Under the pieces are notes generated by a model. The model had not been told where the DNA came from. It saw only the letters and a program-made list of their open reading frames with translations, and did no database searches. This document shows positions 1-64,000 of a stretch of 64,000 nucleotides of DNA, piece after piece. Numbering within the stretch: the stretch's first letter is position 1; each line of letters begins with the position of its first letter. A program made the translations under genes and the position numbers. Source of the stretch: the human T2T-CHM13v2.0 reference genome, Homo sapiens; assembly GCF_009914755.1 (NCBI RefSeq), contig NC_060926.1; one strand, 5' to 3'.

Positions 1-239
1 CTTGTAATATCTGCTGTGTTGCAAATGGAAGCTACATGCTACATTGACACTGTACCTTGTTAGCAACAAGATTGCTAGTTACTAAATTTTTGTTGTCAGT
101 GCCTGAGTGCTGAAATATTGGACCCTCAATCTGAATATTGCCAAGCGATTGTACATGGGGATCTATATTTAATATAAACATTTCAGTATATTTGGTAAAA
201 CTTTTATTAAAATACATCAAAGAATCTTTGATCTACTAA

Positions 240-582
240 ACCAGGAGTTGGCCAGCTTTTTCTGCAAAGAGCTAGTTAGTAAATATTTTAGGCTTTGTGG
301 ACTACATATATTGATTTTCTTGAGACAGGGTCTCACTCTGTTTCCCAGGCTGGAGTGCAGTTGTGTGATCATGGCTGACTGCAGCCTCGACTTTCTGGGC
401 TCTAGTGATCCTCTGACCTCAGTCTCTACTAGCTGAGACCACGGGTGTGCAACATCACACCCAGCTAACTGACACTATGGACTGTAAAGTGAATAAGCAT
501 GGCTGTGTTCCAAGATACTTGACTTACAAAAACGGGCAGTGGGCTGGATTTGGCCCACAGGTGCTTATTTGCTGACCCTTGT
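240..582. mobile_element. MER58-like hAT-Charlie DNA transposon interrupted by an Alu monomer (~318-468, minus)
   Basis: Ends ccaggagttggccagctttttc and tttgctgaccct; typical body motifs gtaaatattttaggcttt and ggctggatttggccca. Confidence 0.6.
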
Positions 583-1537
583 GCTAAAAGGAAGGTGCTG
601 CTAATGCAGTGACTTTTATTTGTAAAAGTGCCCTGCATGTGTGACATTATCCTCCCTTTGAGAAAAGGATATATTTCAGTATTCACCTCACCATATTTTT
701 CCAGTGACTTCATATGATTTTGAAAACTACATTTATAAAATAAGATTATTTTCTGCATTTCTCCCACTTTATTCCTGTTAATAGAACTCAGTATTTTACT
801 GTGATCAATTACTTCGTATATTTGATGAGTGTCAACTGTCCTAGAATTGGCTGATTTTTATCAAGCAAGAAATACTCTCCTTGAGAGTTTTAGTATTTCT
901 TGGTCTTTATGTATAAGCATGAACAAAATGATAATCAGCTTATGTAATCTAGAAATGTTCAAAGGGCCTTTAAAACCTTGGTCTGACATTTCTAAATGCC
1001 ATATGTGTATAATTTTTATAACCTTTAGAATATATAATGGTTACATAAAATTTGAAAACTCCACCTGGTATGTAAAATTTGGAAGCTACTATTTCTTGTC
1101 TATCACTTTTCCATGACTGTGGATGAAAATTACATCATTCTCAGTCATGAGCGTTAAGTATATTGTCCTTAAAGAACTGTCTACACTCATGAACTCAAAT
1201 TTTCTTTCCATTCACTCTTGATCTCAATGCCGGTAAGTCTTCAATTTCAGCACTCCTCCAGAACTATTTTTCCTCAAGATTATCACTAATTTTTTTCTGT
1301 ACTAAATCTAGGCATTTTTCTTACACCTCATTTAATCTGTCAGCAATATTTGAGCCAATGGAGGGCATCTCCTCCCTAATGGCGTCTTCACTTGGCTTTC
1401 AGGACCTCACTCCCTCAGGCTTTTCCTCCTGCCTTTCTAGTCCGTTTATCATGGTCTGTTTTGCTTGCTGCTCCTCATCTTTCTCCTTTTGGACATTGTT
1501 GTTTCTCATGGCTCAGTCCTCAATCTTCTTTCTCATA

Positions 1538-1832
1538 ATTTTTTTTTTTTTAAGACAGAGTCTCACTTTGTCCCCCAGGCTGGAGTTCAGTGGCATGATC
1601 TTGGCTCATTGCAACCTCTGCCTCATGAGTTCCAGCACGTCTCCTGCCTCAGCCTCCTGAGTAGCTGGGATTACAGGTGTGCAACACCACGCCTGGCTAA
1701 TTTTTGTATTTTTAGTAGAGACAGGTTTCCCCATGTTGGCCAGGCTGGTCTCAAACTCCTGACATCAGGTGATCTGCCCGCCTTGGCCTCATGACATGTT
1801 GGGATTACAGGCGTGAGCCACCGTGCCTGGCC
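1538..1832 (-). mobile_element. AluS
   Basis: Full dimeric Alu in reverse with a poly-T at ~1538-1551. Confidence 0.9.
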
Positions 1833-2665
1833 CCTCGTGACTTTTTCTACTGTGTATATGCTAGTGATTTCCAAATGTATGTCTCCAACTTAGATCTCTT
1901 TCCTTAATTCCAGATCTCTATATCATCCCACCTACTTGACATCTCTATTTGATTAGCTGTTGGGTATCACACACTTGTCAGATCCAAAATTGGGCTACTG
2001 ATGTCCTTCCTGAAATCTACACCTCATGTAGTCTTTCCTACTTTGGTTAACAGCAACTCTTCCAGTTGCTCTGCCAAAAACCTCAGTGTCTGATCTTTCT
2101 CTCTCAGTCAAGATCTTCTTGACTGATCTTTCTCTCTGTCCTGACACTTCACATCTAATCTCTCAGTAAATCTTGTCAGGTCTATCTGAAGAATATATCC
2201 AGAGGCCAGTCTATCTTGTACATCTGAGCCACCGTCATCTGCAGTTTAGATGAGTGTCATAGACGGGAATTGATAGTCCTGGTTTTTAAAAACTTCCCCT
2301 TTCATCAATTCTTATCTCAGTGGATGTATTTAAAAGATAAGTCAAATGTTGTCATTCCTCTGCCCCTGCCCTTCTGATTGCCTCCTATTTCACTCTGAGT
2401 ATGTGGCAGAGTTCCTCCTAATAACTGAAAGGCAGTAAACCATCTGGCATGTTACCTCTCCTGCTGAAACTTCTGTTTCTTATCTCTATTGCTGTGTTTC
2501 AGCCACACTGAACTTGTTGCTATTCCTGACCTATCCCTAGTGCTTAAAGACTCCAGGCACACCTCTGCACTTAGCAGTTCCCTGTGTCTGGAATGCTTTT
2601 TCCCCAGATATTCTTCTAGCTTACTGTTTCCATTACTTCAGCTCTTTACTTAAAATCCCCTTTCT

Positions 2666-3018
2666 AAGAAGAAGAAAAAGGGTAAAAAGAAACCCATTAA
2701 GGAATAACCACTTCCTGAGGAAGAACCATGTACCAGCACGATTCCTAATCCAGAGAAAATGAAGAAAATGAAAAAAAAGAGAGATAATGAGGACTAACAG
2801 AAAGGAATTAGGATTGTATCATCAGGACGCGTCAGGCTTGAGATTCAATTGGGAACATACCAGGGATGCTCTCTAACGTAATTGAGGGAAGGTTCAATGA
2901 AACAAAGTGATTTATCATCTTTAACTTCAAACCTGTTTGTGTCTTGACATCAACTCTGTTAACATCATCATTTTTTAGAGTCTTTGATGTACAAATAAAA
3001 GTTTCTTTGTATTAAAGA
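2666..3018 (+). pseudogene. 5'-truncated processed NOP58 pseudogene fragment
   Basis: KKKKKGKKKPIKE*PLPEEEPCTSTIPNPEKMKKMKKKRDNED* matches the NOP58 C-terminus. A 3'UTR follows with AATAAA at 2994-2999. 14-bp TSDs at 2652-2665 and 3019-3032. Confidence 0.85.
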
Positions 3019-3547
3019 AAAATCCTCTTTCTCAGCAGGGATTTTTCTGGCCATCCCAACTTTCCCACCACCCTTCCCATCAAACACATAAAGATTTCAT
3101 TTTCCTGCTTTAGTTTTTCTCCTCTAACGTACTGTGTATTTTGCCGTATCTGTCTGTTGTTATTGTGTGTTTATCTCACTCTCATGAATAGGGTTTTTAT
3201 TGTTCATTACCATATTCTCACTTCCTAGAAAGAGGCCTAGCCTATCAGACGTAGCTACCTAATAAATAGGTATTAAATGAATGAATGGAGTTTATCCCGG
3301 GTATATTGTTTGATTGATTCTCACTTAAAAAATGTTTGACAAGGTTCATTTTAACAATTTTGCCTGGTAATTATATGTATTTTAAAAATTCTTTCGGCTT
3401 TTTATAATAAGCTACATTCTTTATATTAATATTTTTTCACTTAGGGAGAAAAGCCCAATATTGTGGTTATTCACTATTCTTTTACTGGTAATCATGATAA
3501 TTGCAATTATGGTAAAATGAGTTAGAGAAATTACAAACTTTACTGGT

Positions 3548-3829
3548 ATTTTATTTATTTAGAGACAGAGTCTCGCTCTGTCACCCAGGCTGCAGTGCAG
3601 TGGTGTGACCTCGGCTCACTGCAACCTCTGCCTCCTGGGTTCAGGCGATTCTCCTACCTCAGCCCCCTGAGGAGCTGGGATTACAGGTGCGTGCCATGAC
3701 ACCCGGCTAATTTTTGTATTTTTAGTAGAGACGGGGTTTCATCCTGTTTGTCAGGCTGGTCTTGAACTCCTGACCTCAGGCAGTCCACCCACCTGGGTGG
3801 ATTACAGGTGTAAGCCACCACATCCGGCC
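3548..3829 (-). mobile_element. AluS (small internal deletion)
   Basis: Alu consensus in reverse with a (TTTA)n tail. Confidence 0.9.
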
Positions 3830-4744
3830 ACTAGTATTTTAGTTTTTTTAGGGTGGTAAATGTAATGGACTCACAAATTCTTTCCAAGGGATTATGGACC
3901 TTCGGTATTTGAAATAAAAAGACAGTTGGAATTTTTTGCTTCCGATAGTAAGACTATACTGGTCAGGCACTGTCTATTCTGATGGAGCAGCTGTTGCTGC
4001 TTGGCTGTCTTTCAGAAGCAAGCTGCTCACACTGATATTGGTTGGTGAGCACAGCCAGTGGTCGGTCATTGATCGATTGACTAGATTTTGAACTGGCTCT
4101 GGCTGGCTTCTTGTTACCATGGCTACAGGTCAATTCTTTCCTAAGTTTGAGTCAACTTTAACCAGAAATTTTCTGTTCAAAAGTTGCCTTCCATTAACTA
4201 TGTTCAAAAAGAAACTTTTTAATATTCCAGAATTGTGGATTTAAAGTTTTGGTTATGATGACTTGGTTAATAATAGCTCTCACGAAGATTTTTTTTTTTT
4301 GATACATCATCTTAACCAGAAGTGTTCTCTGTATAATTTATTTCTTAAAAATAATTGTTTTGTTTTTGTTTTTGGTATTTTTAGAAGCTTTTGCTCAAGT
4401 CCTAACATAATCTCCAGTAGGAGATTTTAGTCTCTTTGTCAGTTCATGTATGTATGTGATAGTCATATTCTGTGTTTTTAAATTCCTTTTCTTGTTCACT
4501 TTTTTCTCTGTACAATAATAGTGATATTGTTATACATTTTTATCTCATTAAAAAGTTGTTAACAATTTTCTGCTGGCAAATCTAGCTTTTTCTATATTTT
4601 GACTGAATAGGTTAAAAGTGAAGAAAATTTACGAGATCATTTTATTTTCAAACAAAATCATAAGTAATAAAAATTGCTATTTTGAATTATAAATAATGAC
4701 ATTTAGATATTTTAAAAATAAGGATAACCCCCCCCCCCCCCCGC

Positions 4745-5080
4745 AATAGTTTGGCTTTGTGTTTCTATGCAAATCTCATGTCAAATTGTAATTCCCAGGT
4801 GTTGAGGAAAGACCAGCTGGGAGGTGATTGGCTCATGGGGTCGGTTTCCTCCATGCTGTTCTTGTGATAGTGAGTGAGTCCTCACAAGAGCTGATGGTTT
4901 CATAAGGGGCTCTTTGCGCTTCACTTCTCTCTTCTCTCTCTCCTGCCGCCTTATGAAGAAGGTGCCTGCTTCCCCTTCCCCTTCTACCATGGTTGTTAAG
5001 TTTCCTGAGGCCTCCCCAGCCATGCGTAACTGTGAATCAATTAATCCTCTTTCCTTTATGAATTACCTAGTCTCAGGTAT
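4745..5080 (+). mobile_element. MaLR LTR (MST/THE1 type)
   Basis: gtttggct...aaatctcatg...gggaggtgattgg...aagtttcctgaggcctccccagccatg...aattacctagtctcaggt. Confidence 0.8.
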
Positions 5081-5194
5081 GTATGTGTGTGAATTACCCA
5101 GTCTCAGCTATGTACATATGTATATGTGTGAGTGTATATACACACATACATATATATGATACATGTATGTGATGTGAGATATATATATATGTAT

Positions 5195-6800
5195 ATACGT
5201 CCATTTTCTTTATTCCACGCATCAGTTGATGGACACTGGTTGATTCCATATCTTTGCATATTGTGAATTGTGCTGCAGTAAACATATGTATGCGGGTGTC
5301 CTTTTGAGAGTATGATTTCTTTTATTTTGTGTAGATATCTGGAAATGAGAATGCTGGATAAAATGGTAGGATCTACTTTTAGTTCTTTGAGAAATCTCCA
5401 TACTGTTTTCCATAGATTTGTATGAAGTTGCATTCCCACCAGCAGTGTATCACTGTTGTCTTTTCACCGCATCCACACCAACATCTGTTGTTTTTTGATT
5501 TCTAATAGTGGCCATTCTGGCTGCAGTGAGGTGATATCTCACTGTGGTTTTATTGTACATTTCCCTGATGATTAGAGATATTTAGCGTGTTTTTATATGC
5601 TTGTTTACCGTTTGTACATCTTCTTTTGAGAAATGTCTATTCATGTAATTTGGCCACTTTCCAATGGAATTATTTGCGTTTTTCCTGTTGATTTGTTTGA
5701 GTTTCTTGTAGGTTATAGATATTAGTCCTTTGTTAGCATCATAATTTTCAAAAGTTTCCCATTGTATAAGTTGTTGTTTTACTCTGATGATTATTTCTTT
5801 TGCTGTGCTGAAGCTTTTTAGTTTAATTAGGTCTTATTTATTTATTTTCATTTTTGTTGGATTTGCTTTTAGGGTCTTCCTCATAAATCCTTTGCCTAGG
5901 CCAATGTTTTCAGGTCTTAGGTTTAGGCCTTTCATCCATCTTGAATTAATTTTTGTATATGGTGAGAGATAGAGATCCAGTTTCATTCTTCCACATGTGG
6001 CTATCTTTTTTTCCCAGCACCATTTATTGAATAACCTGTACTTTCTCCAGTGTATGTTTTTGTATCCTTGCTCAGAGATCACTTGGTTGTAGTGGCTTTA
6101 TTTCTGAGTTGTCTGTTCTGTTCCATTGATCTATGTATCTGTTTTTATACGAGTACCACGCTGTTTCTGTTACTGTGGTCTTAGAGTATCATTTGAAGTC
6201 AGGTAATGTGATGCCAACATATTTGTTCCTTTTGCTTGATATGTCTGTTGCTGTTCAGGCTCTTTTGTGGTTCTACATGAATGTCAGCATTTTAAAATAA
6301 TTCTGTGAAGAATGACATTGGTACTTTGGTAGGTATTGTATAGAATGTGTAGACTGCTTTGGGCACTATGGTCATTTTCACTATATCAGTTCTTTCAGTC
6401 CATGAACATAGGATGTATTTTCATTTGTTTGTGTCATCTGTTATTTTCTTTGGTGGTGTTTTCCAGTTATCTTTATATAGATCACTCACTTTTTTCATTA
6501 AGTATATTCCTAGGTACTTCACACCTTTTTGAGCCACTGTAAAAGGGATTGGATTGTTGATATGAACTCTCAGCTTGGTTGTAGTTGGTGTATAGTGGTG
6601 CTACTGATTGGTATTCATTTATTTTGTAACCTCTGAGACTTTACTGAATTCATGTATCAAATCTAGGAGTGTTTTGTAGGAGTCTTTAGGGTTTTCTAGG
6701 TATAGGATAATATCATTGGTGAAGAGATAGTTTGACTTCCTCTTTTCCAACTTGGATGCCCTTTATTTCTCTTGCCCAATTGCTCTGCCTAGGACTTCCC
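5195..6800 (-). mobile_element. Old L1 (L1PB/L1MA-like) ORF2 and 3' region with internal deletions
   Basis: Minus-strand ORF fragments LFNKWCWEK...KLDLYLSPYTKINSRW and WKTVWRFLKELK are L1 ORF2. Confidence 0.85.
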
Positions 6801-7031
6801 AGTTTTATTCTTAATATGCATGAAATAAAAGTAAAATGGAAAGTGCTTAACGATGAGTTTATTTCACATCTCTCTCTCATACACAGATAAAATTATTTCA
6901 AAGTCCTATGTTAAAAACATAATATTAGACCCTGTCTTGTTCTAAAAGGAATTTCTAAGTTGTTTATAAAATACATAGGAATCAAGAATATAAGTAGAAA
7001 GTGTTTCCAAACAATAAACATAAAGAGTATG

Positions 7032-7541
7032 GGTTACAGGACACAGACCATTAGCAGTCCCTGGCCTGTTAGGACCTGGGCCACACAGCAGGAGGTTCGA
7101 GGCAGGTGAGCAAGTGAAGCTCCATCTGTTTACAGCCACTCTCTGTCGCTCGCATTACCGCCCGAGCTCCTCCTCCTGTCAGATCAGCGGTGGCATTAGA
7201 TTGTCCTGAGTGTGACCTGAACCCTGTTGTAAGTTGCTCATGCAGGGGGATATAGGTTGTTCACTCCTTATGAGAATCGAATGCCTTTCTGATCTGTCAC
7301 CATCTTCCGTCACCCCCAAATGGGACCATCTAGTTGCAGGAAAACAAGCTCAGGGCTCCCACTGATTCTACATTTTGGTGAGATATAATTATTTCATTAT
7401 ATATTAATAATAATAGAAATAAAGTGCACAATGAATGTAATATACTTGAATCATCCTGGAACCATCCCCCACCTCAGGTTCCTGTAAAAATTATCTTCCA
7501 CAAAACCAGTCCCTGGTGCCAGCATGGTTGGGGACACCTGG
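7032..7541 (+). mobile_element. MER1A-like hAT-Charlie DNA transposon
   Basis: ggcctgttaggacctgggccacacagcaggagg...tccacaaaaccagtccctggtgcc...ggttggggac; ~510 bp. Confidence 0.75.
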
Positions 7542-7685
7542 TTAACAGATGTGAGACCCCTTTGCCTTGTCTTGGAATAATGTGCAGATATGCATTGTGT
7601 GAATGACATCTGATGGCGCCATCTTGCCCTGTACATCATTTTAGGGACAGCTCCAGTATTTCATGAAAATTAAAATTTCTTCTAG

Positions 7686-7806
7686 TGACGAACAAAATGA
7701 TACTCAGAAGCAATTTTGTGAAGAACAGAACACTGGAATATTACACGATGAGATTCTGATTCATGAAGAAAAGCAGATAGAAGTGGTTGAAAAAATGAAT
7801 TCTGAG
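7686..7806 (+). CDS. POTEE: Penultimate POTE coding exon (121 bp; (S)[40 protein letters not shown])
   Basis: Acceptor tttcttctAG at 7684-85 and donor GAG|GTatt at 7807. The peptide matches the POTE/ANKRD26-family coiled-coil region and splices in frame to the exon at 9315. Confidence 0.9.
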
Positions 7807-9314
7807 GTATTTTCTTTAGTTATTTTCAAATGTTTTTATATGTGTGTATATTTTAAAGAACTGTATTTTGGAAATATAAAGGATTTTTAAGTCATATATA
7901 TGTGTGTATATATTCTATATATCCTTTGTCATATATCTATATACGTACGTATAGGATAAAGCCATGTTCTTAATTCACCTTCATTTGCCTGCAACAGTTG
8001 AGTAGTGACCTGCACAATGGCCTCAATCCAAAGGAGAAGTATTTGATATTTTTCATAAGAATTGATGATCTTTCCACATCAGAAATAAGTTTTGCTACTG
8101 AAAACAGATTTTCTCGTTTTTGGACATTAGTTTTTTAAAAAATGTTAATAGAGAAGTCAATTGATTATTTTTACTGGTAAGAAAGTAGGAAATGTATAGC
8201 TGGGTCAGAGGCCACATTGTGGATACCATTATCCTTACTTTTGCAGAGAGGAACAGTTTGCTCCAAGTAGTTTCTCATTTCAGTGTAAAGAGGTTTGAAA
8301 ACAATGACATGCCATGATACACATTTAGTAATAATTTATTGATAAGTATTTTGTTTCTGGAGAAATAGTTCAGTATATTTCCCCTATTTCACCATTACTA
8401 CTGTTTCAAACATTATAAAGAGGAAATAAAAGTTACCGCAATGGCAAATAATCTCATGATTTCTAAGAAAATCTCTATAAGTTGTATCTTATTTACCATT
8501 CATATTTTGAAACAAAAGGTTTCTTTTGTATTTATATATTTACACCACAGAAGTAAGTGTGGTTTTGTGGAGGATCACTAGAAGTAGCATCAGCAGACCT
8601 GGGGAAAATCCTGCATCTGTGTATATTTTTTGACCTCTCCTTTTAAGAATCGCGATCTTAAATGAGTTCAGTATTATATGTAGAAGAGCAATGCCTAGAT
8701 ACAGATGTGTACAGTGTAGAAGGGTACAGTGCTTAGATTTGACAGTTATAAATAAATGTAATTCTTATAACTGAGTATAGAAATATTAGAAATGTAGAAT
8801 ATCGGTAAAACGTTCTTCAGTAAAAGAAACTTAAAGAACTTTGAGAAATTGCTTCTGTCCAAATATATGCATAGCTAAGGCTCTTAGGATGGTGTGGTTG
8901 ATAGGTTAGATATCAGAGTGTAAACCTAATCTTAAAAATGTAGTCAAATTATTAATCTTATATTTTATGCCTCTGGGTTTTTTGTAACTCAGAAAAAGGC
9001 TTTTTTAATTCTGGGATTCTTAAAAATCCTCTAGTGATTTATTTTTCATCGTCTTTAAATAAATATTTAAACTTTTAGGAATTTAGGAGCAGATTCCTAA
9101 AAGTTTAAATATTTATTTAAAGACGATGAAAAATAAATCACTGGAGGAATTTACACTCTTATTAGGTTTGAAGTTTTGTCCAATTTTTTTCCAGTTAAAT
9201 ATCCACTATGGGGATTCTTTCATTATACAAATACATGTTATTTTTGAATTTCAGAAGAAATCATGATATGTCAATCTATTGAGTGCTAACTAAAAGTTCT
9301 CTTTGTTTACTTAG

Positions 9315-11238
<1,924 letters not shown>

Positions 11239-11600
11239 TTGAGGAAGCACAGTATTTCAGTACAGTGGACAGCTTAGCATGTTGACAACTGAGAATAAAA
11301 TGCTCAGTTCTGAACTGGACAATGTAAGACACAACGAGGAAACACTGGAAATGGAAATTCAATTACGTCATTGTAGACTGGCTGCTGCTCTACATGATTG
11401 TGACCAAAGTCAGATAGCTGAAAGAGACTTCTTTCCAGAGAACAAGACATGAACAGGTTTATTTACAGAAGACAATGAATTCTCATTTATCTCACCTAAA
11501 AGAGAACAGATTCTTTCTCAACAAGTCTAATGTAGACAGTAAAATCAACAGGCTAAAAATTAAGCTCCACGAAACAAGATAAAACTCTGAGAGAAAAGAC
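11239..11600 (+). pseudogene. Stranded 3' remainder of the ancestral ANKRD26-like POTE exon, decayed
   Basis: Translates to [54 protein letters not shown]..., resembling ANKRD26 (ISQYNGRLSVLTAENAMLNSKLE...RLAAAIHDRDQS), with frameshifts and stops. Confidence 0.8.
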
Positions 11601-14090
11601 GGGGCAGGCCGCCATCTTTCCCGTTCAGGCAACTTAGTCATTCCAGCCTGCGGGCTTTGGAGAGTACAAACCGACGAGGGACAGAAGAGATCCCACAGCA
11701 CAGCATAGCTGCTTTACCAAATCATGGCCAGACTGCTTCTGTAAGCAGGCCCCTGATCCTGTTCCACCTCACTGGACAGGACCTCCCAACTGGGGCCTCC
11801 AGCTACCCCCACCAGCATTCCTTGGCCAATGGAAATGTGAAATGTTCCTGGGACAGAGCTCCCGGAGAGGGGCAGGCCCCCACCTTTGCTCTTTCGGTGA
11901 CTAGCCATTCTGGCCTGCGGGCTTTGGAGAGCCCAAGCTGACAAGGGGTGGAAGAGGTACCTCAGCACAGCACAGCCACGCTACAAAAACGTGGCCAGAC
12001 TCTTGTTTACGTCAGTCCCTGACCACATTTCTAGTCAGCGGGTGAAGTCTTTCAACCAGGGTCTCTGGCTACCTTGACTGCTGTTCTCTGGCCGACAGAG
12101 GTCTCAGGCCTCCCTGAGTCAGAGCTCCCAGGGGGAGGACCAGATTGTCATCTTTGCTGTTTGGGTGACCCAGCCATTTCAGCCTTAGGGCTTCAGAGTG
12201 TCTGAGGTGGACCAGGGGCTGAAGTGAACCCCCAGCACAGCACAGCTGCTCTATAAAAACGTGGCCAGACTTTTTTTTTTGAAGCAAGTCCCTGTTCTTG
12301 TTCGTCCTGACTAGGTAAGACTTCTCAACTTGCCTCCAGCCACATCTTATAGGTGTGTTCAGATTGGCAACAGGTTCGTACCTCAGTGGTACAGAGCTTC
12401 CAGAGGAAGGGGCAGACTATCATCTTCCCTGGAAAATACAAGGCAATTAGGGACTGGAGGGGACCCCCAGCATACCACAGCAGCCCTACAGAAAAGTGGC
12501 CGGGCTCTCTACTTGATGGGCAGATCCTCCTGGCCTGGGTCTCTAGCCAGCCCACCACTGGAGCTATCAAGCCAGTAGCAACTCTGCAGTTCCTGGGACA
12601 GAGCTTCCAGGAGCAAATGAAATCCTTTCTGCCACTGCCTCTGCAGTGGAACTGCCCTTGCTACCCTCAGAAGATGCAAGGGAGCAAAGACCCTAAGTGC
12701 CCTATCAACACCTCCAATAAGCTGCAGTTGACCCAAAGAACAAGCCAGTCCATCTCCCACGGGTACCACACACCCTCCACTACTCATCACCAGACAGGGA
12801 ACCCTGGCTTGGGCCCACAGCACAGACCCTCCATCCTGGGCTGATTACACTAAGTGATTGCTAACTCACATGTCTCTGGGATGGAGCACCCAGGAAACAA
12901 GCAAAGTGGTGGAGCAGCAAGTCAGGTGATGTGGAGCCCAGAGGTCAGGGATGGCTATCTCTCTAGGGTCCACTTGCCCTTGTGAGACACTTTGTCCCAG
13001 CACTTTAGGAATGCTGAGGTCATACCAGCCACATCTTATATGCAAGATTGCCCAGCAGAGATCAGGTCCGAGAGTTCCCTTTTTAAAAAAAGGAGACTTG
13101 CTTAATAAAAGAAGTCTAGCCATGTTTGTGTAGAGCAGCTGTGCTGTGCTGGGGGTTCACTTTTGAGAGAGTTCTCCTCTGAGACCTGATCTCTGGAGGC
13201 TGGGCAGTCTTGCACTTGAGATGGGGCTGGTCTGATCTCAGCACTCCTTAGTCTGCTCGCCTCTCCCATGGCCCCAGCCTGGCCACACCTGCTTACGGGG
13301 CACTCTTAGATGCCCACACCATAGCTTCCATGCTAGTGGACTGTACCATATCAGTGGAGAGCTGCAGCAAGGTGGCCCCTAGAGCCACGCACCAGCCTGC
13401 ACATTGCCTCTCCATACGGCAGCCCTTTATTTGGAAACTTCCTAAATCACTTTGCTGTGTGTGTTTACACGGGTGGGTTTTGCTTTACTTGCCCTGAGAG
13501 CACACGGGAGTGCAGCACACACCCCAACCCACATCAACTGCCATTAAAGAAAAGAAATTTCAGCCCAGAATTTCATGTCCAGCAAAATTAAGCATCATAA
13601 GTGAAGGAGAAATAAGATCCTTTTCAGACAAGCAAATGCTGAGGGAATTTGGTATCACCAGATCTACCTTACGAGAGCTCCTGAAGGAAGCACTAAATAT
13701 GGAAAGAAAAGATCATCACCTACTACTACAAAAACACTGAAGTACACAGTCCAATGATGCTAAAAACCAAGCACATATGTAAGTCTGCAAAATAACCAGC
13801 TGACAGCATGACGACAGGATAAAATCCACACATACCATTACTAACCTTAAATGTAAATGGGCTAAATGCTCCCATTGAAAGACACGGGGCAAGCTGGGTA
13901 AAGAACCAAGACCCACTGGAGTATGCCGTCTTCAAGCAACCCATCTCACGTGCAGTGCCATACATAGGCTCAAAATAAAGGAATGGAGAAAAATATTTCA
14001 AGCAAATGGAAAACAGAAAAAAGGTGTTGCACTCCCAGTTTCTGACAAAACAGACTCTACCAATAAAGATAAAAAAAGAGAAGGACATTA
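11601..14090 (+). mobile_element. Old primate L1 5' part: repeated 5'UTR monomers (~270 bp), scrambled middle, ORF1 end and ORF2 start
   Basis: Monomers ggggcagg-cgccatcttt...cagcacagcacagc recur at ~11601, 11871, 12135 and 12410. ORF1 peptide KEKKFQPRISCPAKLSIISEGEIRSFSDKQMLREF at 13545-13740. Confidence 0.75.
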
Positions 14091-14790
14091 CAAAGGTGGT
14101 CCTGACCTTTGATAAATCTCATTATTGCTTGATACCAACCTGGGCTATTTGTATTGCCCAAACGAATAGGATAATTTGCTGAGGTTGTGGAGCTTCTCCC
14201 CTTCAGAGAGTCCCTGATCTCCGAAAATTTGGTTGAGATGTAAGGTTGATTTTGCTGTACAACTCCTTTTTTGAAGTTTTACTCATTTCCAACAAGGAAG
14301 GCAAGTTTTCCTGCTTCCATTGACAAAGGAGAGCAGGCACCTCCTTTCCTGAGTTTCAGCTTGCTTCTGACAGGGAAGGTGAGTGTAAGTTTTTCCAGCT
14401 TCTAAGATGGCAGAGAATGATCACCCAGTCTGAGCCTTATTTCCAGGTAAGTAGCTGAATTAGAGTTTTGTCTTAAAATTTTTGTTTAATGACTAAAATT
14501 TAAGATTACCCACCAGCTGCTTTTAATTCCTCCTTACCATTAGAACACTCAGTTAATCATATGAATTGTGCATTTGTTTGTTTTGCTTAACTCTTTTTGT
14601 TTATGTTTGGGGTTTTATTGTTGTTTCACTTTTCTCCCATCTCTTCCTGACTTGGTCAAATCCAAAGGAATGTTCCAAATTGTGGGGAGCAAGGCATCTG
14701 AATTGGCTAAAACTCCTGTGGCTGCAAAACAAAAACAAAAACAAAACAAAAAAAAAAACATAAAAAACAAAAAAATCCAGTTGGAAATTT
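14091..14790 (-). mobile_element. Probable ERV1-class internal fragment
   Basis: Abrupt switch away from L1 sequence; resemblance to MER4-group internal sequence is from memory only. Confidence 0.35.
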
Positions 14791-14797
14791 TTTAAAA

Positions 14798-16426
14798 CTT
14801 TTTTTTAATTTTTAAATTTTATTATTATACTTTAAGTTTTAGGGTACATGTGCACAATGTGCAGGTTTGTTACATATGTATACATGTGCCATGTTGGTGT
14901 GCTGCACCCATTAACTCATCATTTAACATTAGGTATATCTCCTAATGCTATCCCTCCCTCCTCCCCCACCCCACAACAGTTCTCGGTGTGTTATGTTACC
15001 CTTCTGTGTCCACGTGTTCTCATTGTTCAGTTCCCACCTACGAGTGAGAACATGAGGTGTTTGGTTTTCTGTTCTTGTGTTAGTTTGCTGAGAGTGATGA
15101 TTTCCAGCTTCATCGATGTCCCTGCAAAGGACATGAACTCATCCTTTTTTATGGGTGCATAGCATTCCATAGTGTATATATGCCACATTATCCAGTCTAT
15201 CATTGATGGGCATTTGGGTTGGTTCCAAGTGTTTGCTGTTGTGAACTGTGCCGCAGTAAACATACGTGTGCATGTGTCTTTATATTAGAATGATTTATTA
15301 TTTTTTCAGTATATACCCAGTAATGGGATTGCTGGGTTAAATGTATTTCTAGTTGTAGATCCTTGAGGAATTGTCACACTGTCTTCCACAATGGATGAAC
15401 TAATTTATACTACCACCAAGAGTGTAAAAGCGTTCCTATTTCTCCACGTCCTCTCCAACATCTGTTGTTTCCTTATCTTTTAATGTTGGCCATTCTAAGT
15501 GGTGTGAGATTGTATCTCATTGTGGTTTTGATTTCTATTTCTCTAATGACCAGTGATGATGTGGTTTGCTTCACATGTTCTTTAGCTGCATAAATGTCTT
15601 ATTTGGGAAGTGTCTGTTCATATGTTTTGCCCATTTTTTGATGGGGTTGTTTTTTTTCTTGTAAATTTGTTTAAGTTCTTTGTAGATTCTGCATATTAGC
15701 TGTTTGTCAGATGGATAGATTGCAAAAATTTTCTCCCATTCTGTGGGTTGCCTGTTCACTCTGATGATAGTTTCTTTTGCTCTGCAGACACTCTTTAGCT
15801 TAATTAGGTCCCATTTGTCAATTTTGGCTTTTGTTGCCATTGCTTTTGGTGTTGTAGTGATGAAGTCTCTGCCCATGCCTATGTCCTGAATGGTATTGCC
15901 TAACACAAGGACATTTCTGTGCCTGAGTGCCATACCACCCAAAGTGATTTATAGATTCAGTGCTATCCCCATCAAGCTACCATTGACTTTCTTCACAAAA
16001 TTAGAAAAACTACTTTAAATTTCATATGGAACCAAAAAAGAGTCTACATAGCCAAGACAATCCTAAGCAAAAAGATCAAAGCTGGAGGCATCACAGTACC
16101 TGACTTCAAACTATTCTACAAGGCCACAGTAACGGAAACAGCATGGTACTGGTACCAAACCAGGTATATAGACCAATGGAATGGAACAGAGGCCACAGAA
16201 ATGACACCACACATGTAAAACCACCAGATCTTTGACAAAACTGACAAAGGTAAGCACTGGGGAAAGGATTGCCTGTTTGATAAATGGTGTTAGGAAAACT
16301 GGCTAGCCATATGCAGCAAACTGAAACTGGGCCCCTTCCTTACACTTTATACAAAAATTAACTTAAGAAGGATAAAAGAGTTAAACGTAAGACCTAAAAG
16401 CAAAAAACCTAGAAGAAAATGTAGGC
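14798..16426 (-). mobile_element. L1PA 3' end (minus, 14798-15902) plus an inverted ORF2 segment (plus, ~15928-16426)
   Basis: Reverse L1PA 3'UTR with poly-T. The two pieces abut at the same consensus point (taggc|aataccattcagg). Confidence 0.9.
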
Positions 16427-16480
16427 CACCAACCTCAGGGGAAATGTACTTGTAGTGAAATGCATGGTACAAACACGCAT

Positions 16481-19400
16481 TCCCTACTTCCTTGAGTGGG
16501 TGAGGTTGGTGGCTGGTCCATCTGCTCCAAGTGGACCCTTACAGATGTGGCTGGTTGCTCTTTGAGCCAGCTTGGCCTTGCCCGGCATGCACAAGCATCA
16601 GTGAATAACTGTGCTATAAATGGAGCCACATAGAGGAAATGAGCAGCAGGCTCAAGACCATGGTGTGCACTGCCTTTGGCGCTCCAGTCCGTGCCTCAGG
16701 GATGGTATGGCACTGCGAGCTATTTGTTTGCCAAGAGGCAGACCACAGGCCATCTTGAGGAGGACTTTATGTTCAAGTGCAGAAAACAGCCAGGATTACC
16801 ACCCAGGGGACTTGGCCTTCTGTGGCCGTGGCCAGACTTAGAATTTGTGTCAGGGCAGGGCAAGCTCACTCGGAGCAGCGTGTTGGTACCTGGGGCCTGT
16901 GCATGCCAGGGAAGGCCAAGCTGGCTCAAAGAGCAACCAGCCACCTCTGCAAGGGTGCGCCTGGACCAGTTGGACTAGCCACCAACCTCACCCACAGAAG
17001 GAAGCAGGGATGACCAGGTTACAGGAGCCTGAGTAGCTGCCACCTGAGGGCTGATGGAGCAGAGGCCTGAGGAAAATCAGATGACATGTTTAACTGTTTA
17101 ATGGATCTTGTTAATTTTTCTATAAAGCAGATGTCACCAGTCCATGCCTCAGAGCTCGTATGGCACTGCAGACCACAGAAGGCCGAGTCCCCTGGGTGGC
17201 AATCTTGGCTGCTTTCTGCACTTGAACATAAAGTCCTCCTCAAGACGGCCTGTGGTCTGCCTCTTGGCCCTACCTTTAGGGTAGAAGAACCGATGTACCA
17301 TGTTCGGCAGCAAGTGAGGTTGGTGGCTGGTCCGGTTGCTCCTGGCAAACCCTTGCAGAGGTGGCTGGTTGCTCTTTGAGCCAGCTTGGCCTTGCTCGGC
17401 ATGCACAAGCCTCAGTGCGACTACTGTGCCACAAATGGAGCCACAGAGAGGAAATGAGCAGCAGGCTCAGCAGCAGGGTGTGCGCTGTCTTTGGGGCTCC
17501 AGTCCATGCCTCAGGGCTCGTATGGCATTGCAGGCTTCTTGGTTGCCAAGAGGCAGACCACAGGCCGTCTTGAGGAGGACTTTATGTTCAAGTGCAGAAA
17601 GCAGCCATGATTACCACCCAGGGGACTTGGCCTTCTGTGGCCCTGTCCAGACTTAGAATTTGTGTCAAGGCAGGAGAAGCTCACTCGGAGCAGCGTGTTA
17701 GTACCTGGGGCCTGTGCATGCCAGGCAAGGCCAAGCTGGCTCAAAGACCAACCAGCCACCTCTCCAAGGGTGTGCCAGGACCAGGTGGACCATCCAGCAA
17801 CCTCAGCTACTCAAGGAAGCTGGGATGGCCAGTTTCCAACAGCGTGAGTGGCTGCGTCCTGATGGATGATGGAGCAGAGGCCTTAGGAAAAGCAGATGGC
17901 CCTGTGGCCCTACCTTTAGGGTAGAAGTACTGATGTGCCATGTGTGGCAGCAAGTGAGGTTGGTGGCTGGTGCACCGGCTCCTGGCACACCCTCGCAGAG
18001 GTGACTGGTTGCTCTTTGAGCCAGCTTGGCCTTGCCCGGCATGCACAAGCCTCAGTGCAACAACTGTGCTACAAATGGAGCCACAGAGAGAAAAGGAGCA
18101 GCAGGCTCAGGAGCAGCATGTGCACTGCCTTTGGGGCTCCACTCCATGCCTCGGGTCATATAGCACTGCGGGCTTCTTGCTTGCCTAGAGGCGGACCACA
18201 GGCCATCTTGAGGAGGACTTTATGTTCAAGTGCAGAAAGCAGCCAGGATTACCATCCAGGGGACTCGGCCTTCTGTAGCCCTGGCCAGACCTTGCAGAGG
18301 TGGCTGGTTGCTCTTTGAGCCAGCTTGGCCTCCCTGGCATGCACAGGCCCCAGGTAGTAACACGCTGCTCCGAGTGAGCTTGTCCTGCCTTGGCTGCCAC
18401 CTAATTGCTGATGGAGCAGAGGCATTAGGAAAAGCAGATGGCACTGCGGCCCACCTTTAGGGTAGAAGAACTGATGTACCATGTCCGGCCGCTAGTGGGT
18501 GAGTGGTGCACCTGCTCCTGGCACACCCTTGCAGAGGTGGCTGGTTGCTCTTTGAGCCAGCTTGGCCTTCCCCGGCATGCACAAGCCTCAGTGCAACAAC
18601 TGTGCTACAAATGGAGCCACAGAGAGGAAACGAGCAGTAGGCTCAGGAGTCGGGTGTGTGCTGCCTTTGGGGCTCCAGTCCATGCCTCGGGTCGTATGGC
18701 ACTGTGGGCTTCTTGGTTGCCAAGAGGCAGACCACAGGCTGTCTTGAGGAAGACTTTATGTTCAAGTGCAGAAAGCAGCCATGATTGCCACGCAGGGGAC
18801 TCGGCCTTTTGTGGCTCTGGCGAGACTTAGAATTTGTGTGAAGGCAGGAGAAGCTCACTCAGAGCAGCGTGTTACTACCTGGGGCCTGTGCGTGTCCGGG
18901 AAGGCCAAGCTGGCTCAAAAAGCAACCAGCCACCTCTACAAGGGTGCGCCTGGACCAGTTGGACCAGCCACCAACCTCACCCACTGAAGGAAGCAGTGAT
19001 GGCCAGGTTCCCACAGCCTGAGTGGCTGCCACCTGAGGGCTGATGGAGCAGAGGCCTGAGTAAAATCAGATGGCATGTTTAACTCTTTAATAGATCTTAG
19101 GTTAATATTTCTATAAAGCAGATGTCACTAGTCCATGTCTCAGAGCTTGTATGGCAGTGTAGACCACAGAAGGCTGAGTCCCCTTGGTGGCAATCCTGGC
19201 TGCTTTCTGCACTTGAACATAAAGTCCTCCTCAAGACGGCCTGTGGTCTGCCTCTTGGCCCTACCTTTAGGGTAGAAGAACCAATGTACCATGTCCTGCA
19301 GCGAGTGAGGTTGGTGGCTGGTCTGGCTGCTCCTGGCACACACTTGCAGAGGTGGCTGGTTGCTGTTTGAGCCAGCTTGGCCTTGCCTGGCATGCACAAG

Positions 19401-22400
19401 TCTCAGTGCAACAACTGTGCTACAAATGGAGCCACAGAGAGGAAATGAGCGGCAGAGTTAGGAGCAGGATGTGCGCTGCCTTTGGGGCTCCAGTCCATGC
19501 CTCGGGTCGTATGGCACTGCAGGCTTCTTGGTTGCCAAGAGGCAGACCACAGGCCCTCTTGAGGAGGACTTCATGTTCAAGTGCAGAAAGCAGCCAGGAT
19601 TACCATCCAAGGGACTCGGCCTTCTGTGGCCCTGGCCAGACTCAGAATTTGTGCCAAGGCAGGACAAGCTCACTCGGAGCAGCGTGTCAGTAGCTGGGGC
19701 CTATGCATGCCAGGCAAGGCCAAGCTGGCTCAAAGAGCAACCAGCCACCTCTGCAAGGGTGTGCCAGGAGCAGGTGGACCATCCAGCAACCTCAGCTACG
19801 CAAGGAAGCTGGGATGGCCAGGTTCCAACAGCCTGAGTGGCTGCCTCCTGATGGCTGATGGAGCAGAGGCCTTAGGAAAAGCAGATGGTCCTGTGGCCCT
19901 ACCTTTGGGGTAGAAGTACTGATGTGCCATGTCCGGTAGCAAGTGAGGTTGGTGGCTGGTGCACCGGCTCCTGGCACACCCTCGCAGAGGTGACTGGTTG
20001 CTCTTTGAGCCAGCTTGGCCTTGCCCGGCATGAACAAGCCTCAGTGCAACCTCTCTGCTACATATGGAGCCACAGAGAGGAAACGAGCAGCAGGCTCAGG
20101 AGCAGGCTGTGCGCTGCCTTTGGGGCTCCAGTCCAAGCCTCGAGTCGTATAGCACTGCGGGCTTCTTGCTTGCCTAGAGGCAGAAAACAGGCCGTCTTGC
20201 GGAGGACTTTATGTTCAAGTGCAGAAAGCAGCCAGGATTACCATCCAGGGGACTCAGCCTTCTGTGGCCCCGGCCAGACCTTGCAGAGGTGGCTGGTTGC
20301 TCTTTGAGCCAGCTTGGCCTCCCTGGCATGCACAGGCCCCAGGTAGTAACACGCTGCTCTGAGTGAGCTTGTCCTGCCTTGGCTGACACCTAATTGCTGA
20401 TGGAGCAGAGGCATTAGGAAAAGCAGATGGCACTGCGGCCCACCTTTAGGGTAGAAGAACTGATGTACCATGTCCGGCCGCTGGTGGGTGAGTGGTGCAC
20501 CTGCTCCTGGCACACCCTTGCAGAGGTGGCTGGTTGCTCTTTGAGCCAGCTTGGCCTTGCCCGGCATGCACAAGCCTCAGTGCAACAACTGTGCTACAAA
20601 TGGAGCCACAGAGAAGAAAGGAGCAGCAGGCTCAGGAGCAGGGTGTGCACTGCCTTTGGGGCTCCACTCCATGCCTCGGGTCATATAGCACTGCGGGCTT
20701 CTTGCTTGCCTAGAGGCGGACCACAGGCCATCTTGAGGAGGACTTTATGTTCAAGTGCAGAAAGCAGCCAGGATTACCATCCAGGGGACTCGGCCTTCTG
20801 TAGCCCTGGCCAGACCTTGCAGAGGTGGCTGGTTGCTCTTTGAGCCAGCTTGGCCTCCCTGGCATGCACAGGCCCCAGGTAGTAACACGCTGCTCCGAGT
20901 GAGCTTGTCCTGCCTTGGCTGCCACCTAATTGCTGATGGAGCAGAGGCATTAGGAAAAGCAGATGGCACTGCGGCCCACCTTTAGGGTAGAAGAACTGAT
21001 GTACCATGTCCGGCCGCTAGTGGGTGAGTGGTGCACCTGCTCCTGGCACACCCTTGCAGAGGTGGCTGGTTGCTCTTTGAGCCAGCTTGGCCTTCCCCGG
21101 CATGCACAAGCCTCAGTGCAACAACTGTGCTACAAATGGAGCCACAGAGAGGAAACGAGCAGTAGGCTCAGGAGTCGGGTGTGTGCTGCCTTTGGGGCTC
21201 CAGTCCATGCCTCGGGTCGTATGGCACTGTGGGCTTCTTGGTTGCCAAGAGGCAGACCACAGGCTGTCTTGAGGAAGACTTTATGTTCAAGTGCAGAAAG
21301 CAGCCATGATTGCCACGCAGGGGACTCGGCCTTTTGTGGCTCTGGCGAGACTTAGAATTTGTGTGAAGGCAGGAGAAGCTCACTCAGAGCAGCGTGTTAC
21401 TACTTGGGGCCTGTGCGTGTCCGGGAAGGCCAAGCTGGCTCAAAAAGCAACCAGCCACCTCTACAAGGGTGCGCCTGGACCAGTTGGACCAGCCACCAAC
21501 CTCACCCACTGAAGGAAGCAGTGATGGCCAGGTTCCCACAGCCTGAGTGGCTGCCACCTGAGGGCTGATGGAGCAGAGGCCTGAGTAAAATCAGATGGCA
21601 TGTTTAACTCTTTAATAGATCTTAGGTTAATATTTCTATAAAGCAGATGTCACTAGTCCATGTCTCAGAGCTTGTATGGCAGTGTAGACCACAGAAGGCT
21701 GAGTCCCCTTGGTGGCAATCCTGGCTGCTTTCTGCACTTGAACATAAAGTCCTCCTCAAGACGGCCTGTGGTCTGCCTCTTGGCCCTACCTTTAGGGTAG
21801 AAGAACCAATGTACCATGTCCCGCAGCGAGTGAGGTTGGTGGCTGGTCTGGCTGCTCCTGGCACACACTTGCAGAGGTGGCTGGTTGCTGTTTGAGTCAG
21901 CTTGGCCTTGCCTGGCATGCACAAGTCTCAGTGCAACAACTGTGCTACAAATGGAGCCACAGAGAGGAAATGAGCGGCAGAGTTAGGAGCAGGATGTGCG
22001 CTGCCTTTGGGGCTCCAGTCCATGCCTCGGGTCGTATGGCACTGCAGGCTTCTTGGTTGCCAAGAGGCAGACCACAGGCCCTCTTGAGGAGGACTTCATG
22101 TTCAAGTGCAGAAAGCAGCCAGGATTACCATCCAAGGGACTCGGCCTTCTGTGGCCCTGGCCAGACTCAGAATTTGTGCCAAGGCAGGACAAGCTCACTC
22201 GGAGCAGCGTGTCAGTAGCTGGGGCCTATGCATGCCAGGCAAGGCCAAGCTGGCTCAAAGAGCAACCAGCCACCTCTGCAAGGGTGTGCCAGGAGCAGGT
22301 GGACCATCCAGCAACCTCAGCTACTCAAGGAAGCTGGGATGGCCAGGTTCCAACAGCCTGAGTGGCTGCCTCCTGATGGCTGATGGAGCAGAGGCCTTAG

Positions 22401-24746
22401 GAAAAGCAGATGGTCCTGTGGCCCTACCTTTGGGGTAGAAGTACTGATGTGCCATGTCCGGTAGCAAGTGAGGTTGGTGGCTGGTGCACCGGCTCCTGGC
22501 ACACCCTCGCAGAGGTGACTGGTTGCTCTTTGAGCCAGCTTGGCCTTGCCCGGCATGAACAAGCCTCAGTGCAACCTCTCTGCTACATATGGAGCCACAG
22601 AGAGGAAACGAGCAGCAGGCTCAGGAGCAGGCTGTGCGCTGCCTTTGGGGCTCCAGTCCAAGCCTCGAGTCGTATAGCACTGCGGGCTTCTTGCTTGCCT
22701 AGAGGCAGAAAACAGGCCGTCTTGCGGAGGACTTTATGTTCAAGTGCAGAAAGCAGCCAGGATTACCATCCAGGGGACTCAGCCTTCTGTGGCCCCGGCC
22801 AGACCTTGCAGAGGTGGCTGGTTGCTCTTTGAGCCAGCTTGGCCTCCCTGGCATGCACAGGCCCCAGGTAGTAACACGCTGCTCTGAGTGAGCTTGTCCT
22901 GCCTTGGCTGACACCTAATTGCTGATGGAGCAGAGGCATTAGGAAAAGCAGATGGCACTGTGGTCCACCTTTAGGGTAGAAGAACTGATGTACCATGTCC
23001 GGCCGCTGGTGGGTGAGTGGTGCACCTGCTCCTGGCACACCCTTGCAGAGGTGGCTGGTTGCTCTTTGAGCCAGCTTGGCCTTCCCTGGCATGCACAAGC
23101 CTCAGTGCAACAACTGTGCTACAAATGGAGCCACAGAGAGGAAACAAGCCGCAGGGTCAGGAGCAGGGTGTGCGCTGCCTTTGGGCCTCCAGTCCATGCC
23201 TCAGAACTCGTATGGCACTGCAGGCTTCTTGGTTGCCAAGAGGCAGACAACAGGCTGTCTTGAGGAGGACTTTATGTTCAAGTGCAGAAAGCAGCCCGGA
23301 TAACCATCCAGGGGACTTGGCCTTCTGTGACCCTGGCCAGACTCAGAATTTGTGCCAATGCAGGACAAGCTCACTTGGAGCAGTGTGTCAGTAGCTGGGG
23401 CCTATGCATGCCAGGCAGGGCCAAGCTGGCTCAAAGAGCTACCAGCCACCTCTGCAAAGGTGTGCCAGGAGCAGGTGGACCAGCCACCAACTTCAGCCAC
23501 TGAAGGAAGCACGGATGGCCAGGTTCCAACAGCCTGAGTGGCTATCTTCTGATGGCTGATGGAGCAGAGGCCTTAGGAAAAGCAGATGGCCCTGTGGCCC
23601 TACCTTTATGGTAGAAGTACTGATGTGCCATGTCCGGTAGCAAGTGAGGTTGGTAGCTGGTGCACCGGCTCCTGGCACACCGTTGCAGAAGTGACTGGTT
23701 GCTCTTTGAGCCAGCTTGGCCTTGCCTGGCATGCACAAGCCTCAGTGCAACAACAGTGCTACAAATGGAGCGACAGAGAGGAAACGAGTGGCAGACTTAG
23801 GAGCAGGGTGTGCGCTGCCTTTGGGGCTCCAGTCCATGCCTCGGGTCCTATGGCACTGCGGGCTTCATGGTTGCCAAGAGGCAGACCACAGGCCATCTTG
23901 AGGAAGACTTTATGTTGAAGTGCAGAAAGCAGCCAGGATTACCACTCAGGGGACTTGGCCTTCTGTGGCCCTGGCCAGACTCAGAATTTGTGTCACGGCA
24001 GGACAAGCTCACTCGGAGCAGCGTGTTAGTACCTGGGGCCTGTGCATGCCAGGAAAGGCCAAGCTGGCTCAAAGCGGAATCAGCCACCTCTACAAGGGTG
24101 CGCCTGGACCTGTTGGACCAGCCACCAGCTTCACCCACTGAAGGAAGCCGGGATGGCCAGGTTCCATCAGCCTGAGTGGCTGTCTCCTGATGGCTGATGG
24201 AGCAGAGTCCTTAGGAAAAGCAGATGGCCTTGTGGCCCTACCTTTAGGGTAGAAGTACTGATGTGCCATGTCTGGCAGCAAGTGAGGTTGGTGGCTGGTG
24301 CACCGGCTCCTGGCGCACCCTTGCAGAGGTGACTGGTTGCTCTTTGAGCCAGCTTGGCCTTGCCCGGCATGCACAAGCCTCAGTGCAACAACTGTGCTAC
24401 AAATGGAGCCACAGAGAAGAAATGAGCAGCAGGCTCAGGAGCAGGGTGTTCGCTGCCTTTGGGGCCGCAGTCCATGCCTCAGGCATCATATGGCACTGCG
24501 GGCTTCTTGGTTGCCAAGAGGCAGACCACAGGCCATCTTGAGGAGGACTTCATGTTCAAGTGCAGAAAGCAGCCAGGATTAGCATCTAGGGGACTCGGCC
24601 TTCTGTGGCCCTGGCCACACTTAGAATTTGTGTCAAGGCAGGACAAGCTCACTCGGAGCAGCATGTTGCTACCTGGGGCCTGTGTATGCCAGGCAAGGCC
24701 AAGCTGGCTCAAAGAGCAACCAGTCACCTCTGCAAGGATGCGCCTG
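16481..24746. repeat. Compound tandem array: 13 units of 815 / 638-640 / 536 bp containing ~94 bp inverted repeats
   Basis: Anchor TGGAGC(C/G)AC at 16621, 17436, 18076, 18612, 19427, 20065, 20601, 21137, 21952, 22590, 23126, 23766 and 24404. Confidence 0.95.
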
Positions 24747-24749
24747 TCG

Positions 24750-27700
24750 TCTGGAGGTTGGTGGCTCCCTGTGTTAGTCCTCCAAGCCCATATTTTCCTT
24801 CTGCACTGCCCTCGCAGAGGTTTCTGAAGACGCTCTGCCTCTGCAGCATGCTTCTGCCTGGAAACAGTGGGAGGTAGTTTTGCAGGGTGGAAGCCTTCAC
24901 CAGTGGTTAAGCACCATCTTCATGATGCTGACCTCGTGATAGTTCTCATGAGATCTGCTTGTATAACATGATGTGGCACCTCTTTCCTCTCTCTGTCTTG
25001 CTCCTTCTCCTGCTGTATGAAACATCTCCTTGCCCCTTGGTCTTCTAGTATGATTGGGAGGCACCTGAGTCCTCCCAGAAGCAGAAGCCACTGTGCTTCC
25101 TTTGCAGCCTGCAGAACTGTGAGCCAATGAAACCTCTTTTCTTTTTGATCATACAGAAGGTTAGTACTGTGAAGTGAAGCTATGAAATTCCTTCAAGGCC
25201 TTTTCCCTATGAAATGCCTTCAAGGCCTTTTCCCCATTGTCTTGGCAAGCAGCACTCAGCTTCTTTTCATGCAAATATCTGAAGCCTGTGTGAATTTTTT
25301 CCCTGAAAATGGACTTTTCTTCTTTTACCACATTGCCAGGCTGTGACACAGAGAGCTGATAATGTAGAAGCAGGTTCAGTAGTGGGTAAAAGACAGAGGT
25401 CGGGAGAGTTGGGAAAGCTTAAAAGACAGCAAGATGAGGAAAAGCTTGGACCCCTGTAGAGAATTGTTAAATACTTGTGATCAGAAGGCTGACAGAAGGA
25501 TGGACAGTGAAGGCCAGACTTAAAAGTTCTCGGATAAAAATCAGGAATTTCCTGTGAATAGGAGCCAAAGCTACATTTGATTTGCCCAACAGAGGCTGCA
25601 CAGTGACCTTGCCCTGGAGATCTGTGAAACTATGAACTTGGGGGTGATGATTTAGGATGTATCTTGTGGAATGAACATCTAAGCAGCATAGCTCAAGAGG
25701 TGTCCTGTCTGCGTCGAGCAGCCTGTGTTGTTATGTATGAGCTAAGAAAGGACCTCAAGTTGGAACTTCTACTTAGAAGCGGAGCTCAAAAGTTTGGAAA
25801 ATTTGCAGCCTAGTCAAGTGGTCAAAAAGAAAAGCTGATTTTCAGGGCGAAAATTCAATAAGGCTTAGAGTATTTGCATAAAAAGGAGGTTAGTGCAAGT
25901 GTCCAAGACAAAGGGTAAAAGGCCTTGAAGGCATTTCAGAGACCTTTGCAGTAGCCTTTGCTCTCACAGGCCCTGGGGCCTAGCAGAGAAGAATGGTTTC
26001 CTGGGCCAGTTCCATGGCCCTGCTGCTGTGTGCATCCTCAGGACACTGCTGCCTGCATCCCTGCAGCCCCAGCTCCAGCCATGGCTGAATGATGCACAGG
26101 TACAGCTTGGGTCACTACTTCACATGTGGCTCCAAGCCTTGATGGCTTCCACATAGTGTTAAGGCAGCAGGTGAAGAGAGCAAGAGACTAGAGGCTTTGG
26201 AGCCTCTTGTCTGGACTCCAGAGGATGTAGAGAAAAGCCTGGGTGTCCAGGCAGTAGCCTTTCCAAGAGGCTCATGGAAAACCTCTGCTAGGGCAGCAAA
26301 GAAGGGCCATGTAGTGTTGAAGCCCCCTCACAGGGAGGCTCCATTCTCCAAACCCCAGATTCATAGACCCACCAACATCTTGCACCCTCAGTGTGGAAAA
26401 GCTACAGGCATTCAAAACAGCCCTGTCCATGAGAGGCAGCTGTGGGTGCTGAACGCTGCAAAGCCACAGGTGCAGATCTGCCCAAGGCCTTGGGAGCCCA
26501 GCCCTCAGCCCTGTGCCATGGATGTGGGACGAGGATTCAAAAAGGATGATTTTGGAGCTGTCGGATTGAATGACTGGCCTGCTGGGTTTTGGATGTTCAT
26601 GTATCCTGTGAGTCCCATCTGTGTTTTGTTTTTCTTTCTGGCATTTTTTTTCTACTGGCTGGGAATGCTTACCCATTGCATGTACAATCATTGTACCTTG
26701 GAATTAGTTAACTTGCTTTATAATTCAGAAACTCAGGGGCAGATCGGACTGTAGCCTTGTCTCAGACGAGACTTTGGGCTTTGGACATTTGAGTAAATGC
26801 TGGAATTATTTAAGATTTGGGGGCCTGTGGGGAAGGTATCATTGTATTCTGCAATGTAAGAAGCAGGAGATTTGGGGGACCAGGGACAGAATAATATAAT
26901 TTGGCTCTGTGTCCCTACCAAAGCTCGTGGAATTGTAATGGGCAAAGTTAAAGGTGGGGACTGGTGGAAGGTGATTTAATCATGGTGGAGAGTGGAGTTT
27001 GGAAGGTGGGGGTGGTTGGGAGCATTGGGGGGGATTGTGTTGGGGTTGTGGGGAAAGGCAGAGGTGGGGGGCAGATTCTTCACAAATGGTTAAACACCAT
27101 CTTTGTAATGCTGTCCTTCTGACAGTGAGTTTGCTTCATGGTTTAGGAGCTTTGAGATTTGAATACTGGCCTGCTGGGTTTTGGATGTGCATTGGGCCTG
27201 TGGTCCCATTTGTGTTATTTTTCTGGGAAATTTCTTCCCTTTGGAGTGAGAAAGCTTACCCAATGCCTGTACCATCATCGTACCTTAAAAGAACTCCATT
27301 TTAAGTTCAGGGACTCATTGGCAGAAGAGACCGTAGCCTTGTATCAGATAAGACTTTGAACTTCTTACATTTGGGTTAACGCTGGAATGAGTTAAGGCTT
27401 TTGTAAACATTTGAAAAGGCATGACTGTATTTTACTCTGTGAGAATGACATGAGATTCGGGGGAGGGGGTCAAGGTCAGAATAATATGGTTTGGCTGTGT
27501 TTCCCTAGAAAAACTCATGTGGAATTGCAATCCCGAATGTTGGAGGTGGAGCCTGGTGGGAGGTGATTTAATCATGGATGGGGGGTGGGTGGGGTTGGAG
27601 GGAAAAAGAGGTGGGTAGCGTGGTGAGGAGTAAGCTCGCTGTAGGGTGGTGGGAGGGTGGGGGTAGTAGGAAGGAGGAGTAGCCTGCTGCAGAGGCAGAG

Positions 27701-30045
27701 GCTCGTAGAAAACCTCTGCTAGGACTGTGCACCTGTGGCTTTGCAGGGTGTAGCCCCCGTGGCTGCTCTCATGGGCTGGGCTGGTGTTGAGTGCCGGTAG
27801 CTTTTCCATACTGAAGGTGCGAGCTGTTGATGGGTCTATGAATCTGGGGTCTGGAGGATGGTGGCCTCCTGCATAGGGGCTCCAAGCCCATATTTTTCTT
27901 CTGCACTGCCATAGTACAGGTTTTCCAAGAGGCTCAGGCTCTGCCTCAGGCTTCTGTCCAGAAACAGTAGGGGGTGGAGGTGGGTTGGGGGCGGATCCTT
28001 CACTAATGATTAAGCACCATCTTCTTGATGCTGACCTCGTGATAGTGAGTTCTCATGAACTTCCTCATAGTGTTAAGCCACTGGTTGGATGGAGCATGAG
28101 CCTAGGGGCTTGGGAGGCTCTGTATAGATTTTGGAGGATGTATGGAAATGTCTGGGTGTCCAGGCAAAAGCCTTCCTAAAGGGCAGAACCTCATAAGAAA
28201 CCTCTACTAGGGCAGTACAGAAGGAAAATATGGGGTTGGAGACCCCACACTGGAGGCCACCATCATGAAGACTGCAGATTAATAGACCCCGCAACAGCTT
28301 GTACCGTCAGTGGGTAAAAGCTACAGGCGCTCAACACCAGCCCAGCCCATGAAGACAGCCGTGGGGCATAAACCCTGCAAAGCCACAGGTGCAGAGCTGC
28401 CCAAGGCCTTGGGAGCCCAGCCCTTACATCCCTGTGCCCTGGATGTGGGACAAGGTTTCAAAAAGGGTAATTTTGGAGCTGTAGGATTGAATGACTGGCC
28501 TTCTGGGTTTGGAGTTTCATGGGGTCTGTAAGTCCTTTCTGTGTTTTGTTCTTTCTGGCAAAATTATTCCTTTTGGCTGGGAATGCTTACCCATTGCCTG
28601 TATAAGCATTGTACCTTGGAAGTAGTTAACTTTCTTTATATTTCAGAGGCTCATGAGCCTAAGGGTCTGCAGCCTTGTGTTAGATGAGACTTTAAGCTTT
28701 GAATATTTGTATAAATGATGAAATGATATAAGACTTTGGGGGACTGTAGGGAAGCTATCATTGTAGTTTGCAATGTGAGAAGGACATGAGATTTGGGGAG
28801 CCAGGGACAGAATAATAAAATTTAGCTCTGTGTCCCTACCAAAATTCGTGTGGAATTGTAATGGGGAATGTTAAAGTTGGGGCCTGGTGGAAGGTGATTT
28901 AATCATGGTGGAGTGTGGGGGTTGGGAGGTGGGGGATAGGGAGAATGGGGAGATTATGTTGGGGGTGAGGGGTGAAAAGTGATGGTGGCTCCTTCACAAA
29001 TGATTAGACACAATCTCTTTATTTCTGTACTTGTGATGGTGAGTTCTCTTCATGATTTTGGAGCAGTGAGATTGAATGGATACTGGTCTCCTGGGTTTTG
29101 GACTTGCATTGGTCCTGTGGTCCCATCTGTGTTATTTTGCTGGGAAATTTCTTCCCGTTGGACTGAGAAAGCTTACCCAATGGGTGTACCATCATTGTGT
29201 CTTAAAAGAACACCCTTTTAAATTCAGGGACTTATAGGCAAAAGGGACTGTAGGCTTGTCTCAGATGAGACGTTGAACCTTTTACATTTGAGTTAATGCT
29301 GGAATGAGTTAAGACTTTTGGCAACTTTTGAAAAGGTGTGATTGTATTTTGCTCTGTGAGAAGGACATGAGATTCGGAGGGGTCAGGGTCAGAATAACAT
29401 GGTTTGGCTGTGTTTCCCTACAGAAACTCATGTGAATTGTAATCTTGAATGTTGGAGATGGGGCCTGGTGGAAGGTGATTTAACCATGGATGGGAGGGGG
29501 TTGGAGTTGGAAGGAAATAAAGTGGACAGTGTTGGGAGGAGTGGGTTGTCAGTAGGGTGGTGAGAGGATGGTGGGTATTAGGAAGCGGGAGTAGCCTGCT
29601 GCAGAGTCACATCCTCATGGAAAACCTCTGCTAGGGCAGTGCTCCTGTGGCTTTGCAGGCTTTAGCCCCCATGGCTGCTCTCATGGGCTGGGCTGGTGTT
29701 GAGTGCTTTTGCATACTGAGGGTGCGGGCTGTTGGTGGGCTTATGAATCTGGGGTCTGGAGGATGGTGGCCTCCTGTGTGGGGGCTCCAAGCCCATATTT
29801 CCCTTCTGCACTGCCATAGTGGAAGTTTCCCAAGAGGCTCTGCCTCTGCAGGAGGCTTCTGCCTGGAAACAGTAGGCGGTGGTGTGTGTGGTGGATCCTT
29901 CACCAGTGGTTAATCTTGATGCTGATCTGATAGTGAGTTCTCATGTGATCTGGTTGTATAATGGGCTGTGGCACCTCTTTTCTCTCTGTGTCTTGCTTCT
30001 ATTTCTGCCATATGAAACATCTGATTGCCACTTGGCCTTCTGATG
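24750..30045. mobile_element. Rearranged and tandemly duplicated MaLR (MST/THE1) LTR and internal sequence
   Basis: MST LTR end (gcagcctgcagaactgtgagccaat at ~25103), MaLR-internal motifs (ctgtggaactttgaact-like, gatgagactttgg) and repeated tatggtttggctgtgt LTR starts, in both orientations. Confidence 0.75.
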
Positions 30046-30054
30046 TGGTTAGGA

Positions 30055-31632
30055 GGGGCCTGATCAGTGTGGGCCTGCTCAGTGGACCTAGTCAGTTGGG
30101 ACTTGGTCAGTGAGGCCTGTTTAGTGGGAGCCTGGCCAGCAGGGGTCTGCTTAGGGAGGGTCTCATTAGGGGGATCCAGTAGTGGGGGTTTTGGCGAGTG
30201 GGGACCTATTGGCAGCCAGTTGTTTGGTGTCTGGTCAGTGCAGACCTGGGCTGTGGGGCTTGATCAGTGGCGACCTGGTCAGCTGGGCTTAGTGGTGGCC
30301 TGGTCAGCATGGGCTGGGTCACTGGTGACCAGGTCAAGGGCTGCTATTCAGTGGAGGACTGGTCACATGGGACCTAGTCAGCAGGGCCTGGTGGGCGTGT
30401 CCTCATCAGTGAGTCCCTTGTCAGTGGGGACCTGATCAGGGCAGCCTGGTCATTGGAACCTCATCAGTGGGGGCCTGGTCAGTGATGACTTGGTCAGTGG
30501 TGGCTTTTGTAGCACTGGTCTACGGGGTGACCCGGTCAGCGGGGACCTGAGTAGTCGGTGCCTGTTCAGTGGGGCCTACTCACTAGGGTCCCAGTCAGGG
30601 GCATCTGGTCACCTCAGGCCTGGTTAGTAGGGGCCTGATCAGTGGCAGCCTGTTCCCTGGAGGCCTGGTCAGTGGGGCCTCATCTGTGGGGCCAGGTAGT
30701 GGGGTCATGATCAGTGGAATCTGATCAGTGAGGCCTTGTCAGTAATGACCTAGTCAGTGAGGCCTTGTCAGTAAGGACCTGGTCCATGAGGCCTTGCCAG
30801 TGAGGCCTTGTCAGTAAGGTCCTGGTCAGTGAGGCCTTGTCAATAAGGACCTTGTCAGTGAGGCCTTGTCAGTGGGGCCTTGTCAGTAAGGACCTGGTCA
30901 GTGAGGCCTTGTCAATAAGGTCCTGGTCAGTGAGGTCTTCTCAGTTAGGACCTGGTCCATGAGGCCTTGTCAGTGGGGCCTTGTCAGTAAGGACCTGGTC
31001 AGTGAGGCCTTGTCAATAAGGTCCTGGTCAGTGAGGACTTGTCAGTAAGGACCTGGTCCGTGAGGCCTTGTCAATAAGGTCCTGGTCAGTGAGGAATTGT
31101 CAGTAAGGACCTGGTCCGTGAGGCCTTGTCAATAAGGTCCTGGTCAGTGAGGACTTGTCAGTAAGGTCCTGGTCCGTGAGGCCTTGTCAATAAGGTCCTG
31201 GTCTGTGAGGCCTTGTCAGTAAGGACCTGGTCCGTGAGGCCTTGTCAATAAGGTCCTGGTCAGTGAGGAATTGTCAGTAAGGAGCTCATCCATGAGGCCT
31301 TGTCAGTGAGGCCTTGTCAATAAGGTCCTGGTCAGTGAGGTCTTGTTAGTAAGGACTTTGTCAGTGAGGCCTTGTCAGTGAGGCCTGGTCAGTAAGGACC
31401 TGGTCAGTGAGGCCTTGTCAGGGAGGCCTGGTCAGTAAGGTCCTGTTCAGTGAGGCCTTGTCCGTGAGGCTTTGTCAGTAAGGTCCTGGTCAGTGGAGTC
31501 ATGGTCATTGTTGGCCTGGCAGCGGGGGTCTTGTTAGTGGGTCCTGGTGATGGGGGTCTAATCAGTGAGGGTGTGGTCAGGGAAGACCTGATGTGTGGGG
31601 TCTGGTCAGCAGGAACCTGGTCAGTGGGGACT
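30055..31632 (+). repeat. GGTCAGTG-core minisatellite; homogeneous 14/15-mer centre at ~30725-31495
   Basis: Alternating TCAGTGAGGCCTTG and TCAGTAAGGACCTGG units with degenerate flanks. Confidence 0.9.
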
Positions 31633-31831
31633 GCTGAGCGCTGCTTGGAGAAGCCAGGTGCATTGCACGTTATCGAGGGCCCTCTGGACAGCTGGGATGG
31701 CCCAGTGATGCCCAATGGCCCGGTCAAAAGTGGACAAAGCAGTTGTTTGGATGGACCTGGGAGATGTTGCTCAGAGATTCTGACAGGACAAAGGTGAAGA
31801 AAGGGTCTGGAGAGATGGTCACAGTCTATGG

Positions 31832-32799
31832 GCTGCACAGGATGGAGAAAGCCAGGGAACAGGCAGGGGGGGCAGTGGGGTGCAGGGAGAGGCAGGTGCA
31901 TGGTGGGACGTCAGACCCTGTGAAGGCTGTGAGGGTGTCAGGTGGGTTGGGCTCCAGCTGCACCCTCAGTGCACTGGGTGGGTATCACCCCAAGCTCCCT
32001 GGACCCCAGCCAGGTGATGTGGTCACTCCCTGGGGGACTGCTCTCAGGCCCCGGCTACCTACCCTGGGCAGCGCTGTCCCATCTCAGGACTGGACTTTCT
32101 CAGATCCTGTAGAGGGCACAGACTCCACCCAGGAGGGGCAACCGCATGGTGCAGCCTGAGCTCTCCATGGGCCTGGAGCATCCCCTGCCAGCCTTGTGCT
32201 CCCCATTCTCCCAGGTCCCACTTTTCCAGTGTCAGCCAGCAGGGATGCCCCGTCCTCCCTTCCCCATGTGTCTCCTAGGCTGAAACTTGTGGCAGATTGG
32301 GACAGGGATGGTGCTTCCCTCAGGCCCATTTGGGGAGGGGACTGGCTCCCAGACTGGTGCAGGTCCTCAGCTCTGCCTCGATTGGCTTAGAGTGAGATGG
32401 ATCAGTCAGTTCCCTGAAGGTGAAGATAAGAGACTGTCCCTGCTGTTGGGAGGCTAGTCTAGGGATGGAGGACTTAACAGGTCCTCCCAGGCTGTCAGGC
32501 CTGGGCAGCACTGTCTTGTCTTAGGACTCAGAAAGTCCAGTCCTGAGATGAGACAGTGCTGCCCAGGGCGGGTGGCTGGGACCTGACAACATTCCCCCAG
32601 TGATTGACCACATCACACGTCCAGGGTCCAGTGAGCCTGGCCTCAGACGTGCCCAGTACACTGAAGGTGCACCTGGAGCCCACTCCACCTGATGCCTCCA
32701 CAGCCCTCGCAGGGCCTGACCTCCCAGCATGCACCTGCCTCTCCCTGCACCCCAGCTGTCCACCATGCCTGTTCCCTCACTTCCTCCATCCTGTCCAGC
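31832..32799. repeat. Diverged inverted repeat, ~275 bp arms (31832-32108 / 32523-32799)
   Basis: For example gggtgcagggagaggcaggtgcatg versus catgcacctgcctctccctgcaccc, and catctcaggactggactttct versus agaaagtccagtcctgagatg. Confidence 0.85.
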
Positions 32800-34684
32800 G
32801 GGATGGGATGGACATGGGAACAGCCTGTGTGCACATTTCGTGGCGAGTGGGAATGACACACCATCTCTGGGAGGCACCATGGTTCCTGGCAAACCCGATC
32901 CCAAGACTTTGTCCTTGAGGTGGTTTTACCAAACCCCAAACCCAGAACTGCGGTTGTGGCTCAGGGGTCAGCTCCTGCTAGTGCCAGGACACTACTGGGA
33001 GGCTGGGACCCGACCAAAGCCCATGGTGTCTCTGGCCTGAGGACCAGGTGTCTTGGGACCATAAGGCCAGGCCACCAATGGCCATTGGGTCATAGGGGCT
33101 CAGCCCCAATCTTTGTCCTTCCCTGGCTCCTTCTGGTTCAGTCCCATCAGGGCCCTGGATCCCAAGACTCAGCATCCAAGGTCCCCTCCAGGAATCCTGG
33201 CAGCTCAGCATACTTTATCCTGTTTCATCTGAGAGCAAAAATGTAAAATTGGATGCACAGAAAAGTGACTCAAAGTGCTTAATGACTAGAAGAAATCTAG
33301 GAGCAGCAAGAAGGTAATGTGGAGGGAGGGACCTCCATGACCGGTGTCTGTAGAGCCAGGGGTACAGGCACCCAGTGCTGTGGCCTGGCACCACCTGCAT
33401 CTCAGAGGGTGGGTGGCACACTCCTTAACCAGAGGACAGCAGGCCTGGTCACCAGCTTTTCTACCTGTCCCTGTAAGCATCACATTGCTGGAGGAAAATC
33501 TCATGCCAGAGCTTGGACCATCCCCTAGCTCAGGGGTTAGGGGTTGTCCCTTGGTGACCTAAATGAAAAAACAGGTCCAGAACAGAGTTCCTGATGCTGG
33601 ACACTCATTCAGTCTTTGAATCGTGGGAGGGGAGGCCTGGTACTAGGTAGACCTAACCTCTTTGAGGAACCACAGAGCCCAAGGCTGGAAACCTCCAGAA
33701 TCTTCCACCCCCTGATCCTCCCTGGGGACCCCTGTGGCCTGTCTCACTGAGCACTCTTCCATCTGTAGATGTCTGGGCTGCTGTACAAGGGAGTCCCCTT
33801 TCAGGTGTGGTGCTAGACATGGTCACTCCTGCTGGATGTCTAGGTGGTAGAAACCAAGGACCTAGGGAAATACCAGGTACAGCCTTTCCACGCTCATCCA
33901 GAGCAGGACAAACAGGCCAGGCGGTGTCAGGAGCCCAGGTCTCCAGCTGGAGGGAACGTCAACCCTGCAGTGGGAGCAGGGGCCCTTTGCACATCCTAGG
34001 CACAGATGGTAATGTAGACACCACAGGTAAGCTGGGCTTGGTACCTACCCCTCCCCGGATTCAGAAAGAAACCAAACAAGGAGCTTTGTGTGGAATGAAA
34101 CCTCCTTTCCTCCCAGAAGCACTGCTGACTGTTTGGTGGTTGCCATTTGTGGCAGTGAGCCCTTGTTTGTTCTGAGGTTGGGCTGGTTTCTCCTCTTGGC
34201 CCTGCCCTACAGATCATAAAGGAGAACAGCAAGAGGTCCCCAGCAAACATCCACAGATGGCCTTGGAAATAAGTCACCTTGTGAGAAACATGTCATGTTC
34301 TGGGAGGGATAAGGCATCAAGTAAGGCCTATGGGGTTGGAGGATCCCTGGGCAGGTGGGGCAATCCTTGGGGTCTTCCCATGGGAATAGGGAGGTCCTGA
34401 GGCAGAGGCAGGGGTTCCACAGGAGGAGTCACAGAGCTACCAAGGGCTCTCCTGTGCCAGGAAGCAGTCAACACCATGAACTGAACACCTGCTGGGCTCC
34501 AAGCCCTGGTCCAGGCTGGGGCATGTGGGGCCAGGAGGCAGCTCAGAGAGGGAGGCAGAGAGAAGTGTGCTGAGAGGGCACCCATTTCTGGGTGTAATGT
34601 GGTCCAGAGATTTTGGCTGGGAAGGGCTTCCAGAGTTTCATATGTGTTACGGAGCTGCTTCCTCTCCCTAGCCTCACCCTGCAG

Positions 34685-35658
34685 GAATGCCAGTGAACAT
34701 ATTGCTGACATCTTGGAGCTCAGTACCCTCATAGTGTAACGGCGTCAGTAGATCTGCCTGTGCTGGGACTTCCTGTACTACCCATTCCTGAGGGGCGATG
34801 CTTCTGCAGGGCCTGTGACTTGGTGCACAACTTCAGACACCATCATCTTGCAGCAGCACCGCACCCTCACTAGCCAGGGTGTTGATGACTTCCTCAAGGC
34901 CAAGGCCACATTCAAGGCTTCGGACTTCATTGATGCGCTTGTGCTGAGCAAGGTGGCTTCTCCGGGATCTTAATTCAGGAGGTAGAATGGAGCTTGAGAT
35001 CAAGTGTCTGATCAAGGTACTTGAACTTGATCTGGAGGGCTCTGGGGAGCCATGGAAGGTGCTGGATAAAGGAGTGACAGTCAGCTATGTTTTCGAGATG
35101 ACTGTAGAAGGCTGCCTGGAAGGAGTGAACAAGAGCCAGGAGACCAGGGAGGGAGCTTGTGGGGCAGGTCTGGAGATGGCAAAGGAGGGATCCTGCTTGG
35201 ATGAAAGGTCTTCAGGGACTGTCTCAGGTTACACACAGGTGTCCTCAGAGCTAGTGTGTTCAGAGTCTTGCCTCCAGGATGAAAATGGGAAGGAGTTGTC
35301 AGACGAGGACATATAAATGGAGGCTGGCATATTCATGAGTGCTGGTGGTGGTCCCGGTGTGGGACTACTGTGGGAACAGGGGTCTCTCCATCCAGGGATA
35401 TGATGGATGGACCCTACATCACTCCATTCTGCCCTTCCTTTCCCTCCTCCCATTCTCCCGAAAGCCTCAGTGTATGGGCGCTGTTCATCCTTTGGTGCTG
35501 AAGCAGCCAAGAGACCCAAGTCTGCCTGGCTGCCTCTTAGGATATGACAGCAGAGCCAGTGGCCTCTACTAGATCCTGTACAACCTCACAAAACACCCAG
35601 ACATCGGGAGTGCTGCCAGCCTGTGATGCAAGAGTCCTAATCCTGAAGACATTGAATG
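34685..35658 (+). pseudogene. CYP4F31P: Unprocessed CYP4F pseudogene fragment: three exons at 34685-34952, 35278-35344 and 35541-35658
   Basis: Peptides SEHIADILELS..., TLTSQGVDDFLKAKATFKASDFIDALVLSK | DENGKELSDEDI*MEAGIFM | YDSRASGLY*ILYNLTKHP match CYP4F mid exons (I-helix region). AG/GT sites are intact; stops and frameshifts are present. The paralog number is inferred from proximity to POTEE. Confidence 0.85.
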
Positions 35659-36134
35659 GTGGGTGCAGGGCCTCATGGCCTGTTCCCCAGCCCCTCTCAT
35701 TGGCTCTGCTCCAGGTGGTGAAGGGGGAAAATGTTTTTGTCAATTCTGTCATGATTGCCTAGCAAGAAAAGGAGCAGAACCAAGAAGCAGTAAAATCAGT
35801 TAGTAAAATCAGTTTTCTTTTCTGAACTACATTTCTACCATCTCTAATTGAGGGGAATTCCTTCGACTCCACGAGGTTGCTTGGAGAATGACTGACAGTG
35901 TATGTAGAGCAGGTGCCAGCCAGCAGGCGTTTGGTGTCCAGACCACTCTGCCCCCTTGATTTTCTGCCTATATTTTCATTTTGTTCCCAAGACCCTCACT
36001 CCCCTTAATTTTGCTTTTCCCTCTGATTCCCACCTTATCTTCTATCCCATGGATTCACCAGGATGTAAGTGGGTAACAGTTATCTATGCATGTATGTGTA
36101 TGTATGTACGTTCTCTGTTGGTGTTGGAGTATGG

Positions 36135-36206
36135 TGTGTGTGTGTGAGAGAGTGTGTGTGTGTGTGTGTGTGAGAGAGAGAATGTGTGTGTGTGTGTGTG
36201 TGTGTT
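36135..36206. repeat. Compound (TG)n/(GA)n microsatellite
   Basis: Directly visible. Confidence 0.95.
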
Positions 36207-36239
36207 GGGGTCACTGAGGGACTGAAACTCTCCACACCA

Positions 36240-36693
36240 GGCTGTGGTCCTGCTCACTGCTGGAGGCGCTGTCAGGGCTCTTGCCATTGACCCTCCAGGT
36301 CTCATTCTTGCAGTGCAGGCAGGGCATTCTGGAGGAATCATGTCCTTGGAAGAAGCCCTGAGGAGTGACTGGTGTGTATTGGTGGATAAATAACCCAGCT
36401 CCCTTGCTCTGGGTGGGATGACTCTGAGGCACATGTTCTATGCTGTCTCTCAGAGGTACCCGGCAGGGCTGAGTCCTGGCTGCCCACAGTAGAAACTTTC
36501 TTGATGAAGGTCCCTTTAACTGCTACATTCCATTCCTGTCTCAGTTCCCCACTCCTCTACTGGTGTTGCCTGCAATTAGTACTCTAAGGAAGAACTGGCA
36601 GTAGAATTACTGTCCTGGAGTCATCTCCAGATAAAATTTTTATACTTGAATCTTTGCCTCAGGATCTACTTCCAGGAAACTTAAACTAAGACA
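36240..36693 (+). mobile_element. LTR16-like ERVL LTR
   Basis: ggtggataaataacccagctccc...gggatgactctgaggca and the terminal aaactaagaca. Confidence 0.6.
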
Positions 36694-37431
36694 CACATTT
36701 TTCTTTCCTCCAATCTTCATAGACCTGTCGTTGTGCTGTTTTTACCAAAAAGGATCATGAGGATCAGAGAGGAAAAGTCACTTGCCCAAAGTCACACAGC
36801 TGAACAGTGGTGGAGTTCAACTTTGACCGTGGGCTGTCTGGCCCCAAGGTGTATGCTTGCTTCTCTCCCAAGAGACTCCTTTCTTATCAGGCTCAAATGA
36901 ATGAAAGGAGGATGTTAAAGGTAGGATCTCTGAAGCCTGTGCCAGTGGAACCGCAGCTCATGGCTGGCACCTGTGTTCTCATTCTTACCTCATTAAGAGT
37001 AAAGTTTATTGAGTTTATTGAATTTAAGTATCTTTAGTGAGATCATATATTATTAGTAAGAACTGGGACCAAACAGATTTTCTGACTCTAAAAGAGAGAT
37101 TTTCACAGAAACAGATATATACCTATAAGTATACAGACACGCATACACACATTTCTTTACTGCTCATAAAAATTAGTCCTTATTAGAATGTGGGATGTAT
37201 AAATGTAAGAGAATTTTCATGTTAAAATTGACAGATACATTTTTAAATTGTCCTAAAAGAAATTTAATTATTTTTCTTTTAGAATTTTCCATTATTAATG
37301 TTATTTTTATGGGAAACTATATAACTTTATTGATAATACATACGATAACCCTTTGTTTTTCACATTGAAAATACAGTGTATTTTGCAAATAACTAAGTCC
37401 TAATTTTGTATTAAAATTTTAAATTTTCAAT

Positions 37432-38100
37432 CTTTTTTTTATTATATTTTAAGTTCTGGGATACATGTGGAGAACGTGCAGGTTTGTTACATAGGTATAC
37501 ACATGACATGGTAGTTTGCTGCACCCATCAACCTCTCATCTACTTTAGGCGCTTATCTACATTCGGTGCTACATTATGATATGGAGAAATAGGAACGCTT
37601 TTACACTGCTGGTGGGAGTGTAAATTAGTTCAACCATTGTGGAAGACAGTGTAGTGATTCCTCAAGGATCCAGAACCAGAAATACATTTGACCCAGCAAT
37701 CCCATTACTGGGTATATACCCAAAGGATTATAAATCATTCTACTATAAAGACACATGCACACATATGTTTATTGCGGCACTGTTCCCAATAGCAAAGACT
37801 TGAAACCAACCCAAATCCCCATCAGTGATAGACTGGATAAAGAAAATGTGGCACATATATACCATGGAATACTCTGCAGCCATAAAAAAGGATGAGTTCA
37901 TGTCCTTTGCAGGAACATAGATTAAGCTGGAAGCCATCATTCTCAGTTAACGAACACAGAAACAGAAAACCAAACACCGCATGTTCACTCATAAGTGGGA
38001 GCTGAACAATGAGAACAAATGGACACGGAGGGGAACATCACATACCAGAACCTGTCAGTGGGTGGGGGGCTAGAGGAGTGGGGGAGGGATAGCATTAGGG
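37432..38100 (-). mobile_element. 5'-inverted (twin-primed) L1PA 3' fragment
   Basis: Minus piece at 37432-37550 and plus piece at ~37580-38098 are adjacent in the L1 consensus; approximate TSD aattttaaa(t/a)ttcaat on both sides. Confidence 0.85.
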
Positions 38101-38847
38101 GATTTAATAATTTTAAAATTCAATTCTGTTGAAATGTTTACTCCAAGAAGCAATGTGTTTTTGAGAGCTAATCCTGATATATTCAAATCTTAACGACTTA
38201 AGTTGATGGAGTGGACTTCTTTTAAATTAGTGATTCCCTAATTTACCTGACAGTTGGAATTTCCAGGCCATGTTGAAAATACAGATTATCCAGACTCTTA
38301 CCTCTGCAGATGTATTTAGTGGTTCTAAAATGGCACCCAGGAGTCTGGATTTTTCCCAGGGGCCTTGTGTAATTCACACTGATGACCAGGCAAGTTTGGG
38401 AAATTGTGCCTTAAGGAGATTTTTCATTAAGCAGTCTTCATTTGAAAAGAGGATCATTTATCTTCTAATACCCCATGCTTCCTCTTTCTCCTGCTCTGTC
38501 TCCTGTTGTCTTTCAGTTCCTAGAAGCTTTAATTGAATGAAAGTTCCTAGTAGATCTGTACCTACTAAAAACCACACTTCTGAAGCTACGTGGCCACCAG
38601 AAGACACAGCTAGTCTGCCATGTAAAAAAGGAAAGGTGGCGTGTGCCCTGAAGGTGCAGGGGTGAGAGGCAGGGAAATGGAGACCCCCACAGCCAGCATC
38701 AGTGGCCCTCATCACAGCCCTCCAGGAGATATCAAAGGAGGTCAGACCTTGGACAGTAGTCTTGACTTCCTGCTATAGAACACATTGTTAACACTGAAAA
38801 AGATGATCTGTTCTAGGGGAATGGTGAAAGCTGACTCTAGCACTTGT

Positions 38848-39126
38848 GCTTTTTGTTTGTTTGTTTGAGATTGAGTCTTGCTCTTGTTTCCCAGGCTGCA
38901 GTGCAATGCGTGATCTCAGCTCACTGCAGGCTCTGCCTCCTGGGTTCCAGCTATTGTCCTGCCTCAGCCTCCCGAGTAGCTGGGATTCCAGGTGCCCGCA
39001 AGTGTGCCTGGCTAATTTTTATGTTTTTAGTAGAGATGGGATTTCGCCATCTTGGCCAGGCTGTTCTCCACCTCCTGACCTTGGCCAAAGTGTTGGGATT
39101 ACAGGCATAAGCCATTGTGCCAGGCC
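38848..39126 (-). mobile_element. Alu
   Basis: Alu consensus in reverse with a (TTTG)n tail. Confidence 0.85.
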
Positions 39127-40472
39127 TGTGTTTTTAATTTCATCATGGCACAGCTTCAAAATGACATCTAAGTAGCTGACATAAAAATGAAAATTCTGTG
39201 TACTTTGATATTAGCAGGCTTCAAATACAAACCAGAATATGAGTAAATTGTTTCTTAACCAAACTGAATAATTTTCACATTGGCAGGCCATTGGTAGGCC
39301 ATTCAGCATCTGGCTCATGTTTGGGCCAAGCTGGGTGCCTCATGAAAGTCTGGAGGGAAATACAGAGGGCAATTCTCCATAAGCATTAGGCTCAGAAATA
39401 TCCTGCTTCCCAGTGAAAAGTTTAAGTTGACTTTCACGCCACCTTCATCAAACCGAGGTTGGTCAACACTTTTCACCACTGCCACTGGACACTTTGACTT
39501 CCAATTTTGCTACCTGCTGTACAAAGGTACCCCCTTCTTTCCTTTCCTGCATTCTCCCTACAACCTTGTCTTTTTTTGAGTACATCCACTCTGTCTCATC
39601 ATTGTCCATCTCTGCTTCCCAAAACCTTATATAGTACAGAAATTGGCCAATCAAGATTACCATGTGGAAGAGCATCCATTTACTGAATAAGGTAGCTGGC
39701 TCCTGGGGGCAGAAAAGTGATTAGACACAGAGATAAAAATCATAATCCCTGCTCTCCTGGACTCACTGTCTAGTGGGCAGACAGACAGATGAACAAATAC
39801 AACTTGATAACTACAACAATCAAGTGAATTATATAATTTAGACTGGAGAGAGAGAGAGCAAACGTTATCATAAGACAGTGTGTCCACTACTTACTCTCTA
39901 ACAGATTTCCTCATAAACCACTAGGCTTGCCAACTTGTTGAATGAGAAAATTGGAGGGTCAGGGGAGGGGAAATCCATATGCTTCTTAGTATTTCATTCC
40001 ATAAATACATAAATAATGAAACCATTAATGATATCATCATGTTGATTCAATAAGTTTGAAAGCAAAATTGATAGTAATCTTTGGAAGAAATTGTATATGT
40101 GTCTATGTATGTACATACATAGACATACATATTGCTTTCTGAAATTTTCAATGACTTTATGCTTCTTCTGAAGCAATTCGAGTTTAGTATTTGAGACCCC
40201 TGGGTCAAAACATCTTCTTGAGTATACTGAAGAACATTTGGATTAATTTCAGACACGTATTATGGTTTATATAGTTTTTTTTATCCATGGTAACTTATTT
40301 ACTGTTTAAAAACATATTGAGAACAAACAGCAGCAGCAACCCTGAATTGAATGAAAGTCCTGAGAAGGGCTTTGCCCAATCAGTGCATGTGCATGTTTAC
40401 AGTAATCTGTCTGAACCTAGGAACTGGCTGAATGAGCTAGCAGATGGCCTGTCTGGCTGCATTATAAATGAT

Positions 40473-40794
<322 letters not shown>

Positions 40795-41120
40795 AGAAAT
40801 GACATTTTAAAACCAACTATTACGTACACAGATATATGATGCTCTCCGATTGTTTTATCTAAAAATAGGAGTGCCTTAGGTTTATTGGCTCATTTTGTTT
40901 TATCAAACAGCTTAAATGCAGTTGTGAATATTTTTGTCTACCCTCATAACCTGAGAATTTAGAATGAATATAATTATTGCCATTTTCACAAGTAAAATTG
41001 GAACGAGAATATAAAACAGTGGAATACAGGTGCAGCTAAGAGTAGCAGAGGTAAGCCATCTATAGAATATTAAAATTTCTTCCATGTGTGTTGTTAGAAA
41101 TCTATAAAACCAAAATTTTT

Positions 41121-41430
<310 letters not shown>

Positions 41431-42333
41431 CCCAACATTTTCTAATACAAGGAAACTCACTAAGCTTTATAAGGCCCCCATCCCTCCAAGTATTATCCTT
41501 TCCGGCTGCCCCAACATTAATGACAGCAACTGGTACTAGCCATCTGACATACAATCCCAGTACATTTTTGGGCTCTGATGTTTTCTAGGAATTTTTTCTT
41601 TACAGACTTATTGAAATTAAGCTCTATTCCCTGAAGACCTGGTTTTCATAAACTGTATAGTTTTGCGGTTGAGGGGAAATGGTCTTAGGTCAGTCAATCC
41701 ACTGTTGACACAGAAATGAAATGAGGTAACGGTAGGATTATTGTTAAGATTGAGAGATGTATGAATCATCCTATGCTCTTTCCCAGCCCCCAGGTGACCA
41801 TATAATTAAAATATCCTTGATATTTCTATGTAGTTTAAGTTTTTAATTCTAGAACCCCTCAATCTTTCTCTATTCAACTTAAATGAAAAGACATTTAGTA
41901 TCCAGAAGACACTCAGCACTCAGAAGCAAAGGAAGAAAAATGGAAACATAATGGTCAATGCCCATGTTCTACCCCAGGATCAAATGAGGCATTAATATTG
42001 AGAGTTGTGATTCTGAATGAGTCTTAACCTCATGCACATCTTAGTTGTTCAAAAATGTGTCATGTCAGCAAGGTGGTAACAGTGAAGATTTTCTACAATC
42101 AAAATAGTATAGTTATGTTCTGTTGTATAAAATAGAAATAAATGGACCACATTGATCAGAAAAATCACCCTAGCATATTCCGACAGCTTAATTTTTAAAA
42201 AGCTATGTTATATTAACAATTTAACCACATAGATCTGTCAGCTAGAGTACATGTTGCATATTTAATTGACAATAATTTTTTTTGCTCTCTCAGAGAGTTG
42301 TAGATAGATTTTGGGGTTATCAAATGGTTCTGA

Positions 42334-42634
42334 CTTTTTTTTTTTTTTTTTTTTTTTGAGATGGAGTCTTGCTCTGTCACCAGGCTGGAGTGCAGTGGCA
42401 AGATCTCAGCTTACTGCAACCTTTGCTCCCTGGTTTAAGTGATTCTCCTGCCTCAGCCTCCTGAATAGCTGGGATTACAGGCGCACGCCACCATGCCCAG
42501 CTAATTTTTGTATTTTTAGTAGAGACGGGGTTTCACCATGTTGGCCAGGATGGTCTCAATCTCCTGACCTCGTGATCTGCCCGCCATGGCCTCCCAAAAT
42601 GCTGGGATTACAGGCATGAGTGACTGTGCCCGGC
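42334..42634 (-). mobile_element. AluS with TSD tggttctgac
   Basis: Full Alu with poly-T and the direct repeat on both sides. Confidence 0.9.
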
Positions 42635-45232
42635 TGGTTCTGACATATTTTTAAGAAAGACTAGGCTGATGCTATGGTAACTCAGTTATTCATGATACAT
42701 GTCATCTTGTAAGTAGGAGTATTCAATATTCATGGTTTTGAAGCAGTTTCAGAGTACTATAATCACCACACTTGACAGACTTCAGAATTCATTGAAAATC
42801 TCTGGAAATAATTAGCAATTTGTTATCATAGACTCTAAACAGACCTTCAAAATGCATTACATAGATTTGGTAAAACAGATTGTCAGTCTGCCAAAAGTAA
42901 TCACCTTGGTTTGATTTGCATTGAATGAAAATTTTAAAATGTAAAGCTAAACTCTTCAGGATCACTGCACTGGGTTTCTATAGGACAACACTGAACAGGG
43001 CTGCCACTGAAACACCTTGGAGGAGAGCCTCAAACTCCCTGAACACAGCTTCCAGCACACTACTGGGAGAATGATTGGGACTCAAAAATATGTGCAATGA
43101 ATGTACTTACGAGCTTGTTGGAAAGGAAGTAAAGAGGTTGTATGTAATTACCTCAAATTAATACTGCTACAGATAAAGTAGTAATTAGCACTGACAAAGT
43201 AATAGTAGCACTAAAGTAGTATTAATAGCCCTACACTAGTAGTAGTAATAAAGTGGTATCGCTATTGATTCTATCCGTCTACCTACCTACCTGTCTGGAT
43301 AGGAGGGCATAGGATTTGACTGTAAGATTGGGCTTAGCAGTGAAGACAAAACAGCTCATGCATGCTTTGGACAGGTATGCACTCAAACTTGGTATCATGT
43401 GACTGTTCTGAATTCCAGAACCAAGGCTAAAAGGTGGAAGTTTTGTTTGACTGTGTCTCACATTTTCCTTTTGGTCTATTGTCTAACACATGTTGCTAGA
43501 ATTCTTTTTATTCTGACTACCTTTCATGTATAGACAACGCCATTATTGACGAGATCACTCCCAAGCGGATTGGAGATTGTCCCAATATTTAGACCTATAG
43601 CAAGGCCTTGGGAGAAATGGTGGTGCAGCAGGAGAGCAGGAACCTAACCATTGCCATCCTAAGGCCCTCCATTGTGTGGAGCAACGTGGCACCAGCTTTT
43701 CCTGGTAAGCCCACTTACCTGGATTCTGTGTTTTGCTTTCAAACTAAGGTTCTTCTAGCCCAATTATTTTCTGATGTCTTTCTTCTTCTTCTCCTCCTCA
43801 GGATTTATAGCTAAGTGCAGCCAATCAAATATTAACCCATTATACTAGGGCAAAATTCCACTTTGGGATCATGCGGCTCTTCTGGCAGTTACCCTATCTT
43901 AGAGTTGGATGGAGATCTTAAATTAGCTTCTAACTACTCTAGTCTCAAAATTCCCATGGGTGATGTTTTCATATCTTGGCTTTCCCACTGTAGCTTAAAC
44001 ATATCAGAATGTTCTTGATGGCCAAATTGGTAGTATTGCAACTAACTGCCAGGGTTACAAAGCTCACAGAAGGATCTCAGTTTGGGAATACTAATTTTTT
44101 TAAACCTCAGTATACTGCTATGTCCTTTTGAAAGTACTTTGAATTATACCATCTTCTTCAAAGCAAGTCCGTGAAGCTTTGGGGGCAGATACATTCCAGC
44201 TCCACCACTTACTGGCAATGCAACATTTTTGAGTTGTTCTTTCGGTAGAACAGGACAGATACTACTTTGGAGAGTTGGTTTAATGAAACAATGTATGAGG
44301 AGTGCTCAGTCTCTAGTAAAAGGTAGATCCTACTAAAAGGCTCAACGAATATTAGTCCCTTCATCTTCTCCTCCCGTATATCTGGTCTCCCATTATATGC
44401 ATTTCGACTTTTATACTGTAAGGTAAAGAGACGGCTTAGGGCTTAGGAAACAAACTCAGAAAGACATTTCCCTCTAACTACTCTTAAGCATAATCTTTCC
44501 TGTAACATCTTTAAGCAAGTCAACACACATTATTACCAATCATGTTTTCAATGTTCTCCTAAGGAGGCTAAAATCAGGAATGAGGTGAAGTATGGTTGGT
44601 GAATTGCTTAGCAGATCATGATATAAGGACAAGGTCCATTGTAGCCCTTAAGTTGTCATAAAACACCACAAAACCATTCATGACTCCTGCTACAAACAAC
44701 AATCCTGGCCAAATTTTAATTCTTGCACAAACTGCAGAAAATAGCCAACGCTTTGCCATTGATCTTTGGGATCTTAATCATACTGAATTAGATAGTTCTA
44801 TCGGCTGGAGTCTCAGTGCCCTTGTTTGAAATTTATTAAGATTAGACGGCAGATGTTCCAAAGATACAACAATTTTCTGAAATGTGTAACCAATGGAAAT
44901 TTTCTTTCTTTTAGGGTTGGGTTGATAATCTAAATGGATGTAGCCGACTCATTATTGCGGTATGTATAGGGATGAAGAAGTAACTGTAATGTAGTGGAGG
45001 AATAGTAAGAAAATTCTTAGTGCTGGCTTAGCTTAATTGATCCAAAAACATAAATGCTACTTTACTATCAATTGAAGCATATTATTTCAATTATTCTGGT
45101 TATAATATGGAGGCAGGATGAAATTGTTTTTATTCTTTTAGAATTTTTTTTATCAGGAAAACAGAGGTAAAGTGCTATCAATTACTATTTAAGAGTTCTA
45201 TTTTGAAAAGTGAGAATTAAGGATTTTTCTTT

Positions 45233-47210
<1,978 letters not shown>

Positions 47211-47491
47211 ATGGTTCTGCGAAGGATTTTGCTTTATTTATCGCAAGACGGGGGATATTTCCTCCTTTCTTCAGTTTATAATTGCATGAATTAGTGCAGT
47301 GAATTGAGGATGCAGTAAAAATATCTTCAAAGATTATTAAATTCGTTATTATAAAACACATAGAAGAGTTTATGTGTGTATATGGAAAGCAGGTATACAT
47401 CAATAATTCTTAATGAATACAAGAAAGAACTACCAATATTGGGGCAAATTTTTCAAATACAAACATCAGTGAATATAGGCAAGGCCTTTTC

Positions 47492-47567
47492 TTTTTTATT
47501 ATTCTATTTTAAGTTCTAGGGTACATGTGCACAACGTGCAGGTTTGTTACATAGGTCGACATGTGCC
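47492..47567 (-). mobile_element. 76-bp L1PA 3'-terminal insertion
   Basis: L1 3' end in reverse, flanked by the 14-bp TSD ggcaa(g/c)gccttttc at 47478-47491 and 47568-47581. Confidence 0.85.
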
Positions 47568-50500
47568 GGCAACGCCTTTTCAATAATGTCTTACAAGAAG
47601 AAACGTGGCTCCTCTAGGTGAGCAGCCCTCAGTGCGCATCTCCCTGAAGTCCACATTGATCCGGCAGAGCTGTGGGGTTCACAGCTCACACTGAGGCATT
47701 CAGGGCCTAAACCCCACTTTACTCTTTTGTACAATGAATGGGAAATCAGTGATCTAAATGAGTTTAAATCTTATTAGGGATTCAGCCTGCCCTTCAGACT
47801 CTGTCTCTATTCCTCCCAGAGCTGGGTTCAACATGAATTCAAATACAAATATGAGACAATGAATTATGGTAGTGACAAAGACCTTCCTTCGAATTTCGGA
47901 TTTTTCTAGCAGCCCCTTTCTTTCTGCTTCCCACCTGCCTTCAACTCTTTCTCCTAAAAAAGTTCAGTTGGGGTGAACGTTTGGTGACTTAGAACATCAT
48001 TATTTTAACGTGATCCCAAAGCGGTTTTCATTATATGCAAAGCTGTATATTTATTTACATTTTTAAAAATGTTCTAAATTGGTTTCTTATGTCCAAAAGA
48101 AGGGGAGCTAGTTATAAGAAAAGAGAATTGAGTAACATAAGAAAGTGCTAATCATTTCAAATTCAAGTGGGAAACATGCAAAGCAGAAAGAATCAATTTC
48201 ATAAACTCAACAAATTATTAACATAAACAATTCCAAACTCTTGTATCTATATAACATCAGTGATCTGTGAGGTGAAATGAGATTCTGAAGAAAAACTAAA
48301 TAATAAGGCCATTTTTCTAAGCCAAAAAAGTTTTTGTCATTAATTGTGGAATTTCACCAATCAATTTTTTTCTAATAAAAGTTTCTTAAACTTTTAGTGC
48401 CTACTATTGCTTGTAGGTTAATAAACCCTAGCAGAAAACAAAATCATTAATGAAATGGAAAACAAACATTAATGGGAAATTTGTGTAACCTTAATTCTTA
48501 ACGTGTCTTATGAGTTAATTTTTAAAATGTGAAGGTTTATTCTTGGTGTTTGGTAATTAACTAAGTTTATTAATCTCTCACAAATATGAGGAATTTTATT
48601 CCCTAAAGGAACGTGAGGAACACGAGTAGTTCAAGAAAATGCTGAAGATGCGCTTGGCTGGGAAGCTAGGATAGGCTGACGAAGTCAGACTTAGTGTGGG
48701 AACCTGGTAAGCAGTGGATCGATGTTAGCTGTTTTCACTTATTGCACTAGTATAATCAGTTTGATGATACATACTTCATTCAGCCCCAGCTGTTACTTAA
48801 GACCTGGTTTCACATTTTATGTTCTTTTTCCTGTGCAGGCTGGGAAAGGGTTTCTTTTGGCCATAAAAGCTACTCCAATGGCTGTGGGAGACTTAATTCC
48901 AATTCCAGGTGATACAGCCGTCAATCTCCCACTAGCTGTAGGATGGTGTGCTGCAGTTCACAGGTGTGGATGCTCAAGTGGGCTTTCAAAGATGTCATGA
49001 GAGGGAGGGGTAATGTATTAGGCACATTTTCCAAATATAGGCATTTCATTGTACAAGACCCCAAATGTGAGAGGGTGTTTGTTTCAGTGTTTTATAGAGT
49101 TCCTAATATGCTATCATATATACATTCAGTTGTTTTCAAAATACAGTTTAGTACTTGGTTACTCACAAAGTAATAAAACATTTAAATCACTTAACCATAC
49201 AATTCTTGATAACCAAAAGGCTTTTCTTTCTATTCAGTAGTTTAACATTCAGCTTTCTTTTTTAGGGTAAAGGAGATAGAAGTGGATGAAATGAGAGAGT
49301 ATTTTTTTAACTGAACTCTGATTAATGCCAAAAGTGTTCAATCACTATGTGTGGGGAAGTTTCCTGGTACAAAGGAAAAAAAACAGGTTGTTCATACACT
49401 TGGCTGTGTTAGTAAGTGGTAAACAGAATTAAACTTTTCTTATGTGAACTCACACATATGTGCTTCATAATATGTCACTCCTATTTAACATCTCTTTCAC
49501 ACACACACATCCCCCCACCTCCACACACACCCTTTTGCTAGTCTTCTTCCATTTTGCTTATTAACCCAAAGAAAGAAAAAAATACAGAAGCCTTCTTGCA
49601 TAGGTTGCCTTAATCAGATGAATTATTGAAACCACTCTGTCTAAATATTATTTTCCCTTATTTTTCTTTCTTTAGTTTTCCATTCTGTTGTATTTATTTA
49701 ATTTTTATTTCATTTTCCAGACCTAAGTCAATGTTAGTCTACTACTGTACATCTGGTAACCTCAATCCCTGCAACCGAGGCAAAATGGGTAAGTACTTTA
49801 TCCATGTAACTGCATAATTACTAGTGTCTGACACAGAGAAAAAATAGACAAAAAGTGTGTCATGGAGCTTAGAGCCTACATGGGGAGAAGGACAAAAAGT
49901 AAGCAAAGAGACAAAACAATGAGAAATTGTAAATGTGTGGTAGTTAACTGGAATGTACTGTGGTTACCAAGGAAAGGAGTCATTGGGAACACATACATGA
50001 TTGTAAGCAGTAGGGGGTCCATTGGCTGTAGAGATTTTAAAAAACAGTGATGAAATAAAGCAAAAGTTGGCAGTTATAAAGAATCTCAGTGATAAAATAC
50101 TGAAATACTCCTCCCTACTGGGGCAGCGGGTCCTATACACACCCCTTCCCTTCTTGATATGTCACTGAGAATGGGACGTGATCAATGACCGGTGAGATTT
50201 AGAAAAGTCGGGTGATGTTATTCCTTCCTTTTGAGTGTGTAATAGTGATCGCTAATTTATGCAACTTGTTTCTCTTGGGTGTGCATTAACTACTCTACTA
50301 GTGATTTGTAAAAATGAATAGGAATCACTATGGGAGAATAAAAAAAACACCCAGATTTCTTGGACCCTGGGATCAAGGTCTTGGGTGATGCTGAGGAAAC
50401 TATTTTTTTAATAAGCATCTAGATGATTGTTGATGCTTGCGGAGATGCTCTTTGAGAAACCCTGTACTATACAAATGATTAATTTGTCTGAATGTAAGGG

Positions 50501-51134
50501 ATTTAATCTGGTCAATGTACAAAAACCATGGAAATCAATTTGAGTACAACTTAAACATCTAATGATGGTAGAAGATAAAAGTAGGGAGTTTTGCTATTCT
50601 GTAGGATTTCTTAGTACCTACTAACTAACGCACGCCTTCTATCCCTGTTACATAGGTACCACTAGCTCTTCATATTCCAATGGTAAGCCATGGTACCACA
50701 CTGAAAGTTCTATTGCAGGGCAGCTAGACACTGTGGCTCATTTATATATTGTGGCTTTGAATTGAGAAATGCTTTTCCAGGAATGAGAAATACCTGGCCT
50801 GCATGTTTCCTCTACCTCTCTCACACCTATAGCAAATACTGTGGGCTGATATGACATTGGTTATCCCTGTGCCAAGGCTCTGTTCTAGATTCCCTTCTAA
50901 CACAGCATTTCTGGAAGCTATTACTATTAATTTGATGTTGCATTCAAATTAAAGTCATTTGTGTTTCCTATCAGGGACTCTTAGGAGGGATAAAAATGCT
51001 GCCTACTGGGAGCAGTAGCCATGTTAACAGGAGGTTGAGCATATATAGTCTCAGGTGATATTACAAGGAGTGATAGACAGCTGGGTGGGTGAACATAGGC
51101 TGTCTCTCCATAGAATTGTCTCCTTTAGTGTCCC

Positions 51135-52880
<1,746 letters not shown>

Positions 52881-52939
52881 CCAAATTACATTTTCTACAT
52901 GTGCATGAGTTTCTACTTGTCCCTCACATCAGACAGATA

Positions 52940-54660
52940 GTAGCTTAATGGTTAAAAGTCTTGAGCTTTGAGATGTAATAGACTTGGATTCAAATCATAG
53001 CTCATTCACTCACTCCTGTATTCATTAAATAGGCATTATTCTTGGTGCTGAGGATGTATCACTAAACAGAAATCCATGCTCACATAGATCTTATATTCTG
53101 GTATGCATCCCACCATTTAGTAGACTCCACTACTTATTAGTTGTATCAGTTGGAAAAAGTCTCTCAGTTTCTCCCTGTAGATCAATTTTTTTTATCTGTC
53201 AATGAGAATAATAATTATTCTATTCTAGGGAGCTCTTCGGAGAATGTAGTGAGATAAAGTGCTTAGTACAGTGGTTAGAACAGTGAACATTTTAGTAAAT
53301 GCTTGCTATTACCATATGGACAGCTTTCTCAGAAAGCCTTTCCTAACCCAGCCCCACCCCTCCCCTTCCTGGCACCCAGACAGAGCTAGATGCTTCTTTT
53401 GTGTTCCTCCAGAGCATATTGTACTGGCCTCTAGCAGAATACTCAGGCAAAATATTGTAATCATGAATTGTCCACATGTCCCACCAGACTGCCAGTTCTT
53501 TAAAGACAAAGAATATATCGTATGTAATTTTTTTTTACCTCAGCATCTACCACAGTGCCTGGCAAGTGTTAAATGCTAAATAAATATATTTGAAATGACT
53601 AAAGGAAGGATTGATACAGATTTAGGAAAAGGAAAGTAAGTGTATGTTGCTGAGATATTTATTGATTCGTTCAGTCAAAAAATGTTTATTAGGCACTGAT
53701 TACCTGTCAGCCACTTTTCAAGGTACTGTATAGGTTCAAACAAAACAGGCAAAATTTTGTTATGATACTTAAATCTTAGAAAGGAGAAATATACATCAGA
53801 TATGGTTGAGTGATTGCAGAACAATAAAACAGATTAAAGAAGTAAACAGTATTGTGGGAAGGCTGCTATTTGATATGTGATGGCCAAAGAAAGTCTCTCT
53901 GATAAGGTGTCATCTTAGTAGAGACCTGCAAGAAGTGAGAGGGCAAATCAGAGGGACACGTGGATGAAATATTCCAAGTTGAAGAAACAGCAAGTGCTGA
54001 AGTTCTTTAATCATATTCAAGGACAGCAAGGAGGCCAGTATGGCTGCAGCAGAAGCACTGAGAGGGAGAGCGGTAAGAGATGAAGTCAGAGTGGTGGGCA
54101 GAGAGAGTGAGGATGCAGAGTGCAAGCCCTTGCAGACCATGGCTTTGCCTCTAAATGAGAAGAGATTCCGTTGAAGGGCTCTGAATGGGGACGTTCCTGT
54201 AATACACTCTGAGTTACATTTTACAAGAATCCTTCTGGCTGCTACATGGAGGTCCGACTAGGGTTACAGGGGTAGTGGCAGAGACCACTTAGGACAGTAT
54301 TGCAACATTCCAGGCTACAGTAGTGGTTTGGATCAGAGAGATAGCAGGTGGAAATTATGATTCTGGGTATTTTTCAAACAGAGAGCTGATAGATTTTGTT
54401 CAATTGTGTGTGGGTTGTTAAAGAAAGAGAAGAATCAAGGATAACCCCAAAGTTTTTGGCTGAACTACTAAACAAATTGAATTAGCATTTGGTTAGAGGT
54501 AGAAGACTGGTGAAATAGCAAGTTTGTGTATGTATTGGGAGGGGGGTGGTTAGCACTGGGTATATCAGGAGGCCCATTTTAGAGCTGTTAAATGTGAATG
54601 TCTCTTACACCTCCAGGTGGAAATGTTGAACAAGTATATGGATATATAGATCAGAACATC
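52940..54660. mobile_element. MIR and L2 remnants (L2 minus at ~53660-54660)
   Basis: MIR motifs agacttggattcaaatc and ctcagtttc; L2 reverse 3' end ttcagtcaaaaaatgtttatt and body gaatcaaggataaccccaaagtttttggc. Confidence 0.55.
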
Positions 54661-55874
54661 AGTGCTGAGATCAGAATCTCTTATGCTATCAACCTGTACA
54701 TAACTTTCTTATTTACCACCATCTTTTTAAAGTATAAATCCCTATGGACCAGGTGATTCTTGAGAATCTTCTCTGAAGAGGAGTTATATTTTTCAGATAG
54801 ATTTTTAGCTGGCATTTTTTTAAGTAGGGCAATAATCGTATTACTATAATAACTGACATCATAATTGAATAATGAGCTTAGGCATATGCTTTGCAAAAAC
54901 CTACATAACTTAATTAAAATTGAATTCAAATGAGTACCTTTTCGAAAGAACTACTGAATTCACAAATGTACATAAAAAGTTCTTAATTAAGCTTAATCTA
55001 AGTATTAATATAAAAAGAAAAACACTATTATGAATAAAACCCTGGATACCAGAGTGGACAATTGGGTCTGACATATTCCTGGAGAAATATTTAAAGTAAG
55101 CTAAAACAAGAAAATCTTGCCTTTAGAATTTTTTAGTTAAACTTTTAAAAAAGATTCAAATAAAACGTTAAGAAACTTTCTAAATGGTTCTGAAAGTAAT
55201 GGTCCAGCCAGGGAAATAAAGTTTCTAGCCTGTGTCTTGGGGCTTTCAGAATAGACTAGGTAACCTTAGAATTAAATGTGGATTTATATTTTTCTGAACA
55301 GTACCCCCTTTTATTGACTACATGTGCTTCCCCAAGAATTTGTTGTAGAGTAGATGTTTCAAATAAAGGGTCCAATTCTTAACCCATTCACATTGTTTCA
55401 TTTTGCAGATAACCACTTGCCTAGCATAAAAATCTTTACGTTGTTCTCAGAAATTGATTCTTGACTCTACACAGCAAATCCTTCATCTTTATTGTTGTGA
55501 CCCATTGTAAATACCTTCCACTATGATGGGCTTATATTCTCCTATTCTCCTCTAGCACTTACTCTCTTTTTTCCCCCAGGATTGAGGTCTTGGCAACCTT
55601 TGAAATTCCAATTCCATTTGCGAGAGCTTTGAGGAGGCCATATGCTGATTTTACCACCAGCAACTTCACAACCCAGTACTGGAATGCCATCAGCCAGCAG
55701 GCCCCTGCCATCATCTGTGACTTCTATCTGTGGCTCACTGGAAGGAAACCCAGGTGAGAAGCTGAGTCAATGGCTTTGAGAATGTCACTGCATATGGGAG
55801 ATTGAGGCCCCAAAGTCTTTAGGGCTTCCTTCAGCCAAGGATTAAAGGAGACAACTGAATCTGACCCATATATA

Positions 55875-56241
55875 CAGATTGAACACACCTACTCTGAAAA
55901 TGCAAAATCTGAAATTCTCCAAAATCCAAAATGTTTTGAGTACTGACATGATGCCACAAATGGAAAATTCCACACATCTTACCTCATGTGATGGGTCACA
56001 GTCAAAACACATTCAAAACTTTGTTTCATGCATAAAATTATTTAAAATATTGTATAAGATTACCTTCAGGTTATGTGTATGTGGCTAAGTGTGTATGAAA
56101 CATAAGTGAATTTTGTGTTTAGACATGGCTCCCATTCCCAAGATTCCTCATTACATAGAAGCAAATATTCCAAAATCTGAAAACAGTTGAAACCCAACAC
56201 ACTTCTGACCCAAGCATTTCAGATAAAGGATACTCAACCTG
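55875..56241. mobile_element. Tigger4-like TcMar DNA transposon
   Basis: TA-flanked, terminal inverted repeats cagattgaac / ctcaacctg, body aaaatctgaaattctccaaaatcc. Confidence 0.7.
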
Positions 56242-59200
56242 TATAAGTTTTGAACAAACAAAGCAGTCATAGTGAGAAGCCACAGAAGCCTCCTACATTA
56301 AAAATGCTCCAGCATAATAAAGGAAGGTAAATGTTAAAGCGCCTGCTTGGTGAATTCAGCAAGTGATCATTCACGCAAAAAGAAAAGCAACTGAGACTCT
56401 GTCGCTAGGGTTTTTCAAATAGGTAGAGAATCTTAAATATCCAGTAATGATGACAACCTCACTTACTGGGAGCTTACTCGTGGGGCTAAGGAGGATGCAT
56501 GATGATCCCGTTTTTATTGTCGCAGCTACCGAAGGAAGATACCCTCATCAACCCAATTTTACAAATGGAGAAATAGAAGCTAAGGGAAGAATCTGAAGTA
56601 GTCTCAAAGGCAGTGACAGGAAGGATGTGGAGAAAGCTGAGTGTCAAAGTCAGTATTCATGACTAGATTTACTGCTACTTAGAGATGAATGAAGAAATCA
56701 GAGGGAACGCAGTGTGCTGATGCTAAAGCAGCTGTCACCACTCAGCTGTGTGACATAGGACATCTTCCTCTGTCTCACTTGAATAATATGATGTGTCAGA
56801 GGAGACATGATTGTAATTGCCTAAAGCAATTTTTGTGATCAAGAATCAGAAACATGAACAGTATTGCTGTCTGTGTTAGCCCCTTTATAAGGGAGGAAGT
56901 CATCTTCAGCATGTTGAATTGTCATCTTTCTTAGCAGTGCAAATGACTAAAACTTAGCCAATGTAGAGTTTATCCAAATTTGGAGCAAAGTGAAAAGAAA
57001 CCATTGTGATTATGGGGAAAATATTTGTATGGGACTATTAAATAAAGACACGAAAAGAAGAAAACCCAAATATTATAGGCAGAAATGCTAAAGGTTATAA
57101 AATATATCAGGATTGGAAGAAGCCATGGATAAAGAACAAAGTTCAGTTAGGAAAGAGAAACACAGAAGGAAGAGACACAATAAAAGTCATGTATTCTGTG
57201 AGAAGTCAGACAGATTTGTGGGGAATGGATTGGTTTGTTGTATGGTATGTATTTTAGCAATAATCTTTATGGCAGAGAAAGCTAAAATCCCTTAGCTTGC
57301 ATGAATGATCACTTGCTAAATTCCTCAAGGTAGGCATGATGAAGGAGGGTTTAGAGGAGACACAGACACAATGAACTGACCTAGATAGAAAGCCTTAGTA
57401 TACTCAGCTAGGAATAGTGATTCTGAGGACACACTGTGACATGATTATGTCATTACATGTATGGTAGTGATGGGGATGATAGAAGGAAGAACTTATGGCA
57501 TATTTTCACCCCCACAAAAATCAGTTAAATATTGGGACACTAACCATCCAGGTCAAGAAAAGTCACATGCCATAGCCATGGTATTGCACATCATTCATCT
57601 TGCATTCTTTGAGAATAAGAAGATCAGTAAATAGTTCAGAAGTGGGAAGCTTTGTCCAGGCCTGTGTGTGAACCCAATGTTTTGTTTAGAAATAGAACAA
57701 GTAAGTTCATTGCTATAGCATAACACAAAATTTGCATAAGTGGTGGTCAGCAAATCCTTGAATGCTGCTTAATGTGACGAGGTTGGTAAAATCCTTTGTG
57801 CAACACTCTTACTCCCTGAATGTTTTGCTGTGCTGGAACTTGTGCGTGCCAGACAAGGCCAAGCTGGGTGAAAGAGCAATCAGCCACCTCTGCAACCTGC
57901 CACCTCCTGCTGGCAGGATTTGTTTTTGCATCCTGTGAAGAGCCAAGGAGGCACCAGGGCATAAGTCTACTCACTTATATCTGTTTGTCTGAAACATAAC
58001 CCATGTTTGTTTTTACAACAAATAAAATTGATCTTGAATAAAAACTGAGTGGTCACTGTCATTAATCTTTGAACCCAGATTAACCTTTTGGTCATACCTA
58101 GTCTAAGAGAAAAGAGATACTCTTATCAATAAATACAGAGCCCAGCTATGTCAGTGAAGATCTCAAGTGCATAGACAATAGTATAGGGAAGAGTCAGAGG
58201 CCAAAAAGACAGGGATGGCAGACATTGAACAGAGGAGAGTGTGGTGTTTGGCTCTGCATCAACTGAGATTATGGAAGAACACCTGAGGCTTGGGGAGAGC
58301 ACCTACAAGATACCAATAAAGCATTCTAAGAACATCTATGAAGTGAGAAAATTTGAATTACTGTTGTTCTTGTGATTACGATTGTATTTATGGTTGTTAC
58401 TTCATTCGTATTAATCACCTATGTGCCCAAGTGTAATCATGAAGTTAGATTTTTCCCAGATTTTTTTATTAGACTCAAGAATTCCCATAGACAAGGGCAA
58501 TATCACTATCCTATTTATACATTTCTTCTCTCAGTTCTGTAGAGCCAAAATATAGAGTCCAATCTTTTAGATAGGTCATGCAATAAAGGCTGACTTGGAT
58601 TATCTAACTGGTACATGAGGCCCCGTGTGGTAGTTTACTCCAGAGGAAATTGGCACTTGCATATAATTGTAGTTAAGTTGATCCCTTGATATCAGAAAAG
58701 TTTCTGCTATGCAGTCCTTTTTGATGATTTAATAATATACGTCCTCATTTTAGACAGTACCAGTGGCCATAGATGCACTTGGCAGCAGAGTATTACAGAT
58801 GGTAAAGCTTGAATCTGCGTTTTAGTAGCAAGAGCATTTGGAGTCTTGTGCTTCCCTTGTAGACATCTTAACATCTACATGCTATCTTTCGTCTACTGTT
58901 GTTACTGCTACTAGTTCCATAGACATTCTAATTTTCACTTGGGATATAATTTTTGTTATTTGTAAGCTCCCTCTTCTTTTTCATTTTTTCACCCCCTTTC
59001 AGACTGTTCTAAAATCAGAAAGGAAATTCTCCTCCATGAGCATGTATATGTTTTTGGCTCTTGGAACTTGAGATGGTGCAATTAAGTACAAGCACATTTT
59101 CCAGATAAGTCATGTGAAGTGATTTACATTTCATAATATGATCATTTCTGATTGATCTTATCTATTAAGACCACCCATAGAGATGGCTGTAATGAATTAA

Positions 59201-61259
59201 GAACATCAAACAATGTCAAGTTGTTCATTGCATGTATTTCAGAACATTGCCGAGATAAAGCCAGGTGGAGTCATTAATTTCACCAGCTGGTTATTTCCTT
59301 GCTGCAGTGCCAAAGATTGTCATTTTTGAATTAAAGCCTCTGGTTTTTCTAACTCATCTTTCATTGTTGATCATGGCAAGTGAATAATTAATGAATGTAT
59401 ATGTTTAGGTTGTGAGAAATTTAAAACACACCCTAAGAGTTGTAATGTTGATTGCTTTTAAATGTTGTAGTGGTTTTGAGAGTGTCTGCTAATGATTCCT
59501 TAATTACATACTTGCTTTTCTTAGAAAATCAACTCATTTCATTGGGATTAATTTTCTCTTAAATATTTAAGTTCATATTTTAATAAATCACTATGCCTGG
59601 GATTCCATTATATATTTGAAAAGATCAAGTTTAATTTTTTTACCCAGGTAACATACACAATGGCTCAAGATTTGTGTTCTTTGATCTCACAATTTAAAAA
59701 AATATGCATTAAGCACCATGGAAATCCCAGCAACTTCAGCAAGAAAGAGTCTTTGTTCCATAGTTTCTTATGCTTGATAAATATGTGGACTAAAATAAAT
59801 GGAATATCTTAATTCAGTTTTTGCTTCATGAGACTGGTTGAGTGAACATAGGCCTAGTGCTTTGACAATTGGCCTATTGTAGAAGATTGATATTCTAGTA
59901 GCCTAAATAGAATCCATTTCTTATAAGAACATATATATTTTGGAAAATGTGGTATTTCTCAGAAAACTGCTGAAATGAATTATGTATCTTTTCTGTCTTT
60001 ACTTCTATTATTTTCAAAGATCTAAAGCTTTCACTTGAAAATTAGTCTTTTGGAAAAAAAGACATTGAAACTAGTGTTAAATTATATTTCATTGAGGTAA
60101 TGAATATGAAGATTCATTTGCTGTAATCTCCTTGGGATCTTCTAAAGTAGTTTCTTGTGCTTTTAAAAATAACACTATAATGGTCTATATGTGTATCAGT
60201 TTTTACAGTAATTTGTTTAAACTTTAGCTTATACCAGTGTGCATGAAGAACCAAGTGCAGTCTGAATTAGCACAATGCAAATAGAAAACCGACCTTTTAT
60301 TTTCCTCACAAAATAATATCTAATATAAACCTTATGTAAAATAAAGAATTTTTAAGTGCTTGTAAATTAATAACAAAATCATACATAATGTCAGTGGAAG
60401 AGAAAAGTTAAGGGTTTTATATCGCAGTAAAATGCATTTCTAAATTGACGTAGTATTGTTATAAAACATATTCTTGAATATTGTATCAGAATTTATCATC
60501 ACTATTGAAGTCAAAATAAAGATGGATCTCTAAAGTATACAATTTATTTGGGAATCACAGAATTGTAGTTCTGAACAAAACTGAAAACCACAGTGGTCTT
60601 CTATATGTGTGAAGGACAAAGAGAAGATTGGGGGTTTACTAGCGAGGGAAATGCTACATATTGTTTTGAAAGAAAGCTCACGGACACTAGAGAAGATTTT
60701 GGGAGCTGGTCAAACAAGCCTAATGGGAGACAAATCTTTTGAGACTTCCCAGGAGCCCAACTAGAAAATCCCTTAGTCAATTTTAGGTGAAAAAGGCTTA
60801 AATTTGAATTTGATTCTGGGGAAGTTTGTCATTTGTTTGGATTCAAAAAGCCTAAAAATATTTAATTAAAGTAGAATTACATATCCTTGAGAGATAATGG
60901 TCACTTATTTAATCAGAGTAATAATGGAAAGACTTCAAAAACAAATTCAAAAGTTACATAGTCAAGAGAAAAAAAATACTTAGACCTGTATTAGAGATGT
61001 CTTAGTTTTTTCAGGTGGTCAAAACCCGAATAAAGACAGCCCAAACCACAAGAAGCTATCTTAAAACATAAAATATCTGCTTGTTAGGTAGAATACTTAG
61101 AGAGAGAGAAAAAAGCCTTTTGTAATATGACCATTGCTCTTGGTATATGCCCTTTTGCATAAACTGGAAATTAAACCCCATGAAAAACTACTTTAATTCA
61201 ATTAGACGCTGGAAGAGTGTGTGTCTAAGGTTATAAGTAAACCATATTATAGAATAATA

Positions 61260-61261
<2 letters not shown>

Positions 61262-61293
<32 letters not shown>
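61262..61293. repeat. (CA)n microsatellite
   Basis: Directly visible. Confidence 0.95.
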
Positions 61294-61295
<2 letters not shown>

Positions 61296-61719
61296 AGTAC
61301 CTCCACCAGGGGAAATGGATGGCTTTTAGAAAAAGTAAGGGCATGTGAAATTTCCTGGTTACATAGAACAATTGGGATACAACAGGAAAAGCCAAGAGTA
61401 CAGAATTAATCTATACTGGAAAAACATTGTTTTTTCCAGTTTTTTTGAGACAAACATTCTCAGTGTCAGGTTATAATACCTGAGTGCAAAGTGGGGAAAA
61501 ATGCAATAGGAACTGACAAAAAAAAAAAAAAATTGAGACAGTCACCACTTTAGTTAAGCAAAAAGATGTACTGTTTTAAGGAGAGACGTAAGAAGAGCAG
61601 AAGGCATTGATGTATTAACTGCAAATTACATGTAGTGAGATGCATAAAAAGCCAAACCTTTGAGATTAAATCTGAAAACCTTTAAGAGGAAAACTCTACC
61701 TCCTGAAATGAAGCGATCA

Positions 61720-62490
61720 CTTATTTTTCCTTATTGCTGCTTCTAAAAAGAGGATACGTGTACAGAATGTGCAGGTTTGTTGTATAGGTATACGTGTGCC
61801 ATGGTGGTTTGCTGCACCTATTGACCCATCCTCTTAAGTTCCCTCTCCTCACCCCATCCCCCAACAGACCATGGTGTATGTTGTTCACCTCGCTGTGTCC
61901 ATGTGTTCTCAAGGTTCAACTCCCACTGAATGAGAACATGCAGTGTCTGGTTTTCTGTTCTTGTGTTAGTTTGCCAAGGATGATGGCTTCCAGTTTCATC
62001 CATGTCCCTGCAAAGGACATGCTCTCATGTCCTGCGTAGTATTCCATAGTGTATATGTAACATATTTTCTTTATCCAGTCTATCATTGATGGGCATTTGG
62101 GTTGGTTCCAGTCTTTGCTATTGTACTGCAATAAGTAGAATGATTTATATTCCTTTGGGTATATACCCAGTAATGGGATTGCAGGGTCAAATTGTATTTC
62201 TGGTTTTAGATACTTGGGGAATCACCATGCTGTCTTCCACAATGATTAAACTAATGTATATCCTCACCAACAGTGTAAAAGCATTCCTATTTCTCCACAG
62301 CCTCGCCAGCATCTGTTGTATCCTGACTCTTCTAAATAATCACCATTCTGACTGGCATGAGATGGTCTCTCATTGTGGTTTTGATTTGCATTTCTCTGAT
62401 GATCAGTGATGTTGAGCTTGCTTTCATATATTTGTTGGCCAACTTCTTTTGAGAAGTGTCTGTTCATATCCTTTGCCCACTTTTTAATGA
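61720..62490 (-). mobile_element. L1PA 3' fragment with internal deletions
   Basis: Minus ORFs WNQPKCPSMIDWIKK...MSFAGTWMKLEAIIL and [15 protein letters not shown]. Confidence 0.9.
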
Positions 62491-62789
62491 TATTGCTCAT
62501 ATTAACTTTGAAATGACTGAAAATTCAAAATAAAGACAAGAAAGATAAAATTATATTTTTTAAGTTATAGGTATGAAGTATTTTTGAAAGGAAAGAAATC
62601 TCTAGATTATATATATATGTATGCATATATATTTATATGTGTGTATATATAATATATATATTGCTTTCAACAAAAAAATTATTAGAGTCAAAATAGTACC
62701 ATCTCCAGATGTTTTTATTTAGCTTGGTATCTAAAATCACTTAGGTGACCCATTCCCATATTTGGAGAATTTTTAAAATTTGTTGTCTA

Positions 62790-62992
62790 CATCTGTGATA
62801 TTCAGTATAGTAGCCACTAGCTACTTAACTTTTAATCAGTTATAATTAAATGAAATTTAAAATTCAGTTCTTCCAACATACTAGCTACATTTCAAGTGCT
62901 CAATAGACGCACTTGGCTAGTGGCTACTTTATTGGACAGGGCAGGTACAGAACATTTCCATTATCACAGAATATTTAACCAGACAGTATTGA
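62790..62992 (-). mobile_element. MER3-like hAT-Charlie element
   Basis: tagccactag...catttcaagtgctcaatag...ggctagtggctac...gaacatttccattatcacagaa. Confidence 0.65.
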
Positions 62993-63001
62993 TCTAAATG
63001 G

Positions 63002-63272
63002 TTTTTTTTTTCTTTTTTTAACTGGAGTGCAGTGGTGCAATCTCAGCTCACTGAAACCTCTGCCTCCCAAGTTCAAGCAATTTTCTACCTCAGCCTCTGA
63101 AGTAGCTGGGATTATAGGCGCCCACCACCACACCCAGCTAATTTTTAAATTTTTAATAGAGACAGGATTTCACCATCTTGGCCGGGCTGTTCTTGAACTC
63201 CTGACCTCATGATCCACCAGCCTTGGCCTCCCAAAGTGCTGGGATTACAGGCATGAGCCATTGCACCAGGCC
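63002..63272 (-). mobile_element. Alu
   Basis: Alu consensus in reverse. Confidence 0.85.
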
Positions 63273-64000
63273 AAGTATCTTGTAGAGAAAATTTATATTA
63301 TGATTCAGATTTCCATGTTGCCCATCTTTTTTATTAATCTTATAGACACTTATTGGAGTGCTTATTATGTCTTAAGTGCATGAGAAGTGCAAAGAGTGTA
63401 AAGACAAAAAAGATGTAGCCAAATCAAGGGGTGGAGACAGACATTTAAAACATAATTGCAACCCAACATGAATTCTCCAGGGAGAGGAGAGCAAAGGACA
63501 ATGAAGGCAGAAAGAATCACGCTTGCAAATCCATGAACGGTGTGGTGTGTTTGGGAAACTCTGGGTAATTTATTTAGCCCTAGACAAGTAAAAATAAGGA
63601 CTAGAAAGGTATGCTGAGGCCAGATCTTGAAAGATTTCAAATAACTGCAGTCAGGTTACACTCCATTGAATGAAAACCCAGTTGAAACTGGTTTAAAACA
63701 CAAAGGTGGTGTATTGATGTACAATGGAAAAAATCCAGTACTAGAGTGGTGAGCAGCTGTGATTCAACTAGAACTCTGGCTGCCTTGGTTTTTGAATCTC
63801 TCAACTCTGCCACTTTGTTCTGGTTTTATCTTCATGATGAATAAGATGTTTGCTGTAGCTTCAAGCTTTGCACACATAATATGGCAATCTTTGGATGAAG
63901 AGAGGCTGGCCCTGTTCAAGATTTTCTCCCAAGATTGATGAAACTTGTTTTCTAAAAACCCTCAGCAAATTTCCCTCCCATCGCATCAGCTTAGTTAAGG

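What the first reader, a model, noticed from the sequence alone, without database searches (positions are those of the whole stretch)
16481..24746. 8.3 kb array in which most units are long inverted-repeat cassettes (a potential poly-hairpin dsRNA locus just downstream of POTE-actin)
Seen: the basic ~639 bp unit is arm A (GTGAGGTTGGTGGCTGG...GGTTGCTCTTTGAGCCAGCTTGGCCTTGCCCGGCATGCACA, ~94 bp), a ~303 bp spacer, reverse-complement arm A', then a ~148 bp linker. Examples are 23644-23737 with 24041-24134; the first stem is 113 bp (16481-16593 with 16898-17010). I cannot match the unit to any satellite or transposon I recognise. Inference: transcription from either strand, for example read-through from POTE (whose retrocopy poly-A signal is mutated) ~5 kb upstream, would give a chain of long, imperfect stems. 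These could be substrates for ADAR editing, Dicer/endo-siRNA or piRNA processing, or dsRNA sensing in testis and tumours where POTE genes are expressed.
Basis: partly seen in the sequence, partly recalled or inferred. Interest (0 to 1): 0.8.

Follow-up and report, generated by a model that had tools for sequence, protein, structure and literature searches.

The report
Old tandem array with decaying hairpins
The hairpin-rich 8.3 kb array downstream of POTEE is real, but it looks like an old, neutrally decaying tandem repeat, partly built from a dead SNX18 retrocopy and copied to dozens of pericentromeric sites, and nothing shows it is a selected double-stranded RNA gene.

Summary
Window ~16481-24785 is a GC-rich tandem array of 13 units (536, 638-640 or 815 bp). 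Nine of the 13 carry ~100-nt inverted arms, and single units fold far better than shuffles (z -8.1 and -7.2).

The functional reading is not supported by the one evolutionary test I could run. The consensus of 71 hairpins from 12 loci has 95% complementary arms; single units have a mean of 83%. Same-unit pairing equals cross-unit pairing (0.8326 vs 0.8312). The pair-count tool finds no covariation above shuffles. The arms are no better conserved than the loop, and CpG o/e is 0.225.

The array is not POTE-specific. At least 29 multi-unit loci on chr2, 4, 9, 13, 14, 15, 18, 20, 21, 22 and Y carry it, and single-period monomers lie on chr3 and chr9.

About 175 nt of each unit, including the second inverted arm "B", derives from the 5' end of an intron-less SNX18 retrocopy. 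That retrocopy still flanks the monomers and the chr4 array. The origin of the main arms is unknown.

Transcription, RNA editing and small RNAs could not be tested. Dfam membership could not be tested either.

The parts
16481..24785 (+). The whole tandem array: 13 units, GC about 0.57, CpG o/e 0.225.
16500..17313 (+). Unit 1, the 815-bp variant: A 16500-16601 (the stem extends to 16481), B 16730-16825, A' 16890-17010, then the linker carrying the inverted copy B' at 17173-17268.
   Evidence: (I1, I5)
17314..17953 (+). Unit 2, the canonical 640-bp unit: A 17314-17415, SNX18 5'UTR-like segment t about 17437-17520, B 17545-17640 (its first 56 nt match the SNX18 PX-domain coding sequence), A' 17705-17805, linker 17806-17953.
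   Evidence: (I23)
17954..18489 (+). Unit 3, the 536-bp variant: A, then B, then a partial direct copy of A in place of A', so no A/A' hairpin. Among the 12 loci examined this variant was seen only in the chr2 arrays.
18490..20478 (+). Units 4-6 (815 + 638 + 536 bp). This is the first copy of the ~2,525-bp higher-order duplicate. B' lies at 19164-19259.
   Evidence: D3, D6, D12; I2, I13
20479..21014 (+). Unit 7, the 536-bp variant.
21015..23003 (+). Units 8-10 (815 + 638 + 536 bp). This is the second copy of the higher-order duplicate, 99-100% identical to units 4-6 in the compared 300-nt blocks. B' lies at 21689-21784.
   Evidence: D3 99%, D6 100%; I4, I14
23004..24281 (+). Units 11 and 12 (640 and 638 bp), both canonical A-B-A' hairpin units.
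24282..24785 (+). Unit 13, truncated. Only arm positions 38-102 of its A' were aligned by BLAST, and its 3' arm is 75% identical to the consensus.
14000..16480 (+). Upstream flank. It is shared at 87-93% identity with the arrays on chr4, 9, 15, 18, 20 and 21. It contains repeat-masked stretches that I read as L1-like; that reading is my recollection of L1 sequence, not a tool result.
   Evidence: hub mask table

Best explanation
This is an old, essentially neutral tandem array carried passively by pericentromeric and acrocentric segmental duplications. It is not a selected hairpin-RNA gene.

The ancestral unit is a 640-bp stretch that still exists as a single period on chr9 and chr3. It has two parts:
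- about 465 nt of unknown origin that already held one near-perfect inverted repeat (A', a 148-nt linker, then A);
- the first ~175 nt of a 5'-rearranged, intron-less SNX18 retrocopy. That piece is a 5'UTR fragment joined by an internal ~1.06-kb deletion to codon ~336 of the PX domain.

The likely history, which is inference except where a call is cited under evidence:
1. This stretch was tandemly duplicated, which created arm B at the unit junction.
2. Later an inverted copy of B was inserted into some linkers, giving the 815-bp units.
3. The array was then copied with its flanks to many chromosomes.
4. On chr2 it lost the retrocopy body, gained 536-bp units and grew by a 2.5-kb higher-order duplication to 13 units.

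Since the single ancestral inverted duplication, the two arms have accumulated substitutions independently. Stem complementarity has fallen from about 95% to about 83%. Hairpin potential is therefore inherited structure that is decaying. Any dsRNA made by read-through would be a by-product.
For: Arms:
- The consensus of 71 hairpins from 12 loci is 95.1% Watson-Crick over 102 pairs.
- Each arm is about 92% identical to the consensus.
- Individual units are 52-92% paired (all 71 listed). The mean is 0.8326 over the 67 of 71 kept after dropping four terminal units whose 3' arm is under 75% identical to the consensus.
- Cross-unit pairing is 0.8312. In the permutation, 365 of 2000 shuffles reach the observed value.

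Tool test on 37 units from 8 loci:
- paired cells 87.4% against 87.3 +/- 0.2 (146 of 500 shuffles reach it);
- pairs changed on both sides 10 against 13.1 (468 of 500);
- covariation score 0.061 against 0.059 (131 of 500).

No differential constraint: mean column identity is A 0.925, t 0.916, B 0.934, s 0.903, A' 0.919.

CpG o/e is 0.225, as expected of methylated, decaying DNA (inference).

Unit divergence matches flank divergence. Units in the window are 85-89% identical to units on other chromosomes. The upstream flank is 87-93% identical.

Within-array median unit identity is 0.81-0.90. Position-matched units on chr15, 18 and 21 are 91-99% identical. So the array is older than its dispersal and has been little homogenised.

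Distribution:
- 435 matches genome-wide, and 29 multi-unit loci among the 150 rows listed.
- 392 hits to a 22-nt arm core, 0 in the reversed-pattern control.

SNX18 origin:
- Monomer locus L038 aligns contiguously to chr5 SNX18: 5'UTR 731-848 (E 3.5e-9), exon 1 1908-2520 (E 6e-112), then exon 2 and 3'UTR 159-806 (E 5e-145), without the ~23.6-kb intron. The chr4 array locus does the same.
- Segment t alone scores 36 against 11.4 +/- 1.3 for 200 shuffles.
- B arms in the window match SNX18 1908-1963 at 71-77% in both orientations.
- An ORF across B aligns to SNX18 residues 337-358 (E 7e-4).
- BAR-domain (PF10456) fragments lie directly after arrays on chr4, 9, 13, 20 and Y.
Against: - No expression, editing, small-RNA or methylation data could be consulted. 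A recently acquired RNA role that has left no covariation is not excluded.
- The 22-nt arm core is the best-conserved window of the unit on arm A, and its mirror on A' ranks fourth (0.975 and 0.958). Column shuffling reaches that value in 95 of 2000 trials, a marginal hint of sequence constraint.
- B' is slightly closer to adjacent B copies (0.924) than to all others (0.911). Locus relatedness can explain this.
- The copies are related by duplication, so the effective sample is smaller than 71.
- The order of rearrangement events is inferred from present-day copies only. The array ends are not in the phase expected from a simple tandem duplication of the monomer, so extra deletions must be assumed.
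- The origin of arms A and A' and of the linker is unknown. They give no signal against SNX18 exon 1, exon 2 or 6.8 kb of downstream sequence.
Confidence: 0.75

Rival explanations
1. It is a functional poly-hairpin RNA locus. Read-through from POTE genes, or local transcription in testis or tumours, yields long imperfect stems that are used by ADAR, Dicer or the piRNA pathway, or that trigger dsRNA sensors.
For: - Strong predicted stems on both strands, and several long stems in a 1.5-kb stretch.
- Annotated POTEE transcripts end at 14729, 1.75 kb upstream on the same strand (hub table).
- About 100-bp stems at 83-87% pairing resemble, from my recollection, inverted-Alu substrates of ADAR.
- The many copies would multiply any output.
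Against: - No covariation.
- The arms are no more conserved than the loop.
- Complementarity has decayed from about 95% to about 83%.
- 4 of 13 units in the window have lost A'.
- No RefSeq exon lies inside 16481-24785 (hub table).
- No credible Rfam hit: 5 matches, all far below their gathering scores.
- The array is also present where no POTE gene is known to me, on chr4, 9, 20 and Y.
Confidence: 0.1
2. It acts as a DNA-level instability element. The inverted repeats form hairpins or cruciforms that stall replication and seed the breakpoints of segmental duplications and the array's own rearrangements.
For: - Homology between duplicon classes changes at or inside the terminal units. The chr4, 9, 20 and Y arrays end at A' position 52 and run into the SNX18 retrocopy. 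The chr15, 18 and 21 arrays end at position 39 and run into a different, AT-rich sequence shared among those three loci. The window ends at position 38 and lacks the retrocopy body.
- Inverted insertions (B') and an A' replaced by a direct partial A occur within units.
- At chr3 an inverted BAR fragment sits at the unit/retrocopy junction.
Against: - There are only three junction classes, so coincidence with repeat-rich pericentromeric DNA is not excluded.
- No breakpoint statistics and no population variation data were available.
- The stems are imperfect (83%), which, from my recollection, lowers cruciform propensity.
Confidence: 0.12
3. It is simply a copy of an already catalogued repeat family in Dfam or RepeatMasker, or of a T2T 'composite subunit' or a satellite such as SN5 or REP522. 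In that case nothing here is new.
For: - The array is multi-copy and pericentromeric, like the catalogued minor satellites.
- Hoyt et al. (preprint 10.1101/2021.07.12.451456, section 5 passages and section 6 part 1 read) added 62 new repeat entries, including arrays also found as monomers.
- The chromosomal spread of SN5 as I recall it is similar. That is recollection only.
Against: - Only 170 nt of the array (20498-20667) is masked in NCBI's file (hub table).
- D20S16 has a 49-bp unit (PMC12287470, sections 6-8 read).
- SATR1 and SATR2 mark OR7E 'Xiao' duplicons (PMC5088589, passages read).
- No paper in the searched library links SNX18 pseudogenes or POTE to a pericentromeric tandem repeat (0 relevant papers).
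Confidence: 0.3

Closest known systems
Processed pseudogenes propagated secondarily by segmental duplication, such as the SEPTIN14P-CICP family (PMC13015009, abstract read), and the HGNC SNX18P pseudogene family (name recalled; it appears only in gene lists in the 9 papers)
   Same: One RNA-derived insertion is spread to many pericentromeric and acrocentric loci by DNA-level duplication. The intron-less exon 1 to exon 2 junction is seen here.
   Different: Here the first ~175 nt of the retrocopy were captured into a tandemly amplified unit together with upstream DNA. In the chr2 (POTE) copies the retrocopy body is gone, and only the in-array fragments remain.
T2T 'composite' or macrosatellite arrays, such as 5SRNA_Comp (Hoyt et al. 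preprint 10.1101/2021.07.12.451456, section 6 part 1 read)
   Same: It is a tandem array whose unit is a mosaic that includes captured gene-derived sequence. Arrays occur at some loci and monomers at others, enriched near centromeres and spread by duplication.
   Different: No transposable-element subunit was identified. Units are old and diverged (81-90% within arrays) rather than near-identical. The internal long inverted repeats are the striking feature. I could not check whether it is among their 19 composites, because the preprint's supplements are closed.
Inverted-repeat Alu pairs as ADAR and MDA5 dsRNA substrates, and hairpin-RNA (endo-siRNA) loci of Drosophila and mouse oocytes (recalled knowledge, not from a call)
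   Same: Long imperfect intramolecular stems would form if the array is transcribed.
   Different: There is no evidence of transcription or processing. The stems are ~100 bp rather than ~300 bp. There is no covariation or conservation of pairing.
POTE long inverted repeat (Wang and Leung 2009, seen only as cited in PMC7073761, passages read)
   Same: It is a large stem-loop-forming inverted repeat associated with POTE loci.
   Different: That repeat is described as part of POTE genes themselves. This array is intergenic, 1.75 kb or more past the last POTEE exon. It is tandemly repeated and also occurs away from POTE genes.
D20S16 satellite (PMC12287470, sections 6-8 read)
   Same: It is a minor human satellite studied on T2T-CHM13 and found as clusters on several chromosomes.
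   Different: D20S16 has a 47-53-bp unit on chr2, 3, 5-9 and 20. The unit here is 536-815 bp and has a different chromosomal distribution.

Membership tests
SNX18 processed-pseudogene-derived sequence | Nucleotide homology of the element to SNX18 mRNA | tested here: met
   Segment t matches the SNX18 5'UTR 731-848 (E 3.5e-9; score 36 against 11.4 +/- 1.3 in 200 shuffles). The first 56 nt of B match 1908-1963. In the window itself these matches are 71-77% (B) and 64-68% (t). Only about 175 of 640 nt are covered. A, A' and the linker give no signal.
SNX18 processed-pseudogene-derived sequence | Intron-less exon 1 to exon 2 junction | tested here: met
   It is met at the monomer loci L038, L039 and L040 and at the chr4 array L031: exon 1 ends at 2520 and exon 2 follows 3-4 nt later. 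It is not present in the window, where the retrocopy body is absent. No hit was found in 24700-40000 or 12000-16500 at E <= 1e-4.
SNX18 processed-pseudogene-derived sequence | Poly-A tail and target-site duplication | not tested
   The 3' end of the retrocopy (about m38 4731) was not inspected for a poly-A tract or a target-site duplication.
SNX18 processed-pseudogene-derived sequence | The parent gene is SNX18 rather than SNX9 or SNX33 | tested here: met
   The 3'UTR aligns to the chr5 gene (79%, about 640 nt). The chr5 protein has SH3, PX and BAR domains. It is distinct from the SNX33 and SNX9 structures and from the chr15 and chr6 genes. The name SNX18 for the chr5 gene is my recollection of its map position.
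Hairpin-RNA, endo-siRNA or ADAR-substrate locus | Long intramolecular inverted repeat able to form a stem | tested here: met
   Stems of 94-121 nt at 81-97% complementarity. Fold z-scores are -8.1 and -7.2.
Hairpin-RNA, endo-siRNA or ADAR-substrate locus | Pairing maintained in evolution (compensatory change, or stems better kept than loops) | tested here: not met
   there is no excess over shuffles, same-unit pairing equals cross-unit pairing, and the arms are as diverged as the loop.
Hairpin-RNA, endo-siRNA or ADAR-substrate locus | Transcription and small RNAs or editing from the stems | not testable with these tools
   No expression data are held. No RefSeq exon lies in the array (hub table).
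Tandem repeat (minor satellite or macrosatellite-like array) | Head-to-tail units at several loci | tested here: met
   There are 13 units here, and 3-8 units at the chr4, Y, 9, 20, 18, 21 and 15 loci.
Tandem repeat (minor satellite or macrosatellite-like array) | Homogenisation of units within arrays (concerted evolution) | tested here: not met
   Median within-array identity is 0.81-0.90, no higher than between chromosomes. The exception is the recent chr2 higher-order duplicates, up to 0.998.
D20S16 satellite | Unit of about 49 bp containing a CAGCT motif | tested here: not met
   The unit here is 536-815 bp. The D20S16 description comes from PMC12287470, sections 7-8.
Catalogued Dfam or RepeatMasker family (SN5, REP522, SATR1/2, T2T composite subunits) | Full-length match to the family consensus | not testable with these tools
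   No Dfam or Repbase library is on hand. Only indirect literature evidence is available.

The most novel reading that the evidence does not exclude
The ~200 hairpin units at 29 or more POTE/SNX18P-linked loci together form a primate-specific, multi-copy source of long dsRNA. This source would switch on when pericentromeric duplicons are derepressed or read through, in testis or in hypomethylated tumours that express POTE genes. It would feed ADAR editing or MDA5/PKR sensing. The same inverted repeats would make the arrays preferred breakpoints of pericentromeric duplication.
Probability: 0.1. Interest if true: 0.6.

Novelty: new member of a known kind. Interest (0 to 1): 0.3.

Why it matters
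The practical value is for annotation.
- A 536-815-bp tandem repeat with internal ~100-nt palindromic arms sits at dozens of pericentromeric and acrocentric loci, and only 170 nt of it is masked in NCBI's file here.
- Part of it is an unrecognised fragment of an SNX18 retrocopy.
- Any RNA-seq, small-RNA or editing signal from it will multi-map across at least 29 loci, and could be mistaken for a POTE-specific feature.

It is also a clean example of two things: a retrocopy fragment captured into a tandem unit and then spread by segmental duplication, and a long inverted repeat decaying when nothing maintains it.

If array transcripts turn out to be abundant in testis or tumours, the array would add a source of endogenous dsRNA that is not Alu-derived.

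Tried and rejected
- **Tandem Repeats Finder** did not report the array, because the period exceeds 500.
- **Rfam** at E <= 1 gave 5 hits (htlv_FSE, MIR856 twice, ZNRD1-AS1_2, Atu_L1), all far below their gathering scores. I treated them as chance.
- **Naming by literature:**
  - SATR1/SATR2 were rejected on context, as they mark OR7E/Xiao duplicons.
  - D20S16 was rejected on unit size.
  - For SN5 only a one-line mention was found.
  - chAB4 returned nothing usable.
  - POTE with 'pericentromeric' and 'tandem repeat' gave 0 papers.
  - The POTE family paper mentions only the intragenic long inverted repeat.
  - LOC440910 appears only in gene lists.
  - SNX18P appears only in gene lists.
  - SNX18 with 'pseudogene' and 'pericentromeric' gave 0 papers.
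- **Pfam** on 12 long ORFs of the array gave nothing below E 0.1. The many 90-146-aa open frames (41 listed) reflect GC-richness, not coding.
- **Origin of A, A', the linker and b2/s:** sensitive local alignment against SNX18 exon 1 on both strands gave scores within the shuffle range. BLAST against exon 2 plus 6.8 kb of downstream sequence found nothing beyond the retrocopy body.
- **A possible A' remnant and shortened linker** just upstream of the first arm (about 16425-16499) scored 31 against 19.5 +/- 3.8 in shuffles (maximum 36). This is not conclusive.
- **The conserved 22-nt arm core:** column shuffling reached its value in 95 of 2000 trials, so it is marginal.
- **A CTCF-like motif** that I noticed by eye in B was not pursued, because no motif library was available.

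Full report
**1. Observation**

The stretch 16481-24785 differs sharply from its surroundings. GC is 0.52-0.59 inside it and 0.34-0.40 just upstream.

Direct-repeat analysis finds 12-13 in-register copies with start-to-start spacings of 815, 640, 536, 815, 638, 536, 536, 815, 638, 536, 640 and 638 nt. Tandem Repeats Finder reported nothing there because its longest period is 500.

The inverted-repeat search returned 52 pairs of at least 40 nt within 1 kb. The 25 longest are 94-121 nt and 81-97% complementary.

BLAST of the first unit against the array, and mapping of two arm probes, give this anatomy:
- The canonical 640-bp unit is A (102 nt), t (~130 nt), B (96 nt), s (~65 nt), A' (102 nt) and a linker (148 nt).
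- Three 815-bp units carry an extra inverted copy of B (B') in the linker.
- Four 536-bp units have a partial direct copy of A where A' should be.

A' can also pair with the next A across the linker, and B' pairs with B at 93-97%.

Units 4-6 and 8-10 form a ~2,525-bp higher-order duplicate that is 99-100% identical in the compared blocks.

One unit folds at -314.3 kcal/mol (z -8.14, 0 of 20 shuffles as good). Its reverse strand folds at -304 kcal/mol (z -7.19, 0 of 20). A 1.5-kb stretch folds into successive long stems, including a B'/B stem.

**2. Distribution**

A 643-nt unit finds 435 matches in the window's own assembly. The 150 listed rows fall into 29 multi-unit clusters:

| Chromosome | Positions (Mb) |
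|---|---|
| chr2 | 130.49, 130.88, 131.10, 131.70 (this window), 132.07 |
| chr4 | 49.16, 49.41 |
| chr9 | 76.81 |
| chr13 | 9.48, 10.51 |
| chr14 | 2.95, 3.95, 5.71, 5.84 |
| chr15 | 4.84, 18.74, 19.84 |
| chr18 | 14.66 |
| chr20 | 30.09 |
| chr21 | 0.32, 5.72, 7.50, 7.63, 11.99 |
| chr22 | 5.82, 7.49, 7.64, 10.54 |
| chrY | 11.40 |

A 22-nt core of the arm occurs 392 times with at most one mismatch, and 0 times for the reversed control. This search adds sites on chr1, chr2:95.29, chr3:95.66, chr9:33.59, 38.59 and 109.32, and chr14:13.32 Mb (only the first 100 places were listed).

Among the seven other loci I fetched, array sizes are as follows:
- 3 units on chr4 and chrY;
- 4-5 units on chr9 and chr20;
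- 6 units on chr18 and chr21;
- 8 units on chr15.

The 13-unit window array and its chr2 paralogues are the expanded forms.

The upstream flank 14000-16480 is shared at 87-93% with chr4, 9, 15, 18, 20 and 21. So the array belongs to a widely copied pericentromeric and acrocentric duplicon. It also lies on chromosomes that, to my knowledge, have no POTE gene (chr4, 9, 20, Y).

**3. Is the pairing maintained?**

I extracted 71 A-to-A' hairpins from 12 loci and aligned them. The consensus arms are 95.1% Watson-Crick over 102 pairs, so the ancestral inverted duplication was near perfect.

Each arm is about 92% identical to the consensus, and single units are 52-92% paired. I dropped four terminal units whose 3' arm is under 75% identical to the consensus, leaving 67 of 71.
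- Mean same-unit pairing is 0.8326.
- Mean pairing of an arm with the partner arm of any other unit is 0.8312.
- 365 of 2000 permutations reach the observed value.

On an independent tool alignment of 37 units from 8 loci, the count of structure pairs gives these results:

| Measure | Observed | Shuffled | Shuffles reaching it |
|---|---|---|---|
| Paired cells | 87.4% | 87.3 +/- 0.2 | 146 of 500 |
| Pairs changed on both sides | 10 | 13.1 | 468 of 500 |
| Covariation score | 0.061 | 0.059 | 131 of 500 |

The slid controls fall to 32-46% paired. That shows only that the register is right.

The arms are no better conserved than the loop: A 0.925, A' 0.919, t 0.916, B 0.934, s 0.903. The best-conserved 22-nt window is the arm core, and its mirror ranks fourth. 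A column shuffle reaches that value in 95 of 2000 trials, which is marginal.

CpG o/e is 0.225.

Units within an array are as diverged from each other (median identity 0.81-0.90) as from units on other chromosomes. Position-matched units on chr15, 18 and 21 are 91-99% identical. chr2 paralogues are up to 99% identical.

Together these results describe an old array that has been copied as a block. It has been little homogenised, apart from the recent chr2 duplicates. Its stems are decaying by independent substitution.

**4. Origin**

At chr9:109.32, chr9:33.59 and chr3:95.66 Mb (L038-L040) the repeat is present as exactly one period, 617-642 nt. Its phase is b2, s, A', linker, A, t, b1, where B = b1 + b2. 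B is therefore the junction created by tandem duplication, and A'-linker-A is the ancestral palindrome.

The sequence directly after the monomer is also the downstream flank of the chr4 and chrY arrays, at 86% over 2.3 kb (the chr9 and chr20 flanks are 94-97% identical to chr4's).

A short ORF at the chr3 locus hit Pfam BAR_3_WASP_bdg (E 1.2e-11). A genome-wide search with that family places BAR fragments immediately after the arrays on chr4, 9, 13, 20 and Y and after the chr9 monomer. It also finds the intact genes on chr5, chr15 and chr6.

Alignment to the chr5 gene (L041 and L042) gave the following for L038:
- 3414-3531 matches the 5'UTR 731-848 (67.5%, E 3.5e-9);
- 3532-4116 matches exon 1 1908-2520 (73%, E 6e-112);
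- 4120-4731 matches exon 2 and 3'UTR 159-806 (79%, E 5e-145).

The ~23.6-kb intron is absent. L039, L040 and the chr4 array locus behave the same way.

The chr5 protein has SH3, PX and BAR domains. Its closest solved relatives are SNX33 and SNX9. I call it SNX18 from its map position, which is recollection.

Segment t alone scores 36 against 11.4 +/- 1.3 for 200 shuffles, and the differences look like CpG decay. The first 56 nt of B correspond to PX-domain codons ~336-354. In the window, B arms in both orientations match at 71-77%, and an ORF across B aligns to residues 337-358 (E 7e-4).

So about 175 of the 640 nt are the 5' end of an SNX18 retrocopy that carries an internal ~1.06-kb deletion. 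The junction does not look like canonical splicing (context).

The rest of the unit (A, A', the linker, b2 and s) shows no similarity to SNX18 exon 1, exon 2 or 6.8 kb of downstream sequence. Its origin is unknown.

In the window the retrocopy body is absent. There is no hit in 24700-40000 or 12000-16500, and no chr2:131.7 Mb row among the 150 scored BAR matches (55 further candidates were not scored). The window's downstream flank matches sequence that lies beyond the retrocopy at the monomer locus.

The array ends are not in the phase expected from a simple tandem duplication of the monomer. The chr4-type arrays carry an extra ~160 nt (b2, s and part of A') before the retrocopy. The POTE-type arrays end at a different arm position: 38 or 39, against 52. 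Secondary deletions must be assumed, and that part is inference.

**5. Mechanism**

The best-supported reading (confidence 0.75) has four steps:
1. A palindrome-bearing stretch and the adjoining 5' end of a dead SNX18 retrocopy were tandemly amplified long ago.
2. The array acquired an inverted B insertion.
3. It was dispersed by segmental duplication.
4. It was recently expanded on chr2 by unequal exchange of a 2.5-kb block.

The hairpin potential is inherited and eroding. What is shown: the structure, the distribution, the partial SNX18 origin and the lack of covariation or differential conservation. What is inferred: the order of events and neutrality.

Rivals:
- A used dsRNA source (0.10). 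It is physically plausible but has no positive evidence.
- A DNA-level instability element (0.12). This is suggested by three different junction classes at the terminal units and by internal inversions, but the number of cases is small.
- Independently, the family may already have a Dfam name (0.3). I could not test this.

**6. Comparison with known things and novelty**

The array works like other gene-fragment-capturing tandem arrays in duplicated pericentromeric DNA (Hoyt et al. preprint, section 6 part 1 read). It also resembles SD-propagated processed pseudogenes (PMC13015009, abstract read).

It is not D20S16, which has a 49-bp unit (PMC12287470, sections 6-8 read). It is not the intragenic POTE long inverted repeat (PMC7073761, passages read). 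By context it is unlikely to be SATR1 or SATR2 (PMC5088589, passages read).

Searches for POTE or SNX18 pseudogenes together with pericentromeric tandem repeats found no description. The library lacks most subscription journals, and the T2T preprint's supplements are closed, so a prior description cannot be excluded.

I rate it a new member of a known kind, with interest 0.3. The boldest reading still open is a derepression-dependent multi-locus dsRNA source that doubles as a duplication breakpoint hotspot. I give it probability about 0.1 and interest 0.6 if true.

Noticed in passing
L038 (chr9:109.32 Mb), L039 (chr9:33.59 Mb), L040 (chr3:95.66 Mb): Single-period (617-642 nt) monomers of the repeat lie directly upstream of an intron-less SNX18 retrocopy. 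This retrocopy joins 5'UTR nt 731-848 to exon 1 nt 1908 through an internal ~1.06-kb deletion that removes the SH3 domain and most of the PX domain.
   Followed up: yes
L040:1717-1870 (+), with twin BAR hits at chr3:95659624-95659842 (-) and 95660216-95660377 (+); the same pattern appears on chr1, 4, 13, 14, 15, 20, 21 and 22: In one class of loci a ~150-nt BAR-domain fragment (Pfam positions 107-160) sits in inverted orientation at the junction between the unit and the retrocopy. This is a second fold-back rearrangement in the same duplicon family.
   Followed up: partly
window 26662-26982, 27220-27559, 28551-28905, 29136-29473; also 27551-27808 and 29456-29706: One ~350-nt stretch of the monomer locus matches four places downstream of the array at 75-77%, and a ~250-nt stretch matches two. 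So the 26.6-29.7 kb region holds another, looser set of direct repeats.
   Followed up: no
window 25180-25234: There is a two-copy 27-nt tandem repeat with 96% matches.
   Followed up: no
window 25791 (first exon of LOC440910, from the hub table): The annotated lncRNA starts about 1 kb downstream of the array on the same strand. Papers that mention LOC440910 only list it among genes.
   Followed up: partly
window 16425-16499: Just after the L1-like flank, and before the first arm, there is a short stretch resembling the end of an A' arm and a shortened linker. The first stem is thereby extended to 121 nt. The similarity to a regular linker is weak: score 31 against 19.5 +/- 3.8 in shuffles, maximum 36.
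   Followed up: partly
L035-L037, immediately downstream of the chr18, 15 and 21 arrays: The arrays on chr15, 18 and 21 stop at arm position 39. They run into a shared AT-rich sequence with a long T run, which I read as an L1 fragment from recollection. This differs from both the chr2 and the chr4-type downstream flanks.
   Followed up: partly
G000 chr14:13320106-13327373: Another long array, 7 kb or more judging by hits to the arm core, lies at chr14:13.32 Mb. It was not fetched.
   Followed up: no
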